A DNA stretch of 64,000 nt from Spirochaetia bacterium (lineage in GTDB: Bacteria; Spirochaetota; Spirochaetia; SZUA-6; Bin103): the NCBI GenBank assembly GCA_965203905.1, contig CBDBDQ010000005.1:1024001-1088000 (forward strand), written 5' to 3'. The notes below the pieces were generated by a model. It was given only the letters and a program-made list of their open reading frames with translations. It ran no database searches and was not told the origin of the DNA. Positions within the stretch are counted from its first letter, which is position 1. Each line of letters begins with the position of its first letter. The position numbers and the translations under genes were made by a program. Of this stretch, positions 1 to 64,000 are shown piece after piece.

Positions 1-659
1 AGGTTGCGGCAGCCGGGCGCCAGCAGTCCGGCGCCATGCAGGGCGTTGCTCCAGCGGTGCCAGTCGTCGCCGCCCATCACCTCCACCGTGGCGCTGATCT
101 CGGCCTCGTCGGCGGGCTCGATCTGCACGCCGGAGACGGCGCCGCTCTGCGGATCGATGGTGGTGCCGGAGTAGCGCTTGCCGATCGGCTTGAGGACGCT
201 GTTGAAGGTCTCCCCCGAGTCGGGGTGAATGCGCCGCGGCGACGCCAAGCTGTAGACCACCAGGTCGACCTGCCCGAGTTCCCGCGCCACCAGCTCGAGC
301 GTCTGCTCGCGGATCTCGTTGGAGAAGGCGTCGCCGTTGACGCTCCAGGCGCCGCGCCCGGCGGCGCCGGCGGCGCGTTCGAAGGCGGCGCTGTTGTACC
401 AGCCCGCCGACGCGGTCCGGCGCCGGGCGGCCGGCCGCTCGAAGAACACCCCCACGGTGTCGGCGCCGCAGCCGAAGGCGGCCACGATGCGCGAGGCCAA
501 GCCGTAACCGGTGGAGGCGCCGATCACCAGCACGCGCCGCGGCCCGTCGACCGCTCCCTGGCGCCGCACGTAGTCGATCTGCTCCGCCACGTGGGCGGCG
601 CAGCCGTCGGGATGTGCGGTCATGCAGATGAAGCCGCGAATCCTCGGTTCAATAATCAT
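1..659 (-). CDS. fabV: trans-2-enoyl-CoA / enoyl-ACP reductase FabV (3' part outside the window)
   Basis: Read by hand; not in the ORF track because it runs off the edge. ATG at 659 gives [20 protein letters not shown]...[16 protein letters not shown]...GDAFS...[11 protein letters not shown], the characteristic FabV/Ter N-terminus. Confidence 0.93.
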
Positions 660-707
660 CTCGGTGCGTTCCGCGCCGCGCACTGTAGGAGAACGCGTCC
701 GCCGCTG

Positions 708-1079
708 TCAAATCGCCTCGGGAGATTGCTGAGATTGCTCTGCAAGGAATGTTCGGCAGTTCGTGCGCGAGGGACCAGCGCCGATGGTGTCGCAGATCGC
801 CTGCACTTCGGCGCGGATTCGCGCCAGGCTCGCGGCACGGCTGCCATCGACATTCCACTCGCGGAGCTCAGTTTCCACGCGGCGCATGGAACCGACGGTA
901 CGTTGAAAGAACGCATCCCGCGCCGCGCTCACCTCGCGGAACAGGGCGATGACCGCGTCTTCGACGTGCGCCTCGGCGTCGGGCGTCAACTGCATGAGCA
1001 TGCGCACGTAGGCCGTGCCCCGCTCGAACCGGGTCGCCGTGCCGCGGGCTTCCTGCCAGGCTCGCTCCGTCCAGGACAG
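708..1079 (-). pseudogene. C-terminal fragment of a thioredoxin/disulfide-isomerase-like protein
   Basis: The frame reads [34 protein letters not shown]...FFQRT...REWNVDG...[13 protein letters not shown]...C. This resembles, from memory, the C-terminal helical part of proteobacterial thioredoxin-fold proteins; no N-terminal part is present. Confidence 0.45.
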
Positions 1080-1139
1080 CGGTTGGCTGGGCGGTGGCGG
1101 GCGCGTACGCTACACTGCGCGCCGACGAGGAGTACGCCG

Positions 1140-2501
1140 ATGGAGCCCGTTCGGTACGATCTGCCGCAATCCGAGATTCCCGCCGCCTGGTACAACGTGC
1201 AGGCCGACCTGCCGGAGCCGCTGCCGCCGGTGATCCATCCCGGACGTATGGACCCGGTCGGCCCCGACGACCTCGCCCCGCTGTTCGCCATGGAGCTGAT
1301 CAAGCAGGAGGTGAGCCGGGAGCGGGAGATTCCGATTCCGGAGCCCGTGCGCGAGATCTATCGCCTGTGGCGACCGACACCGCTGATCCGGGCGCGCCGG
1401 CTGGAGCAGGAACTCGATACGCCGGCCCACCTGTACTACAAGTACGAGGGCGTGTCGCCGGTCGGCTCGCACAAGCCCAACACCGCCGTGGCACAGGCGT
1501 TCTACAACCGCGAGGAGGGGGTGACGCAGCTCACCACCGAGACCGGTGCCGGCCAGTGGGGCAGCGCGCTGGCGATGGCGGGCGCGTTTCTCGGCGTCTC
1601 GTGCGAAGTGTACATGGTGCGCGTCTCCTACGACGGCAAGCCGTACCGCCGCTCTATGATGGAGGCGTACGGTGCGTCGGTGACCGCCAGTCCATCTGCC
1701 GGCACCAACGCGGGCCGCCAGATCCTGGCGGGCGATCCCGACTCGCCCGGATCGCTCGGCGTCGCCATCTCCGAGGCGGTGGAGGCGACGGCTACCAGCG
1801 GCGGCAGCAAGAAGTACTGCCTCGGCTCCGTGCTCAATCACGTGCTGCTGCACCAGACGGTGATCGGGCGCGAGGCGCAGCTCCAGTTCGAGCGCGCCGG
1901 CGAGTACCCCGACGTCATGATCGGCTGCGTCGGCGGCGGATCCTCGTTCGGGGGCTTCATCTTTCCGTTCCTGCCGGCCAGGCTGGGCGGCGAGCACAAC
2001 ACCCGCTTCGTGGCGGTCGAGCCGCAGGCCGCGCCCAGCCTGACCGGCGGCCAGTACCGGTACGACTTCGGTGACGCCGCGGCCACCACCCCGCTGATCA
2101 AGATGTACACCCTCGGCCACTCCTTCATCCCGGCTCCGATCCACGCCGGCGGCCTGCGCTACCACGGCATGGCACCCCTGATCTGCCACCTGTGCGACCT
2201 GGGGCTGATCGAGGGTGTCGCCGTACCGCAGGTACCGGTGTTCGAGGCCGCGCAGCTCTTCGCTCGTACCGAGGGAATCGTGCCGGCGCCGGAGCCCGCC
2301 CACGCCATCCGCGTCGCCATCGACGAGGCACTGCAGTGCCGGGAGACGGGGGAGAAGAGAGTGATCGCCTTCAACCTGTGCGGCCATGGCCACTTCGACA
2401 TGCAGGCCTACCGTGCGTTTCTGGACGGACAGCTGGTCAACTACGCTTATCCGCAGGAGAAGGTCACCGCCGCCCTCGCCGAGCTGCCCGTGGTCGGCTG
2501 A
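1140..2501 (+). CDS. trpB2: TrpB2-type tryptophan synthase beta-like PLP enzyme
   Basis: [19 protein letters not shown] start after GAGGAG; motifs [17 protein letters not shown] (PLP lysine), [20 protein letters not shown] and [10 protein letters not shown]. The ORF-track extension from 36 is a shadow of fabV. Confidence 0.95.
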
Positions 2502-2592
2502 TCGCCGCGCTACCCGCGATCCGGGGCCGCGCCCTGCGCGGGCGGCGGTCAAGGCGGGAACGGTGACCCGCGGGACGGGCCCGGTGAAGCGG

Positions 2593-3321
2593 TCAGATGC
2601 CGAGCGCGTCGCTGCGCCGCAGGAGGCTGGCCGCGTGCGGCTGCGAGGCGAGGTAGTAGTGGGCGGTGAGGAGCAGCCGCTGCGCCGCCGTGGGTCGCCA
2701 GTGTGACGCCTCGCGCGGCAGGCGCTCGCGCAGGTGGGCCAGCACCACCGCGGCGGCGACGCTGACGTTCAAGCTGCGGCTGAACCCGTGCATCGGCACG
2801 CTGACCAGGTCGTCGGCCTCCGCGGCCAGGAGCTCGCTTACGCCGCGGTGCTCGTTGCCGAAGGCGACGGCCAGCGGCGTGCTCAGATCGAGATCCGCCA
2901 GCGGGATGCTGCGCCCGCCCGGCACGGTGGCGGCGATGCGATAGCCGGCGGCGCGCAGGCCGGCCAGGCAGGCGGTCGAACTCTCCCACCAACGGGTCAG
3001 CAGCCACTTCTCGGCTCCCTGCGTCACCCGGTTGGGGGGCCGCTCCTGCTCCGCGGCGGCGGCCGGCACTAGGTGGACGCCGCCGAACCCCAGCCCCTCC
3101 GCGCTGCGCAGCACCGCGGCGACGTTGCCGGCGTCGGCGACCTGCTCCAGGACCGGCGCCACCGCGAAGGTGCGCTGCGCTACCACCTGCTCGATTCGCC
3201 TCCGGCGCTCGGGGGTGAGGGTGGGACCCAAGGCTGCCACCACCTGTGCCGCCGGGACCGGGCAGCCGGCTACCGACAGAGGATCGCCGAGGGGAAACGG
3301 CCACGGCGCGGCGCGCGTCAT
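2593..3321 (-). CDS. trmH: TrmH/SpoU family RNA 2'-O-methyltransferase
   Basis: Motifs GNVAAVLRSAEGLG, AFGNEHRGVS and VPMHGFSRSLNVSVAAA; start chosen at ATG 3321. Confidence 0.88.
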   Translation of the reverse strand: MTRAAPWPFPLGDPLSVAGCPVPAAQVVAALGPTLTPERRRRIEQVVAQRTFAVAPVLEQVADAGNVAAVLRSAEGLGFGGVHLVPAAAAEQERPPNRVTQGAEKWLLTRWWESSTACLAGLRAAGYRIAATVPGGRSIPLADLDLSTPLAVAFGNEHRGVSELLAAEADDLVSVPMHGFSRSLNVSVAAAVVLAHLRERLPREASHWRPTAAQRLLLTAHYYLASQPHAASLLRRSDALGI

Positions 3322-3326
3322 TCCGG

Positions 3327-4364
3327 TCAATGCCCCGCGCCGCCGGCTTCCGCTCCGGGCCCGGTTCCGGGCTCGTGATCGTCGAGACGGGTGATCTCGT
3401 CCTGCGGAAAGGCGGGCAGCGGACGGCTCCCGGACGCGGTACGCAGGGTGACGCCGCGGCCGGCGGCTGCCTCGCCGATGATGGCGGCTGCAATGCCGGC
3501 GTCGTGCAGCGCCGGCAACGCGCGGTGCGCCTCGCCGGGAGCGGCGCTGAACAGGAGCGCTCCCGAGGCCAGCAGGCCGAGTGGATCGAGGCTCAGAGCG
3601 CGACACACGCGCCGCGTCGCCTCGCGGACCGGCAGCGCCGCTGCCGCCACCTCGATGGCGACCCCGGAGCAGGATGCAAGTTCGTGCAGGCCCTGGGCCA
3701 CGCCGCCCTCGGTCGGGTCGTGGGCGGCGTGGATCGCGAACGCACGCAGTACGCGGCCCTCGGCCACTACGCTGATGCCCGGCTCCTCGAGCCAGCCCGC
3801 AGCGGTGGCGTGCTCGGCGCCGAACAGGGCGGGCGCATCGGCCCGCTCGCGGGCGAGCACAGTGGTACCCTCCAGGGCCACCCACTTGGTCAGCACGATG
3901 GCATCTCCCGGTCGCACCCGTGCGCTCGACCACGGCTCTCCGGCGACCACGCCCACCGCGGCCCCGGCCACCACCGGTCGCGTCACCGCGCCGGTGACCT
4001 CGGTGTGGCCCCCGACCCAGGCGATCCCGGAGGCCGTGGCGGCCGCGGCGAGTTCCGCGAACAGCGCCGCCAGTGCGGCGCGGGTGGTGCCCGGCGGCAG
4101 CAGCAGGGTGGTGGTGAGGTAGCGCGGCACGGCGCCCATTGCCACCAGATCGTTGCAGTTGACCGCCACCGCGTAGCGTCCGATGTCGCTGCCGGCAAGC
4201 GTGATCGGATCGCCGGTCAGCGCCAGCCGCGCCGCGCCGGCCACTACCGCCGCGTCCTCGCCAAGCGCGGCGCCGATCATCACCCCCGCGGACACCGAGC
4301 CAGCGGGCAGCAGGCCGGCGAGCAGCTCGCCATCGATCTTGCCCTCCGGCAAGGTCCGCTCCAT
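3327..4364 (-). CDS. AIR synthase-related (HypE/ThiL/SelD superfamily) protein
   Basis: Motifs GEDAAV, DPIT, VNCNDLVAMG, GGHTEVT, HDPTEGGV and DPLGLLASGALL. Confidence 0.88.
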   Translation of the reverse strand: MERTLPEGKIDGELLAGLLPAGSVSAGVMIGAALGEDAAVVAGAARLALTGDPITLAGSDIGRYAVAVNCNDLVAMGAVPRYLTTTLLLPPGTTRAALAALFAELAAAATASGIAWVGGHTEVTGAVTRPVVAGAAVGVVAGEPWSSARVRPGDAIVLTKWVALEGTTVLARERADAPALFGAEHATAAGWLEEPGISVVAEGRVLRAFAIHAAHDPTEGGVAQGLHELASCSGVAIEVAAAALPVREATRRVCRALSLDPLGLLASGALLFSAAPGEAHRALPALHDAGIAAAIIGEAAAGRGVTLRTASGSRPLPAFPQDEITRLDDHEPGTGPGAEAGGAGH

Positions 4365-4446
4365 GCGCTCATTGGCGGCACAATTCGCTCGCGACGCAAC
4401 CCGCTTCCTCAAAGCGGCGCCGAGCCGGCGCCGTCGTTGCATATAT

Positions 4447-6048
4447 ATGGAGCCAGACAGCCCCGACCCCATCACCCCCGATCCCCTGAACGCCCTGGCG
4501 CAGCGCCACCTGGGCATCTCCTACCTGTACCCCTACCAACGGTTGGTGATCTCGAACCTGCTGGAGGGTCGCAACCAGATCGTCGTGCTGCCGACCGGAT
4601 CCGGCAAGTCGGTGTGCTTCATGTTTCCCGCGGTGGTGCTGGAAGGGGTCACGCTGGTGGTGCTGCCCCTGCTGGCACTGCTGGAGGACCTGCACCGGCG
4701 CATGACCGGGGCCGGGCTGGAGGTGGCGGTGCTGCGCGGCCGCCAGAGCCGGGGTGAACGCGCCGCGGCGCTGGAGTGGATCGGCAGCCGCCGCGCGCGT
4801 CTGGTGTTGACCACGCCGGAGGCGGCGCTCGGCGAGCGGCTGCTGGCCGCGCTGGCGGCGGCCGCCACCATCGAGCACCTGGTGGTGGACGAAGCGCACT
4901 GCATCAGCCAGTGGGGCGACACCTTTCGCCCTGCCTACCTGCGCCTGGGCGAGCTGGTGGAGGCATTGCAGCCACGCCTGCTCACCGCCTTCACCGCCAC
5001 CGCCACGCCGCCGGTGCTGCGCCGCATGCGCGAGGTGCTGTTCCCCGACGGCGGCGCGCACCTGGTTGCCGGCAACCCCGACCGCCCCAACATCCGCTAC
5101 GCCGTGGCCCCCACCGCGGCCCCCCTGCGCCGGCTCACCGAGCTGGTGGCGACCTGCCCGCGGCCGCTGATCATGTTCGCCCGCAGCCGGCGCGGTGTGG
5201 AGGCGCTGTGCTGGCAACTCCGCCGCCGCCTGCCCGAGGTCGATTGCCGCTTCTACCACGCCGGCCTCAACGCGGCGGAGCGCAAGCGCCTGGAACGGTG
5301 GTTCCTGACCAGCGACGACGGTGCGCTGATGGCCACCTCGGCGTACGGCATGGGCGTGGACAAGCCCAACATCCGCACCGTGGTGCACCTGGAGCTGCCG
5401 GAATCGGTGGAAGCGTACCTGCAGGAGACCGGCCGCGCCGGGCGCGATGGCCAGCCGTCGCAGGCGATCCTGCTCGCCTACCAGCCGCACGGCGTCGCCG
5501 CTCCCGCCGTCGCGGCCGGGACACCGGCGCCGCCCGACGCAGCGCGGCAACTCGCGCTCCGCGGTTACGCGGCGAACTCCGGCACCTGCCGGCGGGCGCA
5601 ACTGTTGCGCTTCTTCCGCCGCGAGCAGGAGGAGTGCACCGGGTGCGACGTCTGCGACCGACAGGTGAGGGCACTGCCGGCGGTGGAACGGCGCCTGCTG
5701 CCGGTGCTGCGGCGCGGATCGCGGCGCTACACCGTGCGCCAATGGCGCCACATCCTGTGCGGCGGGCGGTCGCCGGTGATCGAGCGCGACGGCCTCTGGC
5801 GCGTGGCGGGATTCGGTCTGTTGGCCGACTGGCATCCCGACGAGGTGCAGGAGGCGTGCGCCGCCCTGCTGGCGGCCGGCCTGGCGCGGGTCCCCGCCCG
5901 CGGGCCGTGGCGCGGCCGCCTGATAGTTCGCAGACCGCGGCCGAAGTCACCGCCACCGGGGAATGCACCCACCGTGCCCTCCGTCCAATCGTTTGACATC
6001 GGTCGGCGTGCGTCGCTACAATCGGCCCACTCTGGCTCTTGTGAGTAA
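4447..6048 (+). CDS. recQ: RecQ family ATP-dependent DNA helicase
   Basis: Motifs LPTGSGKS, VVDEAHCISQWG, TATA, FYHAGL, GMGVDKPNIR, QETGRAGRDG and Zn-binding CRR...CTGCDVC. Confidence 0.93.
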   Translation: MEPDSPDPITPDPLNALAQRHLGISYLYPYQRLVISNLLEGRNQIVVLPTGSGKSVCFMFPAVVLEGVTLVVLPLLALLEDLHRRMTGAGLEVAVLRGRQSRGERAAALEWIGSRRARLVLTTPEAALGERLLAALAAAATIEHLVVDEAHCISQWGDTFRPAYLRLGELVEALQPRLLTAFTATATPPVLRRMREVLFPDGGAHLVAGNPDRPNIRYAVAPTAAPLRRLTELVATCPRPLIMFARSRRGVEALCWQLRRRLPEVDCRFYHAGLNAAERKRLERWFLTSDDGALMATSAYGMGVDKPNIRTVVHLELPESVEAYLQETGRAGRDGQPSQAILLAYQPHGVAAPAVAAGTPAPPDAARQLALRGYAANSGTCRRAQLLRFFRREQEECTGCDVCDRQVRALPAVERRLLPVLRRGSRRYTVRQWRHILCGGRSPVIERDGLWRVAGFGLLADWHPDEVQEACAALLAAGLARVPARGPWRGRLIVRRPRPKSPPPGNAPTVPSVQSFDIGRRASLQSAHSGSCE

Positions 6049-6096
6049 CACGTACTTGCTTATGACATATCAATTTGCACTCGCCGGTGCAGGCCG

Positions 6097-7641
6097 TTGA
6101 GCGACGCTCTCGAACGACGCCGCGAGACGCGGCGGAAGATGCTCGAAGCCGGCGGGCAGGCGCGCGTCGACGCTCAGCACGCGAAGGGCAAGCTGACCGC
6201 GCGCGAGCGACTCGACCTGCTGCTCGACGAGCGTTCGTTCATCGAGCAGCAACCCTACGTCGCGGTACGCGCCACCGACTTCGGCCTCGACCGCCGCCGG
6301 ACGCTCGGCGACGGGGTAGTCACCGGCAGCGGCATGATGGACGGGCGGCAGGTGTTCGCCGCGGCCCAGGACTTTACCGTGAACGGCGGCTCGCTCGGCG
6401 AAATGCACGCCGCGCGCATCGTCGCCGCCCAGAACGACGCCCTCGCCAACCGCGTGCCGTTCATCCAGATCAACGACTCCGGCGGCGCGCGCATCCAGGA
6501 GGGCGTGCTGTCCCTGAACGGCTATGCGCAGATCTTTCGTGCCAACACCGCGTCCTCCGGCGTCATCCCGCAGATATCGGTGATTCTCGGGCCGTGCGCT
6601 GGCGGCGCGGTCTACTCGCCGGCGATCACCGACTTCATCTTCATGGTGGACGGGGTGAGCAACATGTTCATCACCGGGCCGCAGGTGATCGCCACCGTGA
6701 CCGGCGAGAAGATCAGCTCCGAGGACCTGGGCGGCTCGGCGGCGCACTGCAGCCGTAGCGGCGTGGCTCACTTCCGCTACGCCACCGAGCAGGACTGCCT
6801 GCAGGCCGTGCGCACGCTGCTCGGCTATCTGCCGGCGCACAACGGCGAGGACCCGCCCCTGCTGCCCGGCGCCGATGACGTCGACCGGCCGACGCCGGAG
6901 TTGCTCGACCTGGTGCCGGAGGACGCCCGCCGCGGCTACGACGTGAAACAGGTGATCACGGCGCTCGCCGACCAGGGCAGTTTTTTCGAGGTGCACGCGG
7001 AGTACGCGCCCAACGTGGTGGTGGGGTTCGCCCGGCTGGCGGGGCGCACCGTGGGCTTCTTCGCCAACCAGCCGCAGGTGTACGCCGCCTCCCTGGACAT
7101 CAACTCGTCCGACAAGGGAGCCCGCTTCCTGCGCTTCTGCGATGCCTTCAACGTCCCGATCATCTCCCTGGTGGACGTCCCCGGGTTCCTGCCGGGCGTG
7201 GCGCAGGAGCATGGCGGCATCATCCGCCACGGCGCCAAGATCCTGTTCGCCATCGCCGAGGCGACGGTGCCCAAGGTGGCGCTGATCCTGCGCAAGGCGT
7301 ACGGCGGAGCGTTCATCGCCATGGCCTGCAAGTCGCTCGGCTACGACCGTACGCTCGCGCTGCCGGGCGCCGAGGTGGCGGTGATGGGCGCCGAGGGGGC
7401 GGCCAACATCATATTCTCGCGTGACATCAAGGCCGCCGACGACCCCGCCGCGATGCGCAAGCAGAAGATCGCGGAGTTTCAGGAGAGCGTGATGAACCCC
7501 TACATCGCCGCCGGCCTCGGCTTCGTCGACGACGTGATCGACCCGGCGGCCGCCCGCGCCGAACTGGTGCGCTCCATCGAGATGTACTCCCGCAAGCGGG
7601 AATCGCGGCCGGCCAAGAAGCATGGCAACATCCCGCTGTAG
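6097..7641 (+). CDS. mmdA: methylmalonyl-CoA decarboxylase alpha subunit / acyl-CoA carboxyltransferase
   Basis: Motifs QHAKGKLTARER, DSGGARIQEG, GPCAGGAVYSPA, DVPGFLPG and C-terminal KKHGNIPL; adjacent to Na+-pump subunits. Confidence 0.9.
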   Translation: MSDALERRRETRRKMLEAGGQARVDAQHAKGKLTARERLDLLLDERSFIEQQPYVAVRATDFGLDRRRTLGDGVVTGSGMMDGRQVFAAAQDFTVNGGSLGEMHAARIVAAQNDALANRVPFIQINDSGGARIQEGVLSLNGYAQIFRANTASSGVIPQISVILGPCAGGAVYSPAITDFIFMVDGVSNMFITGPQVIATVTGEKISSEDLGGSAAHCSRSGVAHFRYATEQDCLQAVRTLLGYLPAHNGEDPPLLPGADDVDRPTPELLDLVPEDARRGYDVKQVITALADQGSFFEVHAEYAPNVVVGFARLAGRTVGFFANQPQVYAASLDINSSDKGARFLRFCDAFNVPIISLVDVPGFLPGVAQEHGGIIRHGAKILFAIAEATVPKVALILRKAYGGAFIAMACKSLGYDRTLALPGAEVAVMGAEGAANIIFSRDIKAADDPAAMRKQKIAEFQESVMNPYIAAGLGFVDDVIDPAAARAELVRSIEMYSRKRESRPAKKHGNIPL

Positions 7642-7650
7642 CGCGCACTG

Positions 7651-7944
7651 ATGGAACCGACGCCAATCGCCTTCGCGGGCACCGTGACCATCCTCGGCAT
7701 GGGGGTGGTGTTTTTCTTCCTGGCACTTCTGAGTCTCGGCATGGTCGCGCTGCGCCGCGCGTACGGCGGTGACGACGCAGCGACCGTCCCGGTGCCCGTG
7801 GAGGATCCAGGCGTCCGCGCCGCGGCACCGGCGCGGCACGACGCGCACTGGGTGGCCGCGGCCGTGGCCGCCTGGCTGGCGCAGCAGGGCCAGTTCGACG
7901 AGGTGAGCGCGGCACCGTGGGACCCGACGCGGAGGCGCCGGTGA
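7651..7944 (+). CDS. mmdD: Na+-translocating decarboxylase delta/gamma subunit (OadG/MmdD-like)
   Basis: One N-terminal TM helix (TILGMGVVFFFLALL), an Ala/Pro linker, a VAAAVAAW motif and its operon position. Confidence 0.8.
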   Translation: MEPTPIAFAGTVTILGMGVVFFFLALLSLGMVALRRAYGGDDAATVPVPVEDPGVRAAAPARHDAHWVAAAVAAWLAQQGQFDEVSAAPWDPTRRRR

Positions 7945-8369
7945 AGCAGCAGGTCAGGTTCGAGTACGAGGGCCGCTCGTACACCGTCGAGGTGGAGCGC
8001 CGCGGCGACATCCTGGTGATCGAGAGCGACGGCCAGCAATACGAGGTGACGCTGAGTGGCGCCGTGCGGCCGCGCCCCGGGCCGGCGCCGGCAGCGGGGC
8101 CGGCCGCCGCAGCAGCGCCAACCGCAGCCCCGACTCCCGCCGGCGGCGCCGCCCCGGGCGACGTGGTGGCCCCGATGACCGGCACCATTCGTGAGGTGCG
8201 CACCTCGGTCGGCGCCGCGGTCACCGAAGGGCAGGTCCTGTTCGTCATGGAGGCGATGAAGATGGATCTCGAGGTGCCGGTGACAATCGCCGGGAGCGTC
8301 TCCGAGATCGCCGTGGCAGCGGGCGACAGCGTGGTCGAGGCACAGCTCCTCGCCCGCGTATCGGGTTAG
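7941..8369 (+). CDS. mmdC: biotin carboxyl carrier subunit
   Basis: GTG overlaps the upstream TGA, preceded by GGAGG; Ala/Pro linker, VVAPMTG and EAMKM biotinylation motif. Confidence 0.9.
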   Translation: MKQQVRFEYEGRSYTVEVERRGDILVIESDGQQYEVTLSGAVRPRPGPAPAAGPAAAAAPTAAPTPAGGAAPGDVVAPMTGTIREVRTSVGAAVTEGQVLFVMEAMKMDLEVPVTIAGSVSEIAVAAGDSVVEAQLLARVSG

Positions 8370-8372
8370 TAA

Positions 8373-9533
8373 ATGGGGCTGCTGGGCCTGATCGGCGAGT
8401 TCCTCGCCAACACCGGCGTCGCCGGCTTCATCGCGCTCGGCGCCGACTGGTGGCGTCCACTGGTGATGCTCGGCGTGGGCGGCCTGCTCATCTACCTGGC
8501 CATCGCCAAGGAATACGAGCCGCTGCTGCTGATCCCGATCGGGTTCGCCTGTATCCTGGTCAACCTGCCGCTCACCGAGCTGTTCCACACCAAGGATGAG
8601 CTCCTGAGCGGCGCCGAGCGCGGCCTGCTGGACTACATTTTCACCGGCCTCGCCACCGGCGTGTTCCCGCCGCTGATCTTTCTCGGCCTGGGGGCGATGA
8701 CCGACTTCAGCCCGCTGCTGGCCAAGCCGCAGACCTTCCTGCTGGGAGCGGCAGCGCAGTTCGGCATCTTCGGCACCCTGCTGGCCGCGCAGGCGCTGGG
8801 GTTCACCTTTCCCGAGGCCGCCTCGATCGCCATCATCGGCGGCGCCGACGGACCGACCGCGATCTTCCTCACCTCGCGCCTCGCCGACCACCTGCTGGGC
8901 GCGGTGGCGGTCGCGGCCTACTCCTACATGGCGCTGGTGCCGATCATCCAGCCGCCGATCATCCGCCTGCTGACCACCAAGAAGGAGCGCTCCGTCGTAA
9001 TGTCGGAGGTGCGCCCGGTGCCGCGCTCGGTCCGCATCATGTTCCCGATCGCCATTACCCTCACCGCCGCGCTGCTGGTGCCGCCTTCGACGCCGCTGAT
9101 CGGCATGTTGATGTTCGGCAACCTGCTGCGCGAGGCGGGCGTGGTCGACCGGCTCTCCAAGGCGGCCCAGAACGAGCTGACCAACGTCATCACCATCTTC
9201 CTCGGGCTGGCGGTCGGCGCCAAGCTCACCGCGGGCGAGTTCCTGACCACCGACACCCTGCTGATCATCGCCCTCGGGCTGGCCGCGTTCTCCGTAGGCA
9301 CCGCCTCCGGGGTGTTGCTCGGCAAGCTGCTCTACCTGCTCTCGGGCGGCAAGGTGAACCCGATGATCGGCGCCGCGGGCGTGTCGGCGGTGCCGATGGC
9401 GGCGCGGGTGGTGCAGCGCATGGGCCAACGCGAGAACCCGAGCAACTTCCTGCTGATGAACGCCATCGGCCCCAACTACGCCGGCGTCATCGGTTCCGCC
9501 GTCGCCGCCGGCGTCCTCATGGCCATGGCCTGA
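8373..9533 (+). CDS. mmdB: Na+-translocating decarboxylase beta subunit (OadB/MmdB)
   Basis: Motifs YEPLLLIPIGF, IIGGADGPTAIF, NPMIGAAGVSAVPMAARV and GPNYAGVIGSA. Confidence 0.93.
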   Translation: MGLLGLIGEFLANTGVAGFIALGADWWRPLVMLGVGGLLIYLAIAKEYEPLLLIPIGFACILVNLPLTELFHTKDELLSGAERGLLDYIFTGLATGVFPPLIFLGLGAMTDFSPLLAKPQTFLLGAAAQFGIFGTLLAAQALGFTFPEAASIAIIGGADGPTAIFLTSRLADHLLGAVAVAAYSYMALVPIIQPPIIRLLTTKKERSVVMSEVRPVPRSVRIMFPIAITLTAALLVPPSTPLIGMLMFGNLLREAGVVDRLSKAAQNELTNVITIFLGLAVGAKLTAGEFLTTDTLLIIALGLAAFSVGTASGVLLGKLLYLLSGGKVNPMIGAAGVSAVPMAARVVQRMGQRENPSNFLLMNAIGPNYAGVIGSAVAAGVLMAMA

Positions 9534-9548
9534 CCGGGGCGCGAGCAG

Positions 9549-10381
9549 ATGGCACGGCTGTTCCAATCCGGTGGGCTGGTCTCCGTGGAGAAGATGCCGG
9601 TGCACGGCAGCTCGTTGGCCGATCTCGACATGCGCCGCCTGGAGGACTATTTCCTGAACCTGCTGGGCGAGGATGCGGTGGCGGACTGGCAGCGCACCCT
9701 GCTCAACCGCGAGCTGTTGATCGCCGACGAGTGGCGGGAGGAGGTGTGTAACTGCTCCTATGCCGGGATCGTCCTGTTCGCCCATGAGCCGCGGCGCCGC
9801 ATGCCGCAGGCCGGGATCAGGCTGCTGGTGTTGCCAGGCATCGACATGGACTACGACGCCAACCTGGACGAGGTGCTCGATATCCCCTTCGTCGGGCTGA
9901 AGGAGCGGCGGCCGCGGGAGTTCGTCGAGCAGTCGCTACCGAACCGAGTGCTCAGCTACCTGCAAGCCCACATCAGCAAAGAGCGCCTGGAGGGAGTGTA
10001 TCGGCGTCGGCATTGGGACTACCCCAGGAGGTGATCCGCGAGCTGTTGGTGAATGCCTTCGCGCATCGCGACTGGACCCGCCCCACCGACGTCCAGCTCA
10101 CCGTTTTCGCGGACCGGCTCGAGGTGCAGAGCCCCGGCTCGCTTCCCAACGGCGTTACGATAGAGAAGGCCAAGGAAGGCCTGCGCGTGCCGCGCAACCC
10201 CAACATCGTCAACATCCTGCGCGACTACGACTTCATGGAGGATCGCAGCATGGGAATCCGCCGCAAGGTGATCCCCCTGACCCGAGCCCACAACGGCACC
10301 GCCCCCCAGTTCGAAGCCACCGAAGACTACTTCAAGGTCACCCTTCACAAGGGAACCAAAGCTGTGCCGAGGCCGCGGTAG
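9549..10381 (+). pseudogene. truncated, frameshifted AlbA_2/HATPase_c_4 (RecG-C-like) ATP-binding protein
   Basis: Two overlapping ORFs join at about 10025 into ...WDYP/EVIRELLVNAFAHRDW...RLEVQSPGSLPNG...RNPNI. It starts abruptly at EQMARLFQ, 8 bp after mmdB, with no AlbA_2 domain. Confidence 0.8.
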
Positions 10382-10424
10382 CGGCGCACGGACAGGTCAG
10401 GTAACCTCCGATGCGGGCGGAACC

Positions 10425-11813
10425 ATGAAGTTTCGATTCAAGAACCTCGGTCCGATAAAGCAGGCAGATCTCGAACTCGGCGACCTCACCATAATCGCCG
10501 GCCGCAACAACACCGGCAAGACCTACCTCGCATACGCCCTGTACGGCTTCCTCAAACGATGGAATTGGTCGGCCGGTTCGGTTTATGTCCTGCGCAATGA
10601 GGGCATCCGTCGCGTTGCCCGCTCATTGGCATCCGCCGCTGCCGCCAAGGGCCATGCGCGGAGTGTGGTCGATCGCCACACGTTTGATCGGCAGCGATCG
10701 GCCCTCGCAGAAACCGTGACTCCTCCGCTTGCCGGGTCCGAGTTGGCCAGTGTATTTGGTTCCCGTCCCGATGATTTCGAAAATGCTGTGGTCGAACTGA
10801 TTTCAGCGCTCCCGACGGATTTGCCGCCTTTGGAGGCTCACTCTTGGTTCGGTCATCGCTATAGGGTTGAGTACGAAAAGGACAGAATCGTCATTTCGGT
10901 CGATCCTTCCGACCGACAACGTGTCGAGATCGACAAGCATATCTCTGTTATTGAGGACGTCTATTTCAGATCCTTGTTCCCAGAGTTTGCGACCGATCCG
11001 TTTGTGCTATCATCCGAGCGCATTGGTATTTCCCTCTTCTATCGAGAGCTTGATTTTACAAAAAACAAACTCGTTGATCTAATAAAAAGGATGAGCAACG
11101 AGAGCAACCGGCGCCAATACGATCCGTTTCTCCTGATAGATAGGACGACCAGCCGGTATGCGTTGCCAGTGCAAGACAACATCGACTTTACCCGAAGTAT
11201 TCCCGATCTACGAGGCCACAAAAGCGACCTTTCCGACCACAGGATGCCCACGGATCTGAGACGGCTGACGGGTGCATATTACAGGATTTCCGATGACAGC
11301 ATTGCCCTCACCTCGACCGCGCGCGGATCGCGACGTTTCAGCATCCCGCTTTACTTGGCGTCTTCCTCGGCGAGGGGGCTGTCGGATCTCTACTTCTTTC
11401 TGGAGCACGTTGCTAAGCCCAATCACCTCTTGATCATCGATGAGCCGGAGAGTCATCTCGATACGCACAACCAGATTCTGATGGCCCGGTTGTTGGTCCG
11501 GTGCGTGCACGCGGGTATGAAGGTCCTGATCACTACCCACAGTGACTATCTCGTGAAGGAACTCAACAATCTGATCATGCTAAGCCGTAACTTCGACGGG
11601 AAGGAGGCCTTGCTCAAGAAGCTCAAGTACAGTCCTGACGATGCTCTCGACCCGAGTCAGATTCGTGCCTATGTCGCTAATAACGGCACCTTGACTGCTT
11701 GCAGTGTAGATCACTTCGGCATGGAGATGCCGAACTTCGATCGCACCATAGACGATATCAACGATGTGGCCAATAGGATTTCATCGCGGATCTTCGAAAC
11801 CAAGGGAACGTGA
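10425..11813 (+). CDS. AAA_15/AAA_21-type ABC-class ATPase (defence-associated family)
   Basis: FKNLGPIK start, Walker A GRNNTGKT, signature-like ASSS, Walker B IIDEPESHL and H-loop ITTHSDY; visibly lower GC than its flanks. Confidence 0.88.
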   Translation: MKFRFKNLGPIKQADLELGDLTIIAGRNNTGKTYLAYALYGFLKRWNWSAGSVYVLRNEGIRRVARSLASAAAAKGHARSVVDRHTFDRQRSALAETVTPPLAGSELASVFGSRPDDFENAVVELISALPTDLPPLEAHSWFGHRYRVEYEKDRIVISVDPSDRQRVEIDKHISVIEDVYFRSLFPEFATDPFVLSSERIGISLFYRELDFTKNKLVDLIKRMSNESNRRQYDPFLLIDRTTSRYALPVQDNIDFTRSIPDLRGHKSDLSDHRMPTDLRRLTGAYYRISDDSIALTSTARGSRRFSIPLYLASSSARGLSDLYFFLEHVAKPNHLLIIDEPESHLDTHNQILMARLLVRCVHAGMKVLITTHSDYLVKELNNLIMLSRNFDGKEALLKKLKYSPDDALDPSQIRAYVANNGTLTACSVDHFGMEMPNFDRTIDDINDVANRISSRIFETKGT

Positions 11814-12358
11814 GCCTCAGTCTGAACGATCAGCTGGAGACGGTCGTCCGCGCCGATCGATTGAGACGTGTCGAATCGAACCGCGTAACTCTCCGCGAAC
11901 GTGAAGCGAACATGTCGATCCATGTAACGGGCGTAAGAGGGCGCGTCACGACGATCCATATCGACAGGCTCGGCGGCCTCTCTGGGCTAAATCAGGGTGA
12001 TTGGAACCAAAGATGTGACTACCTAATGGTCATCGACAAGGAAGACACCTACCACGCCGCATTCATCGAGTTGAAGAAGACCCTTGATGAGGACCACAAA
12101 CCGCGGGAGCAACTGCGTCGATCTCTACCATTCCTGGAGTACCTGCGCTCGCTGTGCTGTATCCATTGCAAGCAAGCCGCTCCGGCAGAAGTCGAGGTCC
12201 GCTACGCGGTGATCGGTGAAAGGGGGCAACAGCGATTCGATAAGCAGGCTGTGAAGGCGAGACCGGGACATCCCGTTTGGACGAAGCCTCACCGTGGGAT
12301 CACGGTCTCAGCTTTCCTGGGGCCGACTGTTCCGCTCGCGGCCCTCGTCGGCACCTAA
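11810..12358 (+). CDS. hypothetical protein with a PD-(D/E)xK-like motif, coupled to the ATPase
   Basis: GTGA overlap with the ATPase stop; RCDYLMV...AAFIELKK...REQL pattern. Confidence 0.7.
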   Translation: MSLSLNDQLETVVRADRLRRVESNRVTLREREANMSIHVTGVRGRVTTIHIDRLGGLSGLNQGDWNQRCDYLMVIDKEDTYHAAFIELKKTLDEDHKPREQLRRSLPFLEYLRSLCCIHCKQAAPAEVEVRYAVIGERGQQRFDKQAVKARPGHPVWTKPHRGITVSAFLGPTVPLAALVGT

Positions 12359-12361
12359 TGG

Positions 12362-13225
12362 TTGGATCGCGAAGTGCGTGGGTTGCCGCCTGAGCGCGAC
12401 CTGTTCTCCTACTACGAGAGCTATGACGAAGAGGGCCGGCTCGCACGTGCTTCGGGGGCGCTGGAATTCGCGCGGGTGCAGGAACTGATCGGGCGCTTCC
12501 TGGCTCCGCCGCCGCAGGTGGTGCTGGATGTCGGCGGCGGTCCCGGCAGGTACGCGTGCTGGCTCGCCGCGAGCGGCTACGAGGTCCATCTCCTCGATCC
12601 GGTTCCGCGTCACGTGGAGCAGGGGCGCGCGGCGTCCGCGGCGCAGCCGGAACATCCGCTGGCCAGCGTCACCGAGGGTGACGCCCGCGCCCTGCCATAC
12701 GAAGCGGAGAGCGCCGATGCCGTACTCCTCATGGGACCGCTCTACCACCTCCCCGAGCGGGCGCAGCGGCTGGCGGCGCTGGGCGAGGCGCACCGGGTAC
12801 TCAAGCCTCGCGGCATTCTGGTCGCCCAGGCGATCAACCGATTCGCATCGCTCCTCGATGGGATCATGCGCGGTTTCATCGACGACCCGGACTTCGTACC
12901 GATCATGCGCCGCGACCTGGAAGCGGGCCGGCACCGCGGGCTACCCGGCACCACCAGGTACTTCACCACGGCGTACTTCCACCGCCCGGACGAACTCAGC
13001 GCCGAGATTCGCGAGTCCGGTTTCCGCGAGCACGGTCTCTATCCGGTGGAGGGCGTCGGCCTGCTGGCCCCGGACCTCGACACGCGCATGGCCGATCCTG
13101 CCAAACGCACACAACTCCTGGACCTGATCCGCTCGGTGGAACGGGAACCGACATTGCTCGGTACCGCCCCTCACTTCGCCGTCATCGCCGCAAAGCAACT
13201 CCGAGTGAGCCCACCGACTGCGTGA
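12362..13225 (+). CDS. class I SAM-dependent methyltransferase
   Basis: Motifs VLDVGGGPGRY, GDARAL, DAVLLMGPLYHL and RVLKPRG. Confidence 0.9.
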   Translation: MDREVRGLPPERDLFSYYESYDEEGRLARASGALEFARVQELIGRFLAPPPQVVLDVGGGPGRYACWLAASGYEVHLLDPVPRHVEQGRAASAAQPEHPLASVTEGDARALPYEAESADAVLLMGPLYHLPERAQRLAALGEAHRVLKPRGILVAQAINRFASLLDGIMRGFIDDPDFVPIMRRDLEAGRHRGLPGTTRYFTTAYFHRPDELSAEIRESGFREHGLYPVEGVGLLAPDLDTRMADPAKRTQLLDLIRSVEREPTLLGTAPHFAVIAAKQLRVSPPTA

Positions 13226-13266
13226 TATGATGACAGGCGGGCCACATAGCGCGACAATGGGCCGCC

Positions 13267-13626
13267 GTGCGCACGTTCAACACCGCCGGCCCGGTGCGGG
13301 CGCACCGGCACTACCAGATCGCGCCGCTGTCGCGGATCGAGCGCGAGTACGCGCTGGGGCGAGGCAGGACCGACCTGCTGATCGTGTGGCCGCAGGGCGG
13401 GCGCGAACGGCGCTACGTGGTGGAGTGCAAGGTGCGGTACGGGGACCTGGAGCGGACCATCGCGGAAGGGATGGCGCAGACGCGGGCCTACGTGGACCGG
13501 TGCGTTGCCGAGGCCGGCCACCTGATCGTGTTCGACCGCTCGCCTGGGCTGACCTGGGAGCAGAAGATCTTCCGCCGCGAGCCGGCGCCCGGCATGGATG
13601 CCCCGGTCACGGTGTGGGGCATGTAA
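13267..13626 (+). pseudogene. internally deleted ATP-binding protein (N-terminal FNTAGP peptide fused to a C-terminal nuclease-like domain)
   Basis: MRTFNTAGPV...HY.IAPLSR is joined directly to IEREYALGRGRTDLL...VVECK...HLIVFDR...VTVWGM. These are the two ends of a roughly 500-aa family I recall; the ATPase core is missing. Confidence 0.75.
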
Positions 13627-13695
13627 GCGTTGCCGATCCGAGGGTCGGGCAGTATGCTGGCGCGAGGAGGTGGGGCGAAACAGGCCACCTGGTTC

Positions 13696-14088
13696 ATGGG
13701 ACGCATCGTTACCTTGGTGATCGTGCAGAACGTGGCGGCAACGCGCACCGTCCGAATCGACGCGTTGGTCGATACGGGCGCCGGCTACCTCACCCTTCCG
13801 CTGGCTTGGAAGCAGCGGTTCGGTACATTTGCGCTGGAGGAAGAGGTTGCGCTGCAGACCGCAACGCAGCAGGTCGTAAGCGGCACCGTGTGCGGGCCGG
13901 CACTGATCCGTATCGAAGGGTTCAGGGCCATTCACGGCGAGGTTCTATTCGTCGAGATGGAGCCGGAAGAGGGCGAATACGAGCCATTGCTTGGGTACAT
14001 TTCCCTGGAGCAGTGCGGTGCGGCCGTTGACTTGGTGGGCCACCGCCTGCTGCCGGTACGGTACGTCGACGCCAAGGCAGCTCACTGA
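13696..14088 (+). CDS. clan AA (retropepsin-like) aspartic protease
   Basis: ALVDTGA catalytic motif and EPLLGYISLE motif. Confidence 0.85.
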   Translation: MGRIVTLVIVQNVAATRTVRIDALVDTGAGYLTLPLAWKQRFGTFALEEEVALQTATQQVVSGTVCGPALIRIEGFRAIHGEVLFVEMEPEEGEYEPLLGYISLEQCGAAVDLVGHRLLPVRYVDAKAAH

Positions 14089-14121
14089 ACGGACCGCGCC
14101 GGCCCCCGATGCTCCTGAGCG

Positions 14122-14967
14122 CTACGACGCTCCCTCGTTCGCCTCGAGCAGCCGCAGGCTCCGTTCCAGTGTCCGCTCCAGCTCGTCACGGCTGAGTGCG
14201 GCGAGATCCGGTGCGAACGGCTCCAAGGAGACCGGCCCGTCGTAACCGAGGCGCCGCAGCCGGGCAATCTGCTCGCGGTTGCCGATCGCGTCGTCGTGAT
14301 CGACCAGTCCCCGGTCTTCGTCCCTGAGGTCGGGCTTCAGCCGGTCGCGGCGCACCCCGGAGGTGTGCACCATACCCACCAGCGAGATGTCCAGGTTGCG
14401 CTCGATCGCGCGTGCGTCGTCCAGCCCCAGGTAGTGGTGGAAGGTGTCGTACACGAGCCTGAAGTTCGCGCCCGATTCGGCGATCGCGCGTTGCGCGGTG
14501 AGCAGCGAGTCGAGTGACGACTCGGGAAACCCCAGCGGCTCGACCAGGCCGGTGACACCGCCGGTTGCGAATATCGGGCCCAGCGCACGCAACGACTGCA
14601 CGGTGTCGGAATAAGCCTGGGAGGCGGTGCGGCCGTCGGCGGGGTCGTTGTTGGGACACAGGACCACGGCGTCGCAGCCGATCGCGCGCGCCAGCGCGAT
14701 GAGCCGGGAGCTCTCCGCCGCCGCAGACTCGCGGTGCGCCGGTGAGTTGAACTTCTGCACCGCGTTGATGGTGGCGACCCTCACCCCGAGGCGCTCGGTG
14801 AGAGACCGAAACTGCTCCGCACCGAACTGGTCGATCTCTCCGTACCCCGGAAGATCGTTGCGCAACTCCACCTGCTCCAGGCCGACGTCGGCGGCCAACT
14901 GCAGAAACTCCGCGACCTCCATCCGCGGGCAGAGCATGCGATTGATCGCGAACTGCTTGCGACGCAT
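14122..14967 (-). CDS. TIM-barrel sugar isomerase/epimerase (IolI/IolH-like)
   Basis: Motifs FAINRMLCP, VELRNDL, TINAVQKFN, LCPNND, GLVEPLGF, DTFHH, DEDR and SLEPFA. Confidence 0.85.
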   Translation of the reverse strand: MRRKQFAINRMLCPRMEVAEFLQLAADVGLEQVELRNDLPGYGEIDQFGAEQFRSLTERLGVRVATINAVQKFNSPAHRESAAAESSRLIALARAIGCDAVVLCPNNDPADGRTASQAYSDTVQSLRALGPIFATGGVTGLVEPLGFPESSLDSLLTAQRAIAESGANFRLVYDTFHHYLGLDDARAIERNLDISLVGMVHTSGVRRDRLKPDLRDEDRGLVDHDDAIGNREQIARLRRLGYDGPVSLEPFAPDLAALSRDELERTLERSLRLLEANEGAS

Positions 14968-15087
14968 TGTCGGCAAGGTAACCGCGGCATGCGCCCACAT
15001 CAATGGCCTCCCCACACGGCGGAGCGCACCGCAGTCCAGCGCTACGACGCTTTGCGACCCACCGCGTATTACGATTACCCTTGGCGT

Positions 15088-15360
15088 ATGACAATGTTGA
15101 GCTTTCGGGTGCAGGAAGCCGACGCACAAGCGGCCACCCGCTGGGCGGCCGCACTGGGCATCGACCGGTCGGACCTGTTGCGTGAGGCACTCCACCGCCA
15201 CCTGGTCAGCCTGGCAGCGTCGACCGAGGGAGACGCGTACGCCCGGTCGCCGCTCGATGCCGGCGAGCTTTCGCTGTCGGCAATCGCCGACTGGGGGCCG
15301 GCCGAGGAGTGGTCCGACTGGTCGGATGCCACGGACCACACAGAGCATGAGACGCGGTGA
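15088..15360 (+). CDS. mazE: RHH antitoxin, MazE2-like
   Basis: MLSFRV...RSDLLREALHRHL...ADWGPAEEWSDW; overlaps the downstream toxin. Confidence 0.85.
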   Translation: MTMLSFRVQEADAQAATRWAAALGIDRSDLLREALHRHLVSLAASTEGDAYARSPLDAGELSLSAIADWGPAEEWSDWSDATDHTEHETR

Positions 15361-15655
15361 AGTCTGGTTCGCGACCACGCCGGGCGGAGATCGGCCGGTG
15401 CTGGTGCTGACCCGCGACCCGGTCGCCACCCGGATCGGCGCCGTAGTGGTGGCCGCACTCACGCGCACCGAACGCGGACTGGTCTCCGAACTGAAGCTCT
15501 CGAATGCGCGGGACGGTGTGCCTACCGACTGCGTCGTGAGCTTCGACAACCTCCATACGGTTCCCCGCACGTCGCTTCGGCGCCGCATCACCCGGCTTGG
15601 CGCGCCGCGCATGGCGGAGGCATGCCGTACCCTCCGCGACGCTCTCGGCTGCTGA
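15347..15655 (+). CDS. mazF: PemK/MazF family endoribonuclease toxin
   Basis: MRRGEVWFATTPGGDRPVLVLTRD...VVVAALTRT...CVVSFDNLHTV. Confidence 0.92.
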   Translation: MRRGEVWFATTPGGDRPVLVLTRDPVATRIGAVVVAALTRTERGLVSELKLSNARDGVPTDCVVSFDNLHTVPRTSLRRRITRLGAPRMAEACRTLRDALGC

Positions 15656-15739
15656 ACAGGATGCCCCGCACGCGTGGACCTGAGCAGATCCAGGCGCGGT
15701 TGTCGCGCAAGCCGCGCCGCCAAGTTCCCAAGGTCCACG

Positions 15740-15903
15740 TGGTGATGACAGGCGCACCACATAGCGCGACAATGGCTCCCGTGCGCACGCTCAACACCGC
15801 CGGGCCGGTGCGCGCGGACCGGCCCTACCGGATCGTGCCATTCCCGGCGATGCGGCCGGCGCCGACCGGCACGGGCGCCCCGGTCACGGGGTGGGACAGG
15901 TAG
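15740..15903 (+). repeat. second, more deleted copy of the 13222-13626 upstream-sequence + ATP-binding-gene remnant
   Basis: tgatgacaggcg..ccacatagcgcgacaatgg...cgtgcgcacg.tcaacaccgccgg.ccggtgcg occurs at both about 13228 and about 15743. The 3' end gccccggtcacggggtgggacaggtag matches gccccggtcacggtgtggggcatgtaa. Confidence 0.85.
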
Positions 15904-18891
15904 ATGGCGCCCGTTCGTCATCCGATCCATCGGCGTCTCGAGGCCGAGGATCTCGTGCGACTGCGCCGGTCATCCGAGCGGCGGCGTTACGCGGCATCGC
16001 AGCGGCGGGGGCGCATCGATCCCAATCCGCACCAGATCGACGCGGTGATGTTCGCCCTGCGGCGGATACCCGAGGGTGGCTGCATCCTGGCCGACGAGGT
16101 GGGGCTGGGCAAGACGATCGAGGCCGGACTGGTGGTGGCCCAGGTCATGGCCGAAGGCGCCGAGCGGATCCTCATCGTCGTTCCCAAACCGCTCCTGGGA
16201 CAGTGGCAGGATGAGCTCTACACCCTGTTCGGCATCTCCGCCCGTGAGGCTGCCGACAGCGAAAGCGATGTCACGGCACCCGGCGTGTTCCTGGCCGGGC
16301 GCGAGTACGCGGGCAGCGCCACCGGTTCGGGACGCCTGGCGGCTGCGCCGCCGTTCGACCTGTGTGTCATCGACGAGGCACACGAGATGTTCGCCGGCAT
16401 CTACCAGCGCTTCGACCGCTACGGCACGTACGACGAAACCAGCGCCGCGGCGCAGACCGCGCACCGGGTGCGCAAGCTGATCGGCCCGGCGCCGGTCCTG
16501 CTCCTGACGGCCACGCCGATTCAGAATTCGCTCGCCGAGTTGTGGGGCTTGCTGCACTACGTCGAGCCGACCGGGACGCTGGTGGGCTCGCTGCCGATCT
16601 TCAAGGCGCTGTTCTGTGAGGGGCAGGATGGCCGGCGGCTGGTTCCCGCGCAGGCCCCCGAGTTGCGGCGCCGGCTCGGCGCAGTGGTGCAGCGGACGCT
16701 GCGCCGCCAGGCGCAGGAGTTCCTGGACAAGCCATTCGTGGGACGCCGCGCCCAACTCTACGAATACGCCATGAGCACCGAGGAGAAGCAGCTCTACGAC
16801 GACGTGACCAACTACCTCCTGTCCCCGAGCCTGAATGCGTTTCAGGGCCGTTCCCGACAACTGCTGCTCATCGGGTTCCACCGCCTCATGGCGTCCTCCA
16901 CGGCGGCGCTGGCGAACAGTCTGGAACGGGTCGCCGAGCGGCTGCGGAGGATGCGCCGCGGTGCGCCCGCAAGCGAGGATCCCCGGGACACCGAACCGCT
17001 CATCACCGATCTCGATGACGACGAGCTGCCGCCCGCCCTGCCGCACATCGAGGATGATCCGGCCGGCGCGCGAGTCGCGGCGGCGCCGGCGCTTGACGCC
17101 GAACTGGCGCAGGTCGAGGACTTCGTGCGCCGGGCCCGTTCCCTGCCGCACGACAGCAAGGCGCACAGCCTGGTCAAGGTGGTGCGCTCCATCGGCGACC
17201 GGTGCGACGGCAACGCCAAGCTGGTGGTGTTCACGGAATCGCTGACCACGCAGGGGTATCTGCGCGACCTGCTGACACGGCACGCGGGACTTCAGGAGGG
17301 CGAAATCACCCTGTTCCGGGGACAGAACGACTCGCCGCGCGCACGGCAGGCGCTGCGGCGCTGGCAGGAAGAGGTCGGCAGGCACCTCCCGGGGCCTCGT
17401 GCTCCGAGCCCGGAGGTCGCCGTGCGGCTGGCGCTGGTGCACGAGTTCAAGACCCGTGCGCGCGTGTTCATCGCCACCGAAGCGGGTGCCAAGGGGCTCA
17501 ACCTGCAGTTCTGCGACACCATCGTCAACTACGATCTGCCGTGGAACCCGCAGCGCATCGAGCAGCGGATCGGCCGTTGCCACCGCTACGGTCAGACGCG
17601 CGACGTGACGGTCGTCAATTTCCTGGCCAGGGACAACGAGACCCAGCGCTTGACGCTGGAGATACTGGCGCAGAAGCTGGACCTGTTCGGCGACGTGCTG
17701 GACATGTCCGATGCGGTGCTGCACCAGGCGCGTTCGCAACGTTCCGAGGAGCTGTCCACGGCCCTCGGCCCGGACTTCGAGCAGCAGCTCAACCGAATCT
17801 GGGAACGTGCCCGTTCGATCGACGAGGTGGAGGAGGAGCTGCGCCGCCTGCGCGAGACCATGGAGGAGCGGCGCCGGGAACTGGAGCGGATCCGGGAGCA
17901 CACGACCGGCCTCATCGAAGCTCGTTTCGACGACTCGGTGCAGCAGGTGTTCCGGCGCATCGCCGAGGAGTTGCCCGCCACGCTGGCCGACCTGGATGCG
18001 GACCTGGAGCGGGTCGTCATCGACTACCTGCGCGCCAACGGCGTAGACCACGCCAGCGAGGCTCAAAACGGCCGGCGGCTGATCCGGATTCCCCCTTCCG
18101 AGCGCCTACCCGGTACGCTGGCGGCGGGGCTCTCCGTCAGCGCGGGTCAGGCGCAGGCGCTGGCAGAGGTCGATGCCCTGCACGTCGCCCATCCGCTGGT
18201 GCGGGCGGCGATCGACGATGCTCGACGCAGGGGAGCGGGAACCTTCTCGGTGCGATTCCTGCTCACGACGCAGGCGCCGGACGAGCTGAAGCAACGTCGG
18301 GGGTCACGCGGACGCCTGGCGCTGAGCCGCATGTCCTATCGCGGGTTCGAGCGCGAGGATCGCCTGATAGCGACCGCCGTGTTCGAAGATTCCGCGGTCC
18401 TGCGGCCGGCCGAAGCGGCGCTGGAGCTGCTCGCCCTGCCGTGCCAGGATCTGCCGGCTCCGCTTGCCGACCTCTCCGTGACCGCCGCCGACCTGGACGA
18501 AGTGGTGGACGAAGCACTGTTCTTCGACCAGGCGCGGGCCGCCGACGCCGAAGCGGAGGCGTTCTCGCGGGCTCTGGACCAGCTCGACCAGTACGTCGAA
18601 GACCGCCTGCTGGTGCTGCGGCGCGGGCAGCGGGAAATCTCGGATCAGCTCAAGCAGGCCGAGGAACGGCGCGACGCGGCGCTGGGCGCCGATGCGCGCG
18701 GCCGCGCCGAAGAGCGCATTCGGCGCCTGGAACGTGAGCTGAGCGTCACCGAAGACCGGATCGAACGGCTGGCGGCCCGCGATGACGGCGACTACGAGCG
18801 TTGGCGGTCGCAGCTTCACCGCCGCCGCTACACGCCGCCGCAGGCTGCACGGCTGTTCGACCTGGAGTTCGTGATCGGCGAAACAGAGTGA
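15904..18891 (+). CDS. SNF2-family (RapA/DrmD-like) helicase with a C-terminal coiled coil
   Basis: Motifs PHQ, LADEVGLGKTIEAG, DEAH, TATP, TEAGAKGLNLQ and NYDLPWNPQRIEQRIGRCHRYGQ. Confidence 0.93.
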   Translation: MAPVRHPIHRRLEAEDLVRLRRSSERRRYAASQRRGRIDPNPHQIDAVMFALRRIPEGGCILADEVGLGKTIEAGLVVAQVMAEGAERILIVVPKPLLGQWQDELYTLFGISAREAADSESDVTAPGVFLAGREYAGSATGSGRLAAAPPFDLCVIDEAHEMFAGIYQRFDRYGTYDETSAAAQTAHRVRKLIGPAPVLLLTATPIQNSLAELWGLLHYVEPTGTLVGSLPIFKALFCEGQDGRRLVPAQAPELRRRLGAVVQRTLRRQAQEFLDKPFVGRRAQLYEYAMSTEEKQLYDDVTNYLLSPSLNAFQGRSRQLLLIGFHRLMASSTAALANSLERVAERLRRMRRGAPASEDPRDTEPLITDLDDDELPPALPHIEDDPAGARVAAAPALDAELAQVEDFVRRARSLPHDSKAHSLVKVVRSIGDRCDGNAKLVVFTESLTTQGYLRDLLTRHAGLQEGEITLFRGQNDSPRARQALRRWQEEVGRHLPGPRAPSPEVAVRLALVHEFKTRARVFIATEAGAKGLNLQFCDTIVNYDLPWNPQRIEQRIGRCHRYGQTRDVTVVNFLARDNETQRLTLEILAQKLDLFGDVLDMSDAVLHQARSQRSEELSTALGPDFEQQLNRIWERARSIDEVEEELRRLRETMEERRRELERIREHTTGLIEARFDDSVQQVFRRIAEELPATLADLDADLERVVIDYLRANGVDHASEAQNGRRLIRIPPSERLPGTLAAGLSVSAGQAQALAEVDALHVAHPLVRAAIDDARRRGAGTFSVRFLLTTQAPDELKQRRGSRGRLALSRMSYRGFEREDRLIATAVFEDSAVLRPAEAALELLALPCQDLPAPLADLSVTAADLDEVVDEALFFDQARAADAEAEAFSRALDQLDQYVEDRLLVLRRGQREISDQLKQAEERRDAALGADARGRAEERIRRLERELSVTEDRIERLAARDDGDYERWRSQLHRRRYTPPQAARLFDLEFVIGETE

Positions 18892-20018
18892 ACGTGGCAC
18901 TCAAGATATTGCACACCGCCGACTGGCACCTCGGCCTGCGGTTCCCCGCGCTGACGCCCGAGCAGGAGAGCCGCTTGACGCGGGCGCGCCTGGAAGTGGT
19001 GGGACGGATTCTCGACCTTGCCGAGAGCCGGCGCGTAGATGCGGTGCTCTGCGCCGGCGACCTGTTCGACGAGCCGCGGCCCGACGAGGAGTGGTGGCAG
19101 GGATTGCTGTCCGAGTTTCAGCGCCGGTCGTGGACGCGACCGGTCATCCTGCTGCCGGGCAACCACGACCCATTGACGCCGAATTCGATCTATGCGGCAG
19201 GCAATCGGTTCCGGCGCGGACTACCCGGTTACGTGCACGTGGTCGATTCCGATGAGTTCGAGTTGGCGCTCGGATCCGGCGCGGTGGTGTACGCGAGACC
19301 GTGCCGGTCGCGTGCCGGCCAGACCGGGCTGGCGGCCAGCCTCCCGGCGCGCGCGGCTGGCGATGAGCGGATTCGCATCGGGCTCATTCACGGCCAGACC
19401 TTCGATCTCCCGGATCATCAGACCACGTTCCCGATAGAACGAAATGCCGCGCTGGAGCGTGGACTGGACTACCTCGCGATCGGCGACACGCACGGATTCC
19501 GCGACGTGCAGCCGGATGCCAGGGTACCGACCATCTATCCGGGAGCACCCGAGGCCACGAAGTTCGGGGAGCACGGTTCCGGCCAGGTCGCCCTGGTCTT
19601 CTTCCCGCGCGACCGGGCGCGGCGGGCACTGGTCGAGGGCGAGGCGGTCGCGGCCTGGTCGTGGCGGGAGGAGACCTGCCGTTCTCTCGCGGAGCTGCAG
19701 CGGCTGCGGGACGAGCACCTGCGCAAGACCGTGCTGAGATTGACGCTGGACGCCCGACTGCCGCTCCACGAATACGACGAGGCGGCACGCATACTGACGG
19801 AACTGAAGGGGTCGCTGTCGTCCCACCCCAAGGTCGGGGTGCTGCTCGCCGATCGCAGTCGGCTGCGCCTCGACACCACCGATTCGTCGCGGTTCACCGA
19901 GGGCTGGCCGGAAGTGCTGCGCTCCGTCGTCCGGCGGCTGAAGGAGCACGAAGCGGACGACCCGGAGAAGGCGGAGCGCGCCCTCCATCACCTCTACGAG
20001 CTGGTCCGAGGGCAATAG
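18888..20018 (+). CDS. Mre11/SbcD-like metallophosphoesterase nuclease
   Basis: Motifs LHTADWHLG, AGDLFD, PGNHD, HG, DYLAIGDTH and YPGAPE; GTGA overlap with the SNF2 stop. Confidence 0.92.
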   Translation: MNVALKILHTADWHLGLRFPALTPEQESRLTRARLEVVGRILDLAESRRVDAVLCAGDLFDEPRPDEEWWQGLLSEFQRRSWTRPVILLPGNHDPLTPNSIYAAGNRFRRGLPGYVHVVDSDEFELALGSGAVVYARPCRSRAGQTGLAASLPARAAGDERIRIGLIHGQTFDLPDHQTTFPIERNAALERGLDYLAIGDTHGFRDVQPDARVPTIYPGAPEATKFGEHGSGQVALVFFPRDRARRALVEGEAVAAWSWREETCRSLAELQRLRDEHLRKTVLRLTLDARLPLHEYDEAARILTELKGSLSSHPKVGVLLADRSRLRLDTTDSSRFTEGWPEVLRSVVRRLKEHEADDPEKAERALHHLYELVRGQ

Positions 20019-20020
20019 CG

Positions 20021-23000
20021 ATGTGGATCAGGCAGGTCTCGGTACGCCACTTCGCCGGTATCCGCTCAGCCGAAATCACCCTCGCACACGGTCTCAACGT
20101 CCTGCACGGACCGAACGAGATCGGCAAGTCGACGCTCGTGGAGGCCATTCGGGCGGCCCTGCTGCTGCAGCACGGTGCATCCGCCGCCCGCGACTTCGAC
20201 GACTGGCACACCGATCAGCCGGCGCAGGTGACACTGACCCTCGAGACCGAGCCACAGCGCATCTGGCGCGTGCGCAAGAGCTTCGGCAAGGGCGTGGATG
20301 GATCGAGCTACCTGGACTTCTCGCGCGATGGAGCGACCTTCACTCAGGAGGCCAAGGGACGTGACGTGGACGGCCGGATTCGAGAGCTGCTGCGCTGGGG
20401 CCTGCCGGCACCAGGCGGCAAGGGGCGCTCCAAGGGGTTCTCCGAGTCGTTCCTGGCGACCACCCTGCTGGCCGATCAGCGCGCCGTCGCCGACCTGCTG
20501 GAGCGCAGTCTCGACGACGACCCCGACGAATCGGGGAAAGGTCGGCTGAGCGACGCGCTGCAGGCGCTCGCCCAAGACCCGGTGTTCCGCAAGGTCGTCG
20601 CCCGCACCCAGGAGCGCGTGGACGAGGCGTTCACCGGCACCGGGCAACGCAGCCGACGTCGAGGATCGCCATGGATGAACCTGCGAGACCAGCGTCAGGC
20701 CGCCGACCGGCGCCGAACCGAGATGCGCCGCCGCGTCACCGAGAGCGACGATGCCCGCGCCCGCGTCGACCGCTGCCGCGAGCAGCTCGACGAAGCCCGC
20801 AGCCGGCTCGACGCTGCGCGGCGCCAGCGGCAACGGATCGACGCTGCCTGGGAACGGCAGCGGGCGCGCGACGCGGTCGGCGCCGAGATCGCCAAGGCAA
20901 CGCGGGAGCGAGACCGGATTCAGGGCCTCCACGACGAACGGGACCAGGCCAGGCGGGAACTGGACGCCGCCGAGCAAGCGGTCGGCGCGGCCGACGCGAG
21001 CATGGCCCAGGCGGCAGAGACGGAGCGGCGCGCACGAGAGTGCCTCGACACCGCTCGCCGGCACCTGGCCGAAGCGGAGAGTGGCGCCGCCCGGCAGCAG
21101 CGTACGATCCGCAGGCAGGAGATCGAGAACCTCCGGCTCAGGAACAGGAATCGGCGAGCCGAAGTGGAGCGGGGCAAGGCGGAAGCGGCCGGTGTGCGCG
21201 ACCTGGAGGCCGCGACCCAGCGGTTGCGGGCGGACCTGGAGGCCAGGTCGCGGAAGCTTGCCGCGACCAGATCGCGCGCCCGGAAGGCTCATGAGCAGGA
21301 CCGGAAGGCCGCCGCCGAGATCAGTCGAATCGCGGGCCAGGTCCTGGGGCTGAAGCTGCTGAGCGGCCGCGAGCAGCTCGCGCGGCTGCACGAGTCGGCG
21401 CGCCAGGCCAGGGAGTTGCAGTCACGGGCGCACGCAAAGTCGCAGCGTGCCAAGGCATTGCGCACCTCGGTAAAGGGTCGCTCCTTGCCCGACTCCGAAC
21501 AGTTGGAAACCCTGCGCGCGCTGCAGACCGATCTTCGGGTCGCGGAACAGGCCTTGCAGGTGGGAGTCTCCGTCGAGATCACACCGAGCCGTCCGCTGTC
21601 CGTTACCACCCGCGCCGACGGCGGACCACCCCGGACCGCCGACCTGACTCGGCCCGAGTCGATGGAAGCGGCCGCACACCTGCGCCTGGAGCTGGAGGGG
21701 GTCGGGCAGATCGAGATTCGGGGCGGGAGCCGCGACTCCCGTGAGCGAGCCTCGCGGCTACGAGCGGAGTGGGCCGCCGCGACCTCCGGATTGTTCCAAC
21801 GGCTCCAGGTCGACAACCTGGAACAGCTCATCGCGCAGTGTCACGCCGGAGAGCGGGAGCTGGCCGCGGCCGACGCCCTGGTGCGCGAGGCCGATCAGGA
21901 ACACCAGCAAGCCGCGGCTCTGATCCAGGATGACGAGTTCATCGCCGAGCGCGGGCGCGAGTTGCAACGGCTCGAACGGCAGGTCAGGGATGATCTCGGC
22001 GAACACGACCTCGAAGAGTTCGTTCGCCGGTGCGCGTCCGGTGACGGGGCCGATACGGCTTCGCTGGAACAGCGGCTCGCCTCCCTGCGCGCCGCTCGTG
22101 AGCGCGGAACGGCGCGCATCGGCGAGCTCCAACAGCAGGTTTCGCGGGCGGAGGGAAGCATCGAGTCCGGGCAGCAGGAGCTGGCAACGCGGGAAGCCGC
22201 GTTCGCGGAGCGCCGCGAGGCTCTCGCCGATCCCTGGGAGTCGGTGCTGGCGCGCGCGGAAGCGGAACTCGATACCCTCGGAAGTGAGGACCGGGGCCTG
22301 GCAAAGGAGCTCGAGGCGCTGGAGACCGGGGCCAGCAATGAAGTGGAACAGGCACGAACCAGCGTCCGACAGGGCGAACAGCGGCTTGCGGTCGCCAGGT
22401 CGCGGAGCTCGAACTGCAGCGAGACGGTCGAATCGGCGCGCGAGAAACGCGACCGGCTGGCGGGTACTGTCGATGAGCGCGCCGCTGCGGTGCGGCGGGA
22501 AGATCTCGCAGCGGCCCGCGCGCACCTCCAGGCGCTGCGCGCCAGCCTCGCGCAACTGCCGGTACCGGAGATGGAAGTCACCGAGCAGGAGCGCGAGCAG
22601 GCGGTGGATGCGGTACGGCGGCTCACCGAGGAGTGCGGCGGCGCGGACGCCGAGCTGCAGAAGGCGGAAGGCGCGCTGCAACAGGTCGGTGGTCACACCG
22701 TCCAGGAGCAACTGGCGCAGGCGAACGAGGCGGTGACGGCGGTCAACCGGCGCGAGGGCGAGATCGAGGTCGAGTATGGCGCCTGGAAGCTGCTGCTCGA
22801 CACGCTGCGCGAGGCCGAGGCGGAGGATGCCGTGCACCTCGGGAAGGCGCTCGTCGAGCCGGTATCGCGGCGCGTCTCCGAACTGACCGGCGGTTCGTAC
22901 GGCGAGGTCACCATCGCCCCGACGCTGTCGACGCAATACATCGAGGCGGCCGGCAGTGAACGCGATCTCTCGCGGCTGTCGGTCGGAACCCGGGATCAGC

Positions 23001-23239
23001 TTGCCACCGTGCTGCGTCTCACCATCGCAGAGAAGCTGGGCAGCACCGTCGTCCTGGACGACCAACTCGTGCAGAGCGATGCATCACGCATGCGCTCGCT
23101 GTACGAGCTCATGCAGCAGTGCGCGAAGGAGTTTCAGATTCTCGTGCTCACCTGCCACCCCGAACACTATCGCCCCCCCGATGGCCGCCCGCTGCACGCG
23201 ATCGACCTCACCGAGCACATCGAGCGCACCCAACCGTAA
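20021..23239 (+). CDS. Rad50/SbcC/YhaN-like SMC ATPase
   Basis: Walker A GPNEIGKST, long coiled coils, signature LSVGTRDQ, Walker B VVLDDQLV and H-loop LTCH; ATG lies 2 bp after the upstream TAG. Confidence 0.92.
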   Translation: MWIRQVSVRHFAGIRSAEITLAHGLNVLHGPNEIGKSTLVEAIRAALLLQHGASAARDFDDWHTDQPAQVTLTLETEPQRIWRVRKSFGKGVDGSSYLDFSRDGATFTQEAKGRDVDGRIRELLRWGLPAPGGKGRSKGFSESFLATTLLADQRAVADLLERSLDDDPDESGKGRLSDALQALAQDPVFRKVVARTQERVDEAFTGTGQRSRRRGSPWMNLRDQRQAADRRRTEMRRRVTESDDARARVDRCREQLDEARSRLDAARRQRQRIDAAWERQRARDAVGAEIAKATRERDRIQGLHDERDQARRELDAAEQAVGAADASMAQAAETERRARECLDTARRHLAEAESGAARQQRTIRRQEIENLRLRNRNRRAEVERGKAEAAGVRDLEAATQRLRADLEARSRKLAATRSRARKAHEQDRKAAAEISRIAGQVLGLKLLSGREQLARLHESARQARELQSRAHAKSQRAKALRTSVKGRSLPDSEQLETLRALQTDLRVAEQALQVGVSVEITPSRPLSVTTRADGGPPRTADLTRPESMEAAAHLRLELEGVGQIEIRGGSRDSRERASRLRAEWAAATSGLFQRLQVDNLEQLIAQCHAGERELAAADALVREADQEHQQAAALIQDDEFIAERGRELQRLERQVRDDLGEHDLEEFVRRCASGDGADTASLEQRLASLRAARERGTARIGELQQQVSRAEGSIESGQQELATREAAFAERREALADPWESVLARAEAELDTLGSEDRGLAKELEALETGASNEVEQARTSVRQGEQRLAVARSRSSNCSETVESAREKRDRLAGTVDERAAAVRREDLAAARAHLQALRASLAQLPVPEMEVTEQEREQAVDAVRRLTEECGGADAELQKAEGALQQVGGHTVQEQLAQANEAVTAVNRREGEIEVEYGAWKLLLDTLREAEAEDAVHLGKALVEPVSRRVSELTGGSYGEVTIAPTLSTQYIEAAGSERDLSRLSVGTRDQLATVLRLTIAEKLGSTVVLDDQLVQSDASRMRSLYELMQQCAKEFQILVLTCHPEHYRPPDGRPLHAIDLTEHIERTQP

Positions 23240-23344
23240 CGCCTCAGCCACTCCCCCAAGCGAAACGCGGCCGGTCTTGGCTGCCACACACGCGATTCGC
23301 TTGACGCCATTTAGGCTCTCAGCGCCATTCCTTCATCGTGGTCA

Positions 23345-23567
23345 TTGTGCTCCGAACTTGACCGCTTACGCGCTCTCTCATGATGATGCGGCCATGATCG
23401 CCGTCCACCGCCCCGCCCCCGGAGGCCAGATTCGCGACGACGACGGCACCGCTCAAGCCCTGATCGAGCTTGGATACACTGTCATCCGCATTCACCACAC
23501 CGACGATTGGGAAGCGATATTCGGCCGCCATACCGATGTCTTCGGAGCGCAGGACGATGTCACGTGA
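23345..23567 (+). pseudogene. degenerate C-terminus of a large DEAD-box/DUF1998 (DrmA/DrmB-type) helicase with a DUF559-like tail
   Basis: ...IAVHRP...QIRDD...LIELGYTVIRIHHTDDWEAIFGRHTDVFG resembles the IYVDGP.H...RD...L...GY.VIRF...DW..I...VFG tail of such helicases. Confidence 0.55.
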
Positions 23568-24609
23568 CGAATACCACCGCGTGTTGCTGGAACGCCTGCA
23601 CGGACAACTCCGATGGGAAAATGAACCGGCCCCGGACTGGACGGTCGACGATCTTGATCTGAGCGAGATCACCCGCACCCTTGATGAAGCAATTCGCCGG
23701 CGTCGAGCGGAAGATCCCGGAACACGGGAACCAACGGAGCTGCTGCGCGGATTCGGCTTGATCCACGACGGCCGGCTGCTCCGCGCCGCGGTCGTGTTGT
23801 TCGGCAGATCCGAGCGTGTGGGCGCGGAGTACCCGCAGTGCATGCTGCGGGTAGCGAGATTTCGCGGTATCGCCCGCACCGACGAGTTTCTGGACAACCG
23901 GCAGTTTCACGGCAATGCGTTCACCCTCCTGGGCAGCGCAGAACGCTTCTTCCGGGAGAGCCTGCCCATCGCCGGTCGCATCGAGCCAGACCTATTCGAA
24001 CGAGTGGATGATCCGCTCTATCCGCCGCCGGCTCTGCGTGAGGCGCTCGCCAATGCCATCTGTCACCGGGACTACTCCATCGGCGGGGGATCGGTGGCCG
24101 CGGCGATCTACGACGACCGCCTCGAAGTCACTTCCTCGGGTCGGCTGCACTTCGGGCTCACACCCGAAGCGCTGTTCGAGCCCCATGAGTCGTTGCCCTG
24201 GAACCCGCTGATCGCACGGGTCTTCTACCTCCGCGGGATCATCGAGCAGTGGGGCCGGGGAACCATCAAGATGCGAGAACTGACGACCAGCGCCGGATTG
24301 CCGGCACCGGAGATCGAGGACGCGGGCGGATGCGTCACGGTGCGCTTCAGACCGGGAACCTACGTGCGGAGTCGTGTCGAGCGGGAGGTAACCGATCGCC
24401 AGCAGGCCATTCTCGCCCTGCTCGCGGGAGTGTCCGACGGCCTTGCCTTACGCGAGATCATCCCCCAATTGGGCGATTCTGTTGTGTGGTGGCAGGTACG
24501 AGATGATTTGCGGATCTTGCGAACACTCGGCTTGGCGATATGCAAAGGCCGCGGCCGTGGTGCGCGCTGGCTGCGCCGGCAGGTTCCATCAGCGGAACTC
24601 ATGGAATGA
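23557..24609 (+). CDS. HATPase_c_4 + wHTH ATP-binding protein lacking the N-terminal AlbA_2 domain (probably 5'-truncated)
   Basis: Motifs LRVARFRG, YPPPALREALANAICHRDY, DDRLEVTSSG, WNPLIARVF and IEQWGRG, then a C-terminal wHTH ending GRGRGARW. Confidence 0.8.
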   Translation: MSRDEYHRVLLERLHGQLRWENEPAPDWTVDDLDLSEITRTLDEAIRRRRAEDPGTREPTELLRGFGLIHDGRLLRAAVVLFGRSERVGAEYPQCMLRVARFRGIARTDEFLDNRQFHGNAFTLLGSAERFFRESLPIAGRIEPDLFERVDDPLYPPPALREALANAICHRDYSIGGGSVAAAIYDDRLEVTSSGRLHFGLTPEALFEPHESLPWNPLIARVFYLRGIIEQWGRGTIKMRELTTSAGLPAPEIEDAGGCVTVRFRPGTYVRSRVEREVTDRQQAILALLAGVSDGLALREIIPQLGDSVVWWQVRDDLRILRTLGLAICKGRGRGARWLRRQVPSAELME

Positions 24610-24830
24610 GACTTCTAATTACTTCCCATTACTTCTCATTTCTTTGCAATGAGTCTATAATTGTATTCCAGAGAATAACCTATCCCATTACTTCTCATTG
24701 CTTCCAATTCTGTCCTATTCCGAGGAATAAGACGTCTCATTCTCAACAATAGAACTCTATTGGCGAGCAATTATCGTTGATATAATGATTTAAGCCACTT
24801 CGTCTTATTCTGTTCTATTCTGTCTTATTC
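24604..24830. repeat. AT-rich non-coding tract with 10-bp periodic repeats and GAATRAGAC boxes
   Basis: acttctaatt-acttcccatt-acttctcatt (24611-24640); cccattacttctcatt occurs twice; near-palindrome gaataagac-gtctcattc (24725-24742); cgtcttattc-tgttctattc-tgtcttattc (24801-24830). Confidence 0.8.
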
Positions 24831-25078
24831 CCAAACTCACAAGGAAAACCCCATCACGGTAACACCGATTCCGATACCTGAGAATAGCGCACCGATACCG
24901 TTTACGAGCAACGGCACATCCGGCACAGCCGCACCGCCCGACGGGTTCACACACCGACGGTCCGCTCCTCCGCGTCGCCGGCACCGGCCCGGCCACGCGG
25001 TACACGGTGTCAGAGCCGCACGAGGTCGGGCCGACACTTGGAAACGTGAGCGCACAAAGTCTCTCTGAATCCGGCACC

Positions 25079-25930
25079 CTATTCCGTGAGCAACACGATA
25101 CGACCCTTGCCACGGCGATCGATGTAATCGACGATCAGCTCCGTGACGGCTGCCAAGTCGACGAACCCGCCAATGCTTTGGATACGGTTCGACCGCAGCT
25201 CCGTTGCGGCCCACTTCAACGTCTTTTTGAGGTCCGTTGCTCGGGTGCAAACCGGGTCTAGGAAACTAGCGCTGTAGCGCCGGCGGCGAAGCAGGTACGC
25301 AATACACAGACTGGCGTGTCGGTAGATGTACTTGGCCTCGTAATGACGCAGTTGTTTCTTCATCACGTCGTGGGCAAGGTCAAGGAGAATACCGCAGGTC
25401 TCATCTTTCATCCGCTCGGTAGCCGCCGCCCGGTATTGGAGAATCCTGGCGAGGGCACGAAGCCAGTCATTGGGACCTTTGAATCCGGTACTCTGAAGGT
25501 GCACAGCCATGACGTCGGCGAATCGGGCAATCTGCTCGGGATCGCGAAGGCAGTTTGCGTACGCATTGAGATGGTGTCGCTTGATAGCGTGGGGTACCGA
25601 GAGCAAGTCCCGTAGCCGCGTCGCAAGCGATTTTTAAGCCGAGCTGAAGTAACCAACGACCCGATAAACTTGCTCATAAATATCTCTGGAAGTCGAGTCG
25701 TCTAACCATGCTACGAGCCGCTCTTCGAACGCGTCAAGCAGTGATCTGTCATTTCCAGCGCCAAACAGTGTCCGTGCCTCATCAAGCACTCCTTCGCTAC
25801 CGACTGCGGTTGCATGATCTGGTGGAGTACGAGCCGCTAAGTTCTCATCCTTCTGCCTCAACAATTCCCGAATCGTCCCGAGATGGTCGTCAACACGCAT
25901 TGCTGTTGGTAGCCTACAATTGGTCAAAAA
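25079..25930 (-). pseudogene. 3' fragment of an unidentified large gene with an in-frame stop
   Basis: ORFs 25634-26569 and 25079-25606 share a frame, separated by one TAA at 25634-25636. The text is protein-like and lower in GC (...AYLLRRRRY...LIVDYIDRRGKG). Confidence 0.55.
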
Positions 25931-25959
25931 AACCTGGATTTCGTATTTCACTGCGCGCC

Positions 25960-26315
25960 AACAGCGGCCGCAGGAGAAGAACAGATAGGGCAGCCCGGCG
26001 CGGCGGAACGGCAGGTGGTCGCTGACGTCGCCGATGTAGTGGTTGAGGGCGGCGATCAACGGCAGCCGCCGCGGCAGCCGGCAGGCCGCCATCGCCGCCG
26101 GCAACCCCGGGTGCGACTCCGCCCCGGTCATGGACAGCAGGTTGCGGATGCGCGGCAGCCGGCGCTGCTTGCCGCCCAGGGGGAAGCGCGCCTCGTGGCC
26201 GGTCAGGTCCCGGATCAGCCCGCAGGCGACGCAGCGTTCGTCCATCCACCGCTCGTGAAAGTGCACGCTGTCCCAGGCGTCGAACTGCGCCGCGCTGGCG
26301 TAGCCCAGCGCCAGC
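25960..26315 (-). pseudogene. internal fragment of an M28-family peptidase-like gene
   Basis: High-GC piece reading DLTGH...LLSMTGAESHP...LNHYIGDVSDHLPFRRAGLPYLFFSCGR (SDH..F...G.P motif). Confidence 0.55.
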
Positions 26316-26316
26316 G

Positions 26317-26473
26317 CCGCTTGCCGCAGCTGACCAGTTTGCCGCGTACCGTGATGCGCCCTTGGTGAAGCTGACCTCCACGCGGATCTGCGTTTCGTCC
26401 CATCCGGCCCAGCGTAGGGTGAGGGTGATAAACTGGTGCAGATGTCGCGTTGGGCGAGGTCTCTCTTGTTCAT
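26317..26473 (-). pseudogene. hsdR: N-terminal remnant of a type I restriction R subunit (EcoAI-like HsdR)
   Basis: Across two frameshifts it reads MNKRDLAQRDICT / ..TLTLRWAGWDETQIRVEVSFTKG / RITVRGKLVSCGK. Confidence 0.75.
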
Positions 26474-27323
26474 CGTTTCAGCGGCGGCCCGGCGCTTGGC
26501 CGCGCCGGCGCTCCACGGCGGGCGGCGCCGGCGGACGCTACGGACGCTTTCGTATGGGACCACCTGCACCCCGCTTCAGTATACTACTCCCGTGCCTCGA
26601 CCGTGCGGCGGGCGACCAGTGGCCGTCGCCGCAGCAATCCAGGATACGAAGCGTTCAACAAGGAACGAGCGGCCCGTGCGCTGAACGACGCGACAGGCCA
26701 ACGGAGCGGCCGATTACCTGCGCGGGGTGCTTATAGATTCAGTCAGAGAGCCAGATCGCGTCATCGGCGCCGAAGTCATTCCGTGCTGTCGCGATGATCG
26801 CGAACCCGGATACCGGCTGCTTCGCGGAGCGCGCGTGGCAGTCCTTGGAACAGGAACTCGACGTTGCCAGCAAGTACGTCGAGGAGTTTGGCGAAACCGC
26901 ATATGCGTCGATGGACGCAATATCCGACGTTGCTACGGATCCACCGAGGGCAACCGGCGGCTACAAACTTCATTCGCAGGGAGCGGGACGCCCTACAACG
27001 GTTGACCGGTGTCTGGCTACTAGCGAGCTTCAGCACGATCGTCAGCAGAAGGCTCTCGCAGCCTACTTGGCGAATCCTTCGGCCGATGTCCATCGGAACA
27101 TACTCGAGCCGACTCGTGACGACGTGGGCGGTCGAAAGTTTGCCGCGAACGTGGCGGCCGCCGTCGGACACATCTCGATGCCAGCAACCATCACCACGCC
27201 CGCGAGCCGGCTCCCGTATGAAGCTGCTCCTCCAACTATATGTCGATCCGTATCTCCGATCAATTCCTTATGACGAAACCCCCGAACAAGCGCCTTGGCC
27301 GCACAGCACGGCACGTCGCTGCT

Positions 27324-27584
27324 TTACTCTGCCGCTCGGGGCAGAGCACCTCCGGCTCTGCCGAAAATGACCTCATCCGAGTCTTCGTCAAGATGCTTGC
27401 TGGTAACGTGCATTTGTCGACGGTAGGGTGGAGCCAACGTGTACCCTCGTGGGGAGAGTCCTTGCTTGCGAAGCGCTTGCAGAAGGTCTCTGGCCTCGCG
27501 CACTTTCTCAAGGTCGACCTTCGGATTGTTTCGCATCACCTTGTCGATATCGACCCCGCCGTCACCGGTAGGCGAGTGGAACAT
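27324..27584 (-). CDS. small hypothetical protein downstream of the SDH protease
   Basis: Overlaps the protease 3' end; protein-like sequence VDIDKVMRNNPKVDLEKVREARDLLQALRKQG...YTLAPPY; start uncertain. Confidence 0.55.
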   Translation of the reverse strand: MFHSPTGDGGVDIDKVMRNNPKVDLEKVREARDLLQALRKQGLSPRGYTLAPPYRRQMHVTSKHLDEDSDEVIFGRAGGALPRAAE

Positions 27585-28497
27585 AGCTCCCCCTCCTGTG
27601 CAGCACCGCCGCATGTCGCAAGCGGCTCATGTAGTCTCGCAGCAGCTTTCCGTAGAGTCGGATGCTCTCACTCAGTGTGGACACTTCGCCGAAGTCTTCT
27701 ATGCGCAGATTCAGATCCTTCCTCAGTACTTCCATGGATATTCCCCTTCCGTGAGAATGCCAGTAGCCGGAATCACTCAGCTTCCTGGCGATCGCCTGAG
27801 CGCGGCGCTTACGCATCTGATCGTTGACGCGTGTTCCCTTCGTCTCCGTCTTTCTCCAATTCCTGAACTTGTACCTGACGAGCCACTCCTTCAGCAGGCT
27901 GACAGACAACTCACGGGCCTGCTCATAACGGTACAGGTCGGCCGGATCGAACTTCTCGACGAGCAATGTCAACTCCGCTGTATTCAGTGTCCCGTTCTCG
28001 GCCTTTCTGAGTAGCCGGTCGAACTGGATCAGATATCCGAGAGCCGGCACCTGCCTGCCGCTGGAGTTCTCCACCTGAGGATCGATTGGTCCAAGAATCG
28101 AAAAGTAGTCCATGTAGATGCTGTCGCCTGACATCACCAACACGGTCCCGGCTGACATTGCATGGCTCGGTACCACGAACTCGACCCGGTCGTAGTGGTG
28201 GCGAAGCGTCTCCGCGATCCTTTGAACGACTTCAATGTAACCCCCGGCTGTCTCCAGTACGACGACAAGCTTCTTTCTCCTTTCGGGGGTGCCGGCGACA
28301 CTCTCGACTGCGTCGCGGAACACCTCCTCGCATCCGAACAGCAGGCTGCCGACAAAGCAGATGACATCGCCGTCCATGAGGTCTTCGATTGCCCTGATCC
28401 GCTCATCAAGCTGGCCCTCAATGATCTTCTCTGGTGGCGAGTGCACCGATACGTCCGACACGCCGCCTGCTACCTCCAGTGCTCGGTACGAAGCCAT
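27562..28497 (-). CDS. SDH family ClpP-fold serine protease
   Basis: Motifs LETAGG, VPSHAMSAGT (catalytic Ser), LGPIDPQV and WHSHGRGI; start uncertain. Confidence 0.88.
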   Translation of the reverse strand: MASYRALEVAGGVSDVSVHSPPEKIIEGQLDERIRAIEDLMDGDVICFVGSLLFGCEEVFRDAVESVAGTPERRKKLVVVLETAGGYIEVVQRIAETLRHHYDRVEFVVPSHAMSAGTVLVMSGDSIYMDYFSILGPIDPQVENSSGRQVPALGYLIQFDRLLRKAENGTLNTAELTLLVEKFDPADLYRYEQARELSVSLLKEWLVRYKFRNWRKTETKGTRVNDQMRKRRAQAIARKLSDSGYWHSHGRGISMEVLRKDLNLRIEDFGEVSTLSESIRLYGKLLRDYMSRLRHAAVLHRRGSYVPLAYR

Positions 28498-28676
28498 CGC
28501 AGCTGAGCGAACTTCGTTGTAATTGTAATGCATCTGGATCCGGGCAGCATCCAATTGGAGTACCGCCGGCGGAACGCCAACCGCTGTCCGTGAGCAGGCC
28601 GGTAGCGATGACGGCTGGAAGTTGGACCCGGAGCCATGTTGCAGAGCTTGGGGTTGGCAGGGTGGCATGTCAAGCT

Positions 28677-28891
28677 GGGGCCGTGGTGGTCGTGGCCGCA
28701 CTCACGCGCACGGACTGGTCTCCGAACTGGAGGCGTTGCGCGAGCGGGGACGGAGTGCCTGCCAACTGCGTCGTGAGCTTCGACAATCTCCGCCACCGTC
28801 GGCGAGTCGCTTCGGCGCCGCGTCACCCGGCTCGGCGCGCCGCCCATGACGGAGGCATGCCGGGCCGGCCCTCCGCGACGCCGGCTGTTGA
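28677..28891 (+). pseudogene. degenerate duplicate of the 3' two-thirds of mazF
   Basis: Shares blocks with about 15437-15655 (gtggccgcactcacgcgcac, ggactggtctccgaactg, ctgcgtcgtgagcttcgacaa, gtcgcttcggcgccgc, ggaggcatgccg, ccctccgcgacgc) with several small indels. Confidence 0.85.
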
Positions 28892-28903
28892 TGGAGTCAC
28901 GGC

Positions 28904-30511
28904 CTATGCCTTTCCGGAGGGGCGGTCGAGGGAGTCGTTGCGGTAGTGGCTGCCGAGGCTATGCGGGTTGCGCAGCGCGGCGTAGGTCACCAGCAGCGCG
29001 GTCTGCACGGCGTTGCGCAGGGTGAGCAGCCTCGGGGTGAGGCGGTTGTCGGCGTAGAAGCTGTCGACCTCGTTCTTCAGCTCGCGCAGCAGGTTGGTGG
29101 CGCGGTCCAGCCGCTTGCCGGTGCGCACCAGCCCGACGTAGTTCCACATCGTGTTGCGGATCAGGCTGAGGTCCTGGGTGATCAGCTCGTCGTCGGCCTC
29201 GGCGCCGGGCATCTCCCACGAGCGCACCTCCGGCAGGTGGAAGTCGGCGCCGCCGGCGATCTCGGCCGCGTGCTGCCGCGCGGCCTGGGCGCCCATCACC
29301 ACGCACTCCAGCAGCGACGTGCTGGCCAGCCGGTTGGCCCCGTGCAGCCCGGTACAGGCGGTCTCGCCGATGGCGCTGAGGTGGGCGATGTTGCTGTTGC
29401 CGGCCATGTCGGTGTGGATGCCCCCACAGGCGTAGTGGGCCGCGGGTACCACCGGAATCGGCTCCTGCGTCATGTCCACCCCGGCGGCCAGCAGGCGCTC
29501 GTTGATGGTGGGAAAGCGGCCGCGCACGTAGTCCGCATCCACCGTGGACAGGTCGATGTAGACCGAATCGCTGGCGCTTCGCAGCAGCTCGGTGTGGATC
29601 GAGCGCGCGATCACGTCGCGCGGCGCCAGCGACCCTTGTGGGTGATAGCGCTCCATGAACGCCGTGCCCTCGTGGTTGATCAGCACCCCACCCTCGCCGC
29701 GCACCGCCTCCGACACCAGGAACGGGCGCTCTCCCGGACGGTGGAACACGGTGGGGTGGAACTGCACGTACTCCAGGTCGATCACCCGCGCGCCCACGCG
29801 GTAGGCCATGGCGATGCCGTGGCCGAAGGCGCCGCCGTCGTTGGTGCTGTGCAGGTAGATCTGGCCGAGCCCGCCGGTGGCCAGCACCGTCTTCCTGGCC
29901 ACGATGGCGCGCACCTGCCCCTGCGCCACGTCCAGCACGTAGGCGCCGACGCAGCTCAACGGACGGTAGCGGTCGAGGAAGTCCACCGAGCTGTGCGAAA
30001 GCGTGAGCAGATCCACCGCGAAGGCCCCGGTGGCCAGCGTCAGGCTGCCACCGCCGGGCAGCGCGCCGGCGGCGGCCAGCTCGGCCAGCCGCGCGTGCAG
30101 GGAGCCGAGGATGGCGCGCCCGGTGTGGTCCTTGGCGTAGATGATGCGGTGACGCGAGTGCGACCCCTCGCGGGTGAACCTCAGCTTCCCGGCGGCATCG
30201 CGGTCGAAGCCGACCTGGAGGTCGTCGATCAGCAGCTCGCGCACCACGCGCGGGCCATCTTCGATTACGGCATCCACCGCCGCCGGGTTGGCGGAGTGGG
30301 CGCTGGCGGCGTCGATGTCGGCGCGCAGCAGGTCGCCGTCCACCTCGTCGAAGATGATGCCCCCCTGTGCCCACAGGCTGTTGCTGGCCTGCAGCTCCTC
30401 GGCGCCGGTGATCAGGGTGACGTGGAGGCCGGCGCGGGCCGCCTGCAGCGCGTAGACCGCACCCGCCAGGCCGGCGCCGATCACCAGGCAGTCGCTGCGG
30501 GTGGTGGTCAC
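28904..30511 (-). CDS. nadB: L-aspartate oxidase
   Basis: Motifs [50 protein letters not shown] and [15 protein letters not shown]; GTG overlaps the nadC stop. Confidence 0.95.
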
Positions 30512-31347
30512 CGCCGCCCCAGGAAGTCGAGCCCGAGATCGGGCCGCCGCGCCGCGGCGGTGATGGCGCTGGTGGAGATCACCTGGGCGCCAGCGGCGGC
30601 GTAGTCGGCCAGGGTTTCCAGGGTGACGCCGCCGGACACCTCGACGATGGCCCGCGCCGCCACCATCGCTACCGCCTCCCGTACCGTCTCCGGGCTCATG
30701 TTGTCGAGCAGGATGACGTCGGCCCCCGCCGCCACCGCCTCCTGCACCTGGGTCAGGGTGTCGGTCTCCACCTCGATGCGGGCGACGTGCGGCGCCTGCG
30801 CCCGCGCCTGGCGCACCGCGGCGGTGATGCCGCCCGCCACCGCGATGTGGTTGTCCTTGATCAGCACGCAGTCGGCCAGCGAGGCGCGGTGGTTGCGGCC
30901 GCCGCCGCAGCGTACCGCGTACTTCTCCAGCTCGCGCAGCCCGGGCGTGGTCTTGCGCGTCTCGCACACCACCGCCGCCGTACCGCGCAGCCGCTCCACG
31001 TAGCTGCGGGTGGCGGTGGCGACGCCCGAGAGGTGCTGCAGCAGGTTGAGCGCGGTGCGCTCGGCGGCCAGGATCGGCTGCGCCCGGCCGGCCACGTACA
31101 GCAGCCGCTGCCCCGCCTCCGCGGCGGCGCCGTCGGCCAGCGCCAGCTCCACGTTGAGGTCGGGATCGAGGCGCCAGAACACGTGCGCGGCGATCTCGCC
31201 GCCGCTCACCACCAGCGGCTCGCGCGCCACCACCGCCGCCCGGCACTCGGCGCGGTCGGGTATGACTGCGGAGCCGGTCACGTCGCCCAGCCCCAGGTCC
31301 TCCTCCAGGGCGGCCTCGATCACGCGCCGAGCGGAGAACGGGATCAT
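30508..31347 (-). CDS. nadC: quinolinate phosphoribosyltransferase
   Basis: Motifs [36 protein letters not shown] and EVSGG. Confidence 0.95.
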
Positions 31348-31363
31348 CCGGGTGCGGTCCTTT

Positions 31364-32392
31364 TCAGTCCGTGAGCTCGAACATGCGCTCGATGCAGCGC
31401 AGCGCCGCCACCCGCACCGTCTCGTCCAGCTCGATGATCTGGTGCGGCTGCGGATCCACCAGCACGTCGCGGATCTTCTTCAGGCTGTTGAGCTTCATGT
31501 AGGGGCACAGGCGGCAGGAGCCGATGAACTGCTTGCCGGGGTTTTCCACCTCGACGCGGCTCACCAGCCCGCACTCGGTGAGCAGCATGAAGTAGGTGGC
31601 GTCGGTCGCGCGCACGTACTCCATCATCTTGCCGGTGCTGCCCACGAAGTCGCTGGCGGCGGTTACGTCGGTGGGACACTCCGGGTGGCTGACCACCTTG
31701 ACCCCCGGGTAGCGGGCCCGCGCCTGCGCGATCGCCTCCACCGTGAACTGGTCGTGCACCAGGCAGGTGCCGTCGGAGCTGTGGATCACCTTGTCGCTGC
31801 CGCGCGCCGTCATCTCGCGGCTGATGTTGGCCGCCATCAGGCGATCGGGCACGAACAGGATCTCGCGCTGCGGCAGGCGTTCGATGATGGAGTAGACGTT
31901 GCCGGAGGTGACGCACACGTCGCTGGCCGCCTTCACCTCGGCGGAGCTGTTGATGTAGCACACCACCGCCGCCTCCGGGTGGCGCCCCTTCAGCTCCCGC
32001 AGCTCGGCGCCGGTCAGGGAGTCGGCCAGGGAACAGCCCGAAGCGATGTCGGGCACCACCACCAGCGCGTCGGGGCACAGGATCTTGGCGGTCTCGGCCA
32101 TGAACACCACGCCCGCGAACACGATCACGTCGGCGGCGGAGTTGCGCGCCTCCAGGCTCAGCGCGTAGGAGTCGCTCTTGAAGTCGGCCACGCCGTACAC
32201 GATTTCCGGGTTGACGTAGGAGTGGGCCAGGATGATGGCGTTCTGCTCCGCCTTGAGGCGGTTGATCTCGCAGGTGAGTGGGGCCACCTCGAAGCAGCGC
32301 TCCAGGGTCCATTGGGCACCGGGCTGACACTCGACGTGCAGCAGATTGGAGAACAGCCGTTCCGCTTCCTGTGCCACTGCCCCGTTTGGCAT
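31364..32392 (-). CDS. nadA: quinolinate synthase
   Basis: Motifs ILAHSY, FMAETAKIL, GCSLA, CYINSSA, CLVH, HPEC and CPYMK. Confidence 0.95.
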   Translation of the reverse strand: MPNGAVAQEAERLFSNLLHVECQPGAQWTLERCFEVAPLTCEINRLKAEQNAIILAHSYVNPEIVYGVADFKSDSYALSLEARNSAADVIVFAGVVFMAETAKILCPDALVVVPDIASGCSLADSLTGAELRELKGRHPEAAVVCYINSSAEVKAASDVCVTSGNVYSIIERLPQREILFVPDRLMAANISREMTARGSDKVIHSSDGTCLVHDQFTVEAIAQARARYPGVKVVSHPECPTDVTAASDFVGSTGKMMEYVRATDATYFMLLTECGLVSRVEVENPGKQFIGSCRLCPYMKLNSLKKIRDVLVDPQPHQIIELDETVRVAALRCIERMFELTD

Positions 32393-32459
32393 CGCGTGAC
32401 CGTCTAGTTAGTTACTCACGCCGCCCCACCCATGTCAACGGCCGCGAGCGCAATTGCCG

Positions 32460-32846
32460 CTACCAGATGCGGGTAACTGCGTAGTCGTCGAACGCCCGGT
32501 CGACGCTTACGATCGGGAGGTTCTCCACCATCGCCTGGGCGATGAGCAGCCGATCGAACGGGTCGCGATGATGCCACGGCAGCCGGCCGACCTCGCTGGC
32601 ATGGCGGTAAGAAATCCCCAGTTGTTGGAATCCGTGCTCCTGCAGCAGGCGGGCGAATTCCGGGTAGAGCGGCCGCGAAATTGCGAGCTTGCCCTGACCT
32701 GCCTTGATCGCCATCTCCCACACGGAGGCGATGCTGTAGGTCGGGGTGTTGTCGAGATCCTCGATGGCCGCCTTGGCGCGGTGGGAGAGCGCCGGCGCGT
32801 CTTCCACGAACCACAGCACCGTGTGGGTATCGAGCAGGAGCGTCAC
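32460..32846 (-). CDS. vapC: PIN-domain VapC toxin
   Basis: Motifs LLDTHTVLW, SIASVWEMAIK and HRDPFDRLLIAQA. Confidence 0.92.
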   Translation of the reverse strand: MTLLLDTHTVLWFVEDAPALSHRAKAAIEDLDNTPTYSIASVWEMAIKAGQGKLAISRPLYPEFARLLQEHGFQQLGISYRHASEVGRLPWHHRDPFDRLLIAQAMVENLPIVSVDRAFDDYAVTRIW

Positions 32847-33080
32847 TTACCGGTAGTCGGCGAAGTCGTCCAACGGAGCGTCGAAGTCCGGGGCGATGTA
32901 GGTGAACGTCCCCTTGGCGAAACCGGCCCGACGCGCCCGGCTCGGCGGTGCGACGGGCCTGAGCTCCGCGATTCGTTTGCCACGGCGCGTCAGGTAGAAG
33001 CTCTTTCCTTCAAGCACCTGATTCAATAGCGCCGAGAGGTTGGTCTTCGCTTCCAGCGTGCCGATCTCTTCAATCTGCAT
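32847..33080 (-). CDS. Phd/YefM family antitoxin
   Basis: EAKTNLSALL...LTRRGKRIAEL...DFDAPL, immediately upstream of vapC. Confidence 0.9.
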   Translation of the reverse strand: MQIEEIGTLEAKTNLSALLNQVLEGKSFYLTRRGKRIAELRPVAPPSRARRAGFAKGTFTYIAPDFDAPLDDFADYR

Positions 33081-33144
33081 GGCGATTCAATGTAGTCAGA
33101 ATGGTCAGCTTGAGCAACGCGGCTACATCCCCGCAACCAGCCGC

Positions 33145-33984
33145 CTAGCTCACGGCACGGCGGTAGAGGCGCACGGCCAGCGGCGCGGCCAGCACCAGAA
33201 TGGCGAGCGACCACAGCACGGCGGCGGTGACCTCCCCGGCCACCGTCTGCGAGGGTGCCAGCGCCCCCTGGCCGAGGATCAGGCTGCGCACCGCGTTGGC
33301 GGTGCGGGTAACCGGCTGGTGGTCGGCAAACACGCGCAGCCAGCCCGGCAGCGTCTCGGTCGGCACGAATACGGAGCTGGCGAACACCAGTGGAAAGGTC
33401 GGAATCATCGCCGCCGGCTGCGCCGCCTCGGAGTTCTTGACGCCCAGACCGATGCAGGCCATCACCCATGACAGGGCAAAGGCGAACATCATCGCCACCA
33501 GCACACCGCCAATCAGCGGCAGGAACGAGGTCTGCGGCCGGAAGCCGAGCACGTAGCCCAGCACGAGCACCAGGGCAAGCACGAAGATGTTGCGGATCAG
33601 ATCGGCCACCGTGCGCCCGGCGAGCACCGCGGAGCGCGCCATCGGCAGCGAGCGGAAGCGGTCGATCACGCCGTTGTTGAGGTCTTCGATCAGCCCCATC
33701 GCAGTCTGCAGGGAGCCGAATGCGACCATCTGCAGCAGCACGCCCGGCAGCAGCCAGTTGAGGTACTCACCGCCGGCCGCGGCCGGAATCGAGCGGCCCA
33801 CCGCACCGCCGAACACGTAGTTGAACAGGATCAGGAACATGACCGGCTGTACGGTGGCGAACAGCACGAGCTGCGGCATGCGCACGACGCGCAACAGGTT
33901 GCGCCGCGCGATCATCACCGTGTCCTTGAGGGCGTGGGCCGGCGAGACGCGGGCGCGCCGCCGCGGCTGCGAGGGTCCACTCAT
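33145..33984 (-). CDS. ABC-2 type (DrrB-like) permease
   Basis: Motifs QPVMFLILFNYVFGG, IDRFRSLPM and SSVFVP...LPGWL; six-TM pattern. Confidence 0.9.
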   Translation of the reverse strand: MSGPSQPRRRARVSPAHALKDTVMIARRNLLRVVRMPQLVLFATVQPVMFLILFNYVFGGAVGRSIPAAAGGEYLNWLLPGVLLQMVAFGSLQTAMGLIEDLNNGVIDRFRSLPMARSAVLAGRTVADLIRNIFVLALVLVLGYVLGFRPQTSFLPLIGGVLVAMMFAFALSWVMACIGLGVKNSEAAQPAAMIPTFPLVFASSVFVPTETLPGWLRVFADHQPVTRTANAVRSLILGQGALAPSQTVAGEVTAAVLWSLAILVLAAPLAVRLYRRAVS

Positions 33985-34967
33985 GGCCGTCCTCCGGCGC
34001 GGCGCCGGCGGCCGCGTCTGCCGCGCCGCCTGCCGTTGCCGGTCTCCGTGGGCGTGGTGGCGTGCCCGGTCAGCGCGACGAACACGTCGTCCAGGGTCGG
34101 GCGGCGCAGCCCGATGTCGGTGGGAGTGATGCCGGCGGCGTCGAGGGTACGCACGGCGGCGACCAGCGAAGCCGGACCTTCCGGGGCGGGCAGGGTTATG
34201 GTGCGCGCCGCTCCCCGATCGGCGCCGAGGGCCACGCAGGTGGCCTCCTGCACCTCCTCGGGTACGTCGATGTGGATCACCGCCCCGCCCAGACGGTCCT
34301 TCAACTGGTTGCCGGTCCCCTCGCTGATCAGCTTGCCCTCGTTGATCACGCCGATGCGATGGGCGAGCTGGTCCGCTTCGTCGAGATACTGGGTGGTCAG
34401 CAGCACGGTGGTGCCGGAACCCACCAGGTCGCGGATCAGGGCCCACACCTCCAGCCGGCTGCGCGGGTCGATGCCGGTGGTCGGCTCGTCCAGGAACAGC
34501 ACGTCCGGGCGCCCCACCAGTGAAGCGGCCAGGTCTAGGCGCCGCTTCATGCCGCCGGAGTAGGTGCGCACCAGGCGGTCGGCGTCATTCGCCAGCGAAA
34601 ACCGCTCCAGCACCTCCGCGGCGCGCTCGCGGGCGGTACGCGCGTTCAGGTTGTACAACCGGCCCACCATCTCCACCGCCTCGCGGCCGGTCAGGTACTC
34701 GTCCACGGCGGCGAACTGACCTGCCAGTCCGATGCGGTTGCGCACCGCCACCGGGTCGTGCACCACGTCGATGCCGGCCACGGTCGCGGATCCTCCGTCG
34801 GGCCGGAGCAGCGTCGCCAGGACCCGGATCAGCGTGGTCTTGCCGGCGCCGTTCGGTCCCAGCAGGGCATAGATGATGCCGGGCTCGATCTCCAGGCTGA
34901 CGCCGGCGAGGGCATGGATGTTGCCGAACCGCTTCTCGACCTGCTCGGCATGTACGATTGGTTGCAT
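33981..34967 (-). CDS. ABC transporter ATP-binding protein (DrrA-like)
   Basis: Motifs GPNGAGKTT, YSGGMKRR, FLDEPTTG and TTQYLDEAD. Confidence 0.92.
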   Translation of the reverse strand: MQPIVHAEQVEKRFGNIHALAGVSLEIEPGIIYALLGPNGAGKTTLIRVLATLLRPDGGSATVAGIDVVHDPVAVRNRIGLAGQFAAVDEYLTGREAVEMVGRLYNLNARTARERAAEVLERFSLANDADRLVRTYSGGMKRRLDLAASLVGRPDVLFLDEPTTGIDPRSRLEVWALIRDLVGSGTTVLLTTQYLDEADQLAHRIGVINEGKLISEGTGNQLKDRLGGAVIHIDVPEEVQEATCVALGADRGAARTITLPAPEGPASLVAAVRTLDAAGITPTDIGLRRPTLDDVFVALTGHATTPTETGNGRRRGRRGRRRRAGGRP

Positions 34968-35032
34968 ACGAGAGTCCGCCGCGAAGATACCCAAATCCGT
35001 GCCGACGGCGATGAACTCCCGGTGAACGAGGC

Positions 35033-35287
35033 AGTTACGATGCCGCCACGCTGCTGCTCAACGCCATCGCAACCGCGGCCGTGGCGGAGCATGGCAGGAT
35101 CACCCTGGACCGTGCCGCGCTGCGGGCGGCGCTGACCGCCACGCACGACTTCCAGGGCATCACCGGTGTCCTCTCCTGCGACGCCTTCGGCGACTGCGGT
35201 ACCGGCCGCATCAACATCTATCACCACCGCGACTCAGGCATCACCGACGCTGGCCAGGTCCCGGTGGTGTACCGGTTTTCTCCATGA
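35033..35287 (+). pseudogene. C-terminal fragment of a branched-chain amino acid ABC substrate-binding protein
   Basis: SYDAATLLLNAI...DRAALRAAL...FQGITGVLSCDAFGDC is a typical LivJ-like C-terminus; the N-terminus is absent. Confidence 0.7.
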
Positions 35288-35328
35288 GCGGCGGCGACTG
35301 CGCACGCCGCAGCACCGATGTTTCCCGG

Positions 35329-37110
35329 CTACTCGCGGCCGGGCGCGAGCGACAGGAGCTGCATGCGGTAGAGGCGGGCGTACACCCCGTTGCGGGCCAG
35401 CAGGTCGGCGTGGCGGCCCTCCTCCACCAGGCGCCCGTGGTGCAATACCAGGATCCGCTCCACCGAGCGGATGGTGGAGAGGCGGTGGGCGATGATGATC
35501 GCGGTGCGCCCGTGCAGCAGGGTGTCCAGCGCGGTCTCGATGACCCGCTCCGATTCGGCGTCGACGCTGGCGGTGGCCTCGTCCATGATCACCACGCCGG
35601 GGTCGAGCAGGAAGGCGCGGGCGAACGCCAAAAGCTGCTTCTGCCCCGAGGACAGCGACTTGCCCTCCTCCAGCACCTCGTGGTCGAAGCCGTGCGGCAG
35701 GGCGCGGATGAACGGCGTGGCGCCCACCGCTTCCGCCGCCGCCTCCACCTGGGCCCGGGTCACGCCCGGTGCGCGCAGCGAGATGTTGTCGGCGATAGAG
35801 CCGCTGAACAGGAACAGGTCCTGCGGCACGGTGGCGATGCGCCGCCGCAGGTAGGCCAGGGGCAGCCGCCGCACGTCGGTGGCGTCCACCAGGACCCGCC
35901 CCCGCTGCACGTCGTAGAGCCGGTTGACCAGGTTGATGACGGTGCTCTTGCCGGCGCCCGTGCTCCCCACCAGCGCCACCCGCTGCCCCGGCTCCACCGC
36001 GAACGACAGCTCCTCCAGCACCGGGTGGGCGGCGTCGTAGCCGAACCGCACCTGCTCCAGCGCCACCGCCGCCGCCGTTCCCCGATCACCGCCGCCGCCC
36101 GCCACCGCCGGCAGCAGCGGACGCTCGGGCTCGGTAATCGACTCCGCGCGGTCGAGCAGGCGGAAGATGCGGTTGGCGGCGGCCAGCGTCGCCTGAAACG
36201 TGTTGAAGCGTTCGGCCAACTGCCGCAGCGGCCGGTACAGCATCATGATGTAGGCGAAGAAGGCGAAGATCTCGCCCGGCTGCACCGCGGTCCCGAGCGC
36301 CCGGTGAGCGTAGCCCAGGATGATGATCAGGCTGAGCGTGGCGAGCAGCTCCAGAGCCGGGAAGTAGTAGGAGTAGGAGTTGATCACCCGCAGGAACGCC
36401 TCCAGGTAGCGGCGGTTGTGGGTGGTGAAGGTGGCCAGGACCCGCCGCTGGTAATTCAGCATCGTCACCTCGCGCATGCCGGTGATCGCCTCCACCAGGG
36501 TGGTGTTGATGCGGGCGTTGGCCTCCCGCACGGCGCCGTAACCGTGACGGATGGCATTGCGAAACAGCCAGGTGACCACGCCGAAGAACGGCAGGGTGAG
36601 GAACGCCGCCAGCGCCAGCCGTGGGTTGATGAACAGCATGGCGCCAAGGATCACTACCACCTGGAACGAGTCGCCGAGCAGCGACACCAGCCCCTGGGAG
36701 ATGAACTGGCGGATCGCCTCCACGTCGCTGGTGACGTTGGTGAGCGTGGCGCCGACCGCGGTGCGGTCGAAGTAGTCGTGTCCCAGGCCCAGCACCTTGC
36801 GGAACAGGTGCATGCGCAGGTCGTACAGCAGGCGCTGGCCGAGGTACTCGACCGTGTAGGTGAACGCCACCTGGCCGCCGAGCTGGCCGATCAGGGCAGC
36901 ACCCAGGAGCAGCGCCGTGCGCGCCAGCCCGGCCAGGTCGCCGGCCGCCACGTCGCGGTCGATGCCCACCTTGGTCAGATAGGGCACCAGCACCTGCAGC
37001 AGGTCGGTGACCAGCACCAGCAGGGCCGCGACCGCCAGCAGCAGCGGGTGCGCGCGCACGTAGCGCAGCAGGCGCGCCAGCAGCCGCAGGTCGCGCGGTC
37101 CCTCGGTCAT
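35329..37110 (-). CDS. multidrug ABC exporter, fused permease/ATPase (MdlB-like)
   Basis: TM domain plus GSTGAGKST, LSSGQKQ, IMDEAT and IAHRLST. Confidence 0.92.
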   Translation of the reverse strand: MTEGPRDLRLLARLLRYVRAHPLLLAVAALLVLVTDLLQVLVPYLTKVGIDRDVAAGDLAGLARTALLLGAALIGQLGGQVAFTYTVEYLGQRLLYDLRMHLFRKVLGLGHDYFDRTAVGATLTNVTSDVEAIRQFISQGLVSLLGDSFQVVVILGAMLFINPRLALAAFLTLPFFGVVTWLFRNAIRHGYGAVREANARINTTLVEAITGMREVTMLNYQRRVLATFTTHNRRYLEAFLRVINSYSYYFPALELLATLSLIIILGYAHRALGTAVQPGEIFAFFAYIMMLYRPLRQLAERFNTFQATLAAANRIFRLLDRAESITEPERPLLPAVAGGGGDRGTAAAVALEQVRFGYDAAHPVLEELSFAVEPGQRVALVGSTGAGKSTVINLVNRLYDVQRGRVLVDATDVRRLPLAYLRRRIATVPQDLFLFSGSIADNISLRAPGVTRAQVEAAAEAVGATPFIRALPHGFDHEVLEEGKSLSSGQKQLLAFARAFLLDPGVVIMDEATASVDAESERVIETALDTLLHGRTAIIIAHRLSTIRSVERILVLHHGRLVEEGRHADLLARNGVYARLYRMQLLSLAPGRE

Positions 37111-38852
37111 GCCAGGTACTGCTCCAGCCGCTGCAGCTCGGCCAGCCGCGCGTAGCGGCCGCCGGCACGCAGCAGCCGCTCGTGGCTGCCCTGCTCCACG
37201 ACACGGCCCTCCTCCAGCACCAGGATGCGATCCGCCAGCCGCAACGCCGAGGTACGCTGTGACACCAGCACCACGGTTCGCGTCGGGCTCCCGGCCCGCT
37301 CCCGCAGCGCGGACAGAATCTCCGTCTCGGTGGCCGAGTCGACGCTGGAAAGGGCGTCATCGAGGATCAGCAGGTCGCTCTCCCTGACCAGTGCACGAGC
37401 CAGGGCCAGGCGTTGCTTCTGGCCGCCGGAGAGGGTGATGCCGCGCTCGCCGACGAGCTGGTCGTAGCCGTCCGGAAAGGTCGCGATGTCCGCACTCAGG
37501 GCGGCAGCCGCAGCGGCAGCCTCGATGCGTTGGCGGGACACCGTCTCCTCCGCCCCCATCGCGATGTTCTCCGCCACGGTCATCGAGAACAGGAACGTCT
37601 CCTGCGGCACCACCGCCACCCGCCGCCGCAACGCCAGCGGATCCAGCTCCGCCAGCGGCAGTCCCCCTACCGTGACCCGCCCACCGGTGGGATGCACGAT
37701 GGCGGTCAGCAGCGCCAGCAGGGTGCTCTTGCCGCTCCCCACCGGTCCGGTGATCCCGACCGTAGCACCCGGCTCGAGCTGCAGGTCGATCCCGCGCAGC
37801 GACTCCTGGACCGCCTCGGGGTAGCGGTAGCGGACGCCCTGCAGCTCGACTCGCACACCTCCGGCCGGCACTGCCGCCCCGCTGCGCCGCTCCGAGCGCG
37901 CGGTGAGGATGGTCTCGATGCGCTCCATCGCGCTCACCCCCTGCTGCAGCAGCGAGGTGACCCAGCCCAGCGACATGATCGGGAACGCCAGCAGCGCCAC
38001 CATGGTCGAGAACTGCAGCAGCTCGCCGATGCTCAGCTCGTCGCGGATTACCGCCGACCCGCCCAGCCACAGCGTCACCAGTTGCAGCAGCCCGAACACC
38101 AGTCCCAGCAGCGGCCACAGCACTCCGCGAATCTTGAGCACCTGCATGTTGGCGCGCACGTAGCCGCGGTTCAGCTCCGCGAACTGCTCCTTCTGCTGCG
38201 CCTCGGCGGCGTACAGCTTGACCGTGGTGATGCCGGTGACGGTCTGCCAGGCGCGGTCGTTGATCGCGGCGACCTGCTCCTGCACGGCGCGGAACAGCGG
38301 GCGGAAGCGCGGGATCACCACCAGGTTGACCGCCACCAGCAGGGCCGCCACCAGCAGCAGGGCCGCGGTCATCAGCGCGTGCAGTCCCAGCATCAGCGGC
38401 AGGAACAGCGCCAGGCGCGACAGCGCGTCCGGGATGTACATCATCCCGGGTCCGAGGAGCATGCGCACGTCGTTGAGGTCGTTGGTGCAGCGCGAGATGA
38501 GGTCGCCGGTACGGCGCCGCTGATAGAACCCGAACTCCAGGCTGATCAGGCGCCGGAACAGTGCATCCCTGAGGTCATACTCGATGCGCCGCGACACCCC
38601 GATGATCAGCTTGCGCATCAGGAACATGCAGCCGCCGGCCAGCACGGTGAAGCCGGTCGCGGCCAGCGCCGCGGCGCGTACCGGTGGCAGCCGGTTGGCC
38701 CCGACGATCTCGTCCAGCAGGCGCTGGATCCACACCGGGATGCGGGCGAACGCCCAGTTCTGGGCCAGCATGAAGGCAAAGCCGACCGCCAGCGGCAGGG
38801 CGTAGCGGCCCAGGAGTGGGAGCAGGTGACGGAGCGCGCGGATGGTGGGTAC
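37107..38852 (-). CDS. multidrug ABC exporter, fused permease/ATPase (MdlA-like); start codon uncertain
   Basis: Motifs TGDLISR, GPVGSGKST, LSGGQKQR and ILDDALS. There is no ATG/GTG at the expected N-terminus; an in-frame TTG lies at 38903. Confidence 0.88.
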   Translation of the reverse strand, partial: VPTIRALRHLLPLLGRYALPLAVGFAFMLAQNWAFARIPVWIQRLLDEIVGANRLPPVRAAALAATGFTVLAGGCMFLMRKLIIGVSRRIEYDLRDALFRRLISLEFGFYQRRRTGDLISRCTNDLNDVRMLLGPGMMYIPDALSRLALFLPLMLGLHALMTAALLLVAALLVAVNLVVIPRFRPLFRAVQEQVAAINDRAWQTVTGITTVKLYAAEAQQKEQFAELNRGYVRANMQVLKIRGVLWPLLGLVFGLLQLVTLWLGGSAVIRDELSIGELLQFSTMVALLAFPIMSLGWVTSLLQQGVSAMERIETILTARSERRSGAAVPAGGVRVELQGVRYRYPEAVQESLRGIDLQLEPGATVGITGPVGSGKSTLLALLTAIVHPTGGRVTVGGLPLAELDPLALRRRVAVVPQETFLFSMTVAENIAMGAEETVSRQRIEAAAAAAALSADIATFPDGYDQLVGERGITLSGGQKQRLALARALVRESDLLILDDALSSVDSATETEILSALRERAGSPTRTVVLVSQRTSALRLADRILVLEEGRVVEQGSHERLLRAGGRYARLAELQRLEQYLA

Positions 38853-39104
38853 CCGTTGGTAGCAGTAGTAGTGATCAGCCGCATCCGGGATGGGCTGCAG
38901 CAAGGGTACCCCGAATCGCCGCGTTGACAAAGCCAGGCAGCGTTGCTCGCCTCGCAAGCGGCGACCTCGTCGCCGGAGTTCGCCGGAGCCGGGGCCGTTG
39001 ACGCCGGTGGTCAGGATCGGGTATCGCTTGACGGGCACGACCGAGGCTTGGCCCTCGACGCCGCCTCCCGCCCTACCTGACTTGCGTGTCGTGTAGGAGC
39101 CCAT

Positions 39105-40727
39105 ATGGACTGGCCAATCGCTATCGTCATTGCCGTTTTCGGTCTCATGTTGGGCTTGGCCGCTCTGACAGCTCCGGCGCACTTCGAGACCACCCCTCCC
39201 GCCGTCGAAACACCACCACTGGAGCCGCTCGAAACATTCCGCTCGACGGCACATGTCCCCATTTCGTTCCCGATCGCAAAACTGGATCCGATCATGCCGC
39301 GCGAGGCCACTCCGGCGCTCGACCCGCTCCCTACCCAGCTCTCCACGGCCCGCATCCCGATCTCGTTTCCCGTGGACAGGCTCGACGCAGACCAGCCGCA
39401 GGCGGCGACCCCGACGCTGCAACCGCTGCCGACGCGGCGCTCTTCGGTGCTCTTGCCGGTATCCGTTCTCGTCGCGAGCATCGAGCGGGAGGTCGACCGG
39501 CTCATCGCCAGAACCCGCAAGGTAACGGGAAGCGCACCGTGGCTGCTTGGAAGCGTCGACTATGAGGTGGCGGTCGAGCGCACCGACATCACGCTCAGCG
39601 GATCTGACGCGGGGTTCGTCGCCGAGACCCGGGCGTCGATCACCGGGCCGGTCGGCTGGTGGATATTTTCGGGCACGCTCAACGCTTCCGCGCAGATACA
39701 GGCAACCATGGCGCCGGCGTTTCAAGGGGACTGGCGGATCAATCCCGGATTGGCACTGAAGGGGCACGTTGCGTCCGCCCACATAGCGTCGATCCTGCCC
39801 GACATCGGGGTTCGGAGATTGGTGGCCAAACGCGTCGACGACTACCTTGCCCGCGAGCAGAGGAAGCTCGAAGACAGCATCTCGAACAGCGACTTCATCG
39901 AGACGCTCGCCCGAAAGGGATGGCAGGGACTATGCCGCAGTTTCCCGATTTCCTCGGACCCGGAAGTGTGGCTGGAGGTGCGCCCCACCGCCGCCAGCGT
40001 TGCCAGCCCGAGCATCGACGACGAGCGCATGAACACCGAGCTGGCACTCGAGTTCGAATTGCGCGTGGTCGATCACGAAACTCAGCCCGTATGCGGGTTT
40101 CCGGATGTCGCGAGCGATGATTTCAGGGATGGCGGCATCAACATCGTGCTGCCGGTGGAGATCACGTATGACACGCTGAGCACGTTCCTTGACGATCAGG
40201 TCGCGGGCCGGAGCTTCGCCGACGACAACAACTCGGTTACGTTCGAATCCCTTGAGGTTCGCCCTTACGGCCGCTCCGTACTGTTTCACGCGGAGCTCAT
40301 CGTGCAGGCCCCCGGTTGGTTCGAGACCCCCGCCAAAGGCGTCATTTACATTTCCGGCGAACCGCGCCTCGACGTCGACGACCAGAGTCTGAGCTATGCC
40401 AATCTGCAACTCGACACCTCGTCGCGCCAGGCGCTGCTCGGACTCGGTCTGGAGATCGCAGAGCCGGTGATCCTTGATGCCCTGGAGGATGTCAGGTTCG
40501 ATCTGAAGCCGCACCTTCGGAGGTTGGAGGACATGGCAACAGAAGCGCTCGACAAACTGGAGCGATCGATTCCGGGTGTCGCCATAGACGCGACCCGCCC
40601 TGCGATCCGACTCGACCGGATCGACGTGGGTCGCGAGTATCTGCGCCTGGTTGCGCGAGTCACGGGAACGCTGGCGGTCGATGTCCAGACCCTTCCCTGG
40701 AGAACAGAACAAGAAATCGGCAATTGA
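39105..40727 (+). CDS. DUF4403-like exported/membrane-anchored protein
   Basis: N-terminal hydrophobic segment, then W..LC...VWLEVRP, LPVEITY and GVIYISGEP motifs as I recall them for DUF4403. Confidence 0.7.
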   Translation: MDWPIAIVIAVFGLMLGLAALTAPAHFETTPPAVETPPLEPLETFRSTAHVPISFPIAKLDPIMPREATPALDPLPTQLSTARIPISFPVDRLDADQPQAATPTLQPLPTRRSSVLLPVSVLVASIEREVDRLIARTRKVTGSAPWLLGSVDYEVAVERTDITLSGSDAGFVAETRASITGPVGWWIFSGTLNASAQIQATMAPAFQGDWRINPGLALKGHVASAHIASILPDIGVRRLVAKRVDDYLAREQRKLEDSISNSDFIETLARKGWQGLCRSFPISSDPEVWLEVRPTAASVASPSIDDERMNTELALEFELRVVDHETQPVCGFPDVASDDFRDGGINIVLPVEITYDTLSTFLDDQVAGRSFADDNNSVTFESLEVRPYGRSVLFHAELIVQAPGWFETPAKGVIYISGEPRLDVDDQSLSYANLQLDTSSRQALLGLGLEIAEPVILDALEDVRFDLKPHLRRLEDMATEALDKLERSIPGVAIDATRPAIRLDRIDVGREYLRLVARVTGTLAVDVQTLPWRTEQEIGN

Positions 40728-40772
40728 ACCCGGGCCTATCTGCGGCCGAGCACGACTCCCGGGAGCGCCAGT

Positions 40773-40826
40773 ATTCGATTGTTATTCACAATTCGATTGT
40801 AGTTCACAATTCGATTGTAGTTCACC
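40773..40826. repeat. 3 x 18-bp tandem repeat
   Basis: attcgattgttattcaca / attcgattgtagttcaca / attcgattgtagttcacc. Confidence 0.9.
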
Positions 40827-41211
40827 GTACGACTCCTTCTTCATTGCCCGTCGACCGGCTGCGGTCACGGTAGTGGCGTTCCAGATCGCCCAGATCCAGA
40901 CCGAGCAGTTCCATGGTCTTGAACAGTTGCGGCAGGTCGCGGTCCACGAAGCTGCGGCGCTTGAGCTCGCGTGCCTGATGATACGCGCGCTCGGCCACGA
41001 AATAGCCGATGCCGCGCCGATTGTAGATGATGCCCCGGTCCTGCAGGTAGGCGTAGGTACGGGTGACGGTGTTGGGATTCACCTGCACGTCCATCGCCAG
41101 CTCGCGGATCGATGGAATGCGGTCCCCGCCCTGCCACAGGCGCCGCAGGATGTTCTCGCAGATGTAGTCGCCGATCTGCAGGTAGATCGCCTGCGGTTGC
41201 GTGAACTCCAT
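40822..41211 (-). CDS. GntR family (YtrA subfamily) regulator
   Basis: AIYLQI...RIPSIRELA...VNPNTVTRTY..L...RRGIGYFV; short protein of about 129 aa. Confidence 0.92.
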   Translation of the reverse strand: MEFTQPQAIYLQIGDYICENILRRLWQGGDRIPSIRELAMDVQVNPNTVTRTYAYLQDRGIIYNRRGIGYFVAERAYHQARELKRRSFVDRDLPQLFKTMELLGLDLGDLERHYRDRSRSTGNEEGVVR

Positions 41212-41213
41212 GG

Positions 41214-41987
41214 TCACACCTCCGCCCGGCTCAGGCGAAGGTAGGTCAGGAGCCAGAACAGCGGCCCCATGATCCCCCAGAAGAAGATCTTCGCGCTCAG
41301 GGTGATCGCCTCCTCGAGGCGCGGCGGGATGCCCAGATTCAGTGTCAGCTCGTCGAAGTGACCGGAAAGCGCCGGGAATACCGGAAACGCCGAGAACAGG
41401 AGCCACGTCAGGCCGGCGGCGAGCAGCAACAACACCAGCCACACCCCGGCTACGGCCAGGATTACCTTGATCGCGTGCCAGCGGCGGAAATAGACCGCGC
41501 CGAACAGGAACAGCGAGCTGGTCACCAGATACGCGAGGATGGCGCGCCAGACGTCGGCGTCCGGTGCGAAGATGGCATGCGAACGTCCCCAGATGAGCTG
41601 GCTGACTCCGGAGCCGAGCAGGGTCACCAGGAAGTAGCCGACCAGAGCCGCGGCGGCGTAACCGACGGTGGACATCAGCAAGCGCACGCCCCAACGCTCC
41701 AGCGTCGAGATCGGCAGCGTCAGGTAGGCGTGCGCCCGCGGCTTGTCGTGCAGATCGGCAAACAGCGTACTCGTAAACAGCAAACCACCGACGACCAGCG
41801 CCAGCGGAAAGAACGCCGCGTGAAACCCCCCGCCGAGTGCGTTGTTCGCCGACGTCACGTTGAAGGCCAGGATCAGGGCTGCCGCTGCGCCCGCCCCGAC
41901 CAGGACTGCCCGGCCCTGCTGCTGGAGATCGGCGCGCAGCGCATACCACGCTCGCGCCACCGAGATTACCTCGTTCGTGTGCATCAC
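41214..41987 (-). CDS. ABC transporter permease-like membrane protein
   Basis: Six hydrophobic segments and a YLTLPISTLE motif; lies between the ATPase and GntR. Confidence 0.8.
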   Translation of the reverse strand: MMHTNEVISVARAWYALRADLQQQGRAVLVGAGAAAALILAFNVTSANNALGGGFHAAFFPLALVVGGLLFTSTLFADLHDKPRAHAYLTLPISTLERWGVRLLMSTVGYAAAALVGYFLVTLLGSGVSQLIWGRSHAIFAPDADVWRAILAYLVTSSLFLFGAVYFRRWHAIKVILAVAGVWLVLLLLAAGLTWLLFSAFPVFPALSGHFDELTLNLGIPPRLEEAITLSAKIFFWGIMGPLFWLLTYLRLSRAEV

Positions 41988-41995
41988 AGCCTCCT

Positions 41996-42880
41996 TTAAT
42001 TCGCGGCCGCGGGGCGAAACGCCGAGGCCACGCGCCGGTGATCGGAAATCACCGAGTTGAACAACAACTCCAGGTCGACGGCCGCCTCGGCCATCGGCCC
42101 CCCGCGTGCGGCGGGCACCAGGGCACGCCCTGCGGGCGTGCCCCCGACACCGGCACCCGGCTCCACGTAGATGACATCGCCGTTGCCCGGCGAGGTCACG
42201 GCAGCAGCGTCCTGCACCGCCAGGGCGGCCGAGATCTCCTCCACCGAGTGCTGAAACACGACCTCCCCCTGCTCCAGGATCACGATCGGGTCGATCAGGT
42301 GCTCCAGGTCCCGCACCTGGTGGGTCGAGACCACGATCACGCGGTCTTCCGCCGCGGCGCCCGCCAGCAGGCGCCGGAACTGGCCCTTGGCGGGAATGTC
42401 GAGCCCGTTGGTCGGCTCGTCGAGGATCAGCAGCCGGCAGCGGCTGGCCACGGCGAAGGCGAGCAGCACCTTCTTCTTCTGGCCGTAGGACATCGCCGTC
42501 ATGCTGCGGTCCGGGTCGACCTCCAGGTCGGCCAGGTAGCGCTCCATCGCCCCGTGATCGAAACGGGGATAGAACACGCCATAGAGCCGGACCAATGCCC
42601 GCGGCGACAGAGCGGGCGTGTGAAACTCCTCCGGCACGAAGTACAGCTCGCGCAGAAACGACGGCGTGCGACGCCGGACCTGTTCGCCGCCCACGCGGGC
42701 GCTGCCCGCCTTGGGGAACAGCAGTCCCGCCATCAGCCGCAGCAGCGTCGTCTTGCCGGCACCGTTGCGACCGAGCAATCCGTACACGTTGCCGGGCGCG
42801 AGCTTCAGGTCGAGCCGGTCGAACAGCAGCTCCACCCTGCCGTATCCGAACGTGATTCCCTGCAGATCAACCATGCGCAT
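41996..42880 (-). CDS. ABC transporter ATP-binding protein (YtrB-like)
   Basis: Motifs GRNGAGKTT, MSYGQKKK, LDEPTNGLD and STHQ. Confidence 0.92.
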   Translation of the reverse strand: MRMVDLQGITFGYGRVELLFDRLDLKLAPGNVYGLLGRNGAGKTTLLRLMAGLLFPKAGSARVGGEQVRRRTPSFLRELYFVPEEFHTPALSPRALVRLYGVFYPRFDHGAMERYLADLEVDPDRSMTAMSYGQKKKVLLAFAVASRCRLLILDEPTNGLDIPAKGQFRRLLAGAAAEDRVIVVSTHQVRDLEHLIDPIVILEQGEVVFQHSVEEISAALAVQDAAAVTSPGNGDVIYVEPGAGVGGTPAGRALVPAARGGPMAEAAVDLELLFNSVISDHRRVASAFRPAAAN

Positions 42881-42902
42881 CCTCCTCGGAATCGTCTGTA
42901 GT

Positions 42903-42926
42903 AGTGTACTATAATATTAGTACACT
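42903..42926. promoter_or_regulatory. YtrA-type GntR operator
   Basis: Perfect 9-bp inverted repeat AGTGTACTA-taatat-TAGTACACT just upstream of the operon; matches the AGTGTA...TACACT pattern known for YtrA-type regulators. Confidence 0.85.
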
Positions 42927-43110
42927 GAGAATTTACGATGGTTTGCTGCCGCCGTCAAGCCCCCTGCGTCACAGTTTTCCGCACACCCGCGCATCGCCCA
43001 CACTGTCCACCATGCTTGACCGCCACGACTCCGACTCCGACGCCGCCGCACCCGACTAGACCGCCAGGTCACAAAACAATTGACGCCGTGGTGGGGACCG
43101 ACTATATTGC

Positions 43111-43134
43111 ATATGCGACCAGAAAAGTCGTATT
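43111..43134. promoter_or_regulatory. putative IscR/Rrf2 operator
   Basis: ATATGCGAC-cagaaaa-GTCGTATT (GAC-N7-GTC dyad, as in IscR type-1 sites), just upstream of the Rrf2 RBS. Confidence 0.6.
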
Positions 43135-43146
43135 TGGAGACGGCGG

Positions 43147-43766
43147 ATGATAAAGATCAGTCGCAAGGTGGAGTACGCGTTGATGGCGCTGCAGCACATG
43201 CGCAGCCGGCCGGCGGAACAGGTGGTTTCGACCAAGGACCTGTGCGCCACCTACCGGGTGGCGTTTCCCATCCTGTCGAAGGTGCTGCAGAACCTCGCCG
43301 CGGCGGGCGTGCTGCGTTCCGAGCAGGGCGCCCACGGCGGCTATCAGATCGCCCGCCCACTGACCGACGTCACCTTCGGCGAGCTGTCGGAGGCGGTGCT
43401 CGGACCGATGCAGTTCTCTTATTGCCTGCACCGTGACCGGGTACGCTGCCAACTCGCCGAGTGCTGCAACGTGATCTCGCCCGTCGTCCGGCTGAGCAAT
43501 CGCATCGAGGAGTTGTTCTACAGCATGAGCTTGGAAGAGTTGCTGCACGCCGAGGAACCGCAGGAGGCGGCGATCCGCGCCCGACACGGAGTGTCGGAGC
43601 GGCACGGCGTGTCGGAGCGGCACGGAGTGTCGGAGCGGCACGGCGTGTCGGAGCGGCACGGAGTGTCGGAGCGGCACGGCGTGCCGGCGCAGCACAAGGT
43701 AACGCCGTCACCCGCGGCATCGGCCGGCCACCGGAGCGCCGCGGCCGCGCCGCAGGAGCAGTTGGT

Positions 43767-43776
<10 letters not shown>
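43147..43776 (+). CDS. Rrf2 family (IscR-like) Fe-S regulator with a repeat tail
   Basis: Motifs KVEYALMAL and [10 protein letters not shown], Cys cluster C-x7-C-x4-CC; heads the suf operon. Confidence 0.9.
43585..43692 (+). repeat. 18-bp coding tandem repeat, (HGVSER)5 plus one degenerate unit
   Basis: cacgg(a/c)gtgtcggagcgg x5 with alternating A/C, then cacggcgtgccggcgcag. Confidence 0.95.
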
Positions 43777-45256
<1,480 letters not shown>

Positions 45257-45257
<1 letters not shown>

Positions 45258-46039
45258 TGGTCAGGATCGACGACTTGAGCGCGGCCGTGACGGCCGACAA
45301 CGGCACCGTGATCCCGATCCTGCAGGGCATCGACCTGGAGGTGCAGGCGGGCGAGGTGCACGCCATCATGGGGCCCAACGGCTCCGGCAAGAGCACCCTG
45401 GCACGGGTGATCGGCGGCCATCCGTCGTACCAGGTGACCGGCGGCGGGGTGAGCTACGAGGTCAACCTGCGCCCGCGCGACCTGCTGGCGATGGAGCCCG
45501 ACGAGCGCGCCAAGAACGGCGTGTTCATCAGCTTCCAGTATCCGGTCGAGATCCCCGGCGTCAGCAACGCGGTGTTCCTGCGCGCCGCGTACAACGAGAT
45601 CGCGGTTTCGCAGGGCCTGCCGGAGCTCGATCCCCTCGACTTCGAGGAACTGCTGCTGGAAAAACTGCGGCTGCTGGGGATGGCGGAGGATTTTGCGGCG
45701 CGCGACGTCAACGTCGACTTCTCCGGCGGTGAGAAGAAGCGCAACGAGATCCTGCAGTTGGCGCTGCTGGCGCCGCGCCTGGCGATCCTGGACGAGACCG
45801 ACTCCGGGCTGGACATCGATGCGCTGAAGGCGGTGGCGGACGGCATCGGCAAGCTGCGCCACGCCGAGAACGCGTTCGTCCTGATCACCCACTACCAGCG
45901 CATGCTCAACTTCGTGACCCCGGACCGGGTGCACGTGATGTACGACGGCCGCATCATCCGCAGCGGCGACCGCGAGCTGGCCCTGGAGATCGAGGAGCGC
46001 GGCTACGACTGGCTGGTCAACGGGACGGCGGCACGCTGA
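45257..46039 (+). CDS. sufC: Fe-S cluster assembly ATPase SufC
   Basis: Motifs MGPNGSGKSTL, FQYPVEIPGV, FSGGEKKRNE and LDETDSGLDID. Confidence 0.96.
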
Positions 46040-47420
46040 TGACTGAGGCAGGTGCCGTGGCCGCGCGCACCGCGGTGGCGCGGGACGCGGCAACCGGGAG
46101 CGGAAGCGTGGCGCCCTACGTGGCGCAGTTTCAGAAGCTGTACCGCGAGCACGGCGCCGGGTTGGCGGTCGATGCCGCGGACGCGGACGCGCGGGCGGCG
46201 GCGCTGGAGCAACTGGCGGCCACCGGGTTCCCGCTGCGCCACGACGAGGAGTGGGCCCACACCCCGGTGCGGCCGGTGGTGGAGCAGACCTATCGCCTGG
46301 GGCCCGCCACGGCGGGTCCGATCCTGCTCGACGGCGTGGCCGCGGCGCTGGTCGCCGGCGAACCGGTCGCCCTGGTTACGTCGAACGGCGCGGGAAGTGC
46401 CCCTGGGGCCGGGGCCGCTAACGGCACCGGAAAGCGCGAGTGGCGCACCCGGACCGCGCCAGCGGCTGCAACGCTGTTCACCCGACCCACCGGCGGTGCG
46501 TTCACCCGTTTGGCGCGCGTGTTCGGTCACCGCCACGAGTTGCACCTGGACGCCGCCGCGGGCGCGGCACCGGTGCACCTGGTACATCTGACCGCGGCGG
46601 GGATGCTGAGCGCGCCGCGGGTGCGGATACGCATCGCCGCCGGCGCGCGCGTCACCCTGGTGGAGACCTTCACCGCGGCGGACCCGGCTGCGCCGGCGGC
46701 AGCGCCTTCCCTGGCCTGCGGCGACACCGAGATCCATCTCGGCGCCGGGGCGGTGCTGACCTACGTGCGGGTGCAGGCGGCGGCGCAGGACTCCTTCGAT
46801 CTCGGCAGCACTACCGTGGTGCAGGAGCGTGACAGCGAGTTGCACGCCGTGAGCGTGGCGGTCGGCGCCCGGCTGGCGCGCCACACCCTCAACCTGCTGG
46901 CGGCGGGTCCCGGCACCTCCAGCCGCCTCGGAGGGGCGGCCGTAGCCGGAGCGGCGCCCGCCGGGGACACTCCCGCGCCGCAACTGATCGACAACCACAC
47001 CTACCTGGAGCACGCCGCGCCTCATTGCGCCAGCCGCCAGTTGTACAAGACGGTGCTGGGCGGCCGTGGCCACGGCGTGTTCTCCGGCCGCATCCTGGTG
47101 CGGCCGGTGGCGCAGCAGACCGACGCCTTCCAGCTCAACCAGAACCTGCTGCTGGACGACGCGGTGGTGGACACCAAGCCGCAGCTCGAGATCGGCGCCG
47201 ACGACGTGCGCTGCACCCACGGCGCCACCACCGGACGCCTGAACCAGGATCAGATGTTCTACCTGCAGACCCGCGGCATCCCGCGGCCGGCGGCCGCACA
47301 GATGCTGGCGCGCGGGTTCCTGGACGAGGTGGTGGGCGACCTGCCGGCCGCCGCACTGCGCCCGCGCCTGCTGGAGCTGCTGCACCGGCGCCTGGACCGC
47401 CTGGCATGGAGTCCGACCTC

Positions 47421-47424
<4 letters not shown>
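46039..47424 (+). CDS. sufD: Fe-S cluster assembly protein SufD
   Basis: Motifs EEW, SRQLYK, GVFSGRI, KPQLEIGADDVRCTHGAT and FYLQTRGI. Confidence 0.9.
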
Positions 47425-48670
<1,246 letters not shown>

Positions 48671-48674
<4 letters not shown>

Positions 48675-49135
48675 GCACGCCGACCAGCGAGCTGTACCAG
48701 CAGGTGATCCTCGATCACAACCGCGCGCCGCGCAACTGGGGCGACCTGGAGCCGCACACCCACCACGCGGAGGGGCACAACCCCCTGTGCGGCGACCGTT
48801 TCGTGGTGGCGCTGCGGCTGGCCGCGGACGGCACCATCGCCGAGATCCGCTTCCAGGGCTCCGGCTGCGCCATCTCCAAGGCGTCGGCGAGCATGATGAC
48901 CGACGCGGTGAAGGGCCACCCGCGAGCCGCGGCGGAATTGCTCTCGGAGCAGTTCCGCGGGCTGGTGACCGGCGACCTGGATCCGGCGCGCGACCCGCAT
49001 CAGCTCGGCAAGCTCAAGGTGTTCAGCGGCATCCGGCAGTTTCCGGCACGCGTCAAGTGCGCTACCCTGCCGTGGCACACCCTGCAGAGCGCCCTCGAAG
49101 GCCTGGGCCGGGCCACCACCGAGAGCAAGGAGTAA
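48671..49135 (+). CDS. sufU: SufU-type Fe-S assembly / sulfur-transfer protein
   Basis: Motifs LYQQVILDH, NPLCGD, GCAISKAS and RVKCATL. Confidence 0.93.
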
Positions 49136-49140
49136 GCGAC

Positions 49141-49716
49141 ATGGGCGTGGCGATACTGACCCAATTCACCCCCAACCCGAACGCGATGAAGTTCATCCTC
49201 AACCGCGACGTGAAGTCCACCGGCAAGGTGACCTTCCGCAGCGCCGAGGAGGCGACCGGCATCCCACTGGTGGAGGCGCTGTTCTCCCTGGTGGTGGTGG
49301 AGCAGGTGCACCTGTTCGAAAACGTGGTCACGGTGACCAAGATCGAGCAGGCGCCATGGGAAGATGTGGCCGACTGGGTAAAGCAGGTGCTGAACAACCA
49401 GGTCGAGGAGCACGATCCCGGCTTCGAGATCTCCGACGCCGGGAGCGGCGGGCCGGTGAGCCACGTGCGCGACGACCAGCCGCCCGAGGTCCAGCGCATC
49501 GAAGAGGTGCTGGACCGTACCGTGCGCCCCTACCTGCAGGGCGACGGCGGCGACCTGGACGTGCTGGCCTACGAGAACAACCGCGTGGTCGTGACCTACG
49601 TCGGCGCCTGCGGCACCTGCCCAGCGTCGGTGTCCGGCACCCTGCAGGCGGTCCAGAGCGTGCTGCGCGACGAAGTGAACCCCGAGATCGAAGTAGTCTC
49701 GGCGGAAGCCGGTTGA
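49141..49716 (+). CDS. NifU/Nfu family Fe-S carrier
   Basis: Nfu_N motif TPNPNAMKF plus VRPYLQGDGGD...GACGTC. Confidence 0.9.
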   Translation: MGVAILTQFTPNPNAMKFILNRDVKSTGKVTFRSAEEATGIPLVEALFSLVVVEQVHLFENVVTVTKIEQAPWEDVADWVKQVLNNQVEEHDPGFEISDAGSGGPVSHVRDDQPPEVQRIEEVLDRTVRPYLQGDGGDLDVLAYENNRVVVTYVGACGTCPASVSGTLQAVQSVLRDEVNPEIEVVSAEAG

Positions 49717-49742
49717 GGCTAAGCAACAAACGCCCGTGTCGC

Positions 49743-50489
49743 ATGGACGTTCTGGTTGACTACTACAACCTGTCTCAACAACAGCGACGCAGAGCGCAGC
49801 AAAACCGGCATCAGCGCTTAGTCGACGTCGTCGTCGATCGGATCGTCTCGGCTATCGTTCCAGAGCATGTAGAGGTCGATGAGGAGCGTATCGACGTTCG
49901 CCTGTATGGCGGTTGGTACGAAGATGCGAAGCGAACCCGCGATGCGCAGGAAATCGACGACGTGTTGAGCGCAGCTTACCCGGCTGCGGTTGCTGGTGAA
50001 CCGGGCCGACGAATCGTCGTAGATGTACAGCTTGCATACAGCTTGAGGTGTAATCCGGCCCATCATCTGCTACATACCCTCAGATCAAAGGTTGCCCCAC
50101 GAGGACTGGAGTTCCTCAATCCCTCTTCACTTGGCTGCAAGCTGCCCACCAATTGCCCACTACGACCTGGATACGACTTCTTTGTACGCGGCCGATGCCC
50201 TGAGCAGGCGTGCACCGTAACTGGACCGCTCGTCATTCGGCGCCGCGAACAAAAGCTGGTCGATACCATGTTGGCCTCAGACGTGTTCTTCAATGTGCAC
50301 GAGCGGGTCCCTCGAATTGCCGTTGTATCATCAGACGATGATCTGTGGCCGGCGATTAGCACCGCTCTTCAATTCGGAGTAGCAGTCGTCCATGTACACA
50401 CCGAAAGAGGCCGCACGACCAAGACGGATTACCTTCACGGCGGTGGTGCCCAGTATGCGCAAGTGAGTCTTCAGGAGGACCAGGTATGA
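49743..50489 (+). CDS. NYN (PIN-like LabA/DUF88) ribonuclease with a four-cysteine insert
   Basis: VLVDYYNL, RLYGGWY, EQKLVDTML..D and VVSSDDDL.P form a complete NYN acidic set; insert C-x5-C...C-x4-C. Confidence 0.82.
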   Translation: MDVLVDYYNLSQQQRRRAQQNRHQRLVDVVVDRIVSAIVPEHVEVDEERIDVRLYGGWYEDAKRTRDAQEIDDVLSAAYPAAVAGEPGRRIVVDVQLAYSLRCNPAHHLLHTLRSKVAPRGLEFLNPSSLGCKLPTNCPLRPGYDFFVRGRCPEQACTVTGPLVIRRREQKLVDTMLASDVFFNVHERVPRIAVVSSDDDLWPAISTALQFGVAVVHVHTERGRTTKTDYLHGGGAQYAQVSLQEDQV

Positions 50490-52750
50490 CGCTTGCTGAG
50501 TTTCGCACCACCCTTGTCGCGTTCGCCGATCGACAGCCAGATCTCGACAGAGGCAAGCTGTTGGTAGAGATACGCGATGAACTGATTGAAGTGGACCTGC
50601 ACAACGAAGCCGGGGAGTTATACGTAACGGAGCAGGATACCACGATGAATGCGTCTCGCTGGATCGTGGAACGTTTAGCCCGCCTGCCGTTGCTTGCCGA
50701 CCGAATTCTGAATTATATTCAGAATGAGCAGTTCTTTATCAATCCTGCGGGGAGATTGACCGATCGCCTAGATCACGCACCCCAGGACGAAGAAACTGAC
50801 GTGGACGACGTGACCGCCCGAGTCCTGGAACTACTGAGTGAGCGTCCCGCCGGTACGGCAACGGGTCTTTACCTGACTTCCGATGCGGGCGAGGGAAAAA
50901 CCACGCTGATTCGGCATCTCGCTCGCACTCAAGCCGAGAAGTACAAACGCAAGGAGACGTACTGGCTGCTGGTCCCTATCTCGCTCGGCGGGCGAACGTT
51001 CCTGCGCTTTGATGATGTTGTCACCGGCACACTGACGAATACTCTGAGGTTTCCGTTTCTCTATTACGAGGCATTCGTGGCGCTGGTCAAAATGGGATTC
51101 GTAGTACCGGCACTGGACGGTTTCGAGGAGATGTTCGTCGAGAGTCCCGCCGGCGATGCGCATTCCGCACTTGGCAGCTTGATGAACATGCTTGACTCTT
51201 CAGGAACCGCGCTCATCGCAGCTCGGAGGGCATATTTCGAGTACAAGAGCCTATCCGTGCAGACTCCGCTATATGCGTCACTATATGCCTCGTTCGGAGA
51301 TCGCTCTGCGGAGTTCGTTCGGCTTGCTTTGCAGCGCTGGGACCAGCAGCGCTTCATTCAGTACGCCCACCTACGCGGCGTAAGCGATGGCGCAGCGTTG
51401 TTCGATGAGGTCGCGAAGCGTTTCGGCAGCGCACACCCGTTCCTTACGCGGGCCGTGTTGGTAGAGCGCTTGATGAAGATCGCCTCTGACGGCGCCGTCC
51501 GGCACGATGTAATTGACGCCATTGACGCAGACACGAAGGATTACTTGGGCGATTTCGTCCGCGCCATCGTGAACCGGGAAAGCTGCAAGTGGGTAGACAA
51601 GGCGGGTGATCCCCCTCGACCATTGCTGACAACGAATCAACACCACGAGCTTCTCGCTCACGTCGCCCTTGAGATGTGGAGCGACGAGACGGCCCTGTTG
51701 AAGGCTGAAGTTATCGACTTGGTGACCGAGATATTCGCCGAGTCGCAGCACCTGGGACCGGAGGCAACGCAGCAGATTCTGGAGCGCATTAAACAGCACG
51801 CACTCATCGTGCCTGCCGATGGCAAGTATCAGTTCGATCACGAGGAATTCTACCACTTCTTTCTTGGAATCGCAGTGGCGAATCAAGTACATAAGTCTGA
51901 CATGCCTGACCTCCGACGTGCTTTGCGTGTTGCCAGGCTACCTGAGCGTACCGTAGACACCGCCGTTGGTGTTGTTTTGCAGCACGGTGACTCTCTCTCT
52001 GCGATTAAGGTTTTGAATACGGCTTGCGCCGATCAGCCTTATGCTTCATTTGTGAAGGAGAATGCGGGGAGTATAGCGATACAATTATTGCATATGGCTC
52101 CTCTCAGAGACGAGGCCAGTCGCGTGGTAGCGCAGACGATGGCGTTTCCACTTGATGCGCTCAAGGGCCGCGACATACGCTATGCCGTATTTCAGGACTG
52201 TTATTTTCTCCGATCCGACATGGCCGGATCAGTGCTCCGAGAGTGCTCTTTTGAGAGATGCGACTTCGGACAGCTCGACCTTACGGGTGTGGCCGCGATT
52301 GAGCATACTCGCATGCACGATTGCCAATGTCACTCCGTGGTCAGGTCCGCCGACGAGAGTGCGGTCTTCAAGCCTGAAGCGATCGCAGCGGTCTTGCAGC
52401 AGCTCGGCTTTGAAGTCTCCTTCACTGCACCGCGTGTGGTAGCGCCTGTGCCAGGCTTGGTCATTCCGGAAGAGCAACTCGCCATCACAGAACGGATGTG
52501 CCGCACGTTTCTCCGCTCGACCGGCGTGAACGAATACACCCTGAAGCAGCGCCTTGGAGATCAGTCGTCCGTCTTTTTTGGCGACGTACTACCGGTTCTG
52601 CAAGAGCACGGTGTCGTAGTGGAGGTTCCGTACCTGGGAAAGGGGAAACAACATCGCTACGAGCTGGGAGTGTCGCTGGGGGCGGTGCTGGATTCAATCG
52701 AGCGGGCCGATGGAAAATTCGAGCAGTTTCTGGAGCATATCGCCAACTGA
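50486..52750 (+). CDS. STAND/NACHT-like NTPase with pentapeptide repeats and a C-terminal wHTH-like region
   Basis: Walker A SDAGEGKTT, Walker B ALDGFEE, AAR sensor, HPFL, YQFDHEEFYHFFLG and pentapeptide-like AVFQD/CYFLR/CSFER/CDFGQ; ATGA overlap with NYN. Confidence 0.85.
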   Translation: MTLAEFRTTLVAFADRQPDLDRGKLLVEIRDELIEVDLHNEAGELYVTEQDTTMNASRWIVERLARLPLLADRILNYIQNEQFFINPAGRLTDRLDHAPQDEETDVDDVTARVLELLSERPAGTATGLYLTSDAGEGKTTLIRHLARTQAEKYKRKETYWLLVPISLGGRTFLRFDDVVTGTLTNTLRFPFLYYEAFVALVKMGFVVPALDGFEEMFVESPAGDAHSALGSLMNMLDSSGTALIAARRAYFEYKSLSVQTPLYASLYASFGDRSAEFVRLALQRWDQQRFIQYAHLRGVSDGAALFDEVAKRFGSAHPFLTRAVLVERLMKIASDGAVRHDVIDAIDADTKDYLGDFVRAIVNRESCKWVDKAGDPPRPLLTTNQHHELLAHVALEMWSDETALLKAEVIDLVTEIFAESQHLGPEATQQILERIKQHALIVPADGKYQFDHEEFYHFFLGIAVANQVHKSDMPDLRRALRVARLPERTVDTAVGVVLQHGDSLSAIKVLNTACADQPYASFVKENAGSIAIQLLHMAPLRDEASRVVAQTMAFPLDALKGRDIRYAVFQDCYFLRSDMAGSVLRECSFERCDFGQLDLTGVAAIEHTRMHDCQCHSVVRSADESAVFKPEAIAAVLQQLGFEVSFTAPRVVAPVPGLVIPEEQLAITERMCRTFLRSTGVNEYTLKQRLGDQSSVFFGDVLPVLQEHGVVVEVPYLGKGKQHRYELGVSLGAVLDSIERADGKFEQFLEHIAN

Positions 52751-52759
52751 CCGCCACTC

Positions 52760-53893
52760 ATGGCCACGACTTTGACCGCCACCGTTGCGCCGTTCGAGAC
52801 CGCTGGTGTAGCCACGCACTTGGTGAGCTATTCGGCGCTCGACCGCTACTTTCGGGTGCCGGGACACCACGGCGAGCGCCTGCTTCACATATCCGCTGAC
52901 GCCACGGTAGCCGAGATCGCGCCGCTGGTGGACGAGCTGCAGTTCGGCGGCGGTCCGCTGGTCGACGCGATGACGCTGCATCGCGGGACGCGGCTGTGCG
53001 TGCGCTGCAACGACAGCGGTGAAGCGGGCGGTTTCCCTTTTACCGTACAGCAGCTCCGCTTCGACCCGCGGCGCGAGGTGTTCCTCGACCCGGACGCGAT
53101 CTACTACGACCTGCGCCGGCCCGAGCTGGTGCGCCGCCCTGCCGGCCTGGAGTGGTGGCAGGTGATCGCCGAGGCCGCGCAGCTCACCTCCCGCTATCAC
53201 TTCGCCTTCGTTCCCGACCGGAAGTGGAGCGGCGCGGGAGTGCCGCCGGCGTCCGTGGAGTATCAGCGCCGCCTGCTGGAGCAGATCCTCACCGGCCGCG
53301 CACCGGAGCGGGGGCTGCGCCTGCTGCACGAGACCGGGATCGTGGACAGTTGGTGGCCGGAGCTGGCGGCAATGGCGAACGTGCCCCACTCCAAGGATCA
53401 TCACCCAGAAGGGGACGTGTGGGAGCACACCCTGGCGACCTTCGCCCATCGCAAGTCCCCCGACCTGCTGCTGTCGCTCGGCTTGCTGCTGCACGACGTG
53501 GGCAAGCCGCAGGCGGTCCCGCACGGGGACAAGCGGTTCTACGCCCACGCCGAGATCGGCGAGCGCATCGGGCGCCGCTTCCTGACCCGCCTCGGCTTCG
53601 CGCCACGGCTCATCGACGGGGTGGCGTTCCTCGGCCGCAACCACATGATGCCGGCCGCCCTCGGACGGGTGCGCCCCGAGCACGCCGAGGAGCTGATGAG
53701 CTCCGACCTGTTCCCCCACCTGCTGGAGCTGTACCGGGCCGACATGCTCTCCAGCTTCGCCCGTCCCGAGCCCTACTACCACGCCTGCCGCCTCTACCAG
53801 CGTCACCTCCGCGGCCGCCCCCTCCCGCAACGCACCAGCAACCCCGGCCGCCGCCGCGGCCCCCGCCCCCGCGCCCGCCGCTTCAAGGGTTGA
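52760..53893 (+). CDS. HD-domain protein (CCA-adding/poly(A) polymerase-like C-terminal region)
   Basis: Motifs PEL, KDHHPEGDVWEHT, LLHDVGK, FYAHAEIG and NHM; the N-terminal nucleotidyltransferase motifs are not recognisable. Confidence 0.82.
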   Translation: MATTLTATVAPFETAGVATHLVSYSALDRYFRVPGHHGERLLHISADATVAEIAPLVDELQFGGGPLVDAMTLHRGTRLCVRCNDSGEAGGFPFTVQQLRFDPRREVFLDPDAIYYDLRRPELVRRPAGLEWWQVIAEAAQLTSRYHFAFVPDRKWSGAGVPPASVEYQRRLLEQILTGRAPERGLRLLHETGIVDSWWPELAAMANVPHSKDHHPEGDVWEHTLATFAHRKSPDLLLSLGLLLHDVGKPQAVPHGDKRFYAHAEIGERIGRRFLTRLGFAPRLIDGVAFLGRNHMMPAALGRVRPEHAEELMSSDLFPHLLELYRADMLSSFARPEPYYHACRLYQRHLRGRPLPQRTSNPGRRRGPRPRARRFKG

Positions 53894-53894
53894 T

Positions 53895-53965
53895 TATCAG
53901 TTTTTCAGATATTGATGTCTCTTGCTGTAACATTGTCACAACCTATCAGTCTCTGCCATATTGAT
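53895..53965. promoter_or_regulatory. duplicated 22-bp dyad boxes upstream of fic
   Basis: tatcagtttttcagatattgat (53895-53916) and tatcagtctctgccatattgat (53944-53965); each is ATCA-N13-TGAT. Confidence 0.55.
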
Positions 53966-53970
53966 AGATC

Positions 53971-55311
53971 GTGAAGCTGCCCCGCACGCCGCCACCACTG
54001 CCCGTGCTCCTTGCCGAGCATCATCACCGCCTCGACAAGGTGATCGGCCACGGCTCGGGTCCTGCCGCCGAAGGCCGCTATCTGCATTGGGACAAGCTGC
54101 GTTTTCTTGCTGTCCCTGCCGGTCTGCGGAGTCACGAGGAATGGTGGCTTGGGGTCAAGCTGGCCCGCAAGGGCCTCTTTCGCGAGGTGCCACTACGGGA
54201 TACCAGCGGACGCCCGTTCGTGTACTTGCTGCCCGAACGGGCACAGGAGGTGCTGCACCGGATCGACAACCATGGCCGACGCTGGTTCGGCACCAGCACG
54301 ACGGGGACGCCGGGGGCGGCCAGTGGACACGCGCGCAGCGGGTTCATAGTCAACTCGTTGATCGAGGAGGCAATCGCGTCCAGTCAACTGGAAGGCGCTT
54401 CCACCACGCGGGCGGTGGCGGCGGAGATGATCCGCGCCGGCCGGCAGCCGCGGGACCGGAGCGAACAGATGATTCTCAACAACTACCGCGCGATGGAAGC
54501 GCTCCGGCGGCTGAAGGATGCGCCGCTCACGGAACGGGCGATGCTCAATTTGCATGCCACGATTGCCGCCGACACGCTCGACGACGCCGATGGTGCAGGC
54601 CGCCTGCAGCGTCCCACCGACCGGCGCGTACAGGTCTGGGACAACCGCGACCAGGCACTGCTCCATTCGCCACCGCCGGCGGAAGAGCTGCCGCGCCGGC
54701 TGCGGGAGATGGTCCGGTTCGCCAATGGCGCCGGCGACGGTTCGTTCCTGCACCCGGTGGTCCAGGCCATCATCCTGCACTTCTGGCTCGCCTACGATCA
54801 CCCGTTCGCGGACGGCAACGGCCGCACCGCCCGGGCGCTGTTCTACTGGATGATGCTGCGTCACCACTACGGGATGTTCGAATTTGCCTCGATCAGCAGC
54901 GTGATCGCCGCCGCCCCCGCTCAATACGCTCGCGCGTTTCTCCTCACGGAAACTGACGACAACGATCTCACCTACTTCATTGGGCACCAACTCGAGGTGA
55001 TGCTACGCGCCATTGCCAACCTGGAGGCGTACGTCGCTACCAAGGAGGGCCAGCTCCGGGAGATCGAGGAGACCCTGAAACGCTCCACCGACCTCAACCA
55101 GCGTCAGCTCGCCCTGCTGGCACACGCCATCCGCCACCCGGACGCCGAATACACGATCCGGTCGCACATGACCAGCCACGCCGTGGCCTACGCCACCGCC
55201 CGTGCCGACCTGTTCAGACTCGCCGATCTCGGCCTGCTCGAACGCCGCCGGGTCGGCCGCCGCAACTACCTGTTCTGGCCACCCCCCGACCTGGCGGACC
55301 GCGCCCGTTGA
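53971..55311 (+). CDS. Fic family protein with a C-terminal HTH
   Basis: Canonical HPFADGNGRTAR, inhibitory-type SSQLEG and C-terminal YATARADL..L. Confidence 0.93.
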   Translation: MKLPRTPPPLPVLLAEHHHRLDKVIGHGSGPAAEGRYLHWDKLRFLAVPAGLRSHEEWWLGVKLARKGLFREVPLRDTSGRPFVYLLPERAQEVLHRIDNHGRRWFGTSTTGTPGAASGHARSGFIVNSLIEEAIASSQLEGASTTRAVAAEMIRAGRQPRDRSEQMILNNYRAMEALRRLKDAPLTERAMLNLHATIAADTLDDADGAGRLQRPTDRRVQVWDNRDQALLHSPPPAEELPRRLREMVRFANGAGDGSFLHPVVQAIILHFWLAYDHPFADGNGRTARALFYWMMLRHHYGMFEFASISSVIAAAPAQYARAFLLTETDDNDLTYFIGHQLEVMLRAIANLEAYVATKEGQLREIEETLKRSTDLNQRQLALLAHAIRHPDAEYTIRSHMTSHAVAYATARADLFRLADLGLLERRRVGRRNYLFWPPPDLADRAR

Positions 55312-55375
55312 TGGCGGATTGAAAGCACGGGTTTCAATTTGCCAGGCTGGATATCGACGCGCTATCCTGTCCGGC

Positions 55376-56578
55376 ATGTATCGGCGAACCCTCGACGCGC
55401 GGCTGCGGCGTCTGGCCGGCCAGTTCCCGGCGTTGTTCCTGACCGGGCCGCGGCAGTCGGGCAAGACGACGCTCGCGCGGGCGGTGTTCGAGAGCCACGA
55501 CTATCTGAACCTGGAGGATCCAGTCACCCGGGACCATGCGCTCGACGATCCGCGCGGACTCCTTGCGCGGCACCGCTCGGGAGTGATCCTGGACGAGGTG
55601 CAGCGAGCGCCGGATCTGCTCTCTTTCATTCAGGTCCTGGTGGACGAGGATCCGACGCCCGGCCGATACATTCTTACCGGCTCCCAGCAGCTACCCCTCA
55701 CCCGCTCGGTGAGCCAGACGCTGGCCGGCCGGGCAGCGGTGTGCGTGCTGCTGCCGCTCGCCTGGTCCGAGCTGACCGGAACGGCTACCGGCGATCCGTG
55801 GAAACCGGACGCGCCGACGGACACGGATACCCCCGCACCGCCTGGCATCGACCTGGAGGCGATGCTCTACCAGGGCCTGTTCCCGCGCATCCACGACCGC
55901 AGGCTCGATGCCGCGGACTGGTACTCGTCCTACTACACCACCTACGTGCAGCGCGACGTGCGTGACCTGGGCGGCGTGGGCGATCTGGACACCTTCCACC
56001 GCTTCATGCAGCTCTGTGCGGGCAGAAGCGGGCAGCTTCTGAACCTCTCGTCGCTCGGTTCCGATTGCGGCGTCTCGCATACCACGGCCAGCGCCTGGAT
56101 CTCCGTGCTGCAGGAGCTGTTCGTGGTCCACCTGCTGCCCCCGCATCACCGCAATTTCTCCAAACGGGTAATCAAGAGCCCCAAGCTCTACTTCCTGGAT
56201 ACCGGCCTGCTGTGCAATCTGCTGCGCATACAGGATCCCGAACAGATCGCCCTGCACGCCAATCGCGGCGCGATTTTCGAGACCTTCGTGGTCGGAGAAT
56301 TTCTGAAGGCATTCACCCACCGGGGCATCGGCTCGCCACTGTACTTCTGGCGCGACCGCACCGGTCACGAGGTCGATCTGGTGATCGACGACGGCACGCG
56401 CCTGCTGCCGGTAGAGATCAAGGCCGGCCTCACGCTCAGCGGCGGGCTCTACGATGGCCTGGACTGGTTCTGCGCCCGTGGCGACCCGGCTGCCGGTCAT
56501 GGGGTCCTGGTATACGGAGGCGAGGAGTGGTACCGGCGGCGCGGCCACCTCACCCGGCCGTGGCACGCATGCGTCTGA
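55376..56578 (+). CDS. AAA_14 ATPase with a DUF4143 (PD-(D/E)xK-like) C-terminus
   Basis: Motifs GPRQSGKTT, LDEVQR, LTGS, KSPKLYFLDTG and EVDLV...PVEIK. Confidence 0.92.
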   Translation: MYRRTLDARLRRLAGQFPALFLTGPRQSGKTTLARAVFESHDYLNLEDPVTRDHALDDPRGLLARHRSGVILDEVQRAPDLLSFIQVLVDEDPTPGRYILTGSQQLPLTRSVSQTLAGRAAVCVLLPLAWSELTGTATGDPWKPDAPTDTDTPAPPGIDLEAMLYQGLFPRIHDRRLDAADWYSSYYTTYVQRDVRDLGGVGDLDTFHRFMQLCAGRSGQLLNLSSLGSDCGVSHTTASAWISVLQELFVVHLLPPHHRNFSKRVIKSPKLYFLDTGLLCNLLRIQDPEQIALHANRGAIFETFVVGEFLKAFTHRGIGSPLYFWRDRTGHEVDLVIDDGTRLLPVEIKAGLTLSGGLYDGLDWFCARGDPAAGHGVLVYGGEEWYRRRGHLTRPWHACV

Positions 56579-56874
56579 CGCGCGTGCCCGATCTCCGCTG
56601 TTATCGCTGACACGCTCCCGTAAGGGCAAATCGTTCGCGAAGCGCTTGCCATCAATACTGTTGCCAACCATATTGTTGCCAACGTTTCCGTTACGATGAC
56701 GATGGCGTCATGATTGCTGACGTGCTGCGGGTGCTTGAGCATGACCGGCTAGTACCGGAAATGGCGCAAAGAATCCTGGCCGAGTCGTAGTTGTTTCCGG
56801 GCCCGCGTGCGGCGCCAAGGATCTCGCCCTCCCATGCCTCGATCGACCGGGATGTGCGTGCGGCTGACTTCCCA

Positions 56875-58167
56875 TCAACCCGATGGCCATACGGAACTTG
56901 AGATCTCGACAATGCGGTGGTTCTGGATCTGATATCGGACCACCCAGCTCGATACCCCCAACTCCGCGGCGAACCCGTCAACAGTCTCGCCGTCGACCAG
57001 TATGGCGCTCCCCACCTGAGTACGGAGCCATTCGGCCGGTGCGAGAAACTCGGCCGCGAACGCCCGCGATCTTGCTTGCCGAGCGGTCTCGAGCGTCCCG
57101 AGAATCGCGGGCCCGCTTTCGTCGCGCCCTATGTAGTCGCCGAGCGCCCGTGCTAGAAGAAATCGCTTGCCCGCCTCGGTCCTGCGGACCACCACGCACG
57201 AAGGAGAATCGGACGCCACGCACCCTTGGATTCGCGGCGACGGCGATTCCTCGACGTCGTCACTCCAGATCGCGCAAGGTCCATCCTGCGCGAATTCGAA
57301 CCGCCCAGGGCCGTCGGCAAGTACCCCACGGACTGCGCGGGCGTCGACGTATCCCTGCCGCCATGGCAGGTCCTCACTCACGCCGGCGCGCCGGATGGCG
57401 TTCCGCACGGTCTTCCAGTCGTCGCCGCTGTGCGCCTGTTCCGCAGATTCGAGCCAACACTCAAGCCAATCTTGGATCGCTACGAGCGAGTGCTCCTGCG
57501 CTGCACCCAGCGCTTCTTCGCGAATCGCAGGATCCGTTTGATTCCATACCCGGGCAATCCGTTCGGCCGTATTGACTTCAATGTCAAAAGGATCGAGGCC
57601 CATGAGGGCGGTGGCCTTGCAGAACTCCCGTTCATTGGAATCAAGCGACTCGATCGCGCGCCACTCGGACTCCAGTGCTTCGAACGGCGTCCGCTTTGCT
57701 CGGAGCCGCGCGATTACGTCGCCAACCAGAGAGCGGAACTCCCGTTCCAGCTCATGACGAGCGAACATAACGTCACACTCCCCGCGGAACTCCAGTGGCG
57801 CGTGCCTCGGAGTCCAGCCACGGGCGACCACTCGAATCTGTCTTCCCACCGGAACCAGGGTCAGGCTAGGAAGGACGAAACCGTTTCCCGCGTAGGCGAG
57901 ATCGTGTCTCGACCGAAATCCCGGTCTCTGGTCTCCCGATACGCTGGCGGCCTCGTACCACAAGTGCCACCAATTGGCGGCCAGCCACTCGGCTACGTAC
58001 GCGAGAGGCACATAGATGTGATCACGATAGTCCTTCAGGAAGCGATCGTATACTGACGTAACGATCTGGTCCCCAACCTTGATGAAAACGCGTGCCATCG
58101 TGTGCTGCGAAACGCGGTCAGGAGATGGTTCCGTGCCGTCGCACCACTCGTACTGAATGTTCGACAT
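56875..58167 (-). CDS. ImmA/IrrE-like protein lacking the HExxH motif
   Basis: C-terminal RFLLARALGD...QARSRAFAAEFLAP...AAELGVSSWVVRYQIQN; N-terminal LA.VAEWLAANWW.L. Confidence 0.7.
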   Translation of the reverse strand: MSNIQYEWCDGTEPSPDRVSQHTMARVFIKVGDQIVTSVYDRFLKDYRDHIYVPLAYVAEWLAANWWHLWYEAASVSGDQRPGFRSRHDLAYAGNGFVLPSLTLVPVGRQIRVVARGWTPRHAPLEFRGECDVMFARHELEREFRSLVGDVIARLRAKRTPFEALESEWRAIESLDSNEREFCKATALMGLDPFDIEVNTAERIARVWNQTDPAIREEALGAAQEHSLVAIQDWLECWLESAEQAHSGDDWKTVRNAIRRAGVSEDLPWRQGYVDARAVRGVLADGPGRFEFAQDGPCAIWSDDVEESPSPRIQGCVASDSPSCVVVRRTEAGKRFLLARALGDYIGRDESGPAILGTLETARQARSRAFAAEFLAPAEWLRTQVGSAILVDGETVDGFAAELGVSSWVVRYQIQNHRIVEISSSVWPSG

Positions 58168-58343
58168 TACCCGAGGCCTTCCACGAACTGATGAGGCTCC
58201 AAGGGATAGCCGTGGTATTCGCCAGATCCCGGAGTTCCGTGCCTTGCCTCAAAGACCTCGTCGAGCGAAACGTGAGCGGGCACCGGTAGGACCTTTCGTC
58301 CCTTGGGGTTGTGGCGTCGGCGCTGCGTCGGGCGGGCGGACAT
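58167..58343 (-). pseudogene. small, probably internally deleted YHGYP-motif protein coupled to the IrrE-like gene
   Basis: MSARPTQRRRHNPKGRKVLPVPAHVSLDEVFEARHGTPGSGEYHGYPLEP; TAATG overlap with the downstream gene. Confidence 0.5.
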
Positions 58344-58713
58344 AGCAGTAGGACCGTCACGTACCATCATTCCCGACACGTACGCCTCTGACAACAAGCA
58401 AGCGGTAGTGGCTGGCTGCGAGCACTGAGCCGCGGCGGGCGACCTTGCAGCAGCCGCTACCCGACGGTCGTCGGGTCGTCGGCACGTTGGATGCCACTCA
58501 CCTGACAAGTGCGCTACCGTCCATGAACGGCGCACCCGCCAGATCGACGAGTTCCTTACCCACTGGCTGGCAGTTGTGACGGCCCTTCCTGCCCGAGGCG
58601 GACGTGCGCAGCAAACTTGCCCGAACGAGAAGGGTAGGCGGACAAGGACAAGAATAGCCGGTGGCCCATGTGCGGCAGTAGATTCGGTCGCTGCTGTTTC
58701 CATAGATGTCGAG

Positions 58714-61700
58714 ATGAGCGAAGCGAACCCAAAGGAGATACGCGGTCCCGCAACAGGCGATGGCGACACTGATGCGGTGGCTCCAGCCGTGGGCATGAGC
58801 CCCTACGCTACCGGCGGTGGCGGCGTAACCTTCGAGCGGAAGGTAGCGGTCCAGTACCTCGCTCACTTACTTGTTGGCGATGGTGCGAGCGAACTCGGAG
58901 ACGGCCGCCGTGTCGTGAGCGTCGCGTTCCAGCAGGCCCCGGACCACGCGGTCGACGATCTAGTGGTGTACGCAGCACGCCCCGACGAGTTGCGGCCGTC
59001 GTTGGTGCTCGCCCTCGGTATCCGGCGTTCGCCGAGGTTCGTACCGAGTGACCAGTCGACGCAAGAGCTTGTCCGACAATTCGTCCGTACTTTGCTCGAC
59101 GCCTCAACGGACGGACCGGAACACCGGTTCGGCATCGTTGTCGCGGGACCACAATCGCACGCCGAGCAACTGGCGAGGCTGGCCGACCTTGCCAAAGACC
59201 AGTTGGACGCGCCCGGCTTCTTCGGTCTCGTCCGCACGCCACACAAGTTCGAAGCTGCCGTTCGCGGCAGGCTCGATCAACTCGCGAAACTCCTGGAGCG
59301 CGCGCTACGCGACCTCGGCGTGGACAACGCCGACGTAGCGCAGGTAGAGCGGTGCGCGTGGGAGCTGCTCTCGCGGCTTTCCGTCTTGATGCCGCGGATC
59401 GAGTCACCGGACGACACGGACTGGCCGGCCGTAGCGAACAGCCTAATTCCGGTAGCGCGGGGTTCTGATCTCACAGCAGCGTCGGCACTTTGCGATCGGC
59501 TCGTCACCCTTGCCGGTGAGTATTCGCCGAAGTCTGCGCGAGTCGATCTCAAGCTGTTGCGACGCGACGTGCACGCAATACTCGACTCGGCGACGCGACG
59601 TCACAAGCAGGGCTGGCAGGCGCTCGAACATCTCCACCGCAGGGCGGTTGCATCGGTGCGCCACGAGATCACTGCGAGTGGCGACGGGCGCCGCATACGC
59701 CTGGATCGAAGCGATGCGGTCGCGAAGCTGGTTGCAACTGCGAGGGACGCCCTGGCGGTCGTCGCATGCGGAGAGTCAGGTGTAGGCAAGAGCGCACTCA
59801 CGATCTTGGGCATCACCGCAATGTGCACTGCTGACCTGGACAGCCTGCAGGCGTTGTGCATCAATCTTCGCCACACCCCCAAGCTGACGGTCGAGTTCGA
59901 GGCCACTTTGGGCTGCCCGCTCTCGGCAATTCTGGGCGAACTGAGTGCACCGCAACGCATGCTCATCGTTGACGGCGCAGACGCCGTGGCGGAAGGGATG
60001 GAAGACGCATTCCGCTACCTGGTTGACGCAGCTCGGGAAAGCGACGTAAAGGTAGTCGCCGTTACCTCGGTCGATAGCGCGCAGGTCGTGCGAGACATAC
60101 TCACCGAGCGCTTCGGCACCGGTGTCGCGGACCATTCCGTTGCCTCACTTACCGACAGCGAGATAGACGAAATCGTTCGGACCTTCCCCGAGCTGAGCAA
60201 GCTCAATGCCAATGCCCGGTCCCGTGAACTCCTGCGCCGGCTTGTCCTGGCCGATCTGCTTGTTCGTGGTCGCGTCCGCGACGTTCCGCTGACCGAGGCA
60301 GACGCGATGCGAGAGGTATGGTCCGGGCTCGTCCGCCGACACGAGAAGTCCGACAGAGGAGATCCCGACGCGCGGGAGGTGGCACTCCTTCGACTCGCCG
60401 ATCTCGACCTTACGGGCGGCGAACGCTTCGGAGTCATCAGGGAGATTGATCCCGCTGCTCTCCACGGTTTGCGCCACGACGGACTACTGCGAACTTCGCC
60501 GGACGATCCGTTCACGATCGGTCCCGAGTTCGCGCACGACGAAGTGCGACGCTACGCGGTCGCAAGACTTCTGCTGTCCGGCGACACCCCAGCTTCGAGA
60601 ATCCTGAAAGCTGGCGCGCCGCGCTGGTCGCTATCGGCAGCCCGACTCGCGAGTGAGGCATGGTTGGGGCGGCTCGACACCAGCAGTACTCCGATGGGGG
60701 GCAGGCTCGGTGTGTTGCAGGCATCGTTTGACCGGCTCGTCGACGCTGGCCATGGAGCTCGCTGGGGGGACGTACCCGGTGAAGCCCTGCTGTCGACTGC
60801 CGATCCCCAGGCGCTGCTCCGGAGAGCGTGGCCCGGTCTGCTTGCCGATGACGCCGCGGGCCTGCGGCGGCTTGCCCGTCTGGTTGACCAGCGACACCGC
60901 GATGAGAATGGCATCGTCAACCTCGCCACCGTTGAGCCCATCATCACGCGGGTGCTTGAGGACGGAAGACCATGGCGTTTCGGCGAGTACGCCCAGGACC
61001 TGCTACGGGACTGGTTACGAGCACATGTGATTGCCAAGACTGTCACCGGCCATCCGCTACGCACCCTGCTTCGCGAGCGCCTGGTTGAGGCGTGCGCAGC
61101 AGGTGACCGTCGCCTTGCAAAGGAGCGGGAGGCCGAACTTGCGAGAAGCCCAGCCGAAGAGAGGCCGCTGGGGCCAAAACGGACAAATCTGCTGCCCTTG
61201 GGGTTCCTCCTTCCCACTCTTCGGCGGCTTTTCGGCCAAGCCTCAAAGGGCTCTGCCCGCACGCCAAAGGAAGTCGAGAAGGCGCGCCGGTTCGCCAAGC
61301 GCCACAAGCTCTTCGCGGAGATCGGCGACGGTGGCAGGCGCCGCAGACAACGACCGAGGGTTCCCCGCGAGATCACAGATGCGATCGTACTCGAACTGCT
61401 TGCACTGTGCGGTCCGGACCTTGGTAGCGACGGTGAGGCGATCCTCTGCCGAGTCGCGCGGGATGCACCGTCGTGGCTCGCTCCTGCTGTAGAGGAAGCC
61501 TTTACGGGACGCGCACTCGGCAACTATGGCCGTGGCCTTCTGGCCCGTCTGACCGAGGCGTACTATCTCGATGACGAGTCCAGCGGTTCCAGGTTCGGTG
61601 ACGACGGGATCCACCGTCACCGTGCTCGGAGCTTCGGTATTTTCCACCAGTTCGCGTATTTCCGTGGCCCGTTCATGCCACTCCTTCAGTCCGACTTCAG

Positions 61701-64000
61701 CAACGGTGTCGCAGTGATCAACCGTCTACTTAACCATGCCGCACGCATTCGCGTACGCACCCTGGCCCGGCTCGGACCGGTCGGCCCGCCGTTCCACGTT
61801 GGCATTGGTCACGAGACCGAACTCGAAATCACGGGTACACGCCGACTCTACATCGGTGATGAGCATGTTTGGCGCTGGTACCGAGGAACCGCTGTCGGAC
61901 CTTATCCTTGTATGAGCGCACTGCAAGCGCTGGAGCGGGTATGCGACCAATTGATCAAGGTCGACATCTCGATCGAAACCGTGATTGCAATACTCCTCCG
62001 CGATTGCGACAACATCGCGATGGTCGGCCTCGTCGTTGGACTCCTCGTACGGCATCTTGAGAACACGGGCCGTCTCCTGGACCCGTACCTTGCAGAACCG
62101 GTCATCTGGCATCACGAGTTCACACGAATCACAGACGAGATGAGCGGACTCGCAGCCGATTCCGAGGGACTCGTCAATCCTGACCGACGGAAATGGTCGC
62201 TACGCGAGGCTGCCGGGTGCATGGTCCTGAGAGCCGACGAGAGACGTGCGGCGGAACTACGCGCGGTCGGCGAGACGCTCGTGGCGAAGGCACGTCGCGA
62301 CATCGAGTCGGCAAGCGACGAAAGTGGTACCGAACCGGCAAGGGACGCGAGTGATTCCGCTGAACACCAGTTGGCGGCAGTGCGCGCTTGGGCGAGCAGC
62401 CTAGATCGCAGCACGTACCGAGCCTATGACGCTCCCAATGGCCTGTACATTCAGTCCAAGCCACCGAATAACGTGGCGCAAGCGTTGGATCGCAGCAACG
62501 AGGAACTGAAACGCGTACAAGCGACGACTCGATTGGTAGTCCGCTACCATTTCGAGCGAAAGAGTGGCGGTGCTAGTGGGATCGGGCCAGAAGAACTGAC
62601 CACTGATCTGGCAACGGCCCGAGGGCTGCTTGAGAACCCACCGTCCCGCGGAGTGCTTGATCGATGGGAGGCGCCCGCCATTGTCTCCGTAGCAGCACTC
62701 GAATCACACTTTCTGAGTAGGCTCGATCTCCCTTACGAAGCGCTTTCATTCGCGGCCGAGACTGTACTTGAGATCGGAGAGGCGGAGGCGACGGCGAAGG
62801 ACGAGTTCGATCCTTCGTATTATGAACAGGGCGCCGACCGCAGCGCCGCACGGGCCGTGCCGCTGCTACTTCTACCGGCTGCCGACCGACTCCGTTCCGT
62901 TATTGACAAGATGGACGGTTCGACCATCTTCGAGCGCGCCGTAGCGGCCGGCATGAAACTTGCACAATCTGGTACGGACGAAGTGCCGCTCCACCTCGCA
63001 CGTGGCTTGGATCACCTCTGGAAGACGCCGTGCACGGAAGATGGGCGTTGTCATCATGACGTGGGATGGCAAATCGCCACTGAAACGATGCGCTATTGCA
63101 TAATCCGCTGGGATCCAGATACTAACGGACACAGCGTGCTTCCACTCAAAGAGCCGTACACCAAGTCGCTACGTCGCGTTGACGACAGCTCGATCCTCGT
63201 GCTTCGCCTCGATGCTGCAATACGGGCGCTGGCCCCGGCCGCTACATCCGGCATATGCGTATCGGCTCGGGCGCGCGAGTTGCTATTGACTTTGCTCGCT
63301 GCTCAACGGCGCTCGCTACTCAGCGAAGACCACTACGACGCAGATCCTCGAGGTTCACACACTCTCTTGAGTGCACGCGCTCTGCTGACACTGGCTGAAG
63401 AGTGCGATGATGCGCCTATTCGCGAGCACATTGGTGCTTACGCCGATAGCCCCGAACTTCTCGGCCATTTGCTCAACGCGCTATCAGCGGCGGCGGAAGA
63501 GACACTCGAGCGAGCGACAGCGGCGCGAAGGATTTGGCCGAACGTTGTTCGGCACGTCCTGGAGTTGAATGAGTCAGGTCACACCCCGTTCGAAGTTGGA
63601 ATCTCCGGCGACATGACGCTTGCAGCGCTTATCCCGAACGCCACGGGCGAGGCTTTTTTTCTCTACCCGGAGGTTGAGGACAGCCGTATTCCATGGTGGC
63701 GGCCGCTAGAGATGCAACCAGAGGTCGAGGCATGGCTCACGACGGCGGCCGGTAGACCGTATTGTGTCGACCATCTGGTCCACTTCCTCCGCGTTCTCAC
63801 ACCCGAAGAGCAAGTCCGAACCGGGCTGTCGTGGGTGTCAAAGCTCGTGAGCGCGGATCCTGACCATGCCGCTAGGGACGCCCTTGCGCTCTCGACTTGG
63901 CTAGTCGAGTCACGCCCAGTGGCTGAAGATGCCGGTCTCTCGGCCAGTTGGCAGGAGGTCGTCGATGCGCTCGTAGTTGCCGGCGTGAGGCAACTCGCGC
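58714..64000 (+). CDS. large Avs-like STAND NTPase (>1750 aa; stop lies outside the window)
   Basis: Read by hand in frame +1 with no stop seen. Motifs SPYATGGGGVTFERKVA...VDDLVV, Walker A GESGVGKS (about 59770), Walker B LIVDGAD and EFAHDEVRRYA, then a long helical C-terminus. Start is 58714 or 58795. Confidence 0.88.
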   Translation, partial: MSEANPKEIRGPATGDGDTDAVAPAVGMSPYATGGGGVTFERKVAVQYLAHLLVGDGASELGDGRRVVSVAFQQAPDHAVDDLVVYAARPDELRPSLVLALGIRRSPRFVPSDQSTQELVRQFVRTLLDASTDGPEHRFGIVVAGPQSHAEQLARLADLAKDQLDAPGFFGLVRTPHKFEAAVRGRLDQLAKLLERALRDLGVDNADVAQVERCAWELLSRLSVLMPRIESPDDTDWPAVANSLIPVARGSDLTAASALCDRLVTLAGEYSPKSARVDLKLLRRDVHAILDSATRRHKQGWQALEHLHRRAVASVRHEITASGDGRRIRLDRSDAVAKLVATARDALAVVACGESGVGKSALTILGITAMCTADLDSLQALCINLRHTPKLTVEFEATLGCPLSAILGELSAPQRMLIVDGADAVAEGMEDAFRYLVDAARESDVKVVAVTSVDSAQVVRDILTERFGTGVADHSVASLTDSEIDEIVRTFPELSKLNANARSRELLRRLVLADLLVRGRVRDVPLTEADAMREVWSGLVRRHEKSDRGDPDAREVALLRLADLDLTGGERFGVIREIDPAALHGLRHDGLLRTSPDDPFTIGPEFAHDEVRRYAVARLLLSGDTPASRILKAGAPRWSLSAARLASEAWLGRLDTSSTPMGGRLGVLQASFDRLVDAGHGARWGDVPGEALLSTADPQALLRRAWPGLLADDAAGLRRLARLVDQRHRDENGIVNLATVEPIITRVLEDGRPWRFGEYAQDLLRDWLRAHVIAKTVTGHPLRTLLRERLVEACAAGDRRLAKEREAELARSPAEERPLGPKRTNLLPLGFLLPTLRRLFGQASKGSARTPKEVEKARRFAKRHKLFAEIGDGGRRRRQRPRVPREITDAIVLELLALCGPDLGSDGEAILCRVARDAPSWLAPAVEEAFTGRALGNYGRGLLARLTEAYYLDDESSGSRFGDDGIHRHRARSFGIFHQFAYFRGPFMPLLQSDFSNGVAVINRLLNHAARIRVRTLARLGPVGPPFHVGIGHETELEITGTRRLYIGDEHVWRWYRGTAVGPYPCMSALQALERVCDQLIKVDISIETVIAILLRDCDNIAMVGLVVGLLVRHLENTGRLLDPYLAEPVIWHHEFTRITDEMSGLAADSEGLVNPDRRKWSLREAAGCMVLRADERRAAELRAVGETLVAKARRDIESASDESGTEPARDASDSAEHQLAAVRAWASSLDRSTYRAYDAPNGLYIQSKPPNNVAQALDRSNEELKRVQATTRLVVRYHFERKSGGASGIGPEELTTDLATARGLLENPPSRGVLDRWEAPAIVSVAALESHFLSRLDLPYEALSFAAETVLEIGEAEATAKDEFDPSYYEQGADRSAARAVPLLLLPAADRLRSVIDKMDGSTIFERAVAAGMKLAQSGTDEVPLHLARGLDHLWKTPCTEDGRCHHDVGWQIATETMRYCIIRWDPDTNGHSVLPLKEPYTKSLRRVDDSSILVLRLDAAIRALAPAATSGICVSARARELLLTLLAAQRRSLLSEDHYDADPRGSHTLLSARALLTLAEECDDAPIREHIGAYADSPELLGHLLNALSAAAEETLERATAARRIWPNVVRHVLELNESGHTPFEVGISGDMTLAALIPNATGEAFFLYPEVEDSRIPWWRPLEMQPEVEAWLTTAAGRPYCVDHLVHFLRVLTPEEQVRTGLSWVSKLVSADPDHAARDALALSTWLVESRPVAEDAGLSASWQEVVDALVVAGVRQLA

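Follow-up and report, generated by a model that had tools for sequence, protein, structure and literature searches.

Coiled-coil ABC ATPases of the SbcC/Rad50 type carry a CxxC zinc hook at the coiled-coil apex. Among SNF2-family motors, DrmD of DISARM stands beside DrmA/DrmB (DUF1998/MZB) and DrmC, and RapA has an N-terminal part that binds RNA polymerase. A DrmD-like SNF2 protein is also described as having been recruited to another defence system, ietHAS, where it is essential (PMC13069673). In Lamassu, according to a recent preprint, LmuB has an altered Walker B motif and LmuC is Mre11-like (bioRxiv 10.1101/2025.03.14.643221). Bacillus subtilis SbcE (YhaN) and SbcF (YhaO) are reported to act in break repair and competence, SbcE having "a unique central domain" (PMC2811018).

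The locus considered here encodes an SNF2 motor, an Mre11-type nuclease and a long ABC ATPase side by side. No published description of this triad was found in the literature. The initial annotation had held that known SMC-based and SNF2-containing defences have other partners, and PADLOC left the triad unrecognised, with no single system's models matching all of its components.

The locus and its island

The window, by which we mean the whole 64,000-nucleotide stretch of Spirochaetia DNA that was analysed, contains at 15904-23239 three intact, co-oriented genes with all frames open, preceded by a candidate promoter:

15745-15773, forward strand: promoter-like site, about 130 nt upstream of the SNF2 start, by consensus match
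15904-18891, forward strand: SNF2-family ATPase, 995 aa, ATG start, RapA/DrmD-like
18888-20018, forward strand: Mre11/SbcD/YhaO-type binuclear metallophosphoesterase, 376 aa, GTG start at 18888
20021-23239, forward strand: hook-less Rad50/SbcC/SbcE(YhaN)-like ABC ATPase, 1072 aa, ATG start

The close packing reported in the initial annotation was confirmed in the sequence. The SNF2 and nuclease genes share a GTGA overlap (GTG 18888-18890, TGA 18889-18891), and a 2-bp gap separates the end of the nuclease gene (TAG 20016-20018) from the ATPase start (ATG 20021). A second nuclease GTG at 18894 would give a protein of 374 aa with the N-terminus MALKIL, which is the type of start seen in most nuclease orthologues from other phyla; the tight coupling is kept with either start (GTG 18888 or 18894). 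The three ORFs are real genes and not chance products of high GC content, because intact orthologues occur in 29 other loci. The promoter-like site is one of 2 found by the consensus scan, against 0.3 expected, and falls within a 98-nt repeat (15743-15839) that resembles 13228-13325 (88% over 98 nt).

The cassette lies in a variable region that also holds a recognisable defence system:

10340-28920, no strand assigned: variable genomic island holding the cassette, 18.6 kb, absent from congeners G009 and G010
10425-12358, forward strand: PD-T4-4-like two-gene defence system, a neighbour and not part of the cassette, identified with PADLOC

The island is bordered by core genes, as judged by Pfam, namely oxaloacetate decarboxylase beta with a 161-aa ORF, and nadB/nadA. 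Both congeners that lack it have the sequence of window 9537-10340 joined directly to about 28922, and a third (G007) has part of the island only, without the triad. The first PD-T4-4-like gene matches PD-T4-4_A over its full length (337.4 bits), and the second matches PDC-M47B (37.9 bits) and, weakly, PD-T4-4_B. The proposed defence-island location is therefore upheld by the variable island and the system next door, but the accompanying claim that the neighbours had decayed was not borne out, as the adjoining pair looks full-length.

Conservation and distribution

Seeding on the nuclease gene alone retrieved 24 loci, in which the SNF2 gene lies directly upstream in 23/23 assessable cases and the long ATPase downstream in 22/22 (L126 is too short for both linkage counts and L127 for the ATPase count). 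The operon first read from this one copy is thus matched across phyla. These loci come from metagenomes and from at least three named phyla, and their nucleases are 45-58% identical to the one in the window; matches at 47-55% come from Acidobacteriota (three orders), Candidatus Rokuibacteriota, Myxococcota and a "delta proteobacterium" MAG. Five further loci, each with all three genes, occur within the window's own family. At every locus the triad genes are single open frames, and in all 23 assessable loci they keep the same order and overlap or nearly abut, although their sequences have diverged by about 50% and the flanks change. The three genes also co-diverge: their matrices of pairwise identity are correlated (r 0.95-0.97), and none of 2000 permutations did as well.

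The cassette is present in only 6 of 24 family genomes, with full-length SNF2 orthologues in 5 of the 23 others besides the window's own. A sample of 400 other genomes of the phylum yielded no nuclease match at E ≤ 1e-40, and of 1.84 billion representatives only 110 matched the protein at E ≤ 1e-30. Close homologues were absent from the 72,556 plasmid records and from the phages searched. The triad is a conserved, accessory, horizontally mobile cassette.

Canonical sbcD, by comparison, is a separate gene found in 16 of 24 family genomes, and the core sbcCD is a different gene from the patchily distributed triad pair. This rules out the alternative, raised in the initial annotation, that the pair is the vertically inherited core sbcCD of the lineage. 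Whether a separate canonical sbcCD exists has a divided answer: most of the family has one, but canonical sbcD/sbcC was not found in the window's genome, which keeps a repair role in play, and is missing in 4 of the 6 triad-bearing family genomes.

The surroundings of the triad vary from locus to locus. One (L135) has Zorya ZorABCD immediately upstream in the same orientation, and in another (L036) ZorABC and an AIPR gene stand beside the triad. Elsewhere the triad abuts a TrwC relaxase and a coupling protein, with a helicase-REase_MTES_1575 gene also there (L032), or directly follows a coupling protein and TrwC relaxase in the same orientation, with a YprA/MrfA-type helicase also at the locus (L123). 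Among 105 flank proteins from 25 loci, ordinary metabolic genes are in the majority (raw counts), and a known defence gene lies near the triad in a minority of the 25 loci, again as raw counts.

The three proteins

The domains and catalytic motifs named from the sequence at the outset are all present, the motifs being invariant in orthologue alignments. Two structural features were predicted, in the first and third proteins:

17971-18888, forward strand: SNF2 C-terminal domain (aa 690-995), predicted nuclease docking site
21566-21721, forward strand: apical six-stranded beta domain of the ATPase (about aa 516-567), AlphaFold2 prediction

The SNF2 protein (Pfam SNF2-rel_dom, 81 bits; Helicase_C, 56 bits) consists of an ATPase core at about aa 36-690, with GLGKT and DEAH invariant in 11/11 aligned sequences, followed by the C-terminal domain. 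DrmD models are its best HMM matches over motor and C-terminal half alike, the top PADLOC model being DrmD PDLC02619 (394.7 bits). DISARM DrmD identity was nevertheless rejected, since the cut-offs are unmet (NCBIfam DrmD_b, NF038318, 391.7 bits against 950; NF038317, 227.9 against 610). Furthermore, DrmA, DrmB and DrmC are absent among the neighbours scanned with Pfam and PADLOC, and the genome's MZB/DUF1998 matches, on contig C5 at 4.11 and 4.36 Mb, lie more than 3 Mb from the triad (1.04 Mb). ZorD was likewise rejected (NF041790, 52.8 against 1500; no ZorABC among the window's neighbours), and the triad SNF2, unlike ZorD, has no fused nuclease; a genome-wide EH_Signature search gave no match, and neither did its controls. 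What distinguishes the triad motor from DISARM DrmD and from the other defence-associated SNF2 motors grouped with it for comparison (BrxH, DpdE, HmaA, ZorD and ietH) is its partner, an Mre11/Rad50-like pair. The addition of a DrmD-like motor to a pre-existing system does have a precedent in ietHAS, as described (PMC13069673).

By sequence, the closest solved relative of the SNF2 protein is RapA. AlphaFold2 predicts the C-terminal domain (pLDDT 88.7) as an alpha/beta domain with a long helical hairpin and a terminal strand, and the C-terminal part of E. coli RapA is its best and sole significant Foldseek match (E 1.5e-5, TMq 0.37). Identity with RapA was rejected despite the similar C-terminal fold (NF003426, 145.6 against 576); the N-terminal part of RapA has no counterpart in the triad protein, whose motor motifs start at about residue 36.

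The nuclease (Pfam Metallophos, 52.8 bits) keeps D12/H14, GDxxD, GNHD, H168 and GDTH in 12/12 aligned orthologues, the invariant residues being D12, H14, D58, N92, H93, H168, D200 and H202. It nonetheless falls below the SbcD equivalogs, with 67.2 bits against a cut-off of 77.65 for TIGR00619 sbcd, of which only profile positions 1-88 of 252 are covered, and 41.6 against 450 for NF008206. Its solved relatives, T. maritima Mre11 and E. coli SbcD, align over residues 3-95 only, and it matches none of the 5027 models of PADLOC-DB v2.0.0.

The ATPase is recognised by Pfam AAA_23 (29.1 bits), by AAA_27 marginally (22.3 bits, cut-off 22) and by SMC_N at its N-terminus; it sits among AAA_23/AAA_27 clusters in the protein atlas, and its solved relatives are Rad50 and RecF heads. 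An N-head (about aa 1-220) and a C-head (about aa 880-1072) flank coiled coils and a central beta domain. Walker A (GPNxxGKS), the LSVGTRDQ signature and an LDD Walker B are invariant in 11/11 orthologues, as is the SD D-loop in the alignment. The label "Rad50/SMC ATPase" first given to this protein stands for the ABC head motifs, but hook-less YhaN/SbcE-type is more exact: the CxxC zinc hook is absent from all 11 aligned orthologues, and Walker B has Asp in place of the usual catalytic Glu. Because of this replacement and the variable H-loop, whose His is Arg in 5/11 orthologues, the enzyme may hydrolyse ATP slowly. Where Rad50/SbcC have the hook, a small beta domain is predicted at the apex (aa 455-650 modelled, pLDDT 91.5, strands at model residues 62-113). 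It forms a conserved block in 20/21 orthologues; Foldseek found no match for it at E ≤ 0.001, and VIA-align returned only coiled-coil-type matches.

A physical contact between the SNF2 protein and the nuclease is supported in silico only. In the complex prediction, the C-terminal helical hairpin docked on the nuclease with a median ipSAE of 0.73 (0.00, 0.73 and 0.75 over three runs; best of 3 controls, 0.00), with partner pLDDT of at least 70 and agreement between runs of at least 0% of contacts, and the score was lost when the nuclease was replaced. The 0.73 mark was met by 58/80 solved complexes and 2/110 mismatched pairs in a benchmark whose counts apply only roughly to a three-chain job with its own alignments. 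The predicted interface covers residues 173-221 and 268-290 of the C-terminal piece (aa 862-910 and 957-979), and the contacted nuclease surface, not more conserved than the remainder (0.57 vs 0.69), includes aa 310-313, a clade-specific insertion that two-gene relatives lack.

Relation to known Mre11/Rad50-like systems

The nearest likeness is to SbcF-SbcE, where the gene for a long AAA_23/AAA_27-type coiled-coil ABC ATPase likewise comes after that for an Mre11-type phosphoesterase of about 377 aa; SbcE, as known from its description (PMC2811018), also has a central domain without a zinc hook. Relatives at 24-38% identity form a widespread pair of two genes, "DNA repair exonuclease + AAA family ATPase"; one such case is found on Rhizobium plasmids. 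The triad clade differs in always having the upstream SNF2 gene and in the length of its ATPase (about 1070-1800 aa vs about 880 aa). With SbcCD and Mre11-Rad50 it shares the nuclease metal-binding motifs and the ABC head motifs, although sequence similarity does not reach beyond the N-terminal 90-95 residues and a weak match of the C-head; against canonical SbcCD stand the sub-equivalog scores, the missing CxxC and the LDD Walker B.

Another likeness is to Lamassu and Wadjet, defence complexes derived from SMC/Rad50 that detect DNA ends or topology, and the Walker B Glu is replaced in the triad ATPase as in LmuB. The triad, however, adds an SNF2 motor, and its Mre11-like protein, unlike that of Lamassu, has every nuclease motif intact and presumably acts as the effector. 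Lamassu identity was rejected, as LmuB models score at most 29.9 bits and the cassette has no LmuA-type effector gene; LmuB, GajA and PtuA models match the ATPase weakly, at the P-loop end only. Finally, HerA-NurA-Mre11-Rad50 clusters also encode a motor ATPase alongside the pair, but the triad has an SNF2 double-strand translocase instead of a HerA hexamer, and no NurA-like second nuclease.

Possible functions

The reading we favour, to which we give about an even chance, is that the cassette is an uncatalogued, DNA-end-directed translocase-nuclease defence module, anti-phage or anti-plasmid. We infer its substrate, order of events and defence role as follows. The core would be an Mre11/SbcD-type nuclease clamped by the long hook-less Rad50/SbcE(YhaN)-type ATPase, a pair that, by homology, should bind DNA ends or hairpins and cut under the control of ATP, with the RapA/DrmD-type dsDNA translocase docked on the nuclease through its C-terminal hairpin. 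The ATPase heads would recognise a DNA end, either free or blocked by protein, for instance on injected phage DNA, on a linear plasmid or on a rolling-circle or conjugative intermediate. The SNF2 motor might then pull DNA through the complex or strip end-protecting proteins, and the nuclease would degrade the DNA processively.

Several observations weigh against a defence role: the cassette lacks a self/non-self component, its flanks are mostly metabolic, no close homologue turned up among the plasmids and phages searched, and the SNF2-nuclease prediction failed in one of three runs and involves a nuclease surface without extra conservation. The characterised relatives (SbcF-SbcE, SbcCD, Mre11-Rad50) are, in addition, repair proteins, the closest pair acting in break repair and competence as far as its description goes (PMC2811018), and the want of canonical sbcCD here and in most triad-bearing family genomes fits its replacement in repair.

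The main alternative, less probable, is an accessory module for processing double-strand breaks or hairpins, able to stand in for SbcCD. The SNF2 protein would clear nucleoid proteins, RNA polymerase or end-bound proteins so that the pair can resect, which would make the module a bacterial equivalent of MRN/MRX resection aided by remodelers and of archaeal HerA-NurA-Mre11-Rad50. Four genus members (G000, G004, G005 and G006) have the triad only, and every genome in the genus that is at least 90% complete carries the triad or canonical sbcCD; yet one event can account for the loss of sbcCD in four close relatives, and the two systems coexist in two genomes (G001 and G014). In sequence and C-terminal fold the SNF2 protein is like the housekeeping motor RapA, but it scores highest with defence DrmD models and far below the RapA equivalog cut-off. 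A Ku gene in one triad flank, and a HerA (DUF87) gene with a 402-aa gene adjoining distant relatives of the pair (L144, L145), as in archaeal repair clusters, also point to repair; the very patchy, cross-phylum distribution (6/24 in the family, 0/400 in the phylum sample), the variable island, and the conjugative elements and defence genes alongside point away from it.

It is unlikely, though conceivable, that the cassette serves mobile elements and not the host, as cargo that processes transferred or competing DNA, for instance in excluding rival plasmids or ICEs or in handling the element's own ends. The cassette spreads horizontally as a unit, and its position beside the coupling protein and TrwC relaxase (L123, L032) would suit such a role, but conjugation genes occur in only 2 of the 25 loci with flanks, no integrase, relaxase or transposase is among the island ORFs scanned in the window, and the plasmid records held no close homologue.

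It is highly improbable, and already disfavoured, that an ordinary SbcCD-like pair just happens to have a functionally unrelated SNF2 gene beside it. In favour, most of the more distant relatives of the pair (24-38% identity) have no SNF2 gene as a neighbour: of 18 such loci examined, only 1 has one directly upstream (L141), L047 has a weak SNF2-like match on the opposite strand some 7 kb upstream, and the Rhizobium plasmid pair stands alone. Against it, linkage and gene order are preserved in all 23 assessable clade loci, the genes co-diverge, and a contact is predicted.

To return to defence, the three genes most likely encode a single DNA-processing machine that attacks foreign DNA ends. 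The cassette has no methylase or other self-marking gene, and therefore it would have to tell self from non-self by DNA ends or structures, as RecBCD, Lamassu or Wadjet do.

The SNF2–nuclease–ATPase triad and its conserved motifs

The triad consists of three single open frames on the forward strand, in a part of the window where the GC content is approximately 0.66–0.70.

Genes of the triad (window positions, strand, product)
15904–18891, +, gene 1, SNF2-family ATPase of 995 aa, open frame
18888–20018, +, gene 2, calcineurin-type phosphoesterase of 376 aa from GTG, open frame
20021–23239, +, gene 3, long ATPase of 1072 aa, open frame

Both junctions that the initial annotation had claimed between these genes, a GTGA overlap of start and stop and a gap of 2 bp, can be read in the sequence. 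An alternative GTG start for the nuclease at 18894 is equally plausible, and MALKIL opens most of the orthologues of other phyla. Gene 1 carries the Pfam domains SNF2-rel_dom and Helicase_C, and its top models are those of DISARM DrmD (PADLOC, 394.7 bits; NCBIfam DrmD_b, 391.7 bits against a cut-off of 950), with RapA second among the NCBIfam models (145.6 against a cut-off of 576). The N-terminus of the nuclease matches sbcd/Mre11 models at scores below their cut-offs, and the protein matches no model of PADLOC-DB v2.0.0. The head of the long ATPase is covered by SMC_N/AAA_23/AAA_27, and a profile search of solved structures led to the heads of Rad50 and RecF. None of the three proteins reached an NCBIfam equivalog cut-off, and Rfam and tRNA scans of the 64-kb window gave no match.

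The SNF2 motifs GLGKT, DEAH, TATPxQN, and QRIGRxHRYxQ were invariant in all 11 aligned orthologues, as were the nuclease metal ligands D12, H14, D58, N92/H93, H168, and D200/H202 in all 12. In all 11 sequences of the long ATPase, Walker A, the signature LSVGTRDQ, the Walker B LDD, and the D-loop SD were likewise kept. In contrast to canonical Rad50/SbcC, the triad ATPase lacks the CxxC hook, has Asp at the position of the catalytic Glu and, in 5 of 11 sequences, Arg in place of the H-loop His. A block in the middle of its coiled coil, conserved in 20 of 21 orthologues, is predicted to form a six-stranded beta domain between long helices (pLDDT 91.5). No Foldseek match was found for this apical domain at E ≤ 0.001; small matches to Ig-like domains of alphavirus E2 are probably unspecific. 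A wide VIA-align search, which included Wadjet JetC, an Smc hinge, and LmuAB among its matches, gave only coiled-coil-type matches with Z ≤ 10.6, below the level that is meaningful in this tool for helical models. The C-terminal 306 residues of the SNF2 protein are predicted to form an alpha/beta domain and a long helical hairpin (pLDDT 88.7), and among known folds they have one significant match, to the C-terminal portion of RapA from E. coli (E 1.5e-5, TMq 0.37).

Several variants of this architecture occur outside the window. One locus (L130:5345–5962) has a hydrophobic, membrane-like stretch in place of the ATPase apical domain, and two others (L131:7106–12523 and L133:8409–13817) encode long ATPases of approximately 1800 aa. 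In two sequences from the representative-cluster search, P0170 (1338 aa) and P0197 (675 aa), the nuclease domain is terminal in a far longer polypeptide; these may be nuclease–ATPase or SNF2–nuclease fusions, or merged gene calls.

Inheritance as a single cassette

Two collections, one of one-genome-per-species contigs and one of metagenome contigs, were searched with the nuclease gene alone. The first yielded six close relatives (47–55% identity), from Terriglobales, Candidatus Acidiferrales, and Bryobacterales (all Acidobacteriota) and from three further lineages, namely Candidatus Rokuibacteriota, a “delta proteobacterium” MAG, and Nannocystaceae (Myxococcota). In all six loci, a SNF2 gene (52–56% identical) lay immediately 5′ of the nuclease gene and a long ATPase gene lay 3′ of it. 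Metagenome contigs provided 18 more close relatives (45–58% identity), with the SNF2 gene upstream in 17 of 17 assessable loci and the ATPase gene downstream in 16 of 16; one locus (L126) was too short for the SNF2 and ATPase counts and another (L127) stops within the nuclease gene. The three-gene conservation that the initial annotation had proposed as a check was seen in every assessable nuclease-seeded locus, and five more loci of the window’s family, found via the SNF2 protein, carry all three genes.

All of the triad genes at all of the loci are single open frames with overlapping or almost abutting junctions, and the flanking genes differ between loci. Moreover, the pairwise identity matrices of the three proteins, compared without near-identical congeners, correlate at r 0.95–0.97, a value reached by none of 2000 permutations. 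Taken together, the linkage, the open frames, and the matrix correlation indicate that the three genes are inherited and exchanged as one cassette. The triad clade, that is, the close nuclease relatives with a SNF2 partner, is rare, with 110 of 1.84 billion 50%-identity representatives at E ≤ 1e-30, many of them fragments. A look-up of the cluster names returned almost none, three members being labelled Gammaproteobacteria MAGs. Plasmid and phage collections contained distant relatives only (≤34% identity).

More distant nuclease relatives (24–38% identity) form a two-gene pair with an ATPase of approximately 880 aa, and a SNF2 gene was directly upstream in one of the 18 loci examined. A weak SNF2-like match occurs in L047 roughly 7 kb upstream on the other strand, GmrSD lies upstream of the pair in L137, and the pair on Rhizobium plasmids is annotated as “DNA repair exonuclease” and “AAA family ATPase”, without a helicase. 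In view of such varied partners, the nuclease–ATPase pair looks modular, the triad clade being the branch in which a SNF2 partner became fixed.

The single exception (L141:2791–13803) comprises a methylase-like gene of 1116 aa, a 226-aa gene, and a 940-aa SNF2 gene followed by the distant pair (35%), and it may represent an independent or older SNF2 association. Two further contigs of bacterial metagenomes (L144:1634–8513 and L145:6918–13795) have a 402-aa gene and a HerA (DUF87) gene ahead of the distant pair (29% identity), with a large DNA methylase nearby, an arrangement resembling a HerA/Mre11/Rad50 cluster in which NurA is questionable. A SNF2 protein of another family genome (G019; 34% identical) was dropped as a paralogue because it has no SbcD/SbcC-like neighbours.

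An accessory island and the canonical sbcCD genes

Full-length SNF2 orthologues were found in 5 of 23 other family genomes (4 of 10 congeners and 1 of 13 from the sister genus), and the nuclease had no match at E ≤ 1e-40 among 400 other sampled genomes of the phylum. In two congeners (G009 and G010), window position ~10340 is joined straight to ~28920, which places the cassette within an 18.6-kb island between core genes, bordered by oxaloacetate decarboxylase beta on one side and nadB/nadA on the other. A further comparison genome (G007) has part of the island without the triad. Nucleotide similarity to triad-bearing congeners starts and stops with the cassette itself (15904–23250).

The pair is not the vertically inherited core sbcCD of this lineage, the case that the initial annotation had named as refuting. 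A canonical sbcD, which scores above the TIGR00619 cut-off along the full profile, occurs in 16 of the 24 family genomes as a gene distinct from the triad nuclease. In the window’s own genome, where a separate canonical sbcCD had been suggested as a check, neither canonical sbcD nor sbcC was found, and tblastn with the three triad proteins as queries showed neither the nuclease nor the ATPase to have a paralogue there. Four genomes (G000, which is the window’s own, G004, G005, and G006) have the triad only, and two (G001 and G014) have both systems. Since the four are close kin, their triad-only state may reflect a single loss event. Within the genus, canonical sbcCD is an indel polymorphism: in G001 (C1:1538000–1557000, L112), it lies in a 9.4-kb segment that is cleanly absent at G000:C5:330070–330256.

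A predicted contact between the SNF2 protein and the nuclease

A three-chain complex was predicted from the nuclease, the apex piece of the ATPase, and the SNF2 C-terminal domain, the last being the scored partner. One of the three runs gave 0.00 and the others 0.73 and 0.75, so that the median was 0.73; the best of three controls had 0.00, and the score was lost when the nuclease was replaced. For reference, 58 of 80 solved complexes attain 0.73, as do 2 of 110 mismatched pairs, a scale that is only approximate for a three-chain job. The partner had a pLDDT of at least 70, and agreement between runs was at least 0% of contacts. The predicted contact involves the SNF2 helical hairpin (aa 862–910 and 957–979 of the whole protein) and nuclease residues 2–6, 25–49, 236–256, 279–280, and 310–313. 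No solved SNF2–Mre11 complex is known to us, PDB sequence searches included, so it seems unlikely that the prediction merely repeats a known structure. The contacted nuclease surface is no more conserved than the rest (0.57 vs. 0.69). It is, in fact, clade-specific: 13% of its positions have the consensus of the two-gene clade vs. 34% elsewhere, and residues 310–313 are an insertion missing from that clade.

Genomic surroundings

The immediate upstream neighbour system lies in a low-GC (0.56) stretch:

10425–12358, PD-T4-4-like two-gene system, ATPase A subunit full length at 337 bits (PADLOC)

Its 182-aa partner protein has weak matches to PDC-M47B and PD-T4-4_B. The island also holds a SAM methyltransferase, an AP_endonuc_2 gene, a HATPase_c_4 gene (23470–24609, AlbA_2 domain not detected), and an SDH/ClpP-like protease (27562–28701), with a PIN-domain gene just beyond it (32460–32846). 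Two reading frames were revised. A 602-aa ORF (14122–15930, −) is probably an AP_endonuc_2 protein of approximately 280 aa, as the Pfam and congener matches cover residues 320–601 only, which leaves 0.9 kb ahead of the SNF2 gene without an assigned product, and a 267-aa ORF (13227–14030) is a wrong-frame artefact of a repeated unit whose true frame is 13234–13626. This unit of approximately 294 nt, a small high-GC3 ORF with a weak PDDEXK_9 match (E 9e-4), has some 15 diverged copies elsewhere on the same contig of the genome (G000:C5), and copies flank the triad on both sides in G001 and G004. Two copies of a 98-nt repeat (88% identical) lie 5′ of genes, one at the small repeated ORF (13228–13325) and one at the SNF2 gene (15743–15839), and the latter copy contains a promoter-like site (15745–15773).

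Zorya adjoins the cassette at two unrelated loci. In one (L135:47–6723), a complete ZorABCD is immediately 5′ and co-oriented; in the other (L036:1715–5821), ZorABC is divergent on the other strand, an AIPR gene lies downstream, and the 1.7 kb of the locus past ZorC contains no ZorD-sized ORF. With ZorD unseen in the latter, it is possible that the cassette can stand in as the effector arm of systems with a membrane sensor. In two other loci the cassette rides on conjugative elements, where a TrwC relaxase and a type IV coupling protein adjoin it (L032:13446–18400 and L123:2362–6926). In L123 these two genes share its strand and end approximately 100 bp ahead of it, with a YprA/MrfA-type helicase also in the locus, and L032 contains a helicase of 1536 aa that has a REase_MTES_1575 domain. 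Among 105 flank proteins from 25 loci, counted without a background control, most were ordinary metabolic or unknown genes, and one locus has Ku. Gene context is therefore suggestive of a defence role, not decisive. A search of the genome for EH_Signature gave no match, and the controls were silent as well.

Possible functions

By homology, the ATP-engaged heads of the nuclease–ATPase pair would hold DNA ends or hairpins, which would then be cut, and a docked SNF2 double-strand translocase could feed DNA to the nuclease or strip end-protecting proteins. The Asp for Glu in the triad ATPase is reminiscent of Lamassu LmuB, which has Gln for Glu in Walker B; a preprint proposes that slow hydrolysis by LmuB serves sensing (bioRxiv 10.1101/2025.03.14.643221). 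None of the three genes would mark self, so any discrimination has to depend on the ends or the structure of the DNA. Defence systems have repeatedly gained SNF2 motors of the DrmD-like type, and in the ietHAS system the added DrmD-like motor is reported as essential (PMC13069673).

We give a role in defence or against mobile elements about an even chance. A fuller reading, held more tentatively, is that of a new prokaryotic immune system, in which a SNF2 translocase of the chromatin-remodeler class would sit on an active hook-less Mre11–Rad50 whose zinc hook is replaced by an Ig-like beta domain, the whole being triggered by DNA ends and shredding invading DNA by motor power. The next candidate, an accessory module for repair or resection, seems less likely but deserves serious weight. 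It is decidedly improbable that the triad mainly serves conjugative elements. Finally, that the SNF2 gene is merely adjacent and unrelated to the pair is very unlikely for genes that travel as one cassette.

Novelty and significance

A full-text literature search found no description of the triad, which supplementary tables of candidate systems may list as an untested candidate. SbcCD and SNF2 are handled separately, in jumbo phages, in PMC7824862. The component parts are of known kinds; what is new is that they form a fixed combination, that the hook is replaced, and that the SNF2 protein is predicted to contact the nuclease.

Mre11–Rad50/SbcCD ranks with the most studied machines that act on DNA ends, and chromatin remodelling is powered by SNF2 motors. 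No natural bacterial unit joining the two functions was found in the literature searched. If the triad is a defence system, it would add an effector logic in which a double-strand translocase drives an active Mre11 nuclease, unlike that of Lamassu, Wadjet, Gabija, DISARM, or Zorya, and, if the immune-system reading is true, it would be a prokaryotic forerunner of the eukaryotic remodeler-plus-MRN partnership, turned to defence. On either reading, two features lend themselves to direct tests, the predicted contact of the SNF2 hairpin with the nuclease and the beta domain that replaces the zinc hook, and a cassette this small (7.3 kb) and self-contained is easily transplanted. If its role is instead in repair, the triad would offer a simple bacterial model of motor-assisted end resection, and canonical sbcCD would have been shown to be losable where the cassette is present.
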